From NCBI GenBank assembly GCA_964370545.1, contig CAYJJQ010000001.1, positions 25,605-89,604 of the forward strand: a stretch of DNA of 64,000 bases, read 5' to 3'. The notes beneath the pieces are model-generated. The model saw nothing but the letters and a program-made list of their open reading frames with translations, did no database searches and was not told the DNA's origin. Both the position numbers and the translations under genes were made by a program. Shown one piece after another: positions 1-64,000 of the stretch; positions within the stretch are counted from its first letter, which is position 1; each line of letters starts with the position of its first letter. Source of the stretch: an uncultured Muribaculaceae bacterium (GTDB lineage Bacteria; Bacillota_I; Bacilli_A; RF39; UBA660).

Positions 1-118
1 TTCTTGTTTCTTTTTCATTAATTCTAATGACATATTTCTCATGTATATGCGAAATAGAAGAGTTTTTATACACATGTTCTTTTACCATATCTAGTTTTTG
101 TTCTATAGTTAATTTCAT
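1..118 (-). CDS. N-terminal fragment of an HTH transposase-like protein (IS3-family OrfA-like); gene runs past the window start
   Basis: Minus-strand ATG at 118-116 translates to MKLTIEQKLDMVKEHVYKNSSISHIHEKYVIRINEKETR..., which resembles IS3/IS150 OrfA helix-turn-helix N-termini. It is truncated by the window edge and lies next to a tRNA gene. Confidence 0.3.
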   Translation of the reverse strand, partial: MKLTIEQKLDMVKEHVYKNSSISHIHEKYVIRINEKETR

Positions 119-204
119 AATAAAAATGGCCCCTTTCAGTTGATTAGTTATATTTTTATTATACAACTAATTTTCCAACTTTTGGAAGCCATTTCATTTC
201 CCTA

Positions 205-279
205 TGGAGCAAGTGAGGAGAATCGAACTCCCATCTCAGCCTTGGCAAGGCCGCATATTAACCATTATACTACACCTGC
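205..279 (-). tRNA. tRNA-Gly (anticodon GCC)
   Basis: The reverse complement GCAGGTGTAGTATAATGGTTAATATGCGGCCTTGCCAAGGCTGAGATGGGAGTTCGATTCTCCTCACTTGCTCCA folds as a cloverleaf. It has a 7-bp acceptor stem, D-arm, anticodon stem CGGCC/GGCTG, loop TTGCCAA with anticodon GCC, T-loop TTCGATT, discriminator U and an encoded CCA. Confidence 0.85.
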
Positions 280-322
280 GTACATAAATTTTATCAAATA
301 CTGATAAATTAATCAAGGCTAA

Positions 323-351
323 TTGAAAAAATATTATTTTTTTGTTATAAT
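323..351 (+). promoter_or_regulatory. sigma-A-type promoter (TTGAAA-17 nt-TATAAT) upstream of the LtaS-like gene
   Basis: TTGAAA at 323-328 and TATAAT at 346-351 with 17-nt spacing, about 20 nt upstream of the 373 start. Confidence 0.45.
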
Positions 352-372
352 ACTATCATCGAGAAGGTTGCG

Positions 373-2409
373 ATGAAAAAGATTTTGTTGAAAAATTTTA
401 AAAAATTTAAAAGAGACTTTGTCTCTTATATTTTAACTAGTAGACTTTTTGTAACTTACACACTGTTGGCAGTTGTATGTACAATGTTTTCTAGATTTTT
501 GCCTTTGGGAGAATTTTTTACATTAAGATCAATATTAATGAACACTGGAATTATACTTATATTTGGGGCATTTGGTTATTTTGTTAAACCAGAAAAACGT
601 TTTGTTTACTATTTAACTTGGTTAATTATTTATGCTATAATCGGGTTTGTAAATAATATATACTATATATTCTTTTCGAATTTTGCTTCTTTTGGTGATC
701 TGGCTACTGCTGGGCAAGCAGGTGAAGTAGCAGGTTCCTTATTTGATAGGTTTTCACCAAAAGATTTTGTGTTTTTAATTTTTCCAATACTATTTTACAT
801 ATATCATAAGAAGTTAAAATCTACTGCATATTATAACTACATTAGTAAAATTGAAAGAAGTAATAAAACTTTTAATACTATTATAATTACTGGTATTATT
901 TGTATGGGAATAGCTTGTGCATTTTCTAATGGAGCTGATTTTAGTAGACTTAGAAATCAATGGAATAGACAATCTAATGTCAATTCTTTTGGAATACTAT
1001 TTTATCAAATTAATGATTTAGTGCAAACAATGATTCCTAAATTTTCAGCATTATTCGGTTATGAGGACGCAAAGGAATTATTTGATAGTTATTATGAAGA
1101 TTATGAACCTAATACTAATAATGAATACACTGGTATATTTGAAGATAAAAATATTGTATTTATTCACATGGAAAGTATTCAAAGTTTTTTATTAGATATG
1201 TCATATAATGGTAAAGAAGTAACTCCTAGAATTAATCAACTTGCTGAAGAGGGGATGTATTTTTCAAACTTTTATCCTCAAGTTTCAACAGGAAACTCAG
1301 CTGATTCTGAGTTTACTTTACTATCTAGTTTTTATCCAGCTTCAACTGGTACTATATTTGTAAATTACTATGATAGATATTATAACACCATGCCACAAGT
1401 TTTAAGTGAGCGAGGTTATACTACATTTAGTATGCATGGTAATAATATTTCCATGTGGAATAGAAATAATGCACATCCAGCATTAGGTTACCAAGAAATG
1501 TATTTTGAAAATGAATATGTATTTGAAGATACTGATAAAATAGGGTTAGGAATTAATGATTCGCTATTTTTAAAACAATCACTAGATTATTTAACAGATA
1601 TAGAAAATAAAAGTACAAATTATATGGGGTCTATTATTACTCTTACAAACCATTCTCCATTTTATGATGTTTCTCAGTTTGCTGAACTAGATCTATCAGA
1701 GGAAGTAATGTTAGAAAATGAAGATGGTGAAATGGAACTTACGACAGTTGATTATTTAAGTGAATTAGCTATAGGAAGGTATTTAAAATCTAGTCATTAT
1801 GCTGATCAAACAATAGGAGAGTTTATTGATTATATAAATGAATCTCCTAACTTTAATGATACTATATTTATATTCTATGGAGATCATGATGCAAGATTTT
1901 CTCAACAAGATTATAATTTCTTAATTAATTATGATCCATTAACTGGTGAATTAAAAGACGAATTAGATGAAACATATATTCAGTATGATGCATTTGATCA
2001 CTTGATTGCTAAAAAAACTCCATTAATAATTTGGACTAAAGATACTGACCTAAGAGAAAAAATAAATGGTACATTTGATTATCCAATAGGTATGATTGAT
2101 GTATACCCAACATTATTTAATATGATGGGACTTGAAAATAAATATGCTCTAGGTAAAGATATATTTAATATTAAAAGTGATAACTATGTAATATTTCCTA
2201 ATGCAAGTTTTTTAACTAGTGAAATATATTATAATAACTCTACAGGTGAATATAAAGCTCTTAAAGAAGATGTTATTCTTAGTGAAGATTATATAACATA
2301 TTATAGCGAAATTGCTAATACTGAATTAAGAGTATCAAATGCTGTTGTTACTCATGATTTAATATATGATATATTATATGGAAGAAAAGATGAAGAGGTA
2401 GTAGAATGA
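373..2409 (+). CDS. LtaS-like lipoteichoic acid synthase / phosphoglycerol transferase (membrane-anchored sulfatase-family enzyme)
   Basis: 678 aa with five N-terminal TM helices followed by an extracellular alkaline-phosphatase/sulfatase-like domain (FIHMESIQSF..., GNSADSEFT..., YGDHD). Starts an operon with the next two genes. Confidence 0.6.
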   Translation: MKKILLKNFKKFKRDFVSYILTSRLFVTYTLLAVVCTMFSRFLPLGEFFTLRSILMNTGIILIFGAFGYFVKPEKRFVYYLTWLIIYAIIGFVNNIYYIFFSNFASFGDLATAGQAGEVAGSLFDRFSPKDFVFLIFPILFYIYHKKLKSTAYYNYISKIERSNKTFNTIIITGIICMGIACAFSNGADFSRLRNQWNRQSNVNSFGILFYQINDLVQTMIPKFSALFGYEDAKELFDSYYEDYEPNTNNEYTGIFEDKNIVFIHMESIQSFLLDMSYNGKEVTPRINQLAEEGMYFSNFYPQVSTGNSADSEFTLLSSFYPASTGTIFVNYYDRYYNTMPQVLSERGYTTFSMHGNNISMWNRNNAHPALGYQEMYFENEYVFEDTDKIGLGINDSLFLKQSLDYLTDIENKSTNYMGSIITLTNHSPFYDVSQFAELDLSEEVMLENEDGEMELTTVDYLSELAIGRYLKSSHYADQTIGEFIDYINESPNFNDTIFIFYGDHDARFSQQDYNFLINYDPLTGELKDELDETYIQYDAFDHLIAKKTPLIIWTKDTDLREKINGTFDYPIGMIDVYPTLFNMMGLENKYALGKDIFNIKSDNYVIFPNASFLTSEIYYNNSTGEYKALKEDVILSEDYITYYSEIANTELRVSNAVVTHDLIYDILYGRKDEEVVE

Positions 2410-3008
2410 AAAAAAGATATCAAGTAATTCTAATATTTATCTTCATAATTATATTAGCGTTATTAGTATTTTCTTTAATTAATTCTGTTTTATCTACTAA
2501 CGTAGATGAAATTATTGTATTAGATGAAATTGAAGGATATAATTACAAACTTGAAGATAGAGATACTTCATTATATGAAAATCACTTTTATATACTAGAA
2601 GACATATTATTATCAGAAGAAATAAATTATGAACTATATGCAAAAGAAATTGCTATGTTATATATAATTGATTTATATACAATTGATAATAAAAATTCTA
2701 AGTACGATATTGGTGGTACTGAATTTGTATTACCTGAATATACTAATGATTACAATAACAAAGTATCTGATACATTATATAAATATGTTAATCATGTGGA
2801 TTTTAATGAAATTCCGATTGTTAGTAGTGTATCAGTGGATAAAGTAGAAGAGTCTACTTACTTATTAAATGAAGAAGAATATTCTAGTTATGTTTTAGAT
2901 GTATCATGGGAATATGAAAAAGATTATGGTTATGAAAAACAAAACGAAATAGTTATCATTAACATGGATAATAAATTATATATTGTTGAAACAGGCCAAG
3001 AGGAATAA
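2406..3008 (+). CDS. hypothetical membrane-anchored protein
   Basis: 200 aa with an N-terminal TM helix. Start overlaps the upstream stop (ATGA) and ends 1 nt before the LCP gene. No recognisable motif. Confidence 0.4.
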   Translation: MKKRYQVILIFIFIIILALLVFSLINSVLSTNVDEIIVLDEIEGYNYKLEDRDTSLYENHFYILEDILLSEEINYELYAKEIAMLYIIDLYTIDNKNSKYDIGGTEFVLPEYTNDYNNKVSDTLYKYVNHVDFNEIPIVSSVSVDKVEESTYLLNEEEYSSYVLDVSWEYEKDYGYEKQNEIVIINMDNKLYIVETGQEE

Positions 3009-4868
3009 ATGAAAAAAATAATTAGAAAACTTTCAAAAAGAAATAAAGCTGTCTTAATATTTTTTGGAATAACAATAGTTTCTTATATTGTTAGTTTTTC
3101 TATGTTTACAAAAAATGTGATGGGATTTACTGGGGTAGAAAATTTAGTTAGATATACCATATTAATATTTTTTGCATTTTACTTAATAATATATTTTTTT
3201 GTAGGAATATTTAGTATTATTAATAGAAAATATAAGAAAACTATTTTACTTTCTATTCTAGCACTTTTCTTTGTTGCAATATTTGTAACAGCCGTGTATT
3301 TTACAAATATACTTTTTGATGGATTATCAGGATTCGGTAGTGAAAAAGAAACGTCATATACTGCTAATCTTATTACATTAACTGGTCATGAATTAGTATC
3401 TAGCGATACTATTGGAATGATTGAAAATGATGAAGATATTGAAGGAAATGTTTTAGCAGTTAAATTATTAGAAGAAAATAATTTAGAAAATAAAATTATT
3501 TATTATACAACTTATGAAGAAATCTTAGTTGCGCTATATAATAAAGAAATAGGTGGAGCATTTTTACCGAATAATTATATAAGTATATTTAGTGCAGAAG
3601 AAGTATATTCTATGATATCAACAGAAACAATAGTAATTCATTCATATACTGAAAAAGTTAAAAATGAAAGTATTAGCGATAGTTCTAAAGGTTTCACAGA
3701 ACCGTTAACATTTTTATTTATTGGTGTAGATTCAACTGCAACAAAAATGGATGCTAATGCTGCATTTAATGGAGATACATTAATGGTAGTTACTTTTGAT
3801 CCAGAAACATTAAATACTACTATGGTTAGTATACCAAGAGATACTGTAGTACCAATAGCTTGTCAAGGTAATGCATATAATAAGATAAATTCATCAGCAG
3901 TATATGGAACTGAATGTGTAATAGATACTATTGAAAATTTAGTAGAAGTTCCAATAGATTATTATGTAAAAATAAATTTTCATGGTTTAGTAGATTTAGT
4001 TGAAGCAATAGGTGGAATAGAAGTTGATGTTGAAAAACCAACATATAATACTTATGGTGATTATAAAGTTTGTGAAGAAAATTCAGATAGAAAAAGCGGT
4101 AGTAGTTTAGTGTGTATGAATTATGGATTACAAACACTTGATGGAGAGCAAGCACTAGCGTATTCTCGTAATAGAAAGCAATATGCAAGTTCTGATTTAG
4201 CCCGCAATATACATCAACAACAAGTAGTAGAAGCTATTGTTAATAAACTAATGACCGTTAGTAGTATAGAACAAGCTGAATCTGTTTTTGATGCTATTAG
4301 TGATAACATAGTTACTAATATAGATACTGATCAAATATTTTCAGCATATGACATATTAAAAGAAATGGTGCTAGTAAGTAACGGTAATAAAATTAATCTG
4401 GAAAAATTATATTTAGAAACATATAATTTAAACTTTTATTTACCTAGTGCTAAAGCAATAAGAGCAGGTCTTGGATATTATCAAGATTCTCTTGATGATA
4501 TAATTGGTGCCATGAAAATTAATTTAAATATAGAAAAACCTGTAATACAAAAAGAATTTAGTTTTTCAGTTAACGAACCTTACGAATTAAATGTACCTGG
4601 ATCAGAATTGAAAAATGAACCAACACTTTCAGTATTATCTAGTTTTATAGGGAAAACTGAAAGTGATGCAACAACATATTGTAATCAGCAAGGATTTAAT
4701 TGTACATTTACAATTGTTGATTCTACTAGTGAAAAATATAATATAAATATAGCAGGAGGTTTAATAGGCAGTCAAAGCATGCCAACAGGATCTTTATTAC
4801 ACACAGTTAGTAACATTACATTTTATATAAATGGTCAAATAATAAATGAAGGATTACCCACAGAGTAA
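3009..4868 (+). CDS. LytR-CpsA-Psr (LCP) family cell-wall glycopolymer transferase with a C-terminal PASTA-like domain
   Basis: Several N-terminal TM helices. LCP core motifs are present: FLFIGVDS, DTLMVVTFDP, SIPRDT, KINFHGLVDLVEAIGGIEV, GEQALAYSRNRK. The C-terminus (GFNCTFTIVDSTSEKYNINIAGGLIGSQS) is PASTA-like. RBS GAGGA precedes the start. Confidence 0.65.
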   Translation: MKKIIRKLSKRNKAVLIFFGITIVSYIVSFSMFTKNVMGFTGVENLVRYTILIFFAFYLIIYFFVGIFSIINRKYKKTILLSILALFFVAIFVTAVYFTNILFDGLSGFGSEKETSYTANLITLTGHELVSSDTIGMIENDEDIEGNVLAVKLLEENNLENKIIYYTTYEEILVALYNKEIGGAFLPNNYISIFSAEEVYSMISTETIVIHSYTEKVKNESISDSSKGFTEPLTFLFIGVDSTATKMDANAAFNGDTLMVVTFDPETLNTTMVSIPRDTVVPIACQGNAYNKINSSAVYGTECVIDTIENLVEVPIDYYVKINFHGLVDLVEAIGGIEVDVEKPTYNTYGDYKVCEENSDRKSGSSLVCMNYGLQTLDGEQALAYSRNRKQYASSDLARNIHQQQVVEAIVNKLMTVSSIEQAESVFDAISDNIVTNIDTDQIFSAYDILKEMVLVSNGNKINLEKLYLETYNLNFYLPSAKAIRAGLGYYQDSLDDIIGAMKINLNIEKPVIQKEFSFSVNEPYELNVPGSELKNEPTLSVLSSFIGKTESDATTYCNQQGFNCTFTIVDSTSEKYNINIAGGLIGSQSMPTGSLLHTVSNITFYINGQIINEGLPTE

Positions 4869-4872
4869 TCCT

Positions 4873-5313
4873 TCATTTTTTCTTTTTATAATTAGTTTTT
4901 TTTGTTTTTTTTCTTTTCTTTTTAGTACTTTTCTTTTTGTTATTGGAAGTATTTTTATTTTTATTAGAAGAATTTGTTGTTTCTGGTTTAGCATTAGTAT
5001 TTTTCTTTTTCGTAACAGATGATTTTTGTATACCTTTTTTTACACTAACTGCTTTTTTCTTCGCAGGCTTTTTCAATTTAAATTTAACTAGATATACATT
5101 TATGATATCAGCTATATTCTTTTTCTTTTTAATAGATTTCTTTTTAACGTTTATTGCTTTAGTTTCTTTAGTAACAACTTTTTCTTTTTTATTTATAGTT
5201 TCTTTGTTACCCGGTTTAAATACCATGAATAAAATAAGTGAAATAAATGTTAACAAATAAATTAATATAAGTGATATAAATATCCAATCAATTGTATCTA
5301 ATGTTTTGTTCAT
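4873..5313 (-). CDS. hypothetical membrane-anchored, extremely lysine-rich low-complexity protein
   Basis: GGAGA RBS then ATG gives MNKTLDTIDW... (the track ORF begins 12 nt upstream at a TTG). One TM helix is followed by a K/T/N-rich tail. The coding strand carries two A8 homopolymer runs (plus-strand T8 at 4896-4903 and 4905-4912). Confidence 0.4.
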   Translation of the reverse strand: MNKTLDTIDWIFISLILIYLLTFISLILFMVFKPGNKETINKKEKVVTKETKAINVKKKSIKKKKNIADIINVYLVKFKLKKPAKKKAVSVKKGIQKSSVTKKKNTNAKPETTNSSNKNKNTSNNKKKSTKKKRKKTKKTNYKKKK

Positions 5314-5458
5314 AATAATCTCCAAGATTATTATATTATAAACTTTTTGAAAAAACTAGTAGTTACTTTACACTTTTGATATTTATTAACAATAATTGTT
5401 AAACATAATTTAAATAAAAATGATATAATGATAGTGAGTAACTATACAAGGAGGTAAA

Positions 5459-7174
5459 ATGAAAAAAATATTATATATAATTTCTACATTAATATGTTTT
5501 TTTATGTTTGCTTCTAATGTATCAGCTGAAGTTTATAAAGTAAGAATAATTGAAAGTTATGCTAACATGAGACCGACGGCATCTACTGATGGAAAAATTG
5601 TTGAAGTATTAGAACAAGGTACTGTACATACACTTATTTCTCCTATTCCTGAAAATAATTATTATAAAATAATAAGTGCTAGTGGAAAAGAAGGCTATGT
5701 GCATGAAAATTATAGTATACAATATTTAGCGTCTGAAAATGAAACGCCTGTAACAGCATGTGAAAAATCCTTATATGAAAAAGGATTTACAGAACCATCT
5801 TATTGGCCATATTTATGCTTTTTAGAGGAAGTTCATCCAACTTGGGTATTTACACCTTTAATCACTAATTTAGATTTTGAAGATGCAGTAAAAGCTGAAA
5901 GTGCTTGTGGAACTAGTGCTACATCAAAAACAGGAAGTTACATTGACACAAGTTGCCCAAATAATTTTGCTAAAGGATGGTATCCTGCATCTCAAACAGC
6001 TGTAGCATATTACATGGATCCAAGAAATTTTTTAAATGAAAATTATATATTTCAATTCGAGCGAGTTAGTTATGATGATCGAATTGGAGATAGTTATCCT
6101 GCTATGGTTGATAATATGTTGGAAAATGCATCTTTTTATACATATCATAAAGATAAAGGTTTAAACTTATCAACAGTTATTAATGATGTAGGAAAAAATG
6201 AATCTATAAAAACCAGTCCTGTATTTATAGCAGCAAGAATGTTGCAAGAACTAGGTTCCTCAACTACCTTGTTTTCATTATATAGTGGTGTATACACAGA
6301 TGATGATTATGGTGATAAATATGTAGGCTATTTTAATTTTTATAACTGGGGAGTATCAGATACTTGTGTAGATGCTTATGGAACTGCATATTGCGGTCTT
6401 AGCACTGCTATGAGATATGAATGGAATACTGCTGAAAAAGCAATACTAGGTGGAGTCAATTCTATCGCTATCAATTATATTAACGCAAACCAAGATACAT
6501 TATATTTACAAAAATATAATGTAATGCCTGAGCTTCCAAATGAATTATATGCTCATCAGTATATGACTAATATTCATGCTCCATCAAGCGAAGGAAAAAT
6601 TATGTCAGGGGTCTATAATAGTGCAGGATTCTTAGATAATTCTTTTGAATTCTTTATACCTGTATATAATAATATGGGTGCTGAAATAACTAATGAAGGT
6701 AGCGGAGGCTCTGGTGATGAAGATGATGATCTTACTACGCTTGATATAAATACAATTATTACTAATTCTGGATATCTTAGAGATAATGGTTATTTAACGA
6801 AAATAGCTATAGGAAGTGATATTGCTAATATTATTTCTAATATAGAAAGTGCTGCAGGTAAGGGAAATGTTAGTGCCACTGATGTAGATGGAAATATAAA
6901 AACTGAAGGTATAGCGAAAACTGGAGATAAAATAACTGTGAAAAATACAACCGAAAGCATTACCATAACAATTATAATTTATGGTGATACATCAGGAGAT
7001 GGTTTAGTTAACGCACTTGATTTATTACAAGTTCAAAAACAAATATTAGGTTCATATAATTTAACTGGTATTTATGCAGAAGCAGGGGATACTTCTAAAG
7101 AAGGTAAGATTGATGCTTTAGATTTATTACAAATACAAAAACAAATATTAGGTTCATATACAATTATTCAATAA
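5459..7174 (+). CDS. secreted peptidoglycan hydrolase: SH3b domain + GH73-like glucosaminidase region + C-terminal type I dockerin
   Basis: Strong RBS AGGAGG and a signal peptide. SH3b-like N-terminus (YKVRIIESYANMRP...GYVHENY). Central region resembles mannosyl-glycoprotein endo-beta-N-acetylglucosaminidase (SPVFIAARMLQELGSS). C-terminus has two dockerin Ca-binding repeats: GDTSGDGLVNALDLLQVQKQILG and GDTSKEGKIDALDLLQIQKQILG. Confidence 0.55.
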   Translation: MKKILYIISTLICFFMFASNVSAEVYKVRIIESYANMRPTASTDGKIVEVLEQGTVHTLISPIPENNYYKIISASGKEGYVHENYSIQYLASENETPVTACEKSLYEKGFTEPSYWPYLCFLEEVHPTWVFTPLITNLDFEDAVKAESACGTSATSKTGSYIDTSCPNNFAKGWYPASQTAVAYYMDPRNFLNENYIFQFERVSYDDRIGDSYPAMVDNMLENASFYTYHKDKGLNLSTVINDVGKNESIKTSPVFIAARMLQELGSSTTLFSLYSGVYTDDDYGDKYVGYFNFYNWGVSDTCVDAYGTAYCGLSTAMRYEWNTAEKAILGGVNSIAINYINANQDTLYLQKYNVMPELPNELYAHQYMTNIHAPSSEGKIMSGVYNSAGFLDNSFEFFIPVYNNMGAEITNEGSGGSGDEDDDLTTLDINTIITNSGYLRDNGYLTKIAIGSDIANIISNIESAAGKGNVSATDVDGNIKTEGIAKTGDKITVKNTTESITITIIIYGDTSGDGLVNALDLLQVQKQILGSYNLTGIYAEAGDTSKEGKIDALDLLQIQKQILGSYTIIQ

Positions 7175-7185
7175 AAAGGAGTAAC

Positions 7186-8511
7186 ATGAAAAAAATAAAA
7201 TTAATATTATTAATAGCAATTAGTATTATTTTGATACCATATGAAGTAAATGCGGCTACTGCATCAATTTCTGTGTCATCTTCTAGCACTATTGCTCTTG
7301 GAAATACTGTAACAGTAACAGTTAAACTTTCAAGTTCAACTAAAATAGGATCTTGGGAAATGCTTCTTAACTATGATAGTAGTTATTTAAAATTAACTAG
7401 TGCTACGAGTGAAGAAAAAGGAGTTAAAATGGCCTCAGTATCTCCGACGGGAGTTACTTCTAAAACCTATACATTTAAGTTTAAAACTTTAAAAACAGGT
7501 TCTACTAAAATAAGTGTACCTAGTTATTTAGCATATGAATTTGAAGGTTTAACAAAGATGACTGTATCTTCAGGTTCTAAAACAATAACAATCAAAACTC
7601 AAGCTGATATTGAAGCAAGTTATTCAAAGGATAATGATTTAAAAGCTTTTAGTGTTGAGGGATATACTTTAAATCAAGAATTTAATAAAGATACTTTAGA
7701 ATATTCAGTAGATGTACCTGAGGGAACAGAAAAAGTAAATATTATAGCTACAAAAAATCATTCTCAAGCAACAGTATCAGGATCTGGAGAAGTTGAGGTA
7801 TCGCCTGGAGCTAATGTATTTGAAATATTAGTAAGAGCACAAAATGGTAGTGAACAAATATATAAATTAACTGTTAATGTAATTGATCAAAATCCAATTA
7901 ACGTAAAAGTAGATAATGTTAATTATACAGTAGTTAAATTAAGAGAAAGTTTAACTATGCCAGTTACATTTACAGAAACAACGGTTACTATTAATGAGTT
8001 TGAAATACCAGCATTTTATAATGAAAAATTAAAATATACGCTAGTAGGTTTAAAAGATGAATCCGGTAATATTTCATTACATATTTATGATCAAGAAAAA
8101 AAATCTTATGAATTATATAATGAAATATTATTTAATGGAATTTCACTTTTAGTAAGTGAACCCAAAGGTGAAATACCAAACGGATATACTAAGTATACTG
8201 AAACAATATTAGAAAATGAATTAACGGTATATAAAATATCAAAAGATTCTAGAACAGCATTAATTTATGGAACTAATGTGTTAACAGGAGAAGAAGGATA
8301 TTATATTATAGATACTAAAGATAATAGTATAACTATTTATGATGATGAATATATAGTAGCATTAGAAGAAAAAAATGAATTATTTATGTATATTATACTA
8401 GGATTTTCTGGAATATTATTTATACTATTTATAATTATTATTAAATTATTAAGCTCTAAGAAAAATTCTAAAAAGAAAAAAAGAGTTAAAGCTGATGAAA
8501 TTAACTATTAA
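7186..8511 (+). CDS. membrane-anchored cohesin-domain protein with a cadherin-like beta-sandwich domain
   Basis: Signal peptide. The N-terminal ~130 aa match the type I cohesin pattern (ISVSSSSTIALGNTVTVTVKLSSSTKIGSWEMLLNYDSSYLKLTS). A cadherin-like domain follows (DLKAFSVEGYTLNQEFNKDTLEYSV). C-terminal TM helix plus KKNSKKKKR stop-transfer. Confidence 0.5.
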   Translation: MKKIKLILLIAISIILIPYEVNAATASISVSSSSTIALGNTVTVTVKLSSSTKIGSWEMLLNYDSSYLKLTSATSEEKGVKMASVSPTGVTSKTYTFKFKTLKTGSTKISVPSYLAYEFEGLTKMTVSSGSKTITIKTQADIEASYSKDNDLKAFSVEGYTLNQEFNKDTLEYSVDVPEGTEKVNIIATKNHSQATVSGSGEVEVSPGANVFEILVRAQNGSEQIYKLTVNVIDQNPINVKVDNVNYTVVKLRESLTMPVTFTETTVTINEFEIPAFYNEKLKYTLVGLKDESGNISLHIYDQEKKSYELYNEILFNGISLLVSEPKGEIPNGYTKYTETILENELTVYKISKDSRTALIYGTNVLTGEEGYYIIDTKDNSITIYDDEYIVALEEKNELFMYIILGFSGILFILFIIIIKLLSSKKNSKKKKRVKADEINY

Positions 8512-9586
8512 TGAAAAAATAGGACAATTATTTATAGTTGGAATTAAAGAAAAAGGGGATATTGAAAAGGTTATTAATTTAATAACTAGTTTTCATATTG
8601 GTGGAGTAATATTATATAAAACTGCTTATGATAATTATATTGAAATGATAGAATTAATAAATAAGCTAAAAACTGCTAATAAAGATAATAAGCTACCGTT
8701 GTTTATATCCATTGATCAAGAAAATGGAAGAGTAAATAGATTTCCTAAAGATATCAATATCATAAGAAATGCAGAGAGTATTGGGAAGTGTAATAATAAT
8801 ACAATAATTAATTCTGCAAGGTTAACCGCAAAATTATTAAGTGATTCGGGTATTAATATGAACTTTGCTCCCACATTAGATTTAAATAGATATAAAAATA
8901 ATAAAGTTATAGGAAATAGGTCTTATGGTAGAGATCCTGAAAAAGTAAGCTCAATAGGAAATATAATTATAAATGAGAATATTAACAATAATATATTGTC
9001 AGTAATCAAGCATTTTCCAGGACATGGTATAGTAAAAACTGATACTCATATATTTTTACCAATAATTAATAAAAGTTCATATAAAATAGTTATGCAGGAA
9101 GATATTATTCCATTTAAAAATAACATAAAAGATAAGTGTGAGGCAATAATGGTAGGGCATTTTTTAGTGCCATCTATAGCTGGGTTAACTCCAACTTCAT
9201 TATCTAAAAATTTTGTGGATAATGAAATTAGAAAAAAATATAATTTTGAAGGGTTGATAATTACAGATAGTTTATCAATGGGTAGCGTTAGATATAGATG
9301 GGGAAAGACTGGTACTGCAATTAAAGCAATTAATGTTGGAATGGATATACTTACAGTAAAATATTATAATGGTATAGAAAAAACTCTATATAAAATAAAT
9401 GACTTAGTTAATAACAATTATATAGATGAAAAGTCAATAAATAAATCAATAAAAAGGATAGCTTTTATAAAGAAGAAATATAATATAAATGATAAACAAA
9501 TAACCGGTATTTCTAATTTAGATTCAATTAATAATGAGATCAATGCATTAAACCAAGAAATTGAGAATCAAATTGACAAAATGTAA
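8495..9586 (+). CDS. glycoside hydrolase family 3 beta-N-acetylhexosaminidase (NagZ-like)
   Basis: GH3 N-terminal motifs KIGQLFIVG, KHFPGHG and DSLSMG. Overlaps the upstream gene by 17 nt. Confidence 0.65.
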   Translation: MKLTINEKIGQLFIVGIKEKGDIEKVINLITSFHIGGVILYKTAYDNYIEMIELINKLKTANKDNKLPLFISIDQENGRVNRFPKDINIIRNAESIGKCNNNTIINSARLTAKLLSDSGINMNFAPTLDLNRYKNNKVIGNRSYGRDPEKVSSIGNIIINENINNNILSVIKHFPGHGIVKTDTHIFLPIINKSSYKIVMQEDIIPFKNNIKDKCEAIMVGHFLVPSIAGLTPTSLSKNFVDNEIRKKYNFEGLIITDSLSMGSVRYRWGKTGTAIKAINVGMDILTVKYYNGIEKTLYKINDLVNNNYIDEKSINKSIKRIAFIKKKYNINDKQITGISNLDSINNEINALNQEIENQIDKM

Positions 9587-9621
9587 CAAATATGTTATAA
9601 TTCTTATATCAGGGGGATATG

Positions 9622-9795
9622 ATGATAAGATCAAAGAGGGGTTTGGTTTTAGAAAGTGTATTAGAAATAATTTTTGGATTAGCCATTATCTTGATAACTA
9701 TTCCCATTTGGAGTGAATTTCAAGACAAAGGTTATGAAGAAGTTGTGGAAAAATACGAAGACTATGGCCAAGTTGTCTTTTATGACAACAATTAA
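9622..9795 (+). CDS. 57-aa ComGC-like type IV (pseudo)pilin mini-protein, absent from the ORF track
   Basis: RBS AGGGGG 5 nt upstream. Product is MIRSKRG/LVLESVLEIIFGLAIILITIPIW..., with Gly before the cleavage site, Glu at +5 and a hydrophobic helix. The ILITIP motif matches ComGC (ILLLITIPNV). Shorter than the track's length cutoff. Confidence 0.45.
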   Translation: MIRSKRGLVLESVLEIIFGLAIILITIPIWSEFQDKGYEEVVEKYEDYGQVVFYDNN

Positions 9796-9893
9796 ATAGG
9801 AAGTGTAAACTTCCTGTTTTTTTGTCAAATAAATTGTGTATCATTACAAAATATGTTAATATTATTATGAGTAATACTATAGAAAGGATATGC

Positions 9894-11009
9894 ATGAAAA
9901 GGCTGAAAAAAAATACTATATATTTATTTTTAGGCGTAATAGCATTTACAATAACTACTATTGGTTATTCTTATGCTATCTTTTTTAGTATAGATTCAAG
10001 CACTTTAGAACAGCAAATTTCTGCTGGAGATTTACAAGTTGCATTTAATAATTCTTCTACTTCAATAACCAGAAATTCAATGCTACCTACTAGTGATGCT
10101 GATGGCCTTGCAGCAAGTTCTGCTAGTACAATATATTTACAAAATAATGGCTCTACCGATTCAACTGCTTTTTTTACTGTAAAGTATGACTATGAATCTT
10201 TTACTTCAGATGCAGATTATACTGCTGATAGTATGCTAATACCATTAGAATTTTTAAGAGCTGCAGTATTTGTATATGATGATGTAGCAGGTCAAATGGT
10301 GCAAGCTAGTGATGTGTTTACCTTATCTGAATTACCTGTATATACTGTAGATACTTCAAATTATTATAATAATGCATACAGATTATATTTTGCAAATATA
10401 GAAAAATCAACATCTGGAAATAATGCTCAAACTTATTCAATTAAAGTTTGGCTTGATGAAAATGCACCAGAATATATAAGAGATTACAAATTATATTTAA
10501 ACGTAAATGTAATAGCACAAGTTAAAGATTCAACTAGTAATTATAATTTAAGTGGCACACTTAATGTAAATAGCTCTCCTGTAGCAAATGCTACTATAAG
10601 TTTAATGAATGGTGCATTAAAAGCTACGACTGATGCAAATGGTAATTATACCTTTAATGGAATACCAGAAGCATTATATACACTAGATATTACTACATCT
10701 ACCACTAAATATGAAACAACTTTCAAATTAGAAGAAGGGGATGAACTAAAAAATAGTACGTATGTGAATACTCATACTGTTAATGGTAATACTACATTTA
10801 GTAGTTTAGCGTATACATATGGAACCTCACTTCATAAATTAAAAGAAATTAATAATATATTTGATAATACTAATGAAATTGTTTTAACTGATGGTCAGGT
10901 ATTAACATTGCCTAAAGTATACATTATCACAGGTGGTAATAATTTAGATATAAATGTAAATATTGATGTTGATAATGAAGGTGTTATCAACTTGAGTTTA
11001 GGAGGTTAG
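9894..11009 (+). CDS. secreted TasA/camelysin-like protein with SipW-cognate signal peptide plus a carboxypeptidase-regulatory-like (CarbopepD_reg) domain
   Basis: Internal ATG at 9894 with AAAGGA RBS gives MKRLKKNTIYLFLGVIAFTITTIGYSYAIFFSIDSS, which is a SipW-type signal (GxxxAxF). NGNYTFNGIPEALYTLD is a beta-sandwich motif. The N-domain is paralogous to the two following genes. Confidence 0.5.
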   Translation: MKRLKKNTIYLFLGVIAFTITTIGYSYAIFFSIDSSTLEQQISAGDLQVAFNNSSTSITRNSMLPTSDADGLAASSASTIYLQNNGSTDSTAFFTVKYDYESFTSDADYTADSMLIPLEFLRAAVFVYDDVAGQMVQASDVFTLSELPVYTVDTSNYYNNAYRLYFANIEKSTSGNNAQTYSIKVWLDENAPEYIRDYKLYLNVNVIAQVKDSTSNYNLSGTLNVNSSPVANATISLMNGALKATTDANGNYTFNGIPEALYTLDITTSTTKYETTFKLEEGDELKNSTYVNTHTVNGNTTFSSLAYTYGTSLHKLKEINNIFDNTNEIVLTDGQVLTLPKVYIITGGNNLDINVNIDVDNEGVINLSLGG

Positions 11010-11012
11010 TAT

Positions 11013-11639
11013 ATGAGGCAAAGAAGAATGTACGTTATACCTACAATTTTACTAGTCATTATGATGCTATGTACAGCAACATTTACATATGCATACTTTA
11101 CAGCACCGAGCTCAGAGTCGTATAGTGAATATGACATAACATCTACTAAAACTGGTTTTGCTTATGCAGAATCTGGATCAGAAATAGATTTACTTGTATC
11201 TGGAGATGTAATGCAAGAACCATTACAGAATAATAATGTAGCTGCAGCAACAGCTGTAAATGATGATCCGATTACAGTAACACTAAATACTTCAGTAAAT
11301 GGAGGAACTCTAACTTGTACTTATGATATTTATTATATACCGGATACTCCCTTTATGAATAGTATAGAAAATACAACAAATGAAAAAGAATTTACAATAA
11401 AAGGTGTTTCTGATAAAGGTTCATTTGCAACTGAAATAAATTTAGGAAATGTAACTGAAAAAATTATGTTAGCTGAAAATGTAAATATAGCGTTAAGTGG
11501 AGTAAGCAAAGTATTAGTACAATCATGGACTTTTACAGCAAGCTTTTACAACCAAACTTTTGTCCAAGATGATAATGCGGGAAAAGAATTTGGAGGTAGA
11601 ATTGTTTTAGAAGATTTAGATTGTGAAAATACTTTCTAA
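11013..11639 (+). CDS. TasA/camelysin-family secreted protein (SipW-cognate signal peptide)
   Basis: RBS GGAGG. N-terminus MRQRRMYVIPTILLVIMMLCTATFTYAYFTAPS matches the TasA/CalY GGGTFAFF[ST]D pattern. 208 aa, similar in size to CalY. Paralog of the next gene (conserved TCTYDIYY and WTFTASFYN...DNAGKEFGG motifs). Confidence 0.55.
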   Translation: MRQRRMYVIPTILLVIMMLCTATFTYAYFTAPSSESYSEYDITSTKTGFAYAESGSEIDLLVSGDVMQEPLQNNNVAAATAVNDDPITVTLNTSVNGGTLTCTYDIYYIPDTPFMNSIENTTNEKEFTIKGVSDKGSFATEINLGNVTEKIMLAENVNIALSGVSKVLVQSWTFTASFYNQTFVQDDNAGKEFGGRIVLEDLDCENTF

Positions 11640-11710
11640 AATGACAAAAAAAGACTTGAAAAAAAATAATTTATTTGTTACTATGTATATATAGTAGAGA
11701 AGGAGATAAC

Positions 11711-12358
11711 ATGGAAAGAAAACAAACATTATTGTTAACAGTAATAGCAGTAGCTACTTTACTAGTGGCAGTTGTGGGAGCAACGTTCGCGTTCTTCACG
11801 GCTTCAGGAACAGGATCTGCTGATAGTGAGGTAACAGTTACTACTAGTTCAATAGATACAGTTAATACGACTGCTTCTAACTTAACTTTACAAGTAGGAT
11901 TAACAGATATGCTTTTAGCTAATGGTAGAGATGATTATTCTGCTAGAAAACAAGCTACAAGTACTATTACAATGTCTGCTGGTACTGGAACAGGTGGAGG
12001 TACAAATACATGTACTTATGACTTATCATATACACCTAATTCAGGACAAGATTTTACTCAATCTGCAGCTAACACTGGTGGATTAAACGAGTTAACTATT
12101 TCAGCTGTTGCAACTAACCCTGGTTCAGGAGTAAGTAGTGATAATGCTGTAACAGAATTTTCACTTGATGGCATTACTACAGAGCAAACACTAATCGATG
12201 GTGGAACATTTGCTGTTAGTGGTGTAAGTAATACTGATGTTTTAACTTGGACATTTACTGTAACATTTTATAACTTAGCAGTTGATCAAAGTGATAATGC
12301 TGGTGCGACATTTGGTGGAACACTATCATTTAAAAACGTTACTTGCGTAAACAGTTAA
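11711..12358 (+). CDS. TasA/camelysin-family secreted protein (SipW-cognate signal peptide), paralog of the previous gene
   Basis: AGGAGA RBS and ATG 11711 give MERKQTLLLTVIAVATLLVAVVGATFAFFTASG. The C-terminal motifs TCTYDLSY and WTFTVTFYN...DNAGATFGG are shared with 11013..11639. Confidence 0.55.
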   Translation: MERKQTLLLTVIAVATLLVAVVGATFAFFTASGTGSADSEVTVTTSSIDTVNTTASNLTLQVGLTDMLLANGRDDYSARKQATSTITMSAGTGTGGGTNTCTYDLSYTPNSGQDFTQSAANTGGLNELTISAVATNPGSGVSSDNAVTEFSLDGITTEQTLIDGGTFAVSGVSNTDVLTWTFTVTFYNLAVDQSDNAGATFGGTLSFKNVTCVNS

Positions 12359-12370
12359 TATTAAAAAGTA

Positions 12371-12397
12371 AAGATTGAGCAATCAATCTTTTTTTTA
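12371..12397 (+). terminator. rho-independent terminator
   Basis: AGATTGA-GCAA-TCAATCT stem-loop followed by T6 directly after the stop at 12358. Confidence 0.6.
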
Positions 12398-12438
12398 TGT
12401 ATATTTTTTGATATAATTATAATAGAAATGAGGTTAAT

Positions 12439-13368
12439 ATGAAAAAGGTATTAGTCACTGGAGCAGCTGGAGCAATTGGCATTCAAACTGTTAAATATTT
12501 ATTAAGTGAAGGTAAGTATGAAATAACTATACTAGATTTAAAAAATTCAAGATCTCATAAAATACTAAAAAAATATAAAAATAGAGTTAATATTATCTAT
12601 GGAGATATATGTAATAGAGTATTAATGGAAGCCTTAATAAAAGATCATGATTATGTTATTCATTTAGCATCATCTTTATTTCCTTTAGGCCAACATAAAA
12701 AAAGTTTATCTAAAATTATAGAACATGATGCAGTTGAAAATATAGTTAGATCAATTAACTACTATAACCCCGCTTGTCATTTAATTTATGCATCAACTAC
12801 TTCAGTATATGGTGATGTAGAAAGTGCGTCTATTAAAAATAAAATACAACCAAAAACTGATGAATATTATACATATTATAAATATAAATCTGAACAATTG
12901 ATAACTTCTAAACTTAAACATTATACTATTGTTAGAGTGCCTTTAGTAGTAAATGGAAATAAAGTACATAACTTTATATATAATATAAAAAATAGTAGTA
13001 ATATTAGTTTTATTACAGATATAGATGCTGGATACTTTTTTACCAAGATACTAGATCATATTAAGGCATCTAATAAGAAAACAATTAATATTAAAAGTTC
13101 TTATAATGAAGAATTAACTTATAAAGATTTAAGAAATAAAATAATAAAAGCAACTGGTTTTGAAATAAAATTAATTTTAAATAAAATATTTGTAGAAAAT
13201 AACTTTTATTCACCAAGTCTTACTGATACAGAAACTTATGTTAATAAATTAAATTATCAAATAGATTCTTTAGAAAATTGTTTGAAAAGATTGAAAAGAA
13301 AATCTAAAAATAAATATATAAACTTAGCTTTAGGAAAAATGTACTTTTTAATTAGAGGCACAAAATGA
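12439..13368 (+). CDS. NAD-dependent epimerase/dehydratase (SDR) family protein
   Basis: Rossmann motif VLVTGAAGAIGIQTVKYLL at the N-terminus; 309 aa. Confidence 0.5.
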   Translation: MKKVLVTGAAGAIGIQTVKYLLSEGKYEITILDLKNSRSHKILKKYKNRVNIIYGDICNRVLMEALIKDHDYVIHLASSLFPLGQHKKSLSKIIEHDAVENIVRSINYYNPACHLIYASTTSVYGDVESASIKNKIQPKTDEYYTYYKYKSEQLITSKLKHYTIVRVPLVVNGNKVHNFIYNIKNSSNISFITDIDAGYFFTKILDHIKASNKKTINIKSSYNEELTYKDLRNKIIKATGFEIKLILNKIFVENNFYSPSLTDTETYVNKLNYQIDSLENCLKRLKRKSKNKYINLALGKMYFLIRGTK

Positions 13369-14399
13369 TAGGTGTAGCACTTGAAGGTGGGGGATTAAGA
13401 GGAGCTTATCAAGTTGGTGCACTTAAAGCAATAGAAGAATCTGGAATAAAAATAAATGGTTTAGTAGGCACCTCAATAGGTGCTGTAAATTCTGCTCTTT
13501 ATTTAATTGGAGGAATTAAATTATTAGAATCATTTTGGAAAGATGAAGATTTTGCTACATTACTAGGAGATTATGTTCATAGTGATGTTGATTCTTGTAG
13601 TATCATTGATGAATTAAAAGATTACAGAGATTCTATTAATGGAATAATTAAGAATCATGGGTTAGATGTTGATCAATTAGAAAATAAATTAAAAAGTATT
13701 TTAAATGAAAAGAAAATAAGAAATAGTAATTGTGATTACGGTTTAATTACATATAGAATTAAAGATAAAACAGCTCTTTCTTTATTTAAAGAAGATATAC
13801 CCCAAGGCAAGTTAGCAGATTACATTACTGCAAGTTGTTATTTACCTATCTTTAAAATGAAAAAATTAGATGGTGATAGTTATTATTTAGATGGTGGATT
13901 TTATGAAAATTCTCCATCTAATATGTTATCTGAAAAAGGCTATGAAAAAATATTTGTTATTGGACTAAAAGCGCCTGGTATTAATAGAAAAAAAATAGAT
14001 AATAGTAAAATAGTAAAAATAATGCCTAGTAGAAATTTAGGCCATATACTAAATGTAAATAAAAATAATATAATTAGAAATATTAATATGGGATATTATG
14101 ATACATTAAAAGTACTTAATAAATATGATGGAATTAAATATACATTTAAAAAATACCCTAAGTGGGTTTATAAGTTTTTATTAAGAAAAGTTGATAAGAA
14201 AACAATGCAAAGAGCTGAAATATTTTTCTTGACAGGTAATAAGAAAATTCTTATAATAAAAACTCTAGAATTTATTATGAACAAAGAAGATTATGATTTT
14301 AATAAAGTATATAGTCCAATTAAGTTAATAAAAAAATATAGAAAAAATAAAGAAAATAAAATAGCATATAAGTTTATTAAAAAATTAAAATTTTTATAG
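13365..14399 (+). CDS. patatin-like phospholipase
   Basis: GVALEGGGLRGAYQVG (GxGxxG oxyanion motif) and GTSIGAVN (GxSxG nucleophile elbow). Overlaps the upstream gene by 4 nt. Confidence 0.6.
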   Translation: MIGVALEGGGLRGAYQVGALKAIEESGIKINGLVGTSIGAVNSALYLIGGIKLLESFWKDEDFATLLGDYVHSDVDSCSIIDELKDYRDSINGIIKNHGLDVDQLENKLKSILNEKKIRNSNCDYGLITYRIKDKTALSLFKEDIPQGKLADYITASCYLPIFKMKKLDGDSYYLDGGFYENSPSNMLSEKGYEKIFVIGLKAPGINRKKIDNSKIVKIMPSRNLGHILNVNKNNIIRNINMGYYDTLKVLNKYDGIKYTFKKYPKWVYKFLLRKVDKKTMQRAEIFFLTGNKKILIIKTLEFIMNKEDYDFNKVYSPIKLIKKYRKNKENKIAYKFIKKLKFL

Positions 14400-14407
14400 G
14401 AGGTAAT

Positions 14408-15130
14408 ATGGGAAGAGCATATGAAGTTAGAAAAGCTAGTATATTAAAATCTGGATCTGCAAAAGGTAAAGTATATACTACTTATGCAAAAGAAATATAT
14501 ATTGTAGCAAAAAAAGGAGCTCCTGATCCTGATGCAAATGATGCACTTAGAAGATTAATAGACAAAGCTAAAAAGGAACAAGTTCCTAATGATATTATTG
14601 AAAGAGCAATTAATAAAGCTAAAGGTTCTACTGGTGAAGACTATGAGGAAGTAGTTTATGAAGGTTTTGGTCCAGGCGCATCTACTTTAATTATTAAAAC
14701 GCTAACTGATAATGTTAATAGAACTGTAGGAATGGTTAGAGCATCTTTTAATAAATTAAATAAAAGTTTAGGCGTGACTAATTCGGTTTCATATAACTAT
14801 GATTACTTAGCAGTAGTATCAGTTAAAGAAGATGAAGAAAAAGTATTTAATGCTTTAATAGAAAATGAAATTGACCCAATAGATTTTGAAAATGAAGATG
14901 GTGAAATTAGTGTTACTGTTAATCCTAAAGATTATGATAAATTAAAAACTGCTTTAGAATCAATAAATGAAAATATAGTTTATGAATTTGATGAAATAGG
15001 AATGTTTGCTAAAGATGAGATAACTTTAGAAGGTGAAGATTTAGAAAACTTTAAGAAGTTATATAAACTATTAGATGAAATAGATGATGTTACATCTATA
15101 TACCATAACGTAAAAGATTTTGAGTTATAA
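14408..15130 (+). CDS. yebC: YebC/PmpR-family probable transcriptional regulatory protein
   Basis: RBS AGGAGG. 240 aa starting MGRAYEVRKASILKSG..., with the family-typical length and conserved N-terminus. Confidence 0.7.
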   Translation: MGRAYEVRKASILKSGSAKGKVYTTYAKEIYIVAKKGAPDPDANDALRRLIDKAKKEQVPNDIIERAINKAKGSTGEDYEEVVYEGFGPGASTLIIKTLTDNVNRTVGMVRASFNKLNKSLGVTNSVSYNYDYLAVVSVKEDEEKVFNALIENEIDPIDFENEDGEISVTVNPKDYDKLKTALESINENIVYEFDEIGMFAKDEITLEGEDLENFKKLYKLLDEIDDVTSIYHNVKDFEL

Positions 15131-15762
15131 TGATAAAAAGAATATTAATTGATATTGATGATACACTATTAACTTTAAATATAAATAAGATATTAAAAGA
15201 ATATGATACATATTTGAAACCTTTAAATATAAAAGGTATAGATATATATAATTTATATGGGGATTTTGAAAATACTAATTTAGAATATACAGATGAAAAT
15301 GTACTTAAATATTTTCATGATAACTTAAGTGCAAATATTACTTTAAATCATTTAAATGATTTAAGAGAAATATTTGCAAATAATAGTTCCTTAATTAATG
15401 ATGATACAGATTATATATTAAATAAGTTAAGTGAAAAATATGAAATAGTTGCTTTAAGTAATTGGTATAGTAAAGATCAATCTAATAGATTAGAAAAAGT
15501 AGATATATTAAAATATTTTACTAAGGTATACGGTGTAGATAACTTAGGTAGAAAACCATATAATAATACCTATATTAATGCATGTAAACCATATAAATTA
15601 AATGAATGTATTATGATAGGTGATAACATAGTAAATGATGTAAGTAAGCCTCATATTTTAGGAATAAAAAGTATATATTTTAATCCTTTAAATAATAAAA
15701 GTAATTATAAATCAATAAATTCTTTAAATGAATTAATTGATTTATTAGTTGAAAACCAATAA
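15130..15762 (+). CDS. HAD-superfamily hydrolase
   Basis: N-terminal DxD motif (ILIDIDDTLL). Paralog of the HAD gene at 15937 (shared VALSNWY...LEK...LKYF...ACKPY.LNEC.IIGD...YFNP). Start overlaps the yebC stop. Confidence 0.5.
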   Translation: MIKRILIDIDDTLLTLNINKILKEYDTYLKPLNIKGIDIYNLYGDFENTNLEYTDENVLKYFHDNLSANITLNHLNDLREIFANNSSLINDDTDYILNKLSEKYEIVALSNWYSKDQSNRLEKVDILKYFTKVYGVDNLGRKPYNNTYINACKPYKLNECIMIGDNIVNDVSKPHILGIKSIYFNPLNNKSNYKSINSLNELIDLLVENQ

Positions 15763-15774
15763 AAAATTAGTTAT

Positions 15775-15920
15775 AATAAACTTGATAGCTGCGATGGTAT
15801 TTACAACACTTGAGCTATATCGTCTAACTTGCGTTAAAAGTAAAAGAGTATGTTGAACATAAATTAAGGTGGTACCGCGGAAATATTTTCGTCCTTATCT
15901 TTCTTTATGTTTTTTTTGTA
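15775..15920 (+). promoter_or_regulatory. T-box riboswitch leader, probably Tyr-specific, preceding the HAD-tyrS operon
   Basis: Conserved T-box sequence AAATTAAGGTGGTACCGCGG at 15861-15880. The UGGU bulge fits discriminator A of tRNA-Tyr. A UAC triplet at 15802-15804 sits in a candidate specifier region. A T-run at 15903-15918 suggests the terminator end. The full fold was not verified. Confidence 0.55.
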
Positions 15921-15936
15921 TAAAAAAAGGAGTAAT

Positions 15937-16560
15937 ATGTTAAAAAGAATTATTTTTGATTTAGATAATACTATATTTGATTCAATCACTGATTATATTA
16001 ATACATATAATGAATTTTTAGATAGTTCTGATATAACATTTTCTATTGAAGAATTAGCTTTAGTTACTAAAGAATATGAAAAAGATAATTATAATGTTAA
16101 TAAAATAGAATATACCTCATATGTAAGTGAAAAGCTTAATATAGATTATTCTGTAAATAACTTTAATAAAATCTTAGAAATAAATGGTAAACATGCAACA
16201 ATTATTAATTCTAATACAAAAAAGATACTAGAATATTTAAATAGCAAATATGAGATAGTTGCTTTATCTAATTGGTATTATGATGTACAGTATAAAAGAT
16301 TAGAAAAAAGAGGCTTACTAAAATATTTTAAACATATTTATTGTTTAGATAACTTCGGAAGTAAACCAAGTAGTGCTGTATTTGAAAAAGCATGTAAACC
16401 ATATGAATTAAATGAATGTTTAATAATAGGAGATAGTATAAAAAATGATATAGAAGTACCTAAAAAATTAGGTATGAAAGTTATATACTTTAATCCTAAG
16501 AATTATCATTCAACTTATGATAATATAAATAGTTTGGATGAACTATTAAATAAATTATAG
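15937..16560 (+). CDS. HAD-superfamily hydrolase, tandem paralog, first gene downstream of the T-box
   Basis: RBS AAAGGAG then MLKRIIFDLDNTIFD (DxD motif). Strong similarity to 15130..15762. Its stop lies 11 nt before tyrS. Confidence 0.5.
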   Translation: MLKRIIFDLDNTIFDSITDYINTYNEFLDSSDITFSIEELALVTKEYEKDNYNVNKIEYTSYVSEKLNIDYSVNNFNKILEINGKHATIINSNTKKILEYLNSKYEIVALSNWYYDVQYKRLEKRGLLKYFKHIYCLDNFGSKPSSAVFEKACKPYELNECLIIGDSIKNDIEVPKKLGMKVIYFNPKNYHSTYDNINSLDELLNKL

Positions 16561-16571
16561 AAAGGAATATT

Positions 16572-17804
16572 ATGAAATTATTTGATGATTTAAAAGAAAG
16601 AGGATTACTTAAAGATATATCCTCACCAGAAATTGAAAAAAAGTTAAATGAAGAAACAATTACTTTTTACTGGGGAACTGATCCTACTGCAGATAGTCTG
16701 CATATTGGTCATTATCCAAGTTTAGTAACTGCTAAAAGACTTGCTAAAGCAGGTCATAATCCTATTTTATTAGTAGGAGGAGCAACAGGACTTATTGGAG
16801 ATCCTAGACCTACTAGTGAAAGAACAATAATATCTAAAGAAATAGTAGAAAAAAATATAGAAGGATTAAAAGATCAAGTAAATTTTTTACTTGATGGTAA
16901 AGCAACAATTGTTAATAACTATGATTGGTCTAAAGATATTAATTTTATAGATTTCTTAAGAGATTATGGTAAATACTTTAGTATTAATTATATGCTTGAT
17001 AAAGATATAATAAAAAGAAGATTAGAAACTGGTATTACATATACCGAGTTTAGTTATATGATAATGCAAGCATTAGACTTTGAATATTTAAATCAAAAAT
17101 ATAATTGTACTATGCAAGTAGCAGGATCAGATCAGTGGGGAAATATTACAGCTGGTATAGAGCTTATTAGAAGAAAAAGTGATAAAGAAGCATTTGGATT
17201 TACTATGCCTCTTATCTTAGATAAACATGGTAATAAATTTGGTAAATCTGAAGGTAATGCTTTATGGCTTGATAAAAATAAAACTTCTTCATATACTATG
17301 TATCAATATTTAATTAATTTAGATGATAGCATGATAGATCATTATTTAAAAGTATTTACATTTTTATCACTAGATGAAATAAAAGAAATTAATGCTAAGC
17401 ATGCATTAAAACCAGAAGATAGAATTGCTCAAAAAGCTTTAGCTAAAGAAATAATTACTGATATTCATAGTAAAGAAGATTATGAAAAAGCTAAAAAAAT
17501 AAGTGAAAACTTATTTAGTGAAAAAATATTTGAATTATCTAGTGAAGAAATTATATCATCATTAACAGGAGTTAAAACAATAAATATTAACAGTGATGAA
17601 GACATACTTAACTTACTGGTTAATACAACTATATGTTCTAGTAAAAGAGAAGCTAGAGAGATGCTTGAAGCTGGAGCAATATCTATAAACAATAAAAAAA
17701 TAACTTCATTAGATGAAATTATTTCTAAAAAAGATGCTATAGATAATAAAGTATTACTAATTAAAAAAGGTAAGAAAAATTACTACTTAGGTATATATAA
17801 CTAA
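16572..17804 (+). CDS. tyrS: tyrosyl-tRNA synthetase
   Basis: Class I HIGH motif (SLHIGHYPSL), KMSKS-type KFGKS motif and a C-terminal S4-like domain; 410 aa. Confidence 0.9.
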   Translation: MKLFDDLKERGLLKDISSPEIEKKLNEETITFYWGTDPTADSLHIGHYPSLVTAKRLAKAGHNPILLVGGATGLIGDPRPTSERTIISKEIVEKNIEGLKDQVNFLLDGKATIVNNYDWSKDINFIDFLRDYGKYFSINYMLDKDIIKRRLETGITYTEFSYMIMQALDFEYLNQKYNCTMQVAGSDQWGNITAGIELIRRKSDKEAFGFTMPLILDKHGNKFGKSEGNALWLDKNKTSSYTMYQYLINLDDSMIDHYLKVFTFLSLDEIKEINAKHALKPEDRIAQKALAKEIITDIHSKEDYEKAKKISENLFSEKIFELSSEEIISSLTGVKTININSDEDILNLLVNTTICSSKREAREMLEAGAISINNKKITSLDEIISKKDAIDNKVLLIKKGKKNYYLGIYN

Positions 17805-17849
17805 GTCATAAAACTTTTTTTCATATATTATATGGAAAGGAGTTTTTTT

Positions 17850-18098
17850 ATGAACCGAGAATATTATAAACCAAGACCAGTACCAATACCAGTTAGAAGA
17901 TATGGATATAAAGAAAATGAAGGTGATAGATTTTTTTTAGCAGCTCCATTTTTATTTGGAGCACTAGCAGGAGGAGCTATAGCAGCATCATCTAGACCAA
18001 GACCAGTATATGTTTATCCACCAGCACAACCGTATTATAATCCGGCAGTGCCATATGCACATTCTAGTTATTCATATTACTATCCTACATATCGTTAA
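17850..18098 (+). CDS. small Tyr/Pro/Ala-rich hypothetical protein (spore-coat-like composition)
   Basis: AAAGGAG RBS 7 nt upstream of ATG 17850. Product MNREYYKPRPVPIPVRRYGY...YYNPAVPYAHSSYSYYYPTYR. Convergent with the SEDS gene and overlaps it by 14 nt. Confidence 0.35.
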   Translation: MNREYYKPRPVPIPVRRYGYKENEGDRFFLAAPFLFGALAGGAIAASSRPRPVYVYPPAQPYYNPAVPYAHSSYSYYYPTYR

Positions 18099-19149
18099 TT
18101 ATTATTCCAATAAATAAAAAAGTAATTATTAAACTTGTTCCACCATATGATAAAAATAATAATGGTATACCCATGATAGGTAATAAACCTAAATTCATGA
18201 GTATATTAAATGATATTTGAAATATAAAAATAGTAGCAAATACTTTAGCAAATAATTTATTATTTGCTTTTTTTATATAACTTATTAATATTAAACTAAT
18301 AAATAAATAACATATAGTAACAATTATTCCTGCTAATAATCCATAATTACCTATATTAAATGCATAAATAAAATCAGTAGGAGCTTCAGGTACATATAGT
18401 GATAATTCTCCAATACCATTTTTTAATAAAGGAGATGATCCTATTAATATAAGTGCATTATTTATTTGATAATTATCACTAAAATATATTAATCTATCTA
18501 TTCTATAAAATAAGGAAGTACCAAATATATTAATAAATAAATCTTCATTAAATATATATAAACTTACTAAACTACCTAATATTATTAATAGTAAAGTAAA
18601 TATAATTATATAATATTTCTTATTAAGTTTAGCACTTAAAAAACATACTAATGCAATTAATAAATAAAATATTATAGCACCTGTATCAGGTTCTAGAAAT
18701 ACTAATACACAAGGTATTAAAGTGTATATAAATAAAAGTATAATATATTTAAAATTATTTGTTTTATTTATAGTTATTTTAGTTAATAACAATGCTAAAG
18801 TTATTTTAGTTAATTCACTAGGTTGTAAAGAAAATACCCCTAAATCAATCCACGCTTTAGCCCCATTTATTTCTTTGCCAAGAAATAACACTAAAATAAG
18901 TAATATAATTGATATTACATATAATATAAAACTATAATCAAATAATTTAATATTATTTATTTTAGTGCAAAAGAATAATATGAAAAAACCAATTATGAAC
19001 CAACATAATTGTTTAATAAAATGACCATCATATAAAGTATTAATCATTTCAGAATTAATCATGTTAAGCAAACTAAGTATCATTAAAATACCTATAGGAT
19101 ATAATATTATATATTTATTTTTATAATTCATACTATTATTATGGTACAA
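18085..19149 (-). CDS. SEDS-family peptidoglycan glycosyltransferase (FtsW/RodA/SpoVE)
   Basis: Polytopic membrane protein with the SEDS C-terminal signature LPIMGIPLLFLSYGGTSLIITFLFIGII. Confidence 0.7.
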   Translation of the reverse strand: MYHNNSMNYKNKYIILYPIGILMILSLLNMINSEMINTLYDGHFIKQLCWFIIGFFILFFCTKINNIKLFDYSFILYVISIILLILVLFLGKEINGAKAWIDLGVFSLQPSELTKITLALLLTKITINKTNNFKYIILLFIYTLIPCVLVFLEPDTGAIIFYLLIALVCFLSAKLNKKYYIIIFTLLLIILGSLVSLYIFNEDLFINIFGTSLFYRIDRLIYFSDNYQINNALILIGSSPLLKNGIGELSLYVPEAPTDFIYAFNIGNYGLLAGIIVTICYLFISLILISYIKKANNKLFAKVFATIFIFQISFNILMNLGLLPIMGIPLLFLSYGGTSLIITFLFIGIIINDM

Positions 19150-19189
19150 AAATCTAATTTTTTACATAAATTATAATGAAGGTGATGTT

Positions 19190-19486
19190 ATGAAAGATTT
19201 ACCAAGAGTATATGCAAATCCAATAAATAAAGAATTTAAGAATTTTAAAAGAGAAGATAAAATAAATGAGTATGAAGAAAAAGTTAGTATAAGTCCAAGA
19301 AATTTATCTATGAAAATAAAAGATATATTCAATAGAAGTGATTATATTTATAAAAAAAGAGTGAGAATTCACACTTCTTTAGGAACTGAAGAACATATGA
19401 TAATAGGTAAGACAGTTGATTACTTACTTACTATGCAGGGTAAGAAAATAAAGTATACAGATATACTAGATATAGAAGTAATATAA
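19190..19486 (+). CDS. hypothetical protein (98 aa)
   Basis: RBS GAAGGTGA. No recognisable family. Confidence 0.35.
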   Translation: MKDLPRVYANPINKEFKNFKREDKINEYEEKVSISPRNLSMKIKDIFNRSDYIYKKRVRIHTSLGTEEHMIIGKTVDYLLTMQGKKIKYTDILDIEVI

Positions 19487-19498
19487 AAAAAATATATC

Positions 19499-19816
19499 TT
19501 AGATTAAATCTTCGATATATTTTTTTAATTCTTTAGCTTTTTTATCAAATATTATTTTAAGTTGATTATCAATTTCAACAACGCCTTTAGCTCCTATTTT
19601 TTGAATAGCTTCTTTATCGGCTTTACTAACATCTTTAAGTATAACCTTAAGTCTACTCATATTACATTCGGCATTAACGATATTGTCTTTACCACCTAAG
19701 TATGTAATTAGCTTATTAGCTTCAATATCAAAATCTTTTTTATTTAACTTAAATATAACTAATAATATAATAACTAATACAATTGCTATTATTATATATT
19801 GTAACCATATATCCAT
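19499..19816 (-). CDS. membrane-anchored PTS EIIB-like domain protein
   Basis: N-terminal TM helix then LITYLGGKDNIVNAECNMSRLKVILKD...IGAKGVV, matching the PTS EIIB glucose-type fold including the Cys position. Confidence 0.5.
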   Translation of the reverse strand: MDIWLQYIIIAIVLVIILLVIFKLNKKDFDIEANKLITYLGGKDNIVNAECNMSRLKVILKDVSKADKEAIQKIGAKGVVEIDNQLKIIFDKKAKELKKYIEDLI

Positions 19817-19926
19817 TTATATCACCTAATTAATTATACTACAATATACTAAAAAAATAAACTGTTCATTCACATATTTGAAAATTATACATAAATTAAT
19901 AATGAATAAAGTGAAAGGGTGAAATT

Positions 19927-20364
19927 ATGAATAAAACAACTTCTTCAAATTGCATAAATGATATTTTAAATGTTATTTTAGTATTACAAGAAAATGCATG
20001 TCCTGAAAATTGCTTAGATACATGTGATAGACCTGTTCTAGGCGGAGGGCCAAACTGTTTAGCTTGTAATACAAGACCAGTAATGTTATATACATGTTGT
20101 GGAAATGGTGTTCCTTGGAGTATGCCAACAAGTAAAGATTCAATTCAAAATTGTGAAGGTGCTACTGTTACAGATAACTGTTCAACTGTATTTAGACTTG
20201 AAAAACTTGATTGTAACTGTGCTACATTTAGAGTACTAATTGCAAATCCAGATACTACTAGTTTATATCCATACGTAGGAACAAATTCTTTCTTTACAAT
20301 GGATACAGAATGTTTATGTTCCCTAAGATGTTTAAATGATACATACGTTGAATGTATATTCTAA
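19927..20364 (+). CDS. CotY/CotZ/ExsY-like cysteine-rich spore coat / exosporium protein
   Basis: 145 aa with 17 Cys. VFRLEKLDCNCATFRVLIANPD matches the CotY/CotZ core (FFRVEKL.DCCATL.IL.P). Confidence 0.55.
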   Translation: MNKTTSSNCINDILNVILVLQENACPENCLDTCDRPVLGGGPNCLACNTRPVMLYTCCGNGVPWSMPTSKDSIQNCEGATVTDNCSTVFRLEKLDCNCATFRVLIANPDTTSLYPYVGTNSFFTMDTECLCSLRCLNDTYVECIF

Positions 20365-20373
20365 TAAAATAAT

Positions 20374-20400
20374 AAAACTAGTTTAAAACTAGTTTTTTTT
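20374..20400 (+). terminator. rho-independent terminator
   Basis: Palindromic AAACTAGTTTAAAACTAGTTT followed by T8 after the 20364 stop. Confidence 0.5.
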
Positions 20401-20427
20401 ATGCTATAATAACAATAGTAGGTGGCT

Positions 20428-23400
20428 ATGAAAAAACTTAAGGAAATATTTAATAAAAATAAAATATTAGTAATCGTTATGGCAGTTTCAATTGTTCTTA
20501 TAAGTGGAGTGTCTTTTGCATACTTTGCTGGTTTGATTGGCGCTCCGGCTATAACTGATTTAGATGTGACAAGTCAAAAGGGAAATACTATAGTATTTAC
20601 CCCAGGAACTGCCATTAATTTATATGCTACAGAAGATAACTTTGGACAAACACATACTAGTTTAAGTGGACAGACTATTTCAACTGCTGAATATACATCT
20701 TCTAAAACTGAATTAAATCCTGAAAAATATAATGTTTATTTTGTTATAAATGTAAATGATTTTGAATATACAACTGCATCCGAGGAAACAGAAATACTTT
20801 TAAAAGTAACTAATCCAGAAGGTGTAGAAGTAACTAGCATTACTGGATTTACTCACGATACAGTTACGGATAATGTTTCAGGAGATACATTATCAGGTTT
20901 TGATGTAACTACATTTATGGGTATAGTGCCTATAGCAATAGATTATGAAATAGATTCAATAAATAAGATTAAAACTACTCAACAGTGGAAAGTAGAGCTT
21001 ACTTTTGTTAACCTTGCTACTAAACAAAATGATAATACTAAAAAGACTTTTGAAGGTAAATTAATTTTGCAACAGGGTCCATATGAACCAACACTAGCAG
21101 AATCTATTATATTTGATAATTATGATAATGATGATTTTATATATCATTCAGATAAAAACGAAGACTCAGCAGGAGATAATAGTTTTAGATTCTCAGGTGC
21201 TAACCCTGATAACTATGTTACATTTAATGATGAATCATGGAGAATAATAGGTATCTTTGATGATAAATTAAAACTAATAAGAGAAACTCCATTAGATACA
21301 CTTATGGCATTTGATACAGGTAACTCTAATGACTTTGCAACATCTGATATAAATACTTATTTAAATACTACTTTTTATAATGCCCTTAATTCAGATGCTA
21401 AAAATTTAACGGTATCATCAAAACTTAATATAGGCCCTATATCTACTAATACGGGAGGAGAATATCATAAAACTCCAGGTGTAATAGCTAGAAAAGAAAG
21501 TTTTTTAAAAACATCTAGTTCATACAAAGTTGGTTTAATGAATGCAAGTGATTATTTATTTGCAGCATCAGAAACATATCATACTTTAAATAACTATGAT
21601 GCTACTGATACTAATAACGATTATGCAGATAATGCAAATATGATAGCTACTAATTGGATGTATATATTTGATACATATACAGCATCAGATTTCGAGTGGA
21701 CAGTAACACCAGCAACAGATGGTAATAGTTTAATGCAAATAAGAGCAGTAGGGAACACTAATTCTAACTATGCAACTAATAATGGATTAGCAGCTAGACC
21801 AACTGTTTATATTACAGGTGATGCCAGATTATCAATTGGTACTGGAACATCTGCAGATTCATATATTCTAAGTCTTCCATTGCAAGGTGCCTCTAAACAC
21901 CTAGTAGAAAATCATGACGCAGGTGAAGGATTATACCAACATACAGCAGATCTAGCTAACGGAGCAGGAGATAATAACTATAGATACTCAGGACCTGATT
22001 CGCTAGTAAAAAACTATGTAACATTTAATGATGAAATGTGGAGAATAATAGGTATCTTTGATGGTAAATTAAAACTAATAAAAGAAACATCAATAGGAAC
22101 ATATGAGTTTGATCCAGGAAATGATAACTCATGGGCCGATGATGGTGGAGGAGTAGAAGGAAATCAACTCCTAAATAACTATTATTTTAATAGTACAGTA
22201 GCCCCAAATCTCTTAGCAGATTGTGGCGGCTCTGGTAGAGGAAGTTGTGATTTCACATCAACGGGACTAGATGCAACTGCAAGAGCAATGGCAGAAACAT
22301 CAACATGGTACTTAGGAGCTCCTGATACAAATAATCAAACAGCAAATGCATTTTATAAAGAAGAAAGAGGAAGTGCAACAACAGATGGAACACATATAAC
22401 AACAGAGGCAAATATAGGATTATTATATATGAGTGATTATGGATATGCAGCATCAAGTAATGCATGGACAACAAACCTAGTTCGTTATGATACAAACTCA
22501 ATACCTGCAAATAACTGGATGTTTAGTGGATTATATGAGTGGTCAATATCGCCTAATTTGTCTGGCTCTAGCAGCGTGTTGGGTGTAAGCAGCAGCGGTG
22601 ATGCGAACAACTACTATGCCAGAGGTGGGTCTGCGTGGCGCCCAACCTTATACCTGAAATCAAATGTAGAAATCATAGGAGGATCAGGAACTGAAAGTGA
22701 TCCGTTTAAAATAGGTTTAGATGCTAATAAATACTTAATAGATAGTCATGGAGCAGAAGAAGGGCTTTACCAGCATACAGCAGATTTAACAAATGGAGCA
22801 GGAGATAATAATTATAGATATTCAGGACCTGATTCATTAGTAAAAAACTATGTAACATTTAATGATGAAATGTGGAGAATAATAGGAGTTTTTGATGGAA
22901 ATGTAAAACTAATAAAAGAAACATCAATAGGAACATATGAATTTGATCCAGGAGATGATAACTCATGGGCCGATGATGGTGGAGGAGCAGAAGGAAATCA
23001 ACTACTCAATAACTATTATTTTAATAGTGCAGTAGCGCCAAATTTGTTAGCAGATTGTGGTAATACAAGTAGAGGAAGTTGCGACTTCACATCAACAGGA
23101 CTAGACGCAACAGCAAGATTAATGGTAGAAACATCAACATGGTACTTAGGGGCTCCTGATACATATAATCAAACAGCAAATGCATTTTATAATGACGAAA
23201 GAGGAAGCGTGACATCTACAGGAACCCATATAACAACAGAGGCAAATATAGGATTAATGTATGTAAGTGATTATGGATATGCAGCCTCAAGTAATGCATG
23301 GACAACAAATTTAATTGATTATAATACTAACTCAATACTAGCAAGTAACTGGATGTGTAGTGGAGTTTTCGAGTGGTCAATATCGCCTTATTTGTCTCGC

Positions 23401-23556
23401 TCTAACTTCGTGTGGTATGTTTACGACAACGGTGATGCGGACAGCTACTACGCCAGCTATGGGAGTGCGTGGCGCCCAACCTTATACCTGAAGGCCGAAA
23501 CGAAGATTGTAGGAGGAACGGGAACTGAAAGTGATCCGTTCCAGTTAGGACTATAA
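20428..23556 (+). CDS. large secreted protein: SipW-cognate signal + TasA-like N-domain + three ~270-aa repeat domains (last two near-identical)
   Basis: N-terminus MKKLKEIFNKNKILVIVMAVSIVLISGVSFAYFAGLIGAP is a SipW-type signal. Residues ~190-215 (QWKVELTFVNLATKQNDNTKKTFEGKLIL) are paralogous to the C-terminal motif of the small TasA-like proteins. Repeats: A ~21130-21900, B 21901-22735, C 22736-23556. B and C end in GC-rich patches. The start may be GTG 20422 or ATG 20428. Confidence 0.6.
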   Translation: MKKLKEIFNKNKILVIVMAVSIVLISGVSFAYFAGLIGAPAITDLDVTSQKGNTIVFTPGTAINLYATEDNFGQTHTSLSGQTISTAEYTSSKTELNPEKYNVYFVINVNDFEYTTASEETEILLKVTNPEGVEVTSITGFTHDTVTDNVSGDTLSGFDVTTFMGIVPIAIDYEIDSINKIKTTQQWKVELTFVNLATKQNDNTKKTFEGKLILQQGPYEPTLAESIIFDNYDNDDFIYHSDKNEDSAGDNSFRFSGANPDNYVTFNDESWRIIGIFDDKLKLIRETPLDTLMAFDTGNSNDFATSDINTYLNTTFYNALNSDAKNLTVSSKLNIGPISTNTGGEYHKTPGVIARKESFLKTSSSYKVGLMNASDYLFAASETYHTLNNYDATDTNNDYADNANMIATNWMYIFDTYTASDFEWTVTPATDGNSLMQIRAVGNTNSNYATNNGLAARPTVYITGDARLSIGTGTSADSYILSLPLQGASKHLVENHDAGEGLYQHTADLANGAGDNNYRYSGPDSLVKNYVTFNDEMWRIIGIFDGKLKLIKETSIGTYEFDPGNDNSWADDGGGVEGNQLLNNYYFNSTVAPNLLADCGGSGRGSCDFTSTGLDATARAMAETSTWYLGAPDTNNQTANAFYKEERGSATTDGTHITTEANIGLLYMSDYGYAASSNAWTTNLVRYDTNSIPANNWMFSGLYEWSISPNLSGSSSVLGVSSSGDANNYYARGGSAWRPTLYLKSNVEIIGGSGTESDPFKIGLDANKYLIDSHGAEEGLYQHTADLTNGAGDNNYRYSGPDSLVKNYVTFNDEMWRIIGVFDGNVKLIKETSIGTYEFDPGDDNSWADDGGGAEGNQLLNNYYFNSAVAPNLLADCGNTSRGSCDFTSTGLDATARLMVETSTWYLGAPDTYNQTANAFYNDERGSVTSTGTHITTEANIGLMYVSDYGYAASSNAWTTNLIDYNTNSILASNWMCSGVFEWSISPYLSRSNFVWYVYDNGDADSYYASYGSAWRPTLYLKAETKIVGGTGTESDPFQLGL
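21901..23556 (+). repeat. intragenic tandem direct repeat, 2 x ~835 bp (~90% identical)
   Basis: 21901-22735 and 22736-23556 encode ENHDAGEGLYQHTADL...SAWRPTLYLK twice. The differences cluster in a ~63-nt patch near each repeat end. Confidence 0.85.
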
Positions 23557-23587
23557 TACTAAAAGGAAGACCGACCCTGAAAGTGTA

Positions 23588-23630
23588 GTCACGCTGCCAG
23601 GCGGATGTCTGGCCGTGACCGATTTTATTA
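23588..23630 (+). other. GC-rich stem-loop downstream of the giant gene (terminator and/or DGR-type target-recognition hairpin)
   Basis: GTCACG(CT)GCCAG-GCGGATGT-CTGGCCGTGAC forms an 11-bp stem with an 8-nt loop, then CGATTTTATT. About 60% GC in a 27% GC genome. Confidence 0.5.
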
Positions 23631-23649
23631 ACAATAAAAAGGAGCGCAT

Positions 23650-24033
23650 ATGAATAGTAAAGGATTTACATTAATAGAACTACTTGCTGTGATAGTTGTT
23701 CTTGCTATAGTTGGTACTCTATCAATAGTTATATATAGCGGGTTTAGTGATTCTATTAAAGAAAAAGAATATGAAACATTAATTAATTTATATAAATCAT
23801 CTATAAAAGTGTATGTTGAGGATAATGATTATGATAATGTAACTATTGTTCTTCAAGAACTTATTGATACTGATTATGTAAGTGCTCCGGCTGATGGAAT
23901 AATAATTAATCCAATCAATGAAAGTTATAAACTTAATTGTTTAAAGTTTAATGTAATTAAGGAAAATAATGAGTATATAGTTTCTTATGATGAAACAAGT
24001 ACTAATGTTTTAATAGAAGATAAATGTAATTAA
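23650..24033 (+). CDS. type IV pilin / ComGC-like pseudopilin
   Basis: RBS AAAGGAG. Product is MNSKGFTLIELLAVIVVLAIVGTL..., a canonical class III prepilin leader with Gly before the cleavage site, Phe at +1 and Glu at +5. Confidence 0.75.
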   Translation: MNSKGFTLIELLAVIVVLAIVGTLSIVIYSGFSDSIKEKEYETLINLYKSSIKVYVEDNDYDNVTIVLQELIDTDYVSAPADGIIINPINESYKLNCLKFNVIKENNEYIVSYDETSTNVLIEDKCN

Positions 24034-24040
24034 AATAGTG

Positions 24041-24074
24041 ACTACTTTTACACTTAAAAGTAGTTTTTATTTTG
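24041..24074 (+). terminator. rho-independent terminator
   Basis: ACTACTTTT-ACACTT-AAAAGTAGT stem-loop followed by TTTTTATTTT. Confidence 0.6.
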
Positions 24075-24114
24075 ATAAAATGTTATAATTAAGTTGGAGA
24101 AACTTGGAGGATAT

Positions 24115-26199
24115 ATGGATATTTTAAGTACACTTAATGATAATCAGAAAAAAGCAGCAATGCATATAGATGGTCCTTGTTTAGTAATTGCCGGAGCAGG
24201 TTCTGGTAAAACAAAAGTGCTAACAACAAGAATTGCTAATTTAATAAATAATCATGTATATAGTAGTAATATACTAGCTATTACATTTACAAATAAAGCA
24301 GCTAAGGAAATGAGAGATAGACTTAATAACATAGTTAGTGATAACTATGCTTTTGTAGGAACATTTCATTCTTTTGGTGTTAAGATAATTAGGGAAAATT
24401 ATGATAAAGTAGGATTAGATAAGAATTTTACTATTTTAGATTCAGATGATAGTTTAAGTGTTATAAAAAAAATACTTAAAGATATGAATATAGATGTAAA
24501 AGAGATTAGTCCTCATTATATAAAAAATAAAATAAGTTTTATAAAAAATGAATTATTAACTGATGCTGGAATAGAAAGACATTTTAATACTTATGTAGAT
24601 AAAAAGGTAGCAGAAATATATTATAAATATGATAATATACTTAGAAGAAATAATGCTATAGATTTTGATGATTTACTTAAAAAACCAGTATTATTATTTA
24701 AAGAAAATAAAGAGATATTAGAACATTATCAAGAAAAATTTAAATATATTTTAGTAGATGAGTATCAAGATACTAATGAAGTGCAGTATATACTTATAAA
24801 ACTACTTAGTGATAAACATAAGAATATATTTGTAGTAGGTGATGTTAATCAAAGTATTTATGCATTTAGATATGCTAACTATAAAAATATACTGAACTTT
24901 GAAAAAGATTTTAAGAACTGTGTTACTATAACTTTAAATCAAAATTATAGAAGTACAACTAATATATTAAGTGCTGCTAATGATGTAATAAAAAATAATT
25001 CCGAAAGAAAAGATGTGGAGTTATTTTCTGAGTTAGGAACTGGTACTCAAATAAAATATTTTAGAACCTATAATGATCAAAGTGAAGCTCTTAATGTAGT
25101 AGAAGAAATCAAAAGATTAATAAATAGTGGATATAATAAAAAAGATATAGCAGTTTTTTATAGAACTAATGCACAATCTCGTGGTATAGAAGAAAAAATG
25201 CTTAAAAGTAATATACCATATAAAGTAGTAGGAAGTTTTTTCTTCTATAAGAGAAAAGAAATTAAAGATTTAATAGCTTATTTAAGGTTACTATCTAATA
25301 CAAAAGATGATGTTGCTTTAGAAAGAGTTATTAACGTACCCAAAAGAAAGATAGGACCTACAACTGTTAATAATATTAGAAATAAAAGTGATGAGTTAAA
25401 TACATCTATGTTTGATGCAATTGATAGTGGTAAAGAATTAGAATTTAAAAATGTTATTAATGAACTTATAAAAGATAAAGAAAATTTAAGTTTAACTGAA
25501 TTAATAGATGCAGTTTTAGAAAAAACAAAAATGTTAGAAGAACTTAAAAATGAAAAAAGTTTAGAAGCAGATTTAAGAATAGAATATTTAATGGAATTTA
25601 AAAGTATTACTGAAAACTTTCAAAAAGAAACAGGTATAGTAAACTTAGAAGATTTCTTAGAATCTATATCACTTGTAGCAGATATAACAGAGCATAAAGA
25701 TTATGATGATGTTGTTACCCTGATGACAATACATGCTTCTAAAGGTCTTGAATTTAAAGTTGTATTTATAATTGGAATGGAAGAAGGTATATTGCCTCAT
25801 CAAAATTCACTATTTGAAAAATCAGAATTAGAAGAAGAAAGAAGATTATGTTATGTTGCTATAACTAGAGCAAAAGAAAAATTATATATTTCTAATGCTG
25901 AAAGAAGAATGTTATTTGGTAAAATAAGTGCTAATATGCCATCAAGGTTTATAGATGAAATTAATGATAAACTACTTGATATATTAGAAGAAAAACCTAA
26001 AATAGAAGAAAAGAAAATTGATAAAAATATCTTATATGGTGATAATAAAGAATATAGTATGGGAGATACAGTATTTCATGTTACATTTGGACAAGGAAAA
26101 GTTACAGCAATTGATGATAGATTTGTAACTGCAAATTTTGGAACAAGATTTGGAGAAAAAAAAGTACTTAAAAATTATAAAGGTATGCAAAGGAGATAA
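24115..26199 (+). CDS. pcrA: ATP-dependent DNA helicase PcrA (UvrD family)
   Basis: RBS GGAGGA then ATG 24115. Walker A AGAGSGKTKVLT, DEYQDTN, TIHASKGLEF, and a C-terminal Tudor-like tail. About 694 aa. Confidence 0.85.
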   Translation: MDILSTLNDNQKKAAMHIDGPCLVIAGAGSGKTKVLTTRIANLINNHVYSSNILAITFTNKAAKEMRDRLNNIVSDNYAFVGTFHSFGVKIIRENYDKVGLDKNFTILDSDDSLSVIKKILKDMNIDVKEISPHYIKNKISFIKNELLTDAGIERHFNTYVDKKVAEIYYKYDNILRRNNAIDFDDLLKKPVLLFKENKEILEHYQEKFKYILVDEYQDTNEVQYILIKLLSDKHKNIFVVGDVNQSIYAFRYANYKNILNFEKDFKNCVTITLNQNYRSTTNILSAANDVIKNNSERKDVELFSELGTGTQIKYFRTYNDQSEALNVVEEIKRLINSGYNKKDIAVFYRTNAQSRGIEEKMLKSNIPYKVVGSFFFYKRKEIKDLIAYLRLLSNTKDDVALERVINVPKRKIGPTTVNNIRNKSDELNTSMFDAIDSGKELEFKNVINELIKDKENLSLTELIDAVLEKTKMLEELKNEKSLEADLRIEYLMEFKSITENFQKETGIVNLEDFLESISLVADITEHKDYDDVVTLMTIHASKGLEFKVVFIIGMEEGILPHQNSLFEKSELEEERRLCYVAITRAKEKLYISNAERRMLFGKISANMPSRFIDEINDKLLDILEEKPKIEEKKIDKNILYGDNKEYSMGDTVFHVTFGQGKVTAIDDRFVTANFGTRFGEKKVLKNYKGMQRR

Positions 26200-26201
26200 T
26201 T

Positions 26202-29089
<2,888 letters not shown>

Positions 29090-29096
<7 letters not shown>

Positions 29097-30019
29097 ATAA
29101 TTAATTTTCTTTGAGGTATAGAAGCTTGTATTTTTTTATGTTCAACTAAAAGTTGGCTCATTGTTTGGATAAGAATTTTATTAATATTTACTTCTCCTGC
29201 TTCCCACTCGTATAAAGAAAATGCACGATATAATGTTTCTAATATTAGCGATATATTACCACTAGTTAAATCACGCATATATTTCATGGTTTCATATGAA
29301 ATATTATCATTTAACAAAAAATTCTTATGTATAGATTTATATTTCATATAATAGTTAATAATTAAATTATTAATGAACTCGATTTTTTTAGCATAAGTTA
29401 TTTGTATAAATTTATAATGATCTAATCTTGCTTCTGTTTCTTCAGAATTATCACTAGTTGATATTATTGTTTGATCAAATAGATTAAAATATTGTGCAAG
29501 AATATTTTGAACCAATTCTTCTCCTGAATGAATTCTATCGAAATTGCTTATTATAAGAGTTTTCTTCTTTTCTGGAAATTCATCATTAATTTTATCTAAT
29601 ATCTCTTTAGTTAAATCTAAAGAAATATTATTATATTTATTATTATCTTCAAAGCAAGAACTGTTAATATATTCATAGGCTTCCTCTATTTTTCTGTTAA
29701 TAAAAGGTTGGTACTCATTTTTCAGTATTTTGAATTCTGCACCAGAATAGGAATTAATAATGATATCAGATAAAATAAGCTCATAATAATACTTTAAAAA
29801 GTTTTTGCTGAAATTATTGGTCGAGAAATTTATTAAATCAAAAGAGCCGTTTATAATTAACCTGTCTCCAGTATATAAATTTTGATTGTTGTTTAATACC
29901 GTGCGTTTTCCGCTTCCTTTATTTCCATTAATTATTATTAGTCTATCATCTAACTTACTTATTTTTTTCCATTCATCTACTATATAATCGTTTAGTATTG
30001 TGTTATATTTACTTTTCAT
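29090..30019 (-). CDS. hypothetical P-loop NTPase
   Basis: Walker A IINGNKGSGKRTVL near the N-terminus; 309 aa; no further family assignment. Confidence 0.35.
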
Positions 30020-30152
30020 AAAACCTCCTAATTTAATTATAAATGTGATTATAAAATTTTACAATATAAATTGTACATAAAATGACAATTTATATTTTTT
30101 TTATTTCACTTAAATAAGTATAATGATATTATTTATATAAGGTAGTGATTAT

Positions 30153-30533
30153 ATGAAAGTTATAGTTTGTGTAGATGATAATTTAGGTATACTTTTTAAT
30201 AAAAGAAGAGTATCTAAAGATAGTAAAATAATAGAGGATATAATAAGTAATTATGAAGATATTTATATTAATGAATATTCTAAAGAATTATTTATAGATA
30301 ATTATATAGTTAGTGATAAACTTGAAGAGGGAATTAATTTTGTAGAAAACAATTCTTTATTAGGAATGGAAGATAAAATAACTGAAGTAATTATTTATTA
30401 CTTTAATAGAAAATATCCAAGTGATCTAAAGTTAGAACTTGATTTAAATAAATATAATGAAGTAAGTAAAACTGAATTTGTAGGAAGTTCTCACGATAAA
30501 ATCACTAAAGTAGTTTATGAGGTGGTAAAATGA
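30153..30533 (+). CDS. hypothetical cytoplasmic protein, translationally coupled to the downstream nuclease-like gene
   Basis: 126 aa with no signal peptide. Its stop overlaps the next start (ATGA). Confidence 0.35.
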   Translation: MKVIVCVDDNLGILFNKRRVSKDSKIIEDIISNYEDIYINEYSKELFIDNYIVSDKLEEGINFVENNSLLGMEDKITEVIIYYFNRKYPSDLKLELDLNKYNEVSKTEFVGSSHDKITKVVYEVVK

Positions 30534-31216
30534 AAAAAGCTATAGCAAGTTTAATAATAATAGGATCGTTAATATTTACTTTTTATTCAGAAATAACACA
30601 TGCATACAATACATATTTTGAAGATGACACACTTTATTCATCAGAAGAAGTGATTGAGTATGATGGAGAACTTTATGAATCGGTTAATAATAATGTGCCC
30701 AATTTTACTGATGAAGACAGAAGAAAAACAGTATTTGAAAGTTATAGTGAATTAGACAGCTTAGGAAGAGCAGGTGTAGCTTTTGCTAGAATAGATAAAT
30801 CATTAATGCCTACTGAAGATAGAGGAAGTATTGGGAGTGTTAAGCCTAGTGGTTGGCATACCGTAAAATATGATATTGTATCAGGTAATTATTTATATAA
30901 TAGATCTCATTTAATTGGTTTCCAATTAACAGGAGAAAATGCGAATGAAAATAATTTAATAACAGGAACTAGATATTTTAATGTAGAAGGTATGCTGATA
31001 TTTGAAAATATGGTTGCTGATTACATAAAAGAAACAAATAACTCTGTATTATATAGAGTAACTCCTATATATGAAGGAAATAATCTCGTAGCAAGTGGAG
31101 TTACTATAGAAGCAGAATCAGTAGAAGATGATGGAATATTATTTAATGTATATGTACATAATATTCAACCGGGAATAGTTATAAACTATAGTGATGGAAC
31201 TAGTTATTTAGAATAG
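30530..31216 (+). CDS. secreted EndA-like DNA/RNA non-specific endonuclease-family protein (DNA-entry nuclease-like)
   Basis: Signal peptide. SIGSVKPSGWHTVKYD...YNRSHLIGFQLTG aligns with the EndA-type ...SGWH...DRGHLI.Y.LGG core. DRGH is replaced by NRSH, with the His retained. Confidence 0.45.
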   Translation: MKKAIASLIIIGSLIFTFYSEITHAYNTYFEDDTLYSSEEVIEYDGELYESVNNNVPNFTDEDRRKTVFESYSELDSLGRAGVAFARIDKSLMPTEDRGSIGSVKPSGWHTVKYDIVSGNYLYNRSHLIGFQLTGENANENNLITGTRYFNVEGMLIFENMVADYIKETNNSVLYRVTPIYEGNNLVASGVTIEAESVEDDGILFNVYVHNIQPGIVINYSDGTSYLE

Positions 31217-31242
31217 AAAAAAAGAAGAATAATTCTTCTTTT

Positions 31243-31500
31243 TTAAATGCTATTAAGTTCATCACATAGTTTTTTACATTCTTTATCTATTTTAGTAGCT
31301 TCTGCTTCTTCTAATACATACCATTTATTTTCATAAGCATAATCAAATAAATCTTTTTGCATATCACTAGTTTCTTTAAACATAGTTATATATTTTTTAT
31401 GTAACTCATCATTACTAGCTTCATTTAACATAGTTGCTTGATTAACAACTAATGCTTTCATAGAAGCAAGTATATCAAATAAATAATACTTATCTTCCAT
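31243..31500 (-). CDS. Coat F-domain spore coat protein
   Basis: MEDKYYLFDILASMKALVVNQATMLNEASNDELHKKYITMF... matches the Coat_F pattern (DLL..EK....Y..A..E..NP.LR). Confidence 0.5.
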   Translation of the reverse strand: MEDKYYLFDILASMKALVVNQATMLNEASNDELHKKYITMFKETSDMQKDLFDYAYENKWYVLEEAEATKIDKECKKLCDELNSI

Positions 31501-31708
31501 TTTTTTGTTCTCCTTTTAAAATATTTGCTAGTGTATTAGCGTGTTTAACATTCATATCATAAACTTCATTTAATTTAGAACATAATTTTTCATCATTAGT
31601 ACTATTCATATAAAATTGTAATTTCTTAATTAAAATTAAATTCCAATTAAATGCATCTGATATATAAGATAAATCTTTAGGTGTAATTGTAGATAATTTT
31701 TTATTCAT
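31490..31708 (-). CDS. small hypothetical protein co-transcribed with the Coat F gene (possible coat partner)
   Basis: 72 aa; overlaps the downstream Coat F gene by 11 nt. Confidence 0.3.
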   Translation of the reverse strand: MNKKLSTITPKDLSYISDAFNWNLILIKKLQFYMNSTNDEKLCSKLNEVYDMNVKHANTLANILKGEQKNGR

Positions 31709-31755
31709 AATAATTTCCTTTCAAATATATTATGAACTATAAAATAAATTATATA

Positions 31756-32553
31756 CTATTTAACTTTAAGTAAATATAACGAAACAGAGGGAGTATTATT
31801 AAATCTTATAGGTAAACTTTCTACTCCTAATCCGTTAGATACGTAAATGTTTTCGTAGTTGCCAAAAGTATATTTTTTAGCATTTTCTTTTGTAAATATA
31901 GGACTCATTAAATAAGGTTTTATTAACCCTCCTAAAGAGTGTCCGGCAAAATATATACTAGTATTATTATTTATATTATCAATTAAATCAGGTTCGTGAA
32001 TGAGCGTAATATTCATAGCAGGTTTAATATCTTCTTCTATAGCGTATGAATTAGTTATATCAGTTGTAGTAGTAAGACCAGTAATAGAAATTGGTGTTAT
32101 ATCTTTATAAAATAACAACTGTGTTTTATTATCAAGTAATATAAAATCGCCTTCATCCATAATAAATTTATAATTATCAATATTCTTAAGATCGTTATCT
32201 CCGTAAATAGAATATTTATATAAATTAGCATTAATTCCTTTTAAAAAATTAATTACTACATCTTTATCTTTAACAGAAATTTCATAGTTATCATCTATTA
32301 AATCTCCTGTAAAAAATACTATGTCAGGTTCTAATAAATTAATTTCAGTTTGTATTTTTTCTAAGTTATCCATATTAAAATTAGTATTAATTAGTAAATC
32401 TGAAAAGTGTAATATAGTCAGACCATCAAAAGATTCTGGCATAGAAGTATCTATAGTAAATTTATTAACTTCAAAACCATTTATAGCTATATATCTAGCG
32501 TATAAAAATATTAAAACTAATATTAATATAATTGCAAATAATATTTTTCTCAT
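31756..32553 (-). CDS. calcineurin-like metallophosphoesterase with N-terminal membrane anchor
   Basis: LTILHFSDLL (GDxHG-like D-x-H region), FFTGDLIDD (GDxxD motif), GHSLGG. Confidence 0.55.
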   Translation of the reverse strand: MRKILFAIILILVLIFLYARYIAINGFEVNKFTIDTSMPESFDGLTILHFSDLLINTNFNMDNLEKIQTEINLLEPDIVFFTGDLIDDNYEISVKDKDVVINFLKGINANLYKYSIYGDNDLKNIDNYKFIMDEGDFILLDNKTQLLFYKDITPISITGLTTTTDITNSYAIEEDIKPAMNITLIHEPDLIDNINNNTSIYFAGHSLGGLIKPYLMSPIFTKENAKKYTFGNYENIYVSNGLGVESLPIRFNNTPSVSLYLLKVK

Positions 32554-33176
32554 TAGACAGCTCCCATAGAAAATAATAGTGTTAAAGTAAGTGAGTTATG
32601 AAATATATGCATTATTATAGGTACATAAATATTATTTGTTTTATAGTGAGCATATGCAAATGCGGCACCAAGACCTGCATAAGGAATTATAAAAATAATA
32701 TCATTTCCAATTACATGTAAGTAACCAAATAAAAATGCGCTAATACCAATATATAAATATTTATTACTAAAAGATTTTCTAATACCTAATCTAAAAATTA
32801 ATTCTTCAGTAATAGGTCCAATTATAGCCATAGTAAGTATAGCGGTAAGCCCAAAATCACTAAGAGCCGTTCTATTTAATTCTTCATTTTCAGATATAGT
32901 ATTAAATATAGAATATAAAAAGTTGTTAGTTACTATCACAAAGATATAACCACATAACCAATATAAAAATATATCCTTAAAGTAATCTTTTTTAAAGTTT
33001 TGAAAATCTTTTTTAAAATCTTTTATGAATATAAATATAAATACTAAAGAAGTAATTAAACTAGATAAAAATAAAGTTAATCCCCCATCAAAAAATTCAC
33101 TTAATATTTCATTAGTGATTATTGTTAATATAAAATATAGTATTATATATAAAATAAATTTATAGTATTTTTTCAT
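32553..33176 (-). CDS. CPBP-family (CAAX protease / Abi) intramembrane metalloprotease
   Basis: Motifs ITEELIFRLGI (EExxxR), FLFGYLHV (FxxxH) and IIMHIFHN (HxxxN/D) in a polytopic membrane protein. Confidence 0.6.
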   Translation of the reverse strand: MKKYYKFILYIILYFILTIITNEILSEFFDGGLTLFLSSLITSLVFIFIFIKDFKKDFQNFKKDYFKDIFLYWLCGYIFVIVTNNFLYSIFNTISENEELNRTALSDFGLTAILTMAIIGPITEELIFRLGIRKSFSNKYLYIGISAFLFGYLHVIGNDIIFIIPYAGLGAAFAYAHYKTNNIYVPIIMHIFHNSLTLTLLFSMGAV

Positions 33177-33297
33177 AAAAATAAATTCCTTCTATTACTC
33201 TAAATTAAATATATCATAAAATGGCTAAATCTTCAATTTATAAGTTGAAGTTAGAGTGTAAATATGTTAATATATTATAAGAAGGGTAGAAAATCTT

Positions 33298-34035
33298 ATG
33301 AAGAAAAAAATTATATTATTTATGGCACTTTTATGTATGCCGATTTATGCTAATGCATCCACTTGTTCAACAGAAGAACAACTTACTTTAAGAAATGGAG
33401 CTAGCTTAATTACAGCGGCTTATGAAGAGTCAGAAAGAGAAGTTGATCCATCAACGTATATTCCTCCAGGAAATTTAACTGAAGAGGAAAAAGAAAATTA
33501 TGTTGAGATGGAAACATTTTTTAATATTAATATATTAAACATAACTACTGATTATTATGTTGAAATTACTAATAATCAAAATAATGAAGTTATTTTGGTT
33601 AGAGCAAATGATACAGAAGATGGTAAATATACATTTGAACATAATAATTTAAATACTGTTACAACTTATACCATGTCTGTGTATTCATCTAATGATACTG
33701 GTTGTCCAGATGAAAGATTATCAATTGTAAGAGTTACTACTCCAATGATTAATCCGTTTGCTTCATATGATGTATGTTCTATATATCCTGATGAAAGTGT
33801 TTGTCAAAAATATGTTACTACTCCAGGTTTTGATAGCACAATGTTTTATAACGCTATTAATGGATTAAAAGCTGAAAATGTGGAGAATCCAGAAGATGAT
33901 GACGATGGTGTAATAGCTGAAACAACAGATTTTATTAAAGATTATTATTTATATTTTATTATAGGGGCAGTAATAATTGCTGCAGGGGTTATAGTATTTG
34001 TGATACTAAAAAAGAAAAGAGGTAAGAAAAAATGA
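33298..34035 (+). CDS. secreted surface protein with C-terminal TM anchor; first gene of the Tad-like operon
   Basis: Signal peptide MKKKIILFMALLCMPIYANAS. C-terminal TM plus KKKRGKKK. Overlaps the next gene by 4 nt. Confidence 0.4.
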   Translation: MKKKIILFMALLCMPIYANASTCSTEEQLTLRNGASLITAAYEESEREVDPSTYIPPGNLTEEEKENYVEMETFFNINILNITTDYYVEITNNQNNEVILVRANDTEDGKYTFEHNNLNTVTTYTMSVYSSNDTGCPDERLSIVRVTTPMINPFASYDVCSIYPDESVCQKYVTTPGFDSTMFYNAINGLKAENVENPEDDDDGVIAETTDFIKDYYLYFIIGAVIIAAGVIVFVILKKKRGKKK

Positions 34036-37000
34036 AAAAAATAAGTTATTTAATAGTTTTCGTTTTATCAATTTTTATTTTTAGTAATGTAAATGCAGAG
34101 ACATTTAATGTTACTCATAAAGATTTAAAAGGACCTTCAGGTTTATATTTGGGGGATATGGATGATTCTTCTTATAATAAAACATTTTATATAACTGTAT
34201 ATAATGCTAATTACTTAGGAACGAATTATAGTGCGTTTTGTTTAGATCCGGGATTAAGAACGAATACTACTTACACAACTAGTGTAGATTTATCTAGTTC
34301 TTCTAGAAGAGGTTTAGAAGAGTATGATTATGGCCTTAAAACTATTTTAATTAATGGTTATAATATTAATAATACTACAACTACTAATCCAGTTACTGGA
34401 AGTAATTTAACAGCAGATGAGTTTAAAGTTGCAACAACTATAGCTCTAAGATCTTATGTACTTGCATGGGGAAGCTTTAACTCATCTTCAGTACTTACAG
34501 AGGAAAAATCGGCATATATAAATGAAACAGCATTATGGAATTATAATGCTGCTGAAGATGGAATATTTGATACACAGAGATTTGAATGGATTTCCAATGA
34601 AAAAATAGGACTAAATAGTTCCAAAAATTTTGATGATTATGATTCAAGTATAAACTTCAACTCGAGTAGCGAAGTTGGAGAAGGTGTATTCCAGGTTGCA
34701 AGAGAGCTATACTATGATGGTATGGATGCAGCAACAAAATATGCTACTACATCTCAATTAAGTCCTGATGTTGTAAATACATCAAGAGATGTTACTAATG
34801 ATGATGATTCAATTACTAGAACAATTACTTTAACGCCAACTAACTTTAATGGTAAAACAGGAACCTTAACTTCATTAAGAGTATCTGGTGTTAGTGGTGT
34901 TAGTTATAAAATAAGTAAAAATGGATCAGAATCAACACTTACATCATTTAGTAATGTTACTTTAGATGAAAATACAAAAATAATTATTACATTTACAGTA
35001 ACTCCTCAAACAGGAAAAAATGTTGATTATAATTTAAATTATTCATTTAATCATGAAGATTTAGATTCAGGAAGATTTATTCTTTTAGGAGAAGGTCAAG
35101 CAAACGTACAAAGATTACTTCTTTATGTACCAGGAGATACTAGTAAAGTATTTAATGATGAATTTACTATAGTTGGTGATGTAGCTTGTAAAACTGAAAT
35201 AGATATTCCAGGAGCTTGTTCAAATTATGATGATGAACATTTTACTGGAGAAATAAATGGACCAGAAGATATTAAAAATTGTGTAATAGATGGCCAAGAT
35301 GAAGCTGGTAACTCATACCAAGCTGAAACTTGTGATGATAATATAATACCATCGGATAGTAATGATTACTGTCAAGTTTATTGTACTGAGGATTTTGAAA
35401 TTGAATTTCCTGGTATGAGACCAGTAAATAGTGGTAGATATTTTGATATAGGGGCACAAATTGTTGCTACAAAATCATGTTATACTAGTGAAATAGATCA
35501 TGATCAATTTGATGAAGATATAGAAAATGCTATTAATGCTGTAATTGCAGCATATAATAGATATTCAGAAGCATCTGCAGTTGTAGAAGGGTTAAATTCA
35601 TCATATATTGGAACAAAAAAATATGATGATAAAGTTACATATTTTTCATATGATGCTGGTAGACCCGAGAAAACAAAACAAGAATGTACAGAAAGTATTA
35701 AAGATGGAGAAACTGTTGAAACTTGCAGAACTGTAGTTACTCAAAGTTATATTGCTCCGCATTGTGATAGAGATGGAAGTGGAACACATGATGCTAATGA
35801 ATGTGGCGATAGAATAGTTCCAAGCAAAAGTTATACAACATATTATATTTCTAACGGAGTACTTCAAAGTAGAACAGAGAATACTTCTTCAAAAACTTAT
35901 GATGGAGATGATGGTAATACATATTCAAATGGTATAATGTCATCTTGTAATGATAGGGTATCATCTTGTGATAACGGAAGTATACCATCTAGTGTAACTT
36001 CAGCAGCGAACAGTGAAAAATCATCGGCTAAAACTGCATTAGATAATGCAATAAATGCATATAATGCAATTATTAATGATTATAAATTATGTTCTGATTG
36101 GGATTATAGTTATGATAGCGTTCCTGAGATAACATATTCATATGAATCAAAATACGATAATTTACTTAGTGGTAGTGACAGAAAAATGGACTCTGATAGT
36201 TCAAGATTAGATGTTGATACTTATGAGTGTGATGAGAATTATGAAAATTGTGGAACTTTAGATAAGGAAACAGTATCATATATTACTTGTACAACAAGTG
36301 GTTGTACAACAACTTCTTACCAATTAAACAGAGATGCTGGAATAGTAAAAAAGACTGGTGATAAAACTATAGATTATGAAACACCAGAAATATTTTATCA
36401 ATACTGGCCGTCAGGAGAAGTATTTATAGAAGATGAGGGTTATGTTAATAGTAGTAATACAGGAACCGTAAGTACAGTTGATGGTTTACCAGTTGAAATA
36501 GAGCATAATGCAGGAGCATATGACTTTGTATTTACAATAGACGGACTAGGAGAGTATTATGATGACTGTGGTGAAGATGGAAGAATTATAAATGAATCTG
36601 ATCCAAGTGGAACTGTACTTGAAAAAAATGAAACAGCATTTGAAGGTGAATATGTATGTCAATATTTAGTTAACTGTCCAGAGTGTGAATTTGATGTAAC
36701 TTATATACCTGATCCAGATGAGTGTACTAACTGCTTATTTACAGCAGGATACTTACAAGCTCATTATAGACCTACATCAGTTGGTTCTTTAACTGCTAAT
36801 GATAGAGAAATGGGATGGAACTGGAATAGAAATGATGGAACATTCTTAGGTGAAAAAGCAGGGGATACACTTGATGATATTATTAATAATGGGGATTCAG
36901 TTTATTTAGGAACGCCGTTATTAACAGTTAACTTAACTGCGGATTTAGCAGCAGATATAAGAATGTATAACGATAGAGAAGAAAAAAATGGTGGATATAA

Positions 37001-37235
37001 AAATAATTCACTAAAATGTATTGATTCTGGAAGTTATGAAAACGTAATGTGTTATAGTACATTCTTTGATGATTACTTAGAACATTCAACATATAATACA
37101 TTATTTGTATTTGGTAATGACAGAGATGATATTGGAACATACTTTCAATTATATACAGGCGCTTCTATACCAGGAGGATCTACTGGAATTGGTGGACCAT
37201 CTTGGAAACTTAATGAGGAGGTGGAGTTAGGATGA
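34032..37235 (+). CDS. large (1067 aa) secreted Cys-rich protein, possible adhesin or pilus-associated protein
   Basis: Signal peptide. More than 40 Cys. No recognised catalytic motif. Stop overlaps the next gene by 4 nt, suggesting translational coupling into the Tad-like genes. Confidence 0.4.
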   Translation: MKKISYLIVFVLSIFIFSNVNAETFNVTHKDLKGPSGLYLGDMDDSSYNKTFYITVYNANYLGTNYSAFCLDPGLRTNTTYTTSVDLSSSSRRGLEEYDYGLKTILINGYNINNTTTTNPVTGSNLTADEFKVATTIALRSYVLAWGSFNSSSVLTEEKSAYINETALWNYNAAEDGIFDTQRFEWISNEKIGLNSSKNFDDYDSSINFNSSSEVGEGVFQVARELYYDGMDAATKYATTSQLSPDVVNTSRDVTNDDDSITRTITLTPTNFNGKTGTLTSLRVSGVSGVSYKISKNGSESTLTSFSNVTLDENTKIIITFTVTPQTGKNVDYNLNYSFNHEDLDSGRFILLGEGQANVQRLLLYVPGDTSKVFNDEFTIVGDVACKTEIDIPGACSNYDDEHFTGEINGPEDIKNCVIDGQDEAGNSYQAETCDDNIIPSDSNDYCQVYCTEDFEIEFPGMRPVNSGRYFDIGAQIVATKSCYTSEIDHDQFDEDIENAINAVIAAYNRYSEASAVVEGLNSSYIGTKKYDDKVTYFSYDAGRPEKTKQECTESIKDGETVETCRTVVTQSYIAPHCDRDGSGTHDANECGDRIVPSKSYTTYYISNGVLQSRTENTSSKTYDGDDGNTYSNGIMSSCNDRVSSCDNGSIPSSVTSAANSEKSSAKTALDNAINAYNAIINDYKLCSDWDYSYDSVPEITYSYESKYDNLLSGSDRKMDSDSSRLDVDTYECDENYENCGTLDKETVSYITCTTSGCTTTSYQLNRDAGIVKKTGDKTIDYETPEIFYQYWPSGEVFIEDEGYVNSSNTGTVSTVDGLPVEIEHNAGAYDFVFTIDGLGEYYDDCGEDGRIINESDPSGTVLEKNETAFEGEYVCQYLVNCPECEFDVTYIPDPDECTNCLFTAGYLQAHYRPTSVGSLTANDREMGWNWNRNDGTFLGEKAGDTLDDIINNGDSVYLGTPLLTVNLTADLAADIRMYNDREEKNGGYKNNSLKCIDSGSYENVMCYSTFFDDYLEHSTYNTLFVFGNDRDDIGTYFQLYTGASIPGGSTGIGGPSWKLNEEVELG

Positions 37236-37642
37236 GTAATGCGTATTGGGGATACTGGTTAGTATTACTTGGTGTATTTATTGTAGTTGTATTATTATTA
37301 ATACAAAACGTAACTACAGCTAACGTACAAAATGCTTCACTTATTAAAGAAATATCTGAAGCAGCAATGATTGATTCAGTAGATTATGCATATTATCGTG
37401 ATTACGGTGAAATAAAAATTAATGCTGAAAAATTTGAAGAAACATTTACAAGAAGAATGGCAGAAATAGTTACTGGTGGAACGACTTATAAAATTGAATT
37501 TCATAGAATTTATGAGTCTCCTCCAGCTATTGCATTAGATGTATCTAGTAGATCTAGTACATTTAATATATTTGGTGATGAAACAACTTTTGATTTAACT
37601 GATAGAGTAGAAGCTATTCTTGAAGGAAGTATAAAAGGATAA
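37232..37642 (+). CDS. small single-TM protein (TadE/RcpC-like accessory candidate)
   Basis: RBS GAGGAGG. N-terminal TM WLVLLGVFIVVVLLLI then a ~110-aa soluble domain. Confidence 0.3.
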   Translation: MSNAYWGYWLVLLGVFIVVVLLLIQNVTTANVQNASLIKEISEAAMIDSVDYAYYRDYGEIKINAEKFEETFTRRMAEIVTGGTTYKIEFHRIYESPPAIALDVSSRSSTFNIFGDETTFDLTDRVEAILEGSIKG

Positions 37643-37653
37643 AAGGAGGATAA

Positions 37654-38445
37654 ATGAAAAATTTTACGGGAGGACTAAAAAGGTTTTTATCTAATAAAAA
37701 CACAATAACGATATTAGCTGTTATTGTAGGTATTTTAGTATTATGGTTTGCTTATAATATGCGAGTGCAACAAGCTATTAAACCTCAATTAATTCCATAT
37801 GCCTTAGAAAGAATAGGGGCAACTGAACCTATTACTACTGAGAATATTGGATATATAGAAGTTAATGCTGATATGTTATCAAAAAGTGATATTATTACAA
37901 GTGCTGCTTTATTAGATGGTAAATTTATTACTACAGGAACATCTATACCTAAAGGTGGATTCTTTCATCAATCGCAAGTTGTTGAAGGTGAAACTCTTCC
38001 TAATACAGTGTTTGATCATATTGAAGATGGACATGGTTTATTCTCATTAAGAGTAGATAATGATTCTACTTACGGTAATTCAATTTATCCTGGGGATAGA
38101 ATAGATTTATATGTTAAATATGTAGATGAATTAGGAATAATAGTTTTTGGTAAATTTATAGAAAGTATAGAAGTGTTAGCAGTTAGGGATTCTCGTCAAG
38201 ATGATGTTTTTGATAGTGAAGATCCTTCTAATCCTTCGTTACTGTTATTCTCTTTACCAGAAGATACTAATAACCCAGAAAATAATTTATTTTACTGGTT
38301 AACACAAGCAAGTTTTATTCCTGGATTAGAAATAATACCTGTTCCTAGAAATAAAGCTTATACAGAAGAAGATGCAGCAACTAAAATAACTAGTTATGAA
38401 ATTCAAGCATATATTGAACTTTATACTAGATCTGCACTTCAATAA
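37654..38445 (+). CDS. CpaB/RcpC-like pilus assembly protein candidate (single N-terminal TM + periplasmic domain)
   Basis: RBS AAAGGAGGA. The TM (ITILAVIVGILVLWFAY) followed by a ~230-aa domain fits the CpaB architecture. No motif-level confirmation. Confidence 0.3.
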   Translation: MKNFTGGLKRFLSNKNTITILAVIVGILVLWFAYNMRVQQAIKPQLIPYALERIGATEPITTENIGYIEVNADMLSKSDIITSAALLDGKFITTGTSIPKGGFFHQSQVVEGETLPNTVFDHIEDGHGLFSLRVDNDSTYGNSIYPGDRIDLYVKYVDELGIIVFGKFIESIEVLAVRDSRQDDVFDSEDPSNPSLLLFSLPEDTNNPENNLFYWLTQASFIPGLEIIPVPRNKAYTEEDAATKITSYEIQAYIELYTRSALQ

Positions 38446-38482
38446 AATAAAAGAATAAAAGAATAAAAAAGGTGGTGAACGT

Positions 38483-39571
38483 ATGAATGATGCGATTTTT
38501 TCGCAGTTGGATTTTGGTCCACTAAAAGAATTTCTCGAAGATGAAAATGTCACAGATATTTCATACGGGAACGGTGGTCAAATCCACTTAAAAACACTTG
38601 ATAAAGGTGTATATAGAGTTGAAAGACCAGAAATAAATAATGCTTTATTAGAAAAACTTGCCTTTCAGTGTTCTAATGTAATGGGAACAACATTTAATAT
38701 GGCACATCCATTTCTGGATGCTGAAAGTGCTGAGTTACGTCTTAACTTTGTGCATGAATCTATTTCAACAAATGGGGTTGCATGTACTATACGTAAAACT
38801 CCAGCAAAAATAAGATTAAATAAAGATAAGTTATTAAGTGAAAAATACGTAACTGAAGAGTTGCATGATTTTTTACTTACATGTATTCATGGTCACTGTA
38901 ATGTTATTGTAAGTGGAGAAACTGGTTCAGGAAAAACAGAATTAGTTAAATATCTTGCATCACATACAGGAGAAAATGAAAAAATAATTACAATAGAAGA
39001 TACATTAGAACTTCACTTAGATAAAATATTTCCACATAGAGATATAGTAGCTATGAAAACTAATAATATAGCATCTTATTCAGATGTACTAGTTACATGT
39101 ATGAGACAGAATCCAAGATGGATATTACTATCTGAGGTGCGTTCTGCTGAAGCAGTAACAGCTGTTAGAAACTCAATATCTTCAGGACACAACATCATTT
39201 CAACAATTCACTCGGATAGAGCTAAAAATGTTCCGATGCGTTTATATTCATTACTTGAATCTAATCAAGATATTGATCAGTTCTTAAAATCTATACATAG
39301 ATATGTGCAGCTTGCAATTCATGTTAAAGGATATTTAAGTAAAGAGTTAGGAAGATTTCAAAGGGAAATAGTTGAGATTTGTGAATTTTATGTAACAGAA
39401 GATAATGAAGCTAAATCAAATGTTATTTATAAGAAAAATTTAGATGGTAAGGTAGCAGTGCAAAATCCATCAAAATATTTATATGAGTATTTAGGATCAC
39501 AAGGTGTTACGCTTAAAGAAAATGTATTTGCTGCAGCTAGCAAGCAAGAAGAGTTTATTGAATCATTATAA
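38483..39571 (+). CDS. TadA/CpaF-type secretion ATPase (VirB11/GspE superfamily)
   Basis: Walker A VSGETGSGKTE, Asp box ITIEDTLEL, Walker B DVLVTCMRQNPRWILLSEVR and His box SGHNIISTIHSD. Confidence 0.75.
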   Translation: MNDAIFSQLDFGPLKEFLEDENVTDISYGNGGQIHLKTLDKGVYRVERPEINNALLEKLAFQCSNVMGTTFNMAHPFLDAESAELRLNFVHESISTNGVACTIRKTPAKIRLNKDKLLSEKYVTEELHDFLLTCIHGHCNVIVSGETGSGKTELVKYLASHTGENEKIITIEDTLELHLDKIFPHRDIVAMKTNNIASYSDVLVTCMRQNPRWILLSEVRSAEAVTAVRNSISSGHNIISTIHSDRAKNVPMRLYSLLESNQDIDQFLKSIHRYVQLAIHVKGYLSKELGRFQREIVEICEFYVTEDNEAKSNVIYKKNLDGKVAVQNPSKYLYEYLGSQGVTLKENVFAAASKQEEFIESL

Positions 39572-39586
39572 GAAGGGAGAATATTT

Positions 39587-40489
39587 ATGGCAGGACTAGA
39601 GCTAGTTATTTTACTATTTCTGGGTATTTTTGTATTAATTTATAGAATGAACCCAGGAGAAAATGTATATAAATTTATAGTCAGAAGTGTTGGTGAAGTA
39701 TACGATAAATATGCTCCATATTCATTTAAAATGGTTCGTGAAAAAACTAAAGATTTAGGTCAAGAATATACTGCTAAACAGTATTTAACACAAGTAATAG
39801 TATTTGCTTTAGGAGCTGGCTTAGTTTCATACTTTTATTTTTATAGTATAATTTGGGCTTTAGTATATGCAGTAGGTGCGGTTGCATTTATTCCATACCT
39901 TGCATATCTTAGAACCCAAAGAATTTATAGTGAATATATATTTGAACAAATACAAATATATACTACAAATGTAATAATGGAATTTAATACTACTCAATCT
40001 TTTGTTAAATCACTTGAAGGAGTTAGAGATTCTGGAATACTTGAAGATCCAGTATTAACTGATTTAAATACTATGATAGAAATGTCGTATAAAAATGGAA
40101 CAATAGATGAATCAGTAATATATTTTAATGATAAATATCCATTTTATATGGTTAAAAATATGAATCAATTGTTCCTGCAGATTACTAAAGAGGGAGCTCG
40201 TGATGCAGGTCAATCATTAGAAAATATGTCACTTGATATTGATGCACTTGTTGAAGGTGTTTATAGAGATCAACTTGATAGAAAACAATTCCATGGTAAA
40301 TTTATTAAATTTGGATTAATACTACTATTATTAGTTCTAGTATTTCAAAATATATTAGGAGTAGATAGTTACTTAGAATTATTAGAATCTTGGTATGTGC
40401 CTATTGTACTTCACATGATATTAATACTAAATGCATACTTTCTAATAACAGGAGAGAAATACTATAATGAAGATGTGGGGGTAGAGTAA
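39587..40489 (+). CDS. TadB-like inner-membrane platform protein (T2SS-F-like)
   Basis: 300 aa with 3-4 TM helices and a cytoplasmic domain. Immediately downstream of the ATPase, as in tadABC loci. Confidence 0.45.
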   Translation: MAGLELVILLFLGIFVLIYRMNPGENVYKFIVRSVGEVYDKYAPYSFKMVREKTKDLGQEYTAKQYLTQVIVFALGAGLVSYFYFYSIIWALVYAVGAVAFIPYLAYLRTQRIYSEYIFEQIQIYTTNVIMEFNTTQSFVKSLEGVRDSGILEDPVLTDLNTMIEMSYKNGTIDESVIYFNDKYPFYMVKNMNQLFLQITKEGARDAGQSLENMSLDIDALVEGVYRDQLDRKQFHGKFIKFGLILLLLVLVFQNILGVDSYLELLESWYVPIVLHMILILNAYFLITGEKYYNEDVGVE

Positions 40490-41280
40490 TGATTTTATAT
40501 GAAATAGTTGCTATAGCCGTTATGATATTTGTAGTAATGACATTTACTGGACAGCTTAGTATTACAAAAATGATAGCAGATAATGAAATGTTATTTAGAA
40601 AATTAAAAGAAGAAGATTGGGATTTTTACGTTAGAGCTAGATATGGTGAAGGTGTTAACCCTAATGTTCTTTTTAACAAAAGAATTAAAAATGGATTTAT
40701 AGTTATTGCAGCTGCGTTAATTATATTTATTAGTCAGTTAACTGCAGTAATAGTTGTACTAGCTATAGTAGCAGGATTCTTGATTTTTAAAATGAGTCAC
40801 ATGCAATTAAAAGGTTTTTATAAAAGAAATATTCACCACATTGATGAAATGTTACCTCATTATCTAAAAAACTTAGAAATATTGATACAACATTATACAG
40901 TGCCAGTAGCAATAGGTAAATCAATGGAAACTGCACCTGATATTTTTAAAGAAGGGTTACAAGAATTAATTAATGAAATTAATTCAGGTGTAGGAACAAT
41001 CGATCCATACATGAACTTTGCAAAAAAATATCCGGTTAGAGATTCAATGAGAATGATGAGACTTTTATATCGTTTATCACTTGGTAAACAAGAAAGAAAA
41101 CAAGAACAGTTACTTACTTTTTCTAAATCAATTTCAAGTTTACAACAAAAAGGTAGAGATACTAGATATAAAAATAGACTTGATAAAATGGAAGGTAAGA
41201 CCATGGCAATGCTTATATCCACTGGACTTGGAGTTATGATTTTACTTATTTTATCAGTTTTACAAATGATGAACTTATAA
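40489..41280 (+). CDS. TadC-like inner-membrane platform protein
   Basis: 263 aa with TM helices at both ends. Start overlaps the upstream stop (TAATG). Confidence 0.45.
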   Translation: MILYEIVAIAVMIFVVMTFTGQLSITKMIADNEMLFRKLKEEDWDFYVRARYGEGVNPNVLFNKRIKNGFIVIAAALIIFISQLTAVIVVLAIVAGFLIFKMSHMQLKGFYKRNIHHIDEMLPHYLKNLEILIQHYTVPVAIGKSMETAPDIFKEGLQELINEINSGVGTIDPYMNFAKKYPVRDSMRMMRLLYRLSLGKQERKQEQLLTFSKSISSLQQKGRDTRYKNRLDKMEGKTMAMLISTGLGVMILLILSVLQMMNL

Positions 41281-41362
41281 CTTTACACTTATTTTTAAAA
41301 AAAGTTGATATTTAATAAAAAACAAGATATAATAACAATATATACTAGAGGAGGAATTTTAA

Positions 41363-41626
41363 ATGAAAGAAGCCACAGGAGAATTAAATATTACAGTTAT
41401 TACTGTAGTAGCAATTGCTGCAGTAGCAGCGCTATTTGCGGTATTTATTTTACCAGCTATACAAGATAACATCACACAATCATCAAAATGTAACTCAGCT
41501 GTTGCTTGCCAAGAAGGCGTGCCAGAAGCTGGATCTAAAACATGTCTTTACTATCCAGTAAATGAAGAGACAGGTGTACAAGGTGATCCCGAAACAATAG
41601 TTTGTAACTCAAATACTCAAGAATAA
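41363..41626 (+). CDS. Flp-like pilin candidate 1 (87 aa)
   Basis: RBS AGAGGAGG. MKEATG/ELNITVITVVAIAAVAALFAVFIL is a short polar leader ending in Gly followed by a ~22-aa hydrophobic helix. The tail carries 4 Cys. Confidence 0.45.
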   Translation: MKEATGELNITVITVVAIAAVAALFAVFILPAIQDNITQSSKCNSAVACQEGVPEAGSKTCLYYPVNEETGVQGDPETIVCNSNTQE

Positions 41627-41643
41627 AAAAAGGAATGATTTAA

Positions 41644-41871
41644 ATGAAAGAGGCTGCAGGAGAGCTTAATATAACGCTAGTAGTTGTACTTGCTATAGGG
41701 GCTTTAATGGCCTTTTTTTTAGGTGTAGTTTGGCCACTTATAGATGGAGAACTAACACACGATGCAAATTGTGATAGAGCAATTTGTGGAAGTGAAGCAG
41801 TGGATGGTATGGTTGTATGTCATGCAGATGATAACCCAGATATAACTTTTCATTGTCCATTTAAAGGGTGA
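41644..41871 (+). CDS. Flp-like pilin candidate 2 (75 aa)
   Basis: MKEAAG/ELNITLVVVLAIGALMAFFLGVVW, paralog of the previous gene; 4 Cys. Confidence 0.45.
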   Translation: MKEAAGELNITLVVVLAIGALMAFFLGVVWPLIDGELTHDANCDRAICGSEAVDGMVVCHADDNPDITFHCPFKG

Positions 41872-41875
41872 TTAG

Positions 41876-42340
41876 ATGAAAGAAGCGTATGGTGGAACCG
41901 GTTTATATGTTATAGTAATTACATTTTTATTACTATTTACAGGTATAATGGGTATGACTATTAATAGATCAAAAGCGTATTCAATAAAAGATGAAATAAT
42001 TTCTGCCATTGAAAGAGATAATGGTTTAAATATTACTCAGTCTTTAGAGAATAGTGATATAGCAGAAGCTATGGATCTCGGAGCTTATAGATCTATAGGT
42101 CAGTGCCCAGAAGAATATGAGGATAATTCTGAATATTTTGCATTTGATAGATTCGGAGCTAGAGTTACAAGTGCAGATCCTGCATCACTTTGTATCAAAC
42201 AAATAGATGTATCTGATACAGAGTGCTACTATAAAGTTATATTATTTTATGGTGTTGATTTCCCTATGCTTAATGAAATCTTTACATTTAATGTAGTAGG
42301 TGAATCATCTATTGTTACAGATTGTAGGCAGGTGAATTAA
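41876..42340 (+). CDS. TadE/TadF-like minor pilin candidate (154 aa)
   Basis: MKEAYGGTGLYVIVITFLLLFTGIMG leader similar to the Flp-like genes, with a larger globular domain. Paralog of the next gene (shared YYKVILFYGVDFPML / YYEVSLFFKFDLPFL). Confidence 0.4.
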   Translation: MKEAYGGTGLYVIVITFLLLFTGIMGMTINRSKAYSIKDEIISAIERDNGLNITQSLENSDIAEAMDLGAYRSIGQCPEEYEDNSEYFAFDRFGARVTSADPASLCIKQIDVSDTECYYKVILFYGVDFPMLNEIFTFNVVGESSIVTDCRQVN

Positions 42341-42786
42341 TGAGAGAAAGTATAGGAGCCTCTTGGCTATATGGACTTGTAATAACATTTATTATGTTGT
42401 TTTCAGCATTTTTATTATTAGCGCTTAACTATTCAGAAGCATTTGATAATAGAAATGAAGTGATTAATATATTAGAAAAATATGAAGGATATAATCCTAA
42501 TGCTATAACAGTAATTAATGAATACTTAAATGCAAAAGGGTATGATGATGATGGAAATTGTCCAGAAGGATCATTAGGTGCAACAATCGATGGTGATAGA
42601 TATACAACCGATTTAAATGGAAAATATAATTATTGTTTAACAGAAATAAGAAGTACTGATTATGAATCATACTATGAAGTATCGTTATTTTTTAAATTTG
42701 ATTTACCTTTTTTAGGAGATATACTAACATATCCTATAAGAGGTGAGACTGAAGACATCATTGTATATAATAGTGTAATTAGATAA
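42340..42786 (+). CDS. TadE/TadF-like minor pilin candidate (148 aa)
   Basis: MRESIGASWLYGLVITFIMLFSAFLLLAL; paralog of 41876..42340. Confidence 0.4.
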   Translation: MRESIGASWLYGLVITFIMLFSAFLLLALNYSEAFDNRNEVINILEKYEGYNPNAITVINEYLNAKGYDDDGNCPEGSLGATIDGDRYTTDLNGKYNYCLTEIRSTDYESYYEVSLFFKFDLPFLGDILTYPIRGETEDIIVYNSVIR

Positions 42787-42797
42787 GGAGTGAAAAA

Positions 42798-43790
42798 ATG
42801 AATGTAATAATATCAAATAAATATCAAGCTGTTCTAGGATCGCTAACTATTGATGTAATAAAAACAATTAATGGAGAGTTTAGTGCTGATGATATAATTA
42901 GCCAGTTCAAAACCTTTTTTTATAATAAAATGATTATTGATGTAACTGCTATTAAAGAGTATCAACAAATTAGAACTATTCAAAGTTTATCTTTGAATAT
43001 GGATATGAGTAATGTAATATTATTATTAGATGATTCTCCAGAAGTTAATTCACCACAATACTTATCACAGTTAGTTTCTATGGGAATATACAATTTTACT
43101 AGAAAAGCAGATTCAATAATGTATTTAATTGACCATCCTAATCAATATAAAGATGTAGCTAAATTCCAACAATTAAATGGAGAAAATCCATCAATGGAAT
43201 TTAATACTAAAATAGAAAAACAAGAAACAACAGGTTTTATAGGACAAAGAATAATTGGTATTAAGAATATTACTGCTCACGCAGGAGCAACAACTTTAAT
43301 TTATATGTTACATAAACATTTGAAAAATAAATATAAAGTGGTTGCTGTGGAGTTAGGTAGAAATGACTTTAGTCATTTTAGTGATGTAAAGATGGATAGT
43401 ATAGAAGCTACAGATTTTTCTAATTATATCAATAGTAACTTAGATAAAGAAGTTATTTTAGTTGATTTAAATGAGAATCCAGAAACATATTGTACTGAAG
43501 TAATTAATTTAATAGAACCTGGATTTATTAAACTTAATAAATTAATAAAAAAAGATGCTATGATATTCCAAAAATTAAAAGATCAAAAAATTGTTCTAAA
43601 TAGAAGTGTGTTATCTGATAAAGATGTATCAGATTTTGAAAAAGAAAGTGGAAGTAAAGTATTATTTAATTTACCTAATATTGATGATAAATTAGATAAA
43701 GTTGACAAAATAGTGGAACTATTAGTTTACCTGGGCTTTACACGAATTAACGAAAATAGTGATGATAAAGGCATATTTGGTATATTTTAG
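42798..43790 (+). CDS. TadZ/CpaE-like ParA/MinD-fold protein with degenerate Walker A (probable pseudo-ATPase)
   Basis: C-terminal half has IIGIKNITAHAGATTLIYML...KVVAVELG, i.e. MinD/ParA-like spacing (GxKGGxGKTT...KVLLIDLD) but without the P-loop Lys/Gly. Confidence 0.4.
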   Translation: MNVIISNKYQAVLGSLTIDVIKTINGEFSADDIISQFKTFFYNKMIIDVTAIKEYQQIRTIQSLSLNMDMSNVILLLDDSPEVNSPQYLSQLVSMGIYNFTRKADSIMYLIDHPNQYKDVAKFQQLNGENPSMEFNTKIEKQETTGFIGQRIIGIKNITAHAGATTLIYMLHKHLKNKYKVVAVELGRNDFSHFSDVKMDSIEATDFSNYINSNLDKEVILVDLNENPETYCTEVINLIEPGFIKLNKLIKKDAMIFQKLKDQKIVLNRSVLSDKDVSDFEKESGSKVLFNLPNIDDKLDKVDKIVELLVYLGFTRINENSDDKGIFGIF

Positions 43791-43844
43791 TTGACTATTA
43801 TATAAAACTTAGATAAAATATAAATATAAAGAAGGAGAGAAAAT

Positions 43845-44195
43845 ATGGATAATTTTTGTACTGAAACTTGGACAATATGGGAATTTGCTGGACAAGTGTT
43901 AATGATATTTAAAATAGTTATTCCACTTATAATAATTATTTTAGGAGCAATGGATTTAGGAAAAGCTGTTGTATCAAGTGATGAAAAAGAAATAAAAAAA
44001 GCTACAGGATCTTTAGTAAGAAGATTTATAGCGGGTATAATTATATTCTTTATACCGACTATAGTACACGTGGTATTTACAATGTTTGATTCAGTTCAAG
44101 TATCTGGAAATGATATTTGTACTAGTTGTCTTTCAAATCCAAGTACTTGTAAAAGTACTGCTTGTGATGCGAATCCAGGAGCTGAAGGCTGTTAA
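43845..44195 (+). CDS. small two-TM membrane protein with Cys-rich C-terminal tail; last gene of the operon
   Basis: RBS AAGGAGAG. TM helices IVIPLIIIILGAM and FIAGIIIFFIPTIVHVVF. Tail is CTSCLSNPSTCKSTACDANPGAEGC. Confidence 0.35.
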   Translation: MDNFCTETWTIWEFAGQVLMIFKIVIPLIIIILGAMDLGKAVVSSDEKEIKKATGSLVRRFIAGIIIFFIPTIVHVVFTMFDSVQVSGNDICTSCLSNPSTCKSTACDANPGAEGC

Positions 44196-44202
44196 TAAAA
44201 TT

Positions 44203-44228
44203 AATACTGTTTACAGTATTTTTTTTTT
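44203..44228. terminator. bidirectional rho-independent terminator
   Basis: AATACTGT-TT-ACAGTATT stem-loop followed by T10. Lies between the convergent genes ending at 44195 and 44269. Confidence 0.55.
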
Positions 44229-44268
44229 GCCATAATTTATGGCATGAAAAAAACCTTATTTCTAAGGT

Positions 44269-45495
44269 TTATTCTACAGCTCTCATTACACCAGAATAAG
44301 TATAGCCTTCTAATGTTTTAGAAGTATGCCATTTTTCTTCTTCTGTTGTATTAGTTCTTGTTCTTCCTGTTGGTTCATAATTATCAACATCATCATACCA
44401 CCCAGTTGAACTCCATACAGTTTCAGCATCCTCTTCAGTATACTCAACTTGGAATTTTAGTGGTACAGCAAATAAATTAATACCATATTTAGAAAAGTAA
44501 TAACTATCTACATTTCTAGCATTATGCATTTCTATTTCTATATCTACATAATATCTTCCAGATTTTTCATAAACTCTACTGATATCAAAATCAAAGTTTG
44601 AACTAGTAAGTGCTATATCTTTAAATGTATATTCATCAAGTGAGTAAACATTGTAATCTTCATTGTTTCCAACATGTAATATATCTTCATCTCTAGTTTC
44701 TAAGTATTTTCTATAATCAGTAAATCCGCTTGAGAAATATGAATCAGCTACTATTGTAGCATCCTCAATATCTAGACCTCTTAAATTAGTAAGTTCTAAT
44801 GTATACTCATAATCAAGTCCAGTAAACTCATATGTATCAGATACCCATCCAGTTGTATAGTATTGATAACTATCTACTGGTACGTATTCTTTTTCTACAG
44901 TTTCAATTTCTTTAACTAGTAAATATTCATATTTTGTTTCAGGATCTGGTGTTGGTTCAGGCTTTGGTGTTGGAGTAGGTGTAGGTGTTGGTGTAGGTGT
45001 TGGTTTGTATGTTACTACAAACGAACTAGTACAATTCTCACAAACGACATTACAATTAACAGTACATTCAGTTTCTTGAATAGTAGTTAATATATAATCA
45101 GTTTCTCCTCCACAGCTTAGTTGAACTTTTAGTGAATAATTATTATCCGCTATTTTAGTTACTTTAACATAACTATCTTCTAAACTACAAGATTTCCCAT
45201 TATCAGTAAAATCAATTACTAATTTTTGATTAATCATATTTCCTAAAGTAAGTGTTATTTCTTCATTTATGGCTTTAGGTAAATTACCTTCGTGAAAATA
45301 TCCTTCAGCAGCTACTTTCATTTCACTAATTTTATTTCTATATTCCATATTATCAGAACTACTAAATGCTGAGTTATTACCACCCGCAAGTGCTCCTACT
45401 ATTAAAAATATAATTATAACTACAACTAATACTATAGCTGTTTTAATACCGACTGAAGCCCAGTTGATACTTCTTTTCGAACTTTCTTCGTACAT
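44269..45495 (-). CDS. membrane-anchored protein, paralog A (conserved N-domain + Pro-Thr linker + conserved C-domain)
   Basis: N-terminal TM. Shared N-domain LTLGNMINQKLVIDFTDNGKSCSLEDSYVKVTK...LKVQLSCGGETDYILTTI. Linker TPTPTPTPTPTPKPEPTPDPE. C-terminal ...WHTSKTLEGYTYSGVMRAVE shared with 45629..46957. Confidence 0.45.
   Translation of the reverse strand: MYEESSKRSINWASVGIKTAIVLVVVIIIFLIVGALAGGNNSAFSSSDNMEYRNKISEMKVAAEGYFHEGNLPKAINEEITLTLGNMINQKLVIDFTDNGKSCSLEDSYVKVTKIADNNYSLKVQLSCGGETDYILTTIQETECTVNCNVVCENCTSSFVVTYKPTPTPTPTPTPTPKPEPTPDPETKYEYLLVKEIETVEKEYVPVDSYQYYTTGWVSDTYEFTGLDYEYTLELTNLRGLDIEDATIVADSYFSSGFTDYRKYLETRDEDILHVGNNEDYNVYSLDEYTFKDIALTSSNFDFDISRVYEKSGRYYVDIEIEMHNARNVDSYYFSKYGINLFAVPLKFQVEYTEEDAETVWSSTGWYDDVDNYEPTGRTRTNTTEEEKWHTSKTLEGYTYSGVMRAVE
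44945..45006. repeat. simple-sequence repeat (GGTGTA/GGTGTT)n encoding (Thr-Pro)n on the minus strand
   Basis: ggtgttggagtaggtgtaggtgttggtgtaggtgttgg, a hexanucleotide-like SSR inside paralog A. Confidence 0.7.
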
Positions 45496-45628
45496 TTTTA
45501 TACCCCCTTAAAGTATTTCAACGACAAGTTGCTTGTTACAATTATAACACAAATGTAACATATTAGCAACAACTTTTTTTTGTGTTATGTAAATATTCGT
45601 AAAAAAAGCTTTAATATGACAATTAAAG

Positions 45629-46957
45629 CTATTCTTTTATTCTAAATTTACCTGTATAACTGTAACCAGCTAGTGTTTTTGCATAATGCCATACTTCTTC
45701 TGTATCAGTTATTTCTTTAAATTGATCTGTTCCAATATGGCTATTATCTTCCATAATTTGTTCTAAGTAATCAGTAGATTCAATGCTTATATATCTACAA
45801 GCTACATCTTCTTCAGCAAATTGAATAGAAAATGTTATTGGAATAAAATATACATTTAAACCAATTTCATCAGACCAGTGTCCTCTCATAGGATAGGGGT
45901 CCTGTTTAATTTCTATGTCTATATCTATATAATAATTACCAAATCTTTCATACAGTTCACTTCTATCAAAAGTATAATGTATATTTCTAACTAAGTTATG
46001 ATCTTTCATATCTTTTTCACTTATATCCATGACATCTAAAGTATTAGCACTAGAATTATATTTTACATTATGATTTTTATCATCTAAATAATTTTCAAAA
46101 TCATCTCCAGTAAATTCATCTGTTTTATAGTTTGTATAATATATATCGTAATGATCTAAATTAGTAAGTTCTACGGTATAGCTAAATGTATCTCCTTTAT
46201 CTACAGTAATAGGTACGTATATAGCTGTATAATATTGATAGTATTCAGAAGGGCATATTTCTTGAAATAACAAATCTTTTTCTCTAGTCATTAAATATTC
46301 ATATGTTGTGTCCACATCATCATCTTTATCATCATCATTCACATCATCATCATCTTTATCATCATCATCATCTTTATCATCGTCATCATTCACATCATCA
46401 TCATCGTTATCTTTGTTATCATCGTTATCTTTGTCATCGTCATCATCATCAGGAGTTGGCTTCGGAGTAGGTTTAGTAGTATTGTTATTATCATCGTCAG
46501 GCTCATTATCAGTATCATCATCTTCATGTTCAATTACAAAATCCACACCATCAATAGTAGTAAGTATATAATCATTTTCATCACCACAATCAAGTGCAAC
46601 TTTAAGAGCGTAATTATTATCAAGTAATTTAGTGACTCTAACATAACTTTCATTTAAGTCACATGATTTTCCTTTATCGGTAAAATCAATTACCATTTTT
46701 CTATTAATCATATCTTCAAGTGATAATTCAAATGTTTCACCAACTTCATCTGGTAGGTTATCATTTTGATAATAATTTAAAGCAGCATTTTTCATATCAG
46801 CTATCTGACTGTGATAAATTAAATTATTGTCGTTATCATTATTAAATAAAAGTAATATAATAAAAATAATAATTAATATTACTGCCAATCCAATAATAAA
46901 TATAAGATTACCCGAATAATTTTTGTTTAATTTTTTCTTAGTATTTTTTTTGCTCAT
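45629..46957 (-). CDS. membrane-anchored protein, paralog B (same N- and C-domains, poly-Asp/Lys acidic linker)
   Basis: N-terminal TM. N-domain LSLEDMINRKMVIDFTDKGKSCDLNESYVRVTK...LKVALDCGDENDYILTTI. Linker DDDDDDKDNDDNKDNDDDDVNDDDDKDDDDD.... C-terminal WHYAKTLAGYSYTGKFRIKE. Confidence 0.45.
   Translation of the reverse strand: MSKKNTKKKLNKNYSGNLIFIIGLAVILIIIFIILLLFNNDNDNNLIYHSQIADMKNAALNYYQNDNLPDEVGETFELSLEDMINRKMVIDFTDKGKSCDLNESYVRVTKLLDNNYALKVALDCGDENDYILTTIDGVDFVIEHEDDDTDNEPDDDNNNTTKPTPKPTPDDDDDDKDNDDNKDNDDDDVNDDDDKDDDDDKDDDDVNDDDKDDDVDTTYEYLMTREKDLLFQEICPSEYYQYYTAIYVPITVDKGDTFSYTVELTNLDHYDIYYTNYKTDEFTGDDFENYLDDKNHNVKYNSSANTLDVMDISEKDMKDHNLVRNIHYTFDRSELYERFGNYYIDIDIEIKQDPYPMRGHWSDEIGLNVYFIPITFSIQFAEEDVACRYISIESTDYLEQIMEDNSHIGTDQFKEITDTEEVWHYAKTLAGYSYTGKFRIKE
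46310..46500. repeat. low-complexity (GAT/GAC/AAA)n trinucleotide-type repeat encoding the poly-Asp/Lys linker
   Basis: Plus strand reads (catcatc/tttatc)n. The + strand ORF 46308..46571 is its serine-rich shadow. Confidence 0.7.
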
Positions 46958-47102
46958 TACGAATTCCCCCCTTCAGGTACTTTAAGCAACATAGCCCTCT
47001 TTATTAACTTAACTATAGCATATCAATTTTATTAAATCAAGACTCAAAATAATATGACAAGCAATATAAAATATGTTAATATTTATATATAAGGAGATAA
47101 TA

Positions 47103-47999
47103 ATGAGTTTAAAAATAGAGAAACTAAATAAAAGTTATGGAAGCAAAAAAGTAGTTGATGATTTATCATTTGAAGTACTTAAACCAGCATGCTTTGGTTT
47201 ATTAGGTACTAATGGAGCAGGTAAAACAACAACTATAAGAATGATTCTTGAAATATTAAAAAAAGATTCTGGAACAATAAAATGGAAAAATGAAGAAATA
47301 GTTGGATTAAATAGCACATTTGGTTACTTACCAGAAGAAAGAGGCCTTTATCCTAAAAGTAAAATATATGATCAAATAATGTATTTTGCTAATTTAAAAG
47401 GAATTGATAAAGAACAAGCTGATGAAAAAATAGCATACTGGTTAAAAAGATTAGATGTTGAAGAATATAAATATATGACTCCTGATAAATTATCAAAAGG
47501 AAATCAGCAAAAAATACAGTTTATATTAAGTGTTCTTCACGATCCAGAATTAATTATTTTAGATGAACCTTTTAGTGGATTAGATCCAGTTAATACAGAA
47601 CTTCTTAAAAATGTAATTAATGAATTAGTAGATCAGAATAAATTTATTATTATGTCTTCTCATCAAATGAGTTCTATTGAAGAATTCTGTTCTGATTTAT
47701 TAATACTTCATAAAGGAAAAACAGTATTAAAAGGTAATTTAAAAGAAATTAAAAATAGTTATGAGGCTAAAGAAGTTATTTTAGAAACCAATGATAATAT
47801 AGATAAATTATTAAAAGATAATAAATATAAAGTATTAAGTAGAAATGATGATGAGTATATTGTGGCAATAAATAAAAAAGAAGATAGTACTAAATTATTA
47901 AATATATTAACAAAAAATAAAATAAATATAATTAAGTATGAACTTAAAAGACCAACACTACATGATATATTTGTAGAGAAAGTAGAAGGGGTAAATTAA
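47103..47999 (+). CDS. ABC transporter ATP-binding protein (ABC-2/NatA-like)
   Basis: RBS AAGGAGA then ATG 47103. Walker A GTNGAGKTT, signature LSKGNQQK, Walker B IILDEPFSGLD. Confidence 0.8.
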   Translation: MSLKIEKLNKSYGSKKVVDDLSFEVLKPACFGLLGTNGAGKTTTIRMILEILKKDSGTIKWKNEEIVGLNSTFGYLPEERGLYPKSKIYDQIMYFANLKGIDKEQADEKIAYWLKRLDVEEYKYMTPDKLSKGNQQKIQFILSVLHDPELIILDEPFSGLDPVNTELLKNVINELVDQNKFIIMSSHQMSSIEEFCSDLLILHKGKTVLKGNLKEIKNSYEAKEVILETNDNIDKLLKDNKYKVLSRNDDEYIVAINKKEDSTKLLNILTKNKINIIKYELKRPTLHDIFVEKVEGVN

Positions 48000-48000
48000 A

Positions 48001-49248
48001 ATGAAGGATATATTTATAGTAGGTAAGTTTACTATTAAAGAAACTATTAAGAAAAAAGCTTTTATTATTACAAATATAATCTTATTAGGAATAATTTTAG
48101 TTATAGTTAATATTCCTAACATAATAAAAATATTTGAAATAGATGTTGAGAACTTTATAGTAGAAAGAATAAAAATTATAGATCCTACTAATGTATTTGA
48201 AGGATCTATAAGCAATTATGCTGAATCTGATGCATTATATACTATTGATGTATTATTAAAAGATGTATCTGAAGATAACATTATTAAAGATATAGAAGAA
48301 AGTGAAACTGATAGTATTATTTATATTAGTAATGAAAATAACTTATTAGATATTAAATATTATTCAAGTAATGGAATACTTAATAGTAATGCATCAACAA
48401 TTATCAACACTCTTAATACAATATATAAAGATATTCAAATAAGTAGATTAGATCTAACTAATGAACAGTTAGAAGCTATTTATCCACAATTAAATATAGA
48501 AAATATAGCAACAGATGAAAATTCTAGTTCAGTAGATTCAGAAACATCAATGGGTGTTGGTAGTGTATTATCTATGGTACTGTTTTTAACTGTATATTTA
48601 TTTGCATATCAAGTGTCAACTGCTGTAACAACAGAGAAGACTTCAAAAATAGTTGAAACTTTATTAACATCAACTAAACCAAAAAATATTATTTTAGGAA
48701 AAACATATGGAGTAGGTTTATTAGGTTTATTACAAATAATAACTTTATTATTATTTACATTTATAAGTGCCTATCTATTTTTACCTAATGATATAATTAA
48801 TGATTTGATAGCATCACTAAATATAGCAACCCCTTTAATAATAATATCGATGTTATATTTTATACTTGCATACTTATTATTCGCATTCTTATTTGCTTTA
48901 TCTGGAGCAATGGTAAATAGAATAGAAGATGTACAAATAGCTAATATGCCTATAAATTTAGTTTTAGTAATAGGATTTTACTTAGGATATTTTACTCTTT
49001 TTGACACAACAGGAATATTAAATGTAATATCTTCTTATTTACCAATATCATCGGCATTTTCAATGCCTACAAGATATGTGCTTGAATCTGCAAGTATATC
49101 ATCAGTTATTATTTCTCTAGTTATATTAGTAGTAACTATTATAATTATTGCAAAAGTATCTATTAGAATATATTCTAATGCAATATTAAATAATGGAAGT
49201 AAAATGAATATGAAAGATTTAATAAAATTATATAAACAGAAAAATTAA
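48001..49248 (+). CDS. ABC-2 family permease (NatB-like) with large extracytoplasmic loop
   Basis: N-terminal TM, a ~150-aa loop, then 5 C-terminal TM helices. Start 1 nt after the ATPase stop. Confidence 0.6.
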   Translation: MKDIFIVGKFTIKETIKKKAFIITNIILLGIILVIVNIPNIIKIFEIDVENFIVERIKIIDPTNVFEGSISNYAESDALYTIDVLLKDVSEDNIIKDIEESETDSIIYISNENNLLDIKYYSSNGILNSNASTIINTLNTIYKDIQISRLDLTNEQLEAIYPQLNIENIATDENSSSVDSETSMGVGSVLSMVLFLTVYLFAYQVSTAVTTEKTSKIVETLLTSTKPKNIILGKTYGVGLLGLLQIITLLLFTFISAYLFLPNDIINDLIASLNIATPLIIISMLYFILAYLLFAFLFALSGAMVNRIEDVQIANMPINLVLVIGFYLGYFTLFDTTGILNVISSYLPISSAFSMPTRYVLESASISSVIISLVILVVTIIIIAKVSIRIYSNAILNNGSKMNMKDLIKLYKQKN

Positions 49249-49298
49249 ATTGACAAATAGAAAAAAAATACTATAATAATGGTAGTTTGGGTGGTTGT

Positions 49299-49679
49299 AT
49301 GAAAGAAATATACGAAAAAGAATATAGTGAAGGATTAATATATGATAATGCATTTAAAACACTAATTTATTCTAGATTAAGTGCTATGTATGATTTTTAT
49401 AATTTAATTGCAAATTATGATGATGCTACTATGCTGCCAGCAGCAAGTGGAACTTTAAAAAATTATAAAAAAGGTTTGGTAACTATGATGAATCTTTACT
49501 TACTTCTTTCATTTCCATCTAATAACCAAAAACTAAATAAAACAATATATGATAATTTAATAACAACTTCAATCAGATTAGAAGCAATTACAAAAGAGTT
49601 TTCTGCTGATTTGATTGATCAATCAACAGAAATGATTAATTTATTACTAGATATAGAAGAAGATGAAAGAAGCTTATAA
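49299..49679 (+). CDS. hypothetical protein
   Basis: ATG 49299 (MKEIYEKEY) after GGGTGG. About 126 aa. Confidence 0.35.
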   Translation: MKEIYEKEYSEGLIYDNAFKTLIYSRLSAMYDFYNLIANYDDATMLPAASGTLKNYKKGLVTMMNLYLLLSFPSNNQKLNKTIYDNLITTSIRLEAITKEFSADLIDQSTEMINLLLDIEEDERSL

Positions 49680-50059
49680 TGTACATTTCTTTTGATGATT
49701 TTAAACAGTATAAAACTACACTTATAAATGATGATAATTATATAGATAAGCTTATGACTTTAAATGGTGAAATTGAAGAATGCTTAGATATTTTTCGAGT
49801 GGGAAAAAATAAAGGAATACTAGAATTCGAAGATGATTTAATAAAAGAGATTAAAAAAATGAATGTTGCTTTAAGTAGTATTTTAGTTTTTTTACACTAT
49901 AGTTCTACAAACCAATTTATTAATAAGGAATTATATGATAAACTAGTATTATATATAGTAACACTTAGTATTGGTGTTGAAAGTGAGTATGAAGAAGTAA
50001 TGAATCAGTTAAGGGAATATTTAGAAAGTATTGCTGATGATTACGAAAGAAAGTTGTGA
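49679..50059 (+). CDS. hypothetical protein
   Basis: Start overlaps the upstream stop (TAATG); 126 aa. Confidence 0.35.
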   Translation: MYISFDDFKQYKTTLINDDNYIDKLMTLNGEIEECLDIFRVGKNKGILEFEDDLIKEIKKMNVALSSILVFLHYSSTNQFINKELYDKLVLYIVTLSIGVESEYEEVMNQLREYLESIADDYERKL

Positions 50060-50063
50060 TAAA

Positions 50064-51374
50064 ATGAAAAAATATTATTGTCTTGGGATAAAGGGCGCAG
50101 GAATGTCTACGCTTGCTCAAATATTACATGATTTAGGTAACGAAGTAATTGGATATGATGATGTAACTGATTATAAGTTTACAGAAGATAATTTAATAAA
50201 AAGAAACATTAAAATATATAGTGATGATAGTTTAAAATTAAATGATGATATTATATTAACTTATAGTGCAGCTTTTAGCTTAGATCATAAAGAAATAATA
50301 AGAGCAAAAAATTCTGGTATAAAAATTCAAAAGTATAATGAAATTATTGCGGAAGTTATAGATTTATTTTCAAGTATTGGTGTAAGTGGTACTCATGGAA
50401 AAACTACTACTTCATCAATGATAAAACATATTTTAGAAAATGAAATTGGATGTAATTATTTTGTAGGTGCTGGAGAAGGTAAAGTAAATAAGGAAAATAA
50501 ATATTTTGTAGTTGAATCAGATGAATTTAATAGACATTTTACTTTATATAAACCAGCGTATTCAGTAATTACTAATATTGAAGAAGAGCACATGGAAATA
50601 TATAAAGATATAGAAGATATAAAAAGTGCCTTTGAAATATTTGCAAATAATACAAGTGAGTTAGTAGTTGCTTGTGGTGATAATTTAAATGTTAGAAATT
50701 TAAATTATCAAAAGCCAGTTAAATTTTATGGTTTTAACGAGGATAATACTGTTGTTATAAAAAACGTTAAATTAACAGAAACTGGATCTAACTTTGATTT
50801 ATATGAAGATAATAAATTAATAGGTAATTTTGATTTACCAATGTTTGGTAAACATATGGTACTTAATTCAGTAGCTGCTATTATAATTACAAGTATGTTA
50901 GGAATAAGTGTTGATAAAATAAAAAAACATTTAAATTCTTTTGAAAATGCAACAAGAAGATTTGCAGAAATCAAAATGAATGATATAATCATCATAGATG
51001 ATTATGCACATCATCCTACTGAAATTAAAGTTACTTTAGAAGCAGTTAGACAAAAGTATCCAACTAAAAAATTAGTTGCAGTATTTAAACCTAATACATA
51101 TTCAAGAACAAAAGATTTTAAAGAAGATTTTATTAGTTCTTTAAGTATTGCTGATAAAGTTTATTTAACTCCTATAGATAGTAATAGAGAGAAAAGTGAG
51201 AATTACCCAGGTATATCATCATTTAATATAATAAATGGTATAGATAATGCTGAATTAATTGATTTAGATACAATTAATAAATTAGAAATATATAAAGACT
51301 CTGTTATATGTTTTATGAGCTGTGCATATGTAGATAAGCTTATTAAAAAATATCAAGAGTTAATAAGAAATTAA
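50064..51374 (+). CDS. murC: UDP-N-acetylmuramate--L-alanine ligase
   Basis: ATG 50064 gives MKKYYCLGIKGAGMSTLAQIL (MurC N-terminal Rossmann motif). Mur ligase P-loop GVSGTHGKTTTSSMI. About 436 aa. Confidence 0.85.
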   Translation: MKKYYCLGIKGAGMSTLAQILHDLGNEVIGYDDVTDYKFTEDNLIKRNIKIYSDDSLKLNDDIILTYSAAFSLDHKEIIRAKNSGIKIQKYNEIIAEVIDLFSSIGVSGTHGKTTTSSMIKHILENEIGCNYFVGAGEGKVNKENKYFVVESDEFNRHFTLYKPAYSVITNIEEEHMEIYKDIEDIKSAFEIFANNTSELVVACGDNLNVRNLNYQKPVKFYGFNEDNTVVIKNVKLTETGSNFDLYEDNKLIGNFDLPMFGKHMVLNSVAAIIITSMLGISVDKIKKHLNSFENATRRFAEIKMNDIIIIDDYAHHPTEIKVTLEAVRQKYPTKKLVAVFKPNTYSRTKDFKEDFISSLSIADKVYLTPIDSNREKSENYPGISSFNIINGIDNAELIDLDTINKLEIYKDSVICFMSCAYVDKLIKKYQELIRN

Positions 51375-51385
51375 AGGAGAGTAAA

Positions 51386-51955
51386 ATGGAAAATTTTGAT
51401 ACTAGAGAATTTATAAAATCATTAATAGTACCTGTTATAGTATTGCTACTTATAACTACTACTATATTTGTATATGTTAATTATATAAGAAAACCTTATT
51501 CAGATGAAGAAATATTTAAATATGGTAATGTAACTAAAGTAGAAGAAAACAAGTTTTATTTAGGATCAGGAGAATTATTTGAAATAGATTCTGAAACTAC
51601 TTATACAAATAGTAGAGATGATATAGAATTAACTGAAGATATATTAGAAGATAATTATGTAGAATTTAAATATATAACTAATGGAGAAACTAATTTAGTT
51701 ACAGATATTACTTTAAATATTAATCCAGTATTTGTAGGAACTATTATAGAGGTTACTAACTTAAAAGCAGTAGTAGAACCTAATGAAGATGAAACGTATA
51801 TTAGATCTAGTGCAGATAAAGTATATGTATCACTACCTGATAATTCAAATTATAGTGTAGGTGATGTAATAACTGTTAGATATGATGGAAGATTAATGGA
51901 AAGTTATCCACTTCAAATAATAACAAAATCAGTAGATGGAGTAGTGGTTAGTTAA
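51386..51955 (+). CDS. hypothetical membrane-anchored protein
   Basis: RBS AAAGGAGAG. One N-terminal TM. Translationally coupled to the sigma factor gene. Confidence 0.35.
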   Translation: MENFDTREFIKSLIVPVIVLLLITTTIFVYVNYIRKPYSDEEIFKYGNVTKVEENKFYLGSGELFEIDSETTYTNSRDDIELTEDILEDNYVEFKYITNGETNLVTDITLNINPVFVGTIIEVTNLKAVVEPNEDETYIRSSADKVYVSLPDNSNYSVGDVITVRYDGRLMESYPLQIITKSVDGVVVS

Positions 51956-52593
51956 TGGAGCTTGAAAAAACTATTCTTCTTACGCCAGAAGAAGAAAAGG
52001 ATTTATTTTCAAGATATAAAAATGGGGAAAAACAATTAGAAGAAAGATTAATTCTTAGTAATATGGGTTTAGTATATTTCATAATGCATAAATATAAAAA
52101 AAATTCTCCCTATGAAGAAGAAGATTTAGTACAATATGGAATAGAAGCTTTAATAAAAGCAGTAAGAAAATTTGATGTAGATAAAGGTGTAAGATTTAAT
52201 TCTTATGCATTTATGGTAATAGAAAAATATCTTATTACTCTTTATAATAAAAGAGATAAATCTCTTGATACGCATGTAGTAACATCATTAAATGAATTAA
52301 TAGGTGATTCAGAAACTGAATTAGGTAGTTTACTAGAAGATACTGATATAATACTCGAAAGTAATATTTTTAAAGAGCAAGACAAAGAAACAGTAGCTAA
52401 ACTTTTTGAAGCTTTAACTGATAGAGAAAGACTAATTATTTCATATAAGTATGGATTTACTGGCACAGTATATAGTTATAGACAAATAAAAACTATATTA
52501 AATATATCAGTAGAAAGAATAAGACAAATAGAATTTAAAGCCTTAAGAAAAATGAGAATTATGAATGAAAAAAATAACATTGCAACTAGATAA
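51955..52593 (+). CDS. sigma-70 family RNA polymerase sigma factor (small, 212 aa)
   Basis: Region 2 (ERLILSNMGLVYFIMHKY) and a region 4 HTH (YRQIKTILNISVERIRQIEFKALRKMR). Confidence 0.6.
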   Translation: MELEKTILLTPEEEKDLFSRYKNGEKQLEERLILSNMGLVYFIMHKYKKNSPYEEEDLVQYGIEALIKAVRKFDVDKGVRFNSYAFMVIEKYLITLYNKRDKSLDTHVVTSLNELIGDSETELGSLLEDTDIILESNIFKEQDKETVAKLFEALTDRERLIISYKYGFTGTVYSYRQIKTILNISVERIRQIEFKALRKMRIMNEKNNIATR

Positions 52594-52635
52594 TGTTATT
52601 TTTTAATGATATAATAAAAATAGAAATGAGGTATT

Positions 52636-53334
52636 ATGAAAGATATAACAATAATAATTCCATCTTTAAGTCCAGATGAAAAATTACTTAAATTAGTAAA
52701 GGAGTTAAACAAATTAGATTTTAAAGATATCATTATAGTTAATGATGGAAGTAAAAAAGAGTTTGACAAATATTTTGAAGAATTATCTTTAAATAAAACT
52801 TGCCATATTTTATATCATAAAGTTAATAAAGGTAAAGGTGCAGCTTTAAAAACAGCATATAAATATATAATAGAAAATAGACCTAAAACTAAGGCTGTAG
52901 CAACTATAGATGCTGATGGACAGCATTTACCTAAAGATGTAAAAAGATGTATTGAATATATGCTTACTAAAGAAGGTAATGTAGTATTTGGAGTAAGAGA
53001 TTTTAATGAAGATAATATACCTTTTAGAAGTAGATTCGGTAATAAAGTAACAGCGTTTGTATTTAGGGTTTTATGTAAAATGAAATTATCAGATACTCAA
53101 ACAGGTTTAAGAATAATACCTGCTATATATTTAAAAGATATGTTAAAAGTTGAAGGTGAAAGATTCGAATATGAAACTAATATCTTAATATATATATCTA
53201 AAAATAAAATTCCATATAGTGAAGTTAAAATAGACACGGTTTATATTGAGAATAATAGAACTTCACATTTTAGACCAATAAAAGATTCTATGAAAATATA
53301 TAAAGTAATATTAAAATCTAAATTTAAGAAGTAG
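52636..53334 (+). CDS. family 2 glycosyltransferase (polyprenol-phosphate sugar transferase-like)
   Basis: IIVNDGSKKE, IDADGQH (DxD) and TQTGLR motifs. Confidence 0.6.
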   Translation: MKDITIIIPSLSPDEKLLKLVKELNKLDFKDIIIVNDGSKKEFDKYFEELSLNKTCHILYHKVNKGKGAALKTAYKYIIENRPKTKAVATIDADGQHLPKDVKRCIEYMLTKEGNVVFGVRDFNEDNIPFRSRFGNKVTAFVFRVLCKMKLSDTQTGLRIIPAIYLKDMLKVEGERFEYETNILIYISKNKIPYSEVKIDTVYIENNRTSHFRPIKDSMKIYKVILKSKFKK

Positions 53335-53341
53335 TGATATA

Positions 53342-54322
53342 GTGAAAGTATTAAAAGTAATAAATAGAGTGTTTATAGTTATAGGAGTTATTCTAAGTTT
53401 AACAGTAGTGTTATTATTAGGAGGTTTAGCAATTACTTATTATGGACCTTCAAGTGAAGCAAGAGATCTTCTTGTAACATCTCTTGCGGAGTCTAGTTTT
53501 GGAAAATATGTTAATTACATATATTTTTCTGATGATGAAATAAAAGAAATAAGAGAAAATAATAGTGTAGGAGAGATTACTGATGTAACAGATACATCTT
53601 TAGTAGATACTACTGTAGATAGTTCTAAACCAAACCTAATTATAGAAGATGTTTACGGTAGCACCTTCACTGGAAAAATGATGATTATTAATGATCCTTC
53701 TACAGTATTTGTTGGAGTATCATCTCCATCATTTTCTAGTGCCAAACCAGGAAAAAAAGTTGATGAGATGATTGAGTACTACGGAGCTGTAGCAGGAGTT
53801 AATGCTGGAGGTTTTGTAGATACAGGCGGAGTAGGTAATGGTGGCATGCCTCTTGGTATTGTAATAAGTGAAGGTAAATTATTAAATGGTAGTTTAAAAA
53901 GTACTTATGAAGTAATAGGTATAGATACAGATAATAAATTAATAATAGGAAAAATGACAGGTCAAGAAGCAATAGATAAAAACATAAGAGACGCTGTTAG
54001 TTTTGGTCCAGCTCTAATAGTTAATGGTAATCCTTTAGAAGTAAAAGGGATGGGATCTGGACTTAATCCTAGAACAGCAATAGGACAAACAAAAGATGGC
54101 AAGATGTTACTTCTTGCAATTAACGGTAGACAAGCAAATAGTTTGGGAGCTAGTATGGCAGACGTAATAAAAGTTATGCTTGATTATGATGCTGTTAATG
54201 CAGCTAATTTAGATGGTGGAAGCTCCACAGTTATGTATGAAGGACCAACACTTATTAACACTTGTGCATCACTTTATGGACCTAGAGATATTCCTACTGC
54301 AATTATAGTAGGTGCAAAATGA
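53342..54322 (+). CDS. phosphodiester glycosidase (NAGPA-domain) family protein, membrane-anchored
   Basis: GTG start. GVNAGGF...PRTAIGQTKDGKMLLLAINGRQANSLGASMADVIKVMLDYDAVNAANLDGGSSTVMY matches the NAGPA domain. Confidence 0.55.
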   Translation: MKVLKVINRVFIVIGVILSLTVVLLLGGLAITYYGPSSEARDLLVTSLAESSFGKYVNYIYFSDDEIKEIRENNSVGEITDVTDTSLVDTTVDSSKPNLIIEDVYGSTFTGKMMIINDPSTVFVGVSSPSFSSAKPGKKVDEMIEYYGAVAGVNAGGFVDTGGVGNGGMPLGIVISEGKLLNGSLKSTYEVIGIDTDNKLIIGKMTGQEAIDKNIRDAVSFGPALIVNGNPLEVKGMGSGLNPRTAIGQTKDGKMLLLAINGRQANSLGASMADVIKVMLDYDAVNAANLDGGSSTVMYEGPTLINTCASLYGPRDIPTAIIVGAK

Positions 54323-55398
54323 TAAATTATTTTAATAAAAGAACAAAATTTGGAAAAATAGTTATTATTAGCAGTTTAATTACTATTTTATTTATAATAA
54401 CATTTTGGGTATGGCTATACTTTAAACTTGATGCCTATCAAAAAACAACATCAACATATGGATTAGAAACAGTTACTAACATTGTTTTAGATAATTCATA
54501 TGATGAATTATCAAAGCTTACTACTTTAAATAAAAATGAATTTGAAACAAAAAATAATGTAGTTTCATCAATAAAAAACTATATTAATGATAATACACCA
54601 AATTATATAAAAAACTTAAAAGACTCAACTGAGGATTTATTAATATATGATATTAAAGAAGATAATAATATTTTAGGAACTGTTACTTTAGAAAGAAAAG
54701 ATGGTAAAGTTAAATGGAAACCTATAAATGTTACATATAACAATACTGTATATAATGTTAATATCTCAGTGCCGGAGGGTAGTAAGGTATATATTAATGA
54801 TATTTTAGTAAGTGAAAAATATTTAGTAGATAAAGTTAAATATGCAGCACTTGAAAGAGTGTCTGAAGATATATCAATGCCTTATTTAGAAAATTATAAA
54901 ATAGATAATTTTTATAATATACCAACTATTATAGTTAAAGATGAAAATAGTAACTCTGTTACAATGAATAAAAAAGAAAATAATGAAACTATTACCTATG
55001 AATCTAAAGTTAATAGTTTAAGTGTAGATAATACTTTTGAGCATTATGACATGATAATTAATGATGCTAAAACTTATTCTAAGTTTACTAGTGAAGATGC
55101 AAGTTTTACTCAGATAGCTTCTAGAATGGAAAAAGGTAGTGTTATATACAACAATTTAAGAACTATGGAAGTATGGTGGTATCTTGATCATGAAAAAATA
55201 GATTTTTCAGATATTACTGTAAGTAATTTAATAAATTATTCAGAAACTTTATTTTCTGTAGATGTAAAATATACATACTATGTATATAGAAAAGGTAAAG
55301 AATTTGAATATCCAACAAATATTACTATTACATATTATGAAGATAATGGAAAATGGTTAATAGGAGATTTACAAATAATAAGTGGTGAAAATACATGA
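54319..55398 (+). CDS. hypothetical membrane-anchored extracellular protein
   Basis: N-terminal TM; overlaps both neighbours by 4 nt. Confidence 0.35.
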   Translation: MINYFNKRTKFGKIVIISSLITILFIITFWVWLYFKLDAYQKTTSTYGLETVTNIVLDNSYDELSKLTTLNKNEFETKNNVVSSIKNYINDNTPNYIKNLKDSTEDLLIYDIKEDNNILGTVTLERKDGKVKWKPINVTYNNTVYNVNISVPEGSKVYINDILVSEKYLVDKVKYAALERVSEDISMPYLENYKIDNFYNIPTIIVKDENSNSVTMNKKENNETITYESKVNSLSVDNTFEHYDMIINDAKTYSKFTSEDASFTQIASRMEKGSVIYNNLRTMEVWWYLDHEKIDFSDITVSNLINYSETLFSVDVKYTYYVYRKGKEFEYPTNITITYYEDNGKWLIGDLQIISGENT

Positions 55399-56618
55399 AA
55401 AAAATAATTTTTATATTACTTTTAAATACACTATATATAACTTCAGTATCTGCTACTGAAGTTATATATAATGATAAAAATTATAGTAGTCTAACTGATG
55501 GTAAAACATCCACTTGTTTAGAAGTAGATAATAAGAGTATACAAATAAATTCAGATAGTAATATTTATGGACTATATTTAAAATGGGAAGACTATCCTTC
55601 TTCTGGCATCACCGTTACTCACGGTGATCACAAAGTAGAACATAATACAGGATATTTTCAAGATTACATAGAACTTAAAAGTAATGAATTAAATGCTGAT
55701 TTAAATATTAATAGTAAAGGTAAACTTTGTGAAGTAGAAGTAGTCACGACAGAAGCAGAAAAAGAAAACATTCATGTTTGGGAAGCTCCACATGATAAAG
55801 CTGATTTTTTATTTCTTCCTACACATGCAGATGATGAAATTTTATTTTTTGGTGGAGCTTTAGCGACATATGCTAATATGGAAAATGTTACTATCCAAGT
55901 AGCTTATTTAGTTAACCATGCAAATACACCTTATAGACAACAAGAACTATTAAATGGATTATGGGAAAGTGGAATTAGAAATTATCCAATAATACCAGAA
56001 TTTTATGATTACAAGAGTTCATCACTTGATCATGCTAAAGGTTTATATGATTTAGAAGAAATGCTTGATTATCAGAAAGGGCTTATAGAAAGATTTAAAC
56101 CGCAAGTCGTTGTAGGTCATGATGTTAATGGAGAGTATGGTCATGGAGTTCACATGCTTAATACTCATTTATTACTTCAAGCTATTAAAGAAACAGAGTA
56201 TACTCCAAAGAAATTATATCTACATTTATATGATTTAAATCCAATTATATTAGATGTGGATACACCACTTGAAAATTTTGGTGGTTTAACAGCATTTGAA
56301 GTTGCAACAAATTCATTTGCTCATCATGCTTCACAATCTATATATTATGAAGTTAAAAAATCAAGTTGGTATGATATTAGAAAATTTGGATTAGCTCACA
56401 GTACAGTGGGTATAGATATGGGGCATGATATGCTTGAAAATATAACTACGTATTATGATCAAGATAATGCTGTAATATTAGATGAAGATGACCTTAATAT
56501 ATTATTTCCATCTTCAGAAAAAGATTTAAGTTCTTATTATCCTTATTTAATAGTAATTGGATCTTTAATAGTATTATTAATTATTTGTATTATTTTAAAT
56601 AGAAAAAAAAGAAATTGA
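55395..56618 (+). CDS. PIG-L/LmbE-family deacetylase, secreted with C-terminal TM anchor
   Basis: Signal peptide, HADDEILFFGG (PIG-L A[HP]DDE motif), C-terminal TM plus NRKKRN. Confidence 0.55.
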   Translation: MKKIIFILLLNTLYITSVSATEVIYNDKNYSSLTDGKTSTCLEVDNKSIQINSDSNIYGLYLKWEDYPSSGITVTHGDHKVEHNTGYFQDYIELKSNELNADLNINSKGKLCEVEVVTTEAEKENIHVWEAPHDKADFLFLPTHADDEILFFGGALATYANMENVTIQVAYLVNHANTPYRQQELLNGLWESGIRNYPIIPEFYDYKSSSLDHAKGLYDLEEMLDYQKGLIERFKPQVVVGHDVNGEYGHGVHMLNTHLLLQAIKETEYTPKKLYLHLYDLNPIILDVDTPLENFGGLTAFEVATNSFAHHASQSIYYEVKKSSWYDIRKFGLAHSTVGIDMGHDMLENITTYYDQDNAVILDEDDLNILFPSSEKDLSSYYPYLIVIGSLIVLLIICIILNRKKRN

Positions 56619-56636
56619 TTTAATTTTAATTAAAAA

Positions 56637-56666
56637 AATAATCTCAAACGAGATTATTTTTTATTT
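56637..56666. terminator. bidirectional rho-independent terminator
   Basis: AATAATCTC-AAAC-GAGATTATT stem-loop followed by TTTTTATTT. Lies between the convergent genes ending at 56618 and 56661. Confidence 0.6.
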
Positions 56667-57038
56667 GTTTACTGAACTTGATAAAATATCTAGATGTTCT
56701 AATACTAAACCAAACCATTTAATAAATGCTTCTGTTATCATACCTATTATTACAAACAGTGCAGCAGAAATTAACCCTACTATTAATGACATTCCATCAC
56801 TATCGTTTGTAAATACTAAACCAAATATAGTCATACCAGCAGCACTAATATAATAAAGTATTTTAATAAATTTAGCATAACCTTTTATTTTACTAGCAGC
56901 ACTTAAAGTTTCTTTGCTTAAAAAAGAGCTTTTAGTTTTATTAGAACTTTTTTTAGCAGGTGTATTTTCATAACCACAATTACTACAAAAGTTTTCTCCT
57001 GATTCTAGTTCAGTTCCACACTCAACGCATTTTCTCAT
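56661..57038 (-). CDS. zinc-ribbon membrane protein
   Basis: N-terminal CVECGTELESGENFCSNCG (a CxxC...CxxC ribbon) and two C-terminal TM helices. Confidence 0.45.
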   Translation of the reverse strand: MRKCVECGTELESGENFCSNCGYENTPAKKSSNKTKSSFLSKETLSAASKIKGYAKFIKILYYISAAGMTIFGLVFTNDSDGMSLIVGLISAALFVIIGMITEAFIKWFGLVLEHLDILSSSVNK

Positions 57039-57124
57039 ATTTACCTCTCCTTATGAGGATATTATAGCATATTTTACTTTTAAATAAAATGAAAATAGGG
57101 TATAATATTAATTAGGAGAAATGT

Positions 57125-58165
57125 ATGAATTTATTAGTAAACGATATAAATATTTTTATAATAGTTTTAGTTACATTTATGGCAAGTGTATTGTTAGTGC
57201 CTGTGTCTAAAAAAATTGCTCATCATGTGGGTGCGATTGATATGCCAGATGAAAGAAAAGTGCATACTAAACCAATGCCTAGATTAGGTGGCTTAGCGAT
57301 TTTTGGAGCATTTTTATTAGGATACATTCTATTTGGAGATTTAACAGTTCAAATGGTATCAATTTTAATAGGTGGATTTATTATAGTTCTTATGGGTTTT
57401 ATAGATGATATTAAACCTATACGAGCTAGATATAAATTTTTGGTTCAGTTAGTAGCTGCAACTATAGCTGTATTCTATGGAGGTTTAGAAATAAATTATA
57501 TAAGTTTTTTCGGGTATAGTTTAGATTTTATCACACCAATAAATTACTTAGTTACAGTTATATTTATTGTTGCAATTGCAAATGCAATTAATTTAATAGA
57601 TGGATTAGATGGCCTTGCTGCTGGAGTATCTTCTATATATTTTACTACAATAGCGGTTATTACTTTAATACTTAATTTAACTGGTGGTTTAAGCATAGTG
57701 CTTACTTTAGTTATGTTAGGAGCGACTTTAGGATTTTTACTTTATAACTTTAATCCAGCTTCCATATTTATGGGAGATTCTGGAAGTTTATTTTTAGGAT
57801 ATATGATAGCAGTAATATCACTTTTGAATTTTAAAACTGCTGCAATAACATCACTTATAGTTCCAATACTAATTTTATCTATACCAATACTGGATACATT
57901 ATTTGCTATCCTTAGAAGGCTTATAAAAAAACAATCAATTGGTACTCCTGATAAAGAACATTTACATCATCAATTTTTAAAAATGAAATTTTCTAAAAGA
58001 GTTACTGTATTAGTAATATACATGATAAATATTATGTTTTCAGTTGTTTCAGTATTGTTTGTAACGGGTTATAATGAAATTGCAGTAGCATTATATGTTG
58101 TATTAATGATAGGATTATTATTTATGGTGTTGAAAACAAATTTGTTATTTGATAATAAAAAATAA
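57125..58165 (+). CDS. MraY/WecA-family UDP-GlcNAc:undecaprenyl-phosphate GlcNAc-1-phosphate transferase (TagO-like)
   Basis: Polytopic membrane protein with MPDERKVHTKPMPRLGG, DDIKPI and NAINLIDGLDGLA motifs. Confidence 0.7.
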   Translation: MNLLVNDINIFIIVLVTFMASVLLVPVSKKIAHHVGAIDMPDERKVHTKPMPRLGGLAIFGAFLLGYILFGDLTVQMVSILIGGFIIVLMGFIDDIKPIRARYKFLVQLVAATIAVFYGGLEINYISFFGYSLDFITPINYLVTVIFIVAIANAINLIDGLDGLAAGVSSIYFTTIAVITLILNLTGGLSIVLTLVMLGATLGFLLYNFNPASIFMGDSGSLFLGYMIAVISLLNFKTAAITSLIVPILILSIPILDTLFAILRRLIKKQSIGTPDKEHLHHQFLKMKFSKRVTVLVIYMINIMFSVVSVLFVTGYNEIAVALYVVLMIGLLFMVLKTNLLFDNKK

Positions 58166-58216
58166 TTTGCTAGTTGAACTATATAAATACCTATATAAAT
58201 ATGCGAAAGAGGAATT

Positions 58217-58915
58217 ATGAAAGAACACTATAAAAAATTGTATAAGGATGGGGAAATAGAATATTTTAAATATTTAAAAAAAATATTATTATCAAATAGA
58301 AAGAAAATAATAGTAACAGTTAACCCAGAAACTCTTATGCAATCAAAAAATGATAATAAAATAAATGAAATGTTAAAACATGAAGAAATAAGTTTAGTAC
58401 CAGATGGAATATCGGTAGTAAAGAAAGCTAGATTAAATAAAAGCAAAATTAAAAGCCGTATAACAGGTATAGATATTTCAAATGAATTACTTTTCCTGTG
58501 TAACAAATATAAAAAATCAATGTGTATATTTGGAGCAGATGAAGTTACTTTAAAAAAAGCAATAAAAAAAATTAAAAAAGATTATCCACAAATTAAGATT
58601 TTAGGATATCAAAATGGATTTGTTGAAAATAAAGAATTAGAATTCCAAAAATTAATTAAATTAAAGCCGAATGTATGCTTAGTAGCGCTTGGTATTCCAT
58701 TACAAGAAAAATTAATTTATGGAAACTATGAATATATCGATAATGGAATATATATTGGCGTAGGCGGATCCATCGATGTAATTTCAGGAAGCAAAAAGAG
58801 AGCTCCAAAATTATTTGTTAAAATGAATTGTGAATGGTTATATAGAATTATTACTGAGCCAAAAAGAATAAAAAGATTTGTTAAAAATAATATTGTATTT
58901 ATATTAAAAAGATAA
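58217..58915 (+). CDS. WecB/TagA/CpsF-family glycosyltransferase (TagA-like)
   Basis: Size (232 aa) and core IIVTVNPE...LVPDGISVV...ALGIPLQE pattern fit the family. Confidence 0.55.
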   Translation: MKEHYKKLYKDGEIEYFKYLKKILLSNRKKIIVTVNPETLMQSKNDNKINEMLKHEEISLVPDGISVVKKARLNKSKIKSRITGIDISNELLFLCNKYKKSMCIFGADEVTLKKAIKKIKKDYPQIKILGYQNGFVENKELEFQKLIKLKPNVCLVALGIPLQEKLIYGNYEYIDNGIYIGVGGSIDVISGSKKRAPKLFVKMNCEWLYRIITEPKRIKRFVKNNIVFILKR

Positions 58916-58983
58916 ATTGATATTACACTGTAAAAGTGATATAATTTTATACGTAATAGAAAATAAGGAAGTGAGATTATTAT

Positions 58984-60345
58984 ATGGAGAAGAAATTAAA
59001 ATTAAATAAATTTATTTTTTATTTTATTATTTTTCAACCAATAATTGATTTAATGACCTCATTATTTGTTAGAAATCAAATCGGGATATTTTCGATAGGC
59101 ACAATTGTTAGAGCATTGTTTTTAGTTGCAATTCTTTTGATAACTTTTTTTTCAGCTTCAAAAAAACAAAAAATTGCTATAATAACATTTATAGGAATAG
59201 TAGTGTTATATGGTATAACATTTTTAAGTCTAAGTTATATTGATTTTGGAATGACTGGATTATTAACACAATGCCAAGATTTAATTAAAACGTTTTTTTA
59301 TCCAATTATATTAATTTGTTTTCTAGTGTTATATAAAAATGATAATCTGAAAATATCTTCAAAGTGTTTTTCATTTTCTTTGTTTTTGTATGGTATCATT
59401 ATATTTTTTTCTGCTATATTTGATATTGATTATTATAGTTATAATGAATGGACATATGGAACTGTAGGACTTTTTTATGCAGCAAATGAAATCGGTATGA
59501 TTGTTAGTTTGCTAGGCGCAATTATTATTGTTGATTGTTACAATATAAACAAAATCAACAGTTGGTCTATTTTTACGATAATAAATTTTCTCTTATATAT
59601 TTTTACTTCAACGCAATTAGGTACTAAAACCCCATTTTTTATTATGTGTGCATATTTATTGTTGTTTGTGTTATTTTTGATTTACAAACTTTTTATGAAT
59701 AAAAACAAATTTAATTTGATTAAGTTAATAGTTGTTCTATTGTTTTGCGTTTTTCTACTGTTTGGAATCAAGTATAGTAATGTTGGAAAAAATTTAAATA
59801 TAAATTTTCAAGCAGATATAATAAATATATTAGGAATTAATTCTACTTCTCCAGATGACAGTTTAAATTCTGAAGATGAATCTGAGGATAACCAAAATCC
59901 ATCTATAAATGATTTGAATATATTATTAAGTAGTAGAGATATATATAAAGCTGAAGCTAAAAAGTCTTATGGTGATGCAAATATTGCAAGAAAAATTATA
60001 GGATTGGGATATGTTGAAAAAATAGATGGAGAAATTATAAATAGAAAATTAGCAGAGATGGAATATTTTGATATATTATATTCTAATGGGTGGATAGGGT
60101 TTATAATTTATTTTTTACCGGTTATGGGAATTTTAATTTATGGAATTAATATAGTATTAAAAAATATAAAAAAAATAATGCTTAATTTCAAAATTTTAAT
60201 ATTGATTGCTTCTATTGCTTTAGCGTATATTAGTGCATTATTAGTAGGGCATGTTTTTACAGCACCTGCAGTTTCAACTATATTAACAATTATTATTATT
60301 TACACTTTAATTGAAATAGATAAATTAATTGGAAAGGAAAAATAG
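58984..60345 (+). CDS. polytopic membrane protein, possible Wzy/O-antigen-ligase-like glycopolymer polymerase
   Basis: More than 10 predicted TM helices with a ~90-aa external loop (NSTSPDDSLNSEDESEDNQNPS). Sits inside a glycosyltransferase cluster. No motif confirmation. Confidence 0.3.
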   Translation: MEKKLKLNKFIFYFIIFQPIIDLMTSLFVRNQIGIFSIGTIVRALFLVAILLITFFSASKKQKIAIITFIGIVVLYGITFLSLSYIDFGMTGLLTQCQDLIKTFFYPIILICFLVLYKNDNLKISSKCFSFSLFLYGIIIFFSAIFDIDYYSYNEWTYGTVGLFYAANEIGMIVSLLGAIIIVDCYNINKINSWSIFTIINFLLYIFTSTQLGTKTPFFIMCAYLLLFVLFLIYKLFMNKNKFNLIKLIVVLLFCVFLLFGIKYSNVGKNLNINFQADIINILGINSTSPDDSLNSEDESEDNQNPSINDLNILLSSRDIYKAEAKKSYGDANIARKIIGLGYVEKIDGEIINRKLAEMEYFDILYSNGWIGFIIYFLPVMGILIYGINIVLKNIKKIMLNFKILILIASIALAYISALLVGHVFTAPAVSTILTIIIIYTLIEIDKLIGKEK

Positions 60346-60346
60346 T

Positions 60347-61453
60347 ATGATTAAAGTTATGAGTATTTTTGGTACAAGACCAGAGGCGATTAAAATGGCT
60401 CCGGTAGTTAAAGAGTTGGAATCTAGAAATGAAATTAAAAGTATAGTTTGTGTTACTGCTCAACATCGAGAAATGCTAGATCAGGTATTAGAAACATTTC
60501 AGATAAAACCTGATTATGATTTAAATATAATGCAACATGGACAAACTCTGGCTGAAGTTACTTCAAAATCGCTTAATGGATTAGATGAGGTCATAAAATC
60601 TGAAAAACCAGATATAGTTCTTGTACATGGAGATACAACTACTACTTTAGCTGGAGCTTTAGCAGCATTTTACAATCAAGTTAAAGTAGGGCATGTTGAA
60701 GCAGGTCTTAGAACATATGATAAAAATTCTCCTTGGCCAGAAGAAATAAACAGGCAAATTGTAGGTAATATAGCAGACTTGAATTTTGCGCCAACTAAAC
60801 TTAGTGCTAATAATTTACATTTAGAAAACAAGAAAAAAAATACAATATATATAACAGGTAATACCGCTATTGATGCGATGTCTACAACTGTAAAAAATAA
60901 TTATAATCATAGAGAATTAGATTGGATAACTAATAAGGAAAAATTAATTTTGTTAACTGCGCATAGAAGAGAGAATTTAGGAAAACCAATGAGAAATATT
61001 TTTAGTGCTATAAAAAAGATTGTTGATGAATTTAACTACGTGAAAGTTATTTATCCGATCCATTTAAATCCCAAAGTTAGGGAAATTGCTCATGAAATAT
61101 TTGGTGATTGTGATAGGGTTAAATTGATTGAGCCTCTTGAAGTTTTTGATTTTCATAACTTTTTAAATAGAGCACATATCATTCTTACTGATTCAGGCGG
61201 TATTCAAGAAGAAGCTCCTGGCTTAGGTAAACCAGTTCTTGTTTTAAGAGATACTACTGAAAGACCGGAGGGAATAGAAGCTGGAACATTAAAGTTAGTA
61301 GGAACAGATGAATATATAATATATGAAGAAACAAAAAAATTGTTAACCTCGAAACAAGAATATGAAAATATGAGTAAAGCGTCAAATCCTTATGGCGATG
61401 GAACTTCTAGCAAGCAGATTGTTGACATTATTATAAAAGTATTTAATAGTTGA
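60347..61453 (+). CDS. UDP-N-acetylglucosamine 2-epimerase (non-hydrolysing), MnaA/WecB
   Basis: ATG 60347 gives MIKVMSIFGTRPEAIKMAPV, then HGDTTTTLAGALAAFY and HVEAGLRT motifs. Confidence 0.8.
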   Translation: MIKVMSIFGTRPEAIKMAPVVKELESRNEIKSIVCVTAQHREMLDQVLETFQIKPDYDLNIMQHGQTLAEVTSKSLNGLDEVIKSEKPDIVLVHGDTTTTLAGALAAFYNQVKVGHVEAGLRTYDKNSPWPEEINRQIVGNIADLNFAPTKLSANNLHLENKKKNTIYITGNTAIDAMSTTVKNNYNHRELDWITNKEKLILLTAHRRENLGKPMRNIFSAIKKIVDEFNYVKVIYPIHLNPKVREIAHEIFGDCDRVKLIEPLEVFDFHNFLNRAHIILTDSGGIQEEAPGLGKPVLVLRDTTERPEGIEAGTLKLVGTDEYIIYEETKKLLTSKQEYENMSKASNPYGDGTSSKQIVDIIIKVFNS

Positions 61454-61516
61454 AAGCCAATCTAGCAAATAATATAATTAATACTAGTTTAATTAAACTA
61501 AAAAATGAAAGGTAAC

Positions 61517-62653
61517 ATGAAAAAAATAACTATTTTATCATTGCATACTAAAGCTGGCGGAGTTGAGCGTGCAGTAGCTAGCCTCGCTAATTTGCTATGC
61601 ACAAAATATAGAGTTGAAATTGCAGTTGTTTATAAATTGCAAGAGTTTCCTGCTTTTTCAATAAATGAAAAAGTATCTGTAGTTTATTTATCTAATAATC
61701 TAACTCCAAACAAAGCTGAGTTATTAGATTCTATCAAAAAACGAAAAATAATAAAAATATTTAAAGAAGCAAGGAAATCATTTTATGTGTTATTGGAGAA
61801 AAGAAGAATTACACAAAAATTTATTGAAAAATCTGATAGCGACGTTTTTGTTTCTACAGGTTTATATTTTAATAAATTATTGGGTAAATATGGAAAAAAT
61901 GTTGGAATTAAAATTGCTCAGGAACACAATCATCATAATAATAATATGAAATATATAAAAAGAGTTTTAAAATCTTTAAAAAAGATTGATTATTTTATGC
62001 CAGTGTCATATGAATTATCCGAATTTTATAAAATAAAATTAGAACACAAAAAAACAAAGGTTAAATATATTTCGCATTTTTTGGATTATCAACCTCAAAA
62101 CATATCAAAATTAAATAAAAAAAATCTATTATGGATCGGTAGGCTATCTCAAGAAAAGGGAGTTTATGATTTGCTTTCTATATTCTGTAAAATACAAGAA
62201 ATGGACAATGAATGCAAATTACATATAGTAGGCGATGGTGATTTATATAATAATATGACCGAAAAGGCCAAAGAGCTTAATATATCTAATAATGTCACTT
62301 TCCACGGAACTAAGAATAGGCCTGAAATAGAACAATTGATGTTATCTTCCTTTGCATATGTTATGACTTCTTATTCTGAATCTTTTGGTTTAGTTTTGAT
62401 AGAAGCCGCAAGTTATGGATTACCCCTAATTGCCTTTGATGACGCTAAAGGAGCAAATGAGATTATTGATTCTAACATGGGATTTTTAATAGAAAATAGA
62501 AATATAGATGAATTTGCAAACAAAGTTATGTTGCTTTTAAAAGACAAAAATTTACGAAAAAAAATGGGGGAGCATAGCCTGAAAAAATCTTATGAATACA
62601 ACTCCTTGAACGCAGAGAAAAAATGGTTTGAATTTTTGGAACAAATATTATAA
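61517..62653 (+). CDS. family 1 (GT4) glycosyltransferase
   Basis: ATG 61517 (MKKITILSLHTKAGGVERAV). C-terminal ...SYSESFGLVLIEAASYGLPLIAFD with the GT4 E-x7-E region. Confidence 0.65.
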   Translation: MKKITILSLHTKAGGVERAVASLANLLCTKYRVEIAVVYKLQEFPAFSINEKVSVVYLSNNLTPNKAELLDSIKKRKIIKIFKEARKSFYVLLEKRRITQKFIEKSDSDVFVSTGLYFNKLLGKYGKNVGIKIAQEHNHHNNNMKYIKRVLKSLKKIDYFMPVSYELSEFYKIKLEHKKTKVKYISHFLDYQPQNISKLNKKNLLWIGRLSQEKGVYDLLSIFCKIQEMDNECKLHIVGDGDLYNNMTEKAKELNISNNVTFHGTKNRPEIEQLMLSSFAYVMTSYSESFGLVLIEAASYGLPLIAFDDAKGANEIIDSNMGFLIENRNIDEFANKVMLLLKDKNLRKKMGEHSLKKSYEYNSLNAEKKWFEFLEQIL

Positions 62654-62736
62654 TTATGATATTTGTTTTTTTATAGGCAATGTTGACATGTTCATTTTTT
62701 TGTGTTATTATAGATAATATGAACGGAGTGTGTAAT

Positions 62737-63714
62737 ATGTTTAATTACAAAGTAAAATTGTTTCTTACAATATTTATGTTATTAATTGTAACGGGGTGTG
62801 GAAGTTCTGATGATCAAATTGTAATATATAGCAGTATGGAAGATTTCAAAAATGTAGAACTAACTAAACAATTAGAAGAAAATTTTCCGGATAAAGATAT
62901 AATAATACAATATTATCCTACTGGAAATAACGCTGCTAAAATTCGTAGCGAGGGAACATCAACTGAGGCCGATATTGTCTTAGCTCTGGAAACTATGTAT
63001 TTAGAAGAATTAAAGGACTCATTTGAGGATTTAGATAGTTTTGACACTGGTCATTATTTAGAAAATGTAAACCCGAATCACAATAAATATTTGATTTTTG
63101 AAAAATATAGTGGAACTATTGCTATAAATAAAGAATTTTTTGATGAAGAAAAAATTCCCTATCCAAAAACCTATGAAGATTTGTTAAATCCGGTATTTAA
63201 AAATAAAGTTGCAATGCCAAATCCTAAAACTTCAGGCACAGGGTACTTGTTTGTGATTAATGCAATTAATGAAATGGGGGAAACTAATGCATTTGAATAT
63301 TTTGATCAATTATCAAATAATGTAAAACAATTTACAGCTTCTGGTTCTACTCCGATTAATTTATTAATTCAGGGAGAAGTAGAGATTGCAATGGGGTTGG
63401 TATCATTAGCTGTTAATGAGATTAATCAAGGAGCAAAAATCGAGTTAATTGAACTTGAATCTGGAACTCCTTATAATACTTCAGGCTTGGGAATAGTTAA
63501 AGGAAAATTAGAAAAAGAAGGTGTTTCAGAGGTTTTTGAATTCCTAATGAATGAATGGCTAATTTTTGATAAAGAAAACTATTCTCCTAGTAATATTATA
63601 GAGGGATTGGAATTTAATATAGAAAATTACCCGCTTGATTTGATTGATGCGGATATGACTGGTATAGCAGATTTAAATTATAGAGAAAAAATATTGGCGA
63701 AATGGAAGTATTAA
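62737..63714 (+). CDS. ABC transporter substrate-binding lipoprotein (family 1 solute-binding, iron(III)/polyamine type)
   Basis: ATG 62737 gives MFNYKVKLFLTIFMLLIVTGCGSS, with the lipobox Cys. About 325 aa periplasmic-binding fold. Confidence 0.55.
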   Translation: MFNYKVKLFLTIFMLLIVTGCGSSDDQIVIYSSMEDFKNVELTKQLEENFPDKDIIIQYYPTGNNAAKIRSEGTSTEADIVLALETMYLEELKDSFEDLDSFDTGHYLENVNPNHNKYLIFEKYSGTIAINKEFFDEEKIPYPKTYEDLLNPVFKNKVAMPNPKTSGTGYLFVINAINEMGETNAFEYFDQLSNNVKQFTASGSTPINLLIQGEVEIAMGLVSLAVNEINQGAKIELIELESGTPYNTSGLGIVKGKLEKEGVSEVFEFLMNEWLIFDKENYSPSNIIEGLEFNIENYPLDLIDADMTGIADLNYREKILAKWKY

Positions 63715-63715
63715 T

Positions 63716-64000
63716 GTGAAAAAAATATTAGAAGTAAAAAATATATCAAAATATTATGAAGAAAAAAAAGTGCTATCAGCACTTTCTTTTGATGTTTATG
63801 ATGGGGAGTTTTTATCGATTTTGGGATCATCTGGATGTGGGAAAACCACATTAATTAGAATATTGATTGGAATCGAGAAAATAAAAGAAGGAAATATTTT
63901 TTATAATGGTGAAGATATAACGAACTTTCATCCATCAAAAAGAGAAATGGGATTAGTCTTTCAAAATTATGCTTTATTTCCTAATATGACGGTCCTAGAA
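63716..64000 (+). CDS. ABC transporter ATP-binding protein, partial (runs off the window end)
   Basis: GTG 63716 gives VKKILEVKNISKYYEEKKVLSALSFDVYDGEFLSILGSSGCGKTTLIRIL... with a Walker A motif. Truncated at 64000. Confidence 0.6.
   Translation, partial: MKKILEVKNISKYYEEKKVLSALSFDVYDGEFLSILGSSGCGKTTLIRILIGIEKIKEGNIFYNGEDITNFHPSKREMGLVFQNYALFPNMTVLE

Follow-up and report, generated by a model that had tools for sequence, protein, structure and literature searches.

A probable, highly diverged Tad-like type IV filament locus in the chromosomes of uncultured gut Bacilli

The thirteen genes at positions 33298-44195 of the window, which is the whole 64-kb stretch of DNA analysed, probably encode a chromosomal, vertically inherited and highly diverged Tad-like type IV filament machine, and the same judgement extends to its placement in a Firmicutes branch in which Tad-like modules have evolutionary ties to the type IV secretion systems (T4SSs) of monoderms. 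These ties are drawn because of the related operons of the pLS20 family, the VirB2-like protein g13, and the VirB4/VirB6/VirB3 module that neighbours the cluster in one subclade. The cluster is real and its conservation lies far beyond chance: in uncultured gut Bacilli the order g01 to g13 is retained across about 80 genomes at species level, and conservation of the ATPase and platform genes extends there to the small proteins. The locus occupies a fixed chromosomal position in related genomes, adjoining a conserved phosphoesterase gene, and no relaxase or integrase was seen at it. The window also carries FtsW/RodA, LCP and LtaS-like cell-wall genes, and the organism is therefore considered a walled monoderm. 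Its lineage has a low GC content and probably corresponds to RF39 of GTDB.

ORF calls in the window recovered the 13 co-directional genes of the initial annotation, all on the plus strand (Table 1), along with their start/stop overlaps at 34032/34035, 37232/37235, 40489 and 42340. Its description of the locus as a single operon, with all other gaps of 55 nt or less, holds for the conserved cluster and probably fails for the transcription unit. The gap between g07 and g08 measures 82 nt and contains the top promoter match of the region (11/12). A relaxed -35/-10 pattern recurs between g07 and g08 in 62/63 related loci; in the gaps listed, the hexamers and an AGGAGG ribosome-binding site lie at comparable positions, and in some loci this space is occupied by a hairpin or by inserted genes. 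The genes therefore probably form two transcription units, with a predicted internal pilin promoter. Position 44228, formerly given as the end of the locus, falls in the T-run of a terminator-like hairpin 3' of g13, the GC content of which is below what the scanner's rule demands.

Table 1. Features of the cluster, in positions of the window
Feature	Position	Strand	Description or basis
Candidate promoter, first unit	33245..33273	+	TTGAAG-17-TAATAT, GAAGGG ahead of g01 ATG; read from sequence of window alone
g01, 245-aa surface protein	33298..34035	+	Sec signal peptide, weak Fn3-like middle, C-terminal TM anchor, KKKRGKKK tail
g02, 1067-aa secreted Cys-rich protein	34032..37235	+	Candidate adhesin or tip-associated protein
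g03, DUF5411 protein, pilin-like	37232..37642	+	MK[EN][AS]xW[GA] then TM helix; PF17424 2.6e-46
g04, CpaB/RcpC-like	37654..38445	+	N-terminal TM helix; profile matches
g05, secretion-superfamily ATPase, CpaF/VirB11/FlaI group, 362 aa	38483..39571	+	Without long N-terminal domain
g06, TadB-like platform protein, g07 paralogue	39587..40489	+	hhalign, HMM match
g07, TadC-like platform protein, T2SSF fold	40489..41280	+	Remote homologues, hhalign, AF2
Internal promoter (predicted), pilin genes	41305..41333	+	TTGATA-17-TATAAT, then AGGAGG
g08, 87-aa major pilin candidate	41363..41626	+	MKEATGELN invariant; 4 Cys in C-terminal part
g09, 75-aa second small pilin-like protein	41644..41871	+	N-terminal logo
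g10, 154-aa minor pilin-like protein	41876..42340	+	g11 paralogue
g11, 148-aa minor pilin-like protein, distantly DUF4320-like	42340..42786	+	HMM match
g12, 330-aa cytoplasmic protein	42798..43790	+	Conserved at 47-72%; possible degenerate TadZ/ParA-like (…HAGATTL…)
g13, 116-aa two-TM protein, Cys-rich tail	43845..44195	+	VirB2-like T4SS pilin family, PF18895
Terminator-like hairpin	44204..44228	+	AATACTGT/ACAGTATT then T10; read from sequence

Profile and fold comparisons show a predicted core machine made of a CpaF/VirB11-family ATPase, paired T2SSF-type platform paralogues and a CpaB/RcpC-like envelope protein. All four ATPase boxes can be read from the translation of g05 (Walker A GETGSGKT, Asp box IITIEDTLEL, Walker B RWILLSEVR, His box SGHNIISTIHS), which matches PF00437 (T2SSE) at 3.7e-28 and is 78-88% identical across 80 loci. 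Its top PDB match is CpaF (1.5e-17), in NCBIfam VirB11 and TadA-conj come first, below cut-off, and it scores equally well against VirB11 and CpaF models. g04 reaches 6.6e-9 against TIGR03177 and 3.9e-4 against PF16976, both below cut-off, aligns with canonical CpaB (hhalign 90.7%, E 1.3e-6), and its HMM matches the SAF protein of a Priestia plasmid at 1e-30. The platform protein g07 has 481 remote homologues by phmmer, some of them fused proteins of ~500 aa, among which T2SSF is the only recurrent Pfam family; it aligns with canonical TadB/TadC (hhalign 93%; controls 0.1% or less), and its AF2 model has a pLDDT of 93.7. For g06, a direct Pfam search gave no match and the AF2 model is poor, and its relationship to the g07 family (hhalign 71%, E 3.6e-5) and to a Priestia 'type II secretion system F family protein' (4.3e-12) comes from profiles. 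Together, the ATPase, platform and CpaB-like matches bear out the earlier view of a divergent Tad-like type IV filament locus.

As had been reported, g08-g11 start with MKEATG, MKEAAG, MKEAYG and MRESIG, each followed by a hydrophobic helix. No other ORF of the window has this signature, and the N-terminus M-K-E-[AS] ahead of such a helix is common to five families, the fifth being g03, previously called just a small TM protein. In Priestia (3.3e-5) and Virgibacillus (9.5e-9), the HMM of g03 matches the small protein encoded ahead of the ATPase. In agreement with the initial annotation, g08-g11 have neither Glu at +5 nor Tyr at +6; they fail the PilFind motif [GAS]-x4-[DE] (PMC3244431), and the Flp_Fap, TadE, DUF4320 and N_methyl models match none of them. 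g10 and g11 are paralogues (hhalign 100%, E 1e-38), and in a small database the g11 HMM matches DUF4320 proteins encoded by pLS20-type operons (5e-5 and 4e-4), as against an hhalign value of only 3.9% with TadE. The pilin-like ectodomains have even Cys counts. Thus g08-g11 are candidate pilin-like proteins by their location 3' of the platform genes, size, topology, N-terminus, cysteines, and promoter with ribosome-binding site.

How these proteins would be processed can be read in two ways. The absence of a linked prepilin peptidase noted earlier extends to the related loci: neither the operon nor any polytopic ORF in the 64 kb of the window yielded an A24 peptidase, and a two-Asp motif scan gave no match in the window or in 237 polytopic ORFs from the 80 related loci, with TadV controls detected in 3/3 cases. 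We see about an even chance that an unlinked A24 peptidase cleaves the pilins after Gly6 (MKEATG/ELN...). The main alternative, possible though doubtful, is that the very short N-terminus is kept, the proteins being assembled without a prepilin peptidase, so that the mature subunit still bears MKE[AS], and Glu3 or Glu7 stands in for the classical Glu5. This leaderless arrangement would fit the lack of a cis peptidase, which extends to the pLS20-type relatives examined, the net neutral charge of the six N-terminal residues (K+, E-), and the conservation of residues 1-4, the most conserved stretch in all five families, whereas classical leaders vary. It would also fit position 6, which is Ser in 54% and Gly in 44% of g10 orthologues, Glu in about 14% of those of g11, and Gln in a few of those of g09. 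Against it stand Gly6, invariant in g08 and present in 94% of g09 orthologues, the agreement of M-K-x-x-x-G in length and form with a type IVa leader, such as MKAQKG/F of P. aeruginosa PilA, and the retention of a TadV-like gene in the Priestia relative. ComC is encoded elsewhere in the genome in most Bacilli, and we know of no case in which an unprocessed type IV pilin polymerises; both points likewise count against retention of the N-terminus.

Classical Tad/Flp systems (type IVc; Aggregatibacter, Caulobacter, rhizobia) share with the cluster a CpaF-type ATPase followed by two T2SSF platform genes, CpaB/RcpC upstream, and a small major pilin with larger minor pilin-like proteins. Unlike them, the cluster lacks the Flp motif (G/xxxxEY), TadV, recognisable TadE/F or TadZ, the long N-terminal region of the ATPase and, as expected in a monoderm, a secretin; its platform proteins are too diverged for Pfam, and it adds DUF5411, two large secreted proteins and a VirB2-like protein. 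The former assignment of g12 as TadZ-like could not be upheld: Pfam, NCBIfam and PDB gave no match and hhalign against TadZ no signal, and the resemblance is at motif level only, to GAKGGTGSSTLA of a Sinorhizobium protein at the CpaE/TadZ position annotated 'AAA family ATPase'. g12 is thus a possible degenerate TadZ/ParA-like protein. g13, described before as a Cys-tailed membrane protein, is indeed one, and is further placed in the VirB2-like T4SS_pilin family (3.5e-5 for the window copy; 19 family members match, the best at 1.9e-6), with 1-4 copies per locus.

Sequence comparisons place the cluster nearest not to classical tad loci but to a DUF5411-type locus on a Priestia plasmid and to the CpaF/VirB11 module within conjugation operons of the pLS20 family. 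The Priestia koreensis plasmid NZ_CP061869 ranks first in the plasmid collection for the ATPase (33.7% identity) and has the same order of surface protein, large Ig-like protein, DUF5411, SAF/CpaB, ATPase, T2SSF, T2SSF-like and DUF4320; it differs in lacking MKEATG-type small pilins and in keeping two ParA/TadZ-like genes and a 172-aa protein with the Asp motifs and spacing of TadV. The pLS20-family module (pLS20 genes 34-45, of which 36 and 38-41 are listed as 'unknown' (PMC8557374); also on pBS72, Paraclostridium and Virgibacillus plasmids) likewise keeps the order of large adhesin, DUF5411-like small protein with N-terminal TM helix, ATPase, two ~250-aa membrane proteins that are T2SSF-like by cluster-derived HMMs (down to 2e-17), DUF4320-type and VirB2-like protein. 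It has no CpaB-like or g12-like genes, and its small proteins are unrelated in sequence to g08/g09. These modules are plasmid-borne and run on into VirD4, VirB6, VirB3, VirB4 and relaxase genes, whereas the operon in the window is chromosomal and alone.

Such kinship raises the possibility, which we hold to be unlikely, that the cluster is part of a monoderm secretion or conjugation-type apparatus and not an autonomous adhesion pilus, the ATPase acting as VirB11, g13 as T4SS pilin, and the Tad-like module building a wall-spanning or mating-pair structure for DNA or effector transfer. After Priestia, the top plasmid ATPase matches are 'CpaF/VirB11 family' genes of pLS20-type conjugation operons, beside VirD4, VirB6-like and VirB4, and five positions of those operons each have a single counterpart among the RF39 HMMs. 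Apart from the VirB2-like nature of g13, VirB6-like, PrgI/VirB3-like and VirB4 genes follow g13 directly in 8-12 related genomes, a subclade whose T4SS resembles the Mycoplasma-ICE type (VirB4_plasma 8e-105), not the pLS20_p028 type. In the window and most related loci, however, d_408 takes this place, with no VirB4, VirB6 or VirD4 nearby; the fixed chromosomal site speaks against the apparatus too, as do CpaB and the pair of T2SSF proteins, which typify type IV filaments and not T4SSs, and the Priestia locus, which has no T4SS within 12 kb. g13 and the subclade T4SS could nonetheless place the function in transfer or secretion, not adhesion.

Comparable loci have been described in other Firmicutes. 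A predicted 'secretion-related' operon of Roseburia, Ruminococcus and Eubacterium, with CpaF, PilC/GspF, DUF5411 and internalin-like genes (Miller et al., 2022, PMC9523054), resembles the cluster, as compared by description, in combining DUF5411 and a CpaF-type ATPase with a platform protein and one large surface protein among otherwise unrecognisable genes; it differs in being a Clostridia operon of 8-9 genes, and its authors describe no pilin N-terminal motif, VirB2-like gene or T4SS link. The 'no Flp_2' Gram-positive tad-like loci of Imam et al. (2011, PMC3244431) and the TANB77 pilus cluster (PMC11680825) also have diverged Firmicutes tad genes and pilin candidates that escape motif and HMM detection. 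Unlike the cluster in the window, the former retain tadV and tadZ, and the latter has a fused TadC-TadB, a TadZ/CpaE recognisable by structure, and another pilin set.

The two proteins at the head of the cluster evolve faster: g01 is found in 67 related loci at a median identity of 31%, and g02 in 75 at 27%, with a variable N-terminal part and conserved central and C-terminal parts. No known domain was matched in g02, the position of which is taken in plasmid relatives by thioester, isopeptide or Ig-like adhesins. Position and signal peptides suggest that g01/g02 may form a contact or adhesin module. A pseudopilus (T2SS-like or Kil-like), in which a short g08-g11 piston exports or exposes g01/g02 through the thick wall, seems quite improbable to us. 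It would account for the two secreted proteins invariably encoded at the cluster head, as a cassette duplicated in loci L001, L002 and L021; non-adhesive Tad-like machines are known, such as Kil of Myxococcus (PMC8460266), and the Clostridia operon was classed as secretion-related. However, g01/g02 have ordinary Sec signal peptides and g01 a membrane anchor, and membrane crossing therefore needs no special exporter; the strong dedicated promoter predicted for g08 also suits an abundant filament subunit.

A DNA-uptake pilus is very improbable. Transformation of Micrococcus luteus does use a Tad/Flp pilus (PMC4322843), DNA scavenging is possible in reduced genomes, and a gene for a secreted non-specific nuclease lies 2 kb upstream of the cluster; this gene, however, adjoins the operon in 0/80 loci, ComEA/ComEC-like genes are absent from the cluster, and competence pili lack large adhesin-like proteins.

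In the preferred reading as a Tad-like filament machine, the ATPase and platform would assemble a surface filament with g08, transcribed from its own strong and conserved predicted promoter, as main subunit, and the lower-abundance g09, g10 and g11 and the DUF5411 protein g03 would prime its assembly. The filament would display or work with the secreted g01/g02, which may act like PilY1-type tip proteins, and its use would most likely be contact with or adhesion to other cells or host surfaces.

The core of the cluster is a Tad-like type IV filament machine; the Firmicutes branch to which it belongs is interwoven with the type IV secretion systems (T4SS) of monoderms. The thirteen plus-strand ORFs of the initial annotation (g01 to g13) were recovered, with the overlaps reported there. 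For g05, which had been called a TadA-type ATPase, membership of the secretion-ATPase superfamily is certain from its sequence (PF00437, 3.7e-28). Its best PDB match is Caulobacter CpaF (1.5e-17), narrowly ahead of FlaI and VirB11, and VirB11 and TadA-conj rank first in NCBIfam with every match below cut-off; these scores do not separate the CpaF and VirB11 subfamilies. The CpaB-like call for g04 is borne out by hhalign to canonical CpaB (90.7%, E 1.3e-6), and TIGR03177 (6.6e-9) and PF16976 (3.9e-4) both match under cut-off.

The two membrane proteins after the ATPase, g06 and g07, have no match in Pfam, NCBIfam or PDB sequences. An exhaustive phmmer search with g07 returned 481 relatives, including proteins of about 250 aa that are 23-35% identical and fused proteins of about 500 aa, among which the sole recurring Pfam family is T2SSF, weakly matched. 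A diverse g07 alignment matches TadB/TadC references from three alphaproteobacterial tad loci with an hhalign probability of 93% (E 3.3e-7, 141 columns; negative controls ≤0.1%), g06 matches the g07 family at 71%, and the AlphaFold2 model of g07 reaches pLDDT 93.7 and pTM 0.75. The g06 model was set aside, its alignment being shallow (68-77% identity) and its pLDDT 55; a g06 profile search recovered close relatives only, none with a Pfam domain. Since the g07 relatives, the hhalign results and the AlphaFold2 model support it, the earlier reading of these proteins as TadB/TadC is right, and two T2SSF platform proteins to which ordinary annotation is blind follow the ATPase. PDB sequence searches were empty for profiles of g06, g07, g12, g02, the diverse g07 family and the fused g06+g07-like proteins, as for the single g03 sequence, and direct Pfam and NCBIfam scans of g06, g07, g08-g12, g01 and g02 gave nothing useful. 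The label TadZ-like for the cytoplasmic protein g12 was not confirmed: the protein has no Pfam, NCBIfam or PDB match and no hhalign signal to TadZ/CpaE references, which were picked by locus position and are annotated 'pilus assembly protein', 'AAA family ATPase' and 'hypothetical protein', and its only resemblance to TadZ is a degenerate P-loop-like stretch.

Five families of the cluster begin with M-K-E-[AS] followed by a hydrophobic helix. The N-terminus of g08 reads MKEATGELN in 24/24 orthologues, and the same start is found in most g09 proteins; g10 and g11, which are paralogues (hhalign 100%), begin with M[KR]E[AS]x[GS], and g03, a DUF5411 protein (2.6e-46), with MK[EN][AS]xW[GA]. Gly6 is invariant in g08; half of the g10 orthologues have Ser at this position, and some g11 and g09 proteins have Glu or Gln. 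The ectodomains carry an even number of Cys residues. As had been noted, the Flp motif G|xxxxEY is missing, MKEATG|ELNITV having neither Glu+5 nor Tyr+6, and these proteins fail the [GAS]-x4-[DE] rule (PMC3244431). Flp_Fap matched neither the window proteins nor, among 149 sequences scanned, about 80 members of the g08-g11 families; no pilin model recognised the pilin-like families, and the archaeal Pilin_N model touched two of the 149, at 0.013. Alignments of the candidates to Flp stayed at ≤0.5% in hhalign; those of g10 and g11 to TadE stayed at ≤3.9%, with no TadE model match and a pilin-like topology.

The initial annotation had also reported that the locus encodes no TadV (A24) prepilin peptidase, and none was found in the operon, in the 64-kb window or in 80 related loci with 10-kb flanks. 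No A24 peptidase occurs among the polytopic ORFs of the window, a scan of its six frames for the A24 Asp motifs was empty, and so was the same scan of 237 polytopic ORFs from the 80 loci and flanks, which detected 3/3 TadV controls. Nor was a peptidase hidden among the genes that some loci carry between g07 and g08, as inspected by sequence. A neighbouring CPBP/Rce1-like intramembrane protease was considered as a pilin processor; it is probably unrelated to pilin processing, because it lies beside the operon in only 21 related loci, against 45 for the adjacent phosphoesterase gene.

The operon and its surroundings have 24-31% GC, in a low-GC window. Chromosomal genes around the cluster encode PcrA, LigA, an ABC transporter, FtsW/RodA, an LCP protein and an LtaS-like sulfatase, and the last three therefore indicate that the host is a walled monoderm. 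The proposal that the cluster forms one operon holds insofar as the cluster is conserved, and fails on its spacing, the g07-g08 gap being 82 nt rather than at most 55 nt. The region's best sigma-70-like site lies in this gap, followed by AGGAGG, and a relaxed -35/-10 pattern is present there in 62/63 loci; in the gaps inspected, promoter hexamers and AGGAGG lie at comparable distances from the g08 start. Another promoter is predicted at 33245. The sequence thus points to what are probably two transcription units. A terminator-like hairpin with T10 follows the cluster, and some loci have an extra hairpin after g07 or unrelated genes inserted in the g07-g08 gap. The spacer is an insertion hot spot, in which the inserts, as judged by sequence, include unrelated genes, genes for large polytopic membrane proteins and repeated members of one family that looks nuclease/transposase-related; the pilin promoter still lies downstream of the insert.

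An ATPase scan of a collection with one genome per species gave 433 places, of which the best 80 loci were retained. These 80 all come from uncultured gut 'Bacilli', 'Tenericutes' or 'Firmicutes bacterium CAG:460'-type MAGs, with one named example placed in 'Bacilli incertae sedis', and the lineage is taken here to be the GTDB order RF39. Several records with this Bacilli-type operon (L001, L002, L015, L021 and others) are titled 'uncultured Muribaculaceae bacterium', apparently because the deposited bins were given the wrong taxon. The order g01 to g13 is identical in every sufficiently long locus, so the small proteins and the secreted proteins g01 and g02 do travel with the machine genes. 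Identity to the window falls steeply along this set (see table), a gradient that is that of a frozen motor with fast-evolving exposed parts. The g01-g02 cassette is tandemly duplicated in L001, L002 and L021 (in L021 together with g03), and about half of the loci have two tandem paralogues of the CpaB-like gene, of which the window has one. For g02, a large secreted protein, no internalin/LRR similarity was found, and a homologue search returned 2 proteins only. A YCxDP motif had suggested a thioester adhesin (TED); there is no TED match and no conserved Gln where the TED Gln motif would fall.

Features of the window and related loci, with median identities of the cluster proteins to those of the window
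Feature	Position	Strand	Median identity	Remarks
Gene cluster g01-g13	33298-44195	+		
g05, ATPase			84%	
g06, platform			72%	
g07, platform			68%	
g12			59%	
g03, DUF5411			54%	
g13			48%	
g04, CpaB-like			45%	
g08-g11, pilin candidates			34-47%	
g01, secreted			31%	
g02, secreted			27%	
Sigma-70-like site	41305-41333			TTGATA-17-TATAAT
End of T10 after hairpin	44228			
CPBP/Rce1-like protease	32553-33176	-		Divergent, just upstream of operon
1044-aa ORF	20422-23556	+		GTG start; weak DUF6273 match (3.3e-4); in highest-GC stretch of window (0.31-0.36)
DNA/RNA non-specific endonuclease	30530-31216	+		Secreted; Endonuclea_NS_2 1.5e-23; 2 kb upstream of operon
408-aa anchored protein (d_408)	44269-45495	-		Paralogue of 442-aa protein
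442-aa anchored protein	45629-46957	-		
g07-g08 insert, L004	3310-4664			
g07-g08 insert, L008	9205-13487			
g07-g08 inserts, L009, L016, L022, L044, L050, L077				
T4SS-like genes after g13, L029	15984-20985			
T4SS-like genes after g13, L031	15972-21078			
T4SS-like genes after g13, L006, L010, L022, L038, L039, L045, L060, L065, L077, L078				
172-aa protein, Priestia plasmid (L082)	4461-4979			'Hypothetical protein'; ITDVK... and SPGDTKMF; Asp18-Asp74, spacing as rhizobial TadV
T2SSF-like 'hypothetical' membrane proteins, pLS20-type, L081	11213-11923; 13392-14213			
The same, L086	10007-11544			
The same, L087	10144-11675			

The endonuclease upstream of the operon is conserved at that position in no related locus. 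Downstream, the 408- and 442-aa proteins are N-terminally anchored by a TM helix, followed by a conserved domain, a Pro-Thr or extremely acidic Asp/Lys linker and a conserved C-terminal domain, and about 30 related loci have one or other of them in convergent orientation to the operon. Neither has a family or PDB match beyond the linker; the by-eye impression that d_408 is pilin-like was dropped, as the PDB search matched its Pro-Thr linker only.

The window copy of g13, the last gene of the cluster, scores 24.2 bits against PF18895 (cut-off 26.6), and 19 of about 31 family members match the model, the best at 1.9e-6; with a two-TM topology read from the sequence, the g13 family is a putative member of the T4SS_pilin family, which is taken as VirB2-like in PMC12102498. 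The g13 protein may be left over from a T4SS or may be the partner of one. In a subclade of 8-12 RF39 genomes, T4SS-like genes continue co-directionally after g13; they encode secreted proteins that end in a g13-like two-TM domain, a VirB6-like protein of 680-830 aa, a PrgI/VirB3-like protein and a VirB4 that is most similar to the Mycoplasma-ICE type (VirB4_plasma, 8e-105). Neither VirD4 nor a relaxase was seen within the fetched flank. A tblastn search of the window with the subclade T4SS proteins found no T4SS gene, the single match covering 24 residues of g13 (6.8e-5).

Plasmids carry further relatives, of which a Priestia koreensis locus gives the best match to the ATPase. It encodes in order an SLH protein, a 993-aa Ig-like protein, DUF5411, SAF/CpaB, a ParA-like protein, CpaF, a 'type II secretion system F family protein', a second platform-like protein and DUF4320. 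Profiles built from the RF39 orthologues match the DUF5411 protein, SAF, the ATPase and the two platform proteins of this locus. The region upstream encodes a 493-aa ParA-like protein and a polytopic protein of 172 aa whose Asp motifs and spacing are of TadV type, the latter with no Pfam A24 match at E ≤0.01.

Next in rank come 'CpaF/VirB11 family' genes from conjugation operons of pLS20 type (pBS72, Paraclostridium, Virgibacillus). There the ATPase comes after a large adhesin of thioester or isopeptide type and a small protein with an N-terminal TM helix, and two membrane proteins of about 250 aa accompany it, both after it in Paraclostridium and Virgibacillus and one on each side in pBS72. 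DUF4320, tiny TM proteins, a VirB2-like or TrbC/VirB2-family protein, and then VirD4 and a VirB6-like protein follow in Paraclostridium and Virgibacillus; pBS72 also carries VirB3-like and VirB4 proteins. In searches of very small databases, the RF39 profiles matched these ATPases at 1e-40 to 1e-53, the g06, g07, diverse-g07 and fused-protein profiles matched the membrane proteins at 2e-17 to 1e-3, and g03 (9.5e-9) and g11 (5e-5) matched small proteins. The matches are one to one, at corresponding positions, and suggest that a cryptic Tad-like module lies within conjugation operons of Gram-positive bacteria. This module shares with the cluster its ATPase and T2SSF-like pair, preceded by a DUF5411-like protein and followed by a DUF4320-like one, but is adjacent to VirD4, VirB6, VirB4 and a relaxase, a conjugative T4SS not found around the window cluster. 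In pLS20, genes 36 and 38-41 are listed as unknown and gene 37 as 'putative VirB11' (PMC8557374); among the papers searched, none links pLS20 to TadB, TadC or CpaF.

Among named systems, Tad (type IVc) pili share with the window cluster the CpaF-type ATPase, two T2SSF platform proteins and a CpaB/RcpC-like protein, but differ in having a Flp-motif prepilin and TadV, the latter absent here from operon, window and the 80 loci alike. The window's DUF5411, CpaF-type ATPase, platform and large secreted g02 recall the 'secretion-related' operon with DUF5411, CpaF, PilC/GspF and a large invasion-like surface protein described in Clostridia (Miller et al., 2022; PMC9523054). Tad-like loci without recognisable prepilins are known (PMC3244431), as is a diverged Tad-like cluster in TANB77 (PMC11680825). 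Apparently new are the conservation throughout RF39, the N-terminal signature MKE[AS], the lack of a cis peptidase across the family and the homology to pLS20 conjugation genes.

In the proposed mechanism, g08 would be the major subunit, a role assigned to it because of its own promoter, invariant N-terminus and small size. The proteins g09, g10, g11 and g03 would act as priming or minor subunits, g04 as an envelope ring, and g01 and g02 as a variable contact module. Gram-positive T4SS are generally thought to be pilus-less. A bolder reading, which is judged unlikely, is that the machine and the unannotated neighbours of 'VirB11' in pLS20-type operons form a distinct, unrecognised monoderm branch of the type IV filament superfamily, whose unprocessed MKE[AS] subunits polymerise without a prepilin peptidase, and which served originally as the contact or wall-spanning structure of Gram-positive T4SS before being domesticated in reduced-genome gut Bacilli as a core chromosomal cell-contact organelle.

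In public data everything except the ATPase and DUF5411 is unannotated, so current pipelines miss the system. The homology gives the 'unknown' pLS20 genes 36-41 a testable identity, as platform and pilin-like proteins, in the tractable Bacillus subtilis system, and bears on the question of how contact is made in Gram-positive conjugation, for which no pilus is known. With its invariant non-canonical N-terminus and missing peptidase, the system is a test case for type IV pilin assembly without leader removal. In this very abundant uncultured gut lineage, the cluster belongs to the core and encodes a surface machine under strong constraint. Across the best 80 of the 433 loci the ATPase is about 84% identical and the putative adhesins have drifted down to about 27%, and the cluster is therefore likely to play a central part in the attachment of these reduced-genome bacteria to other cells or in their interaction with them.
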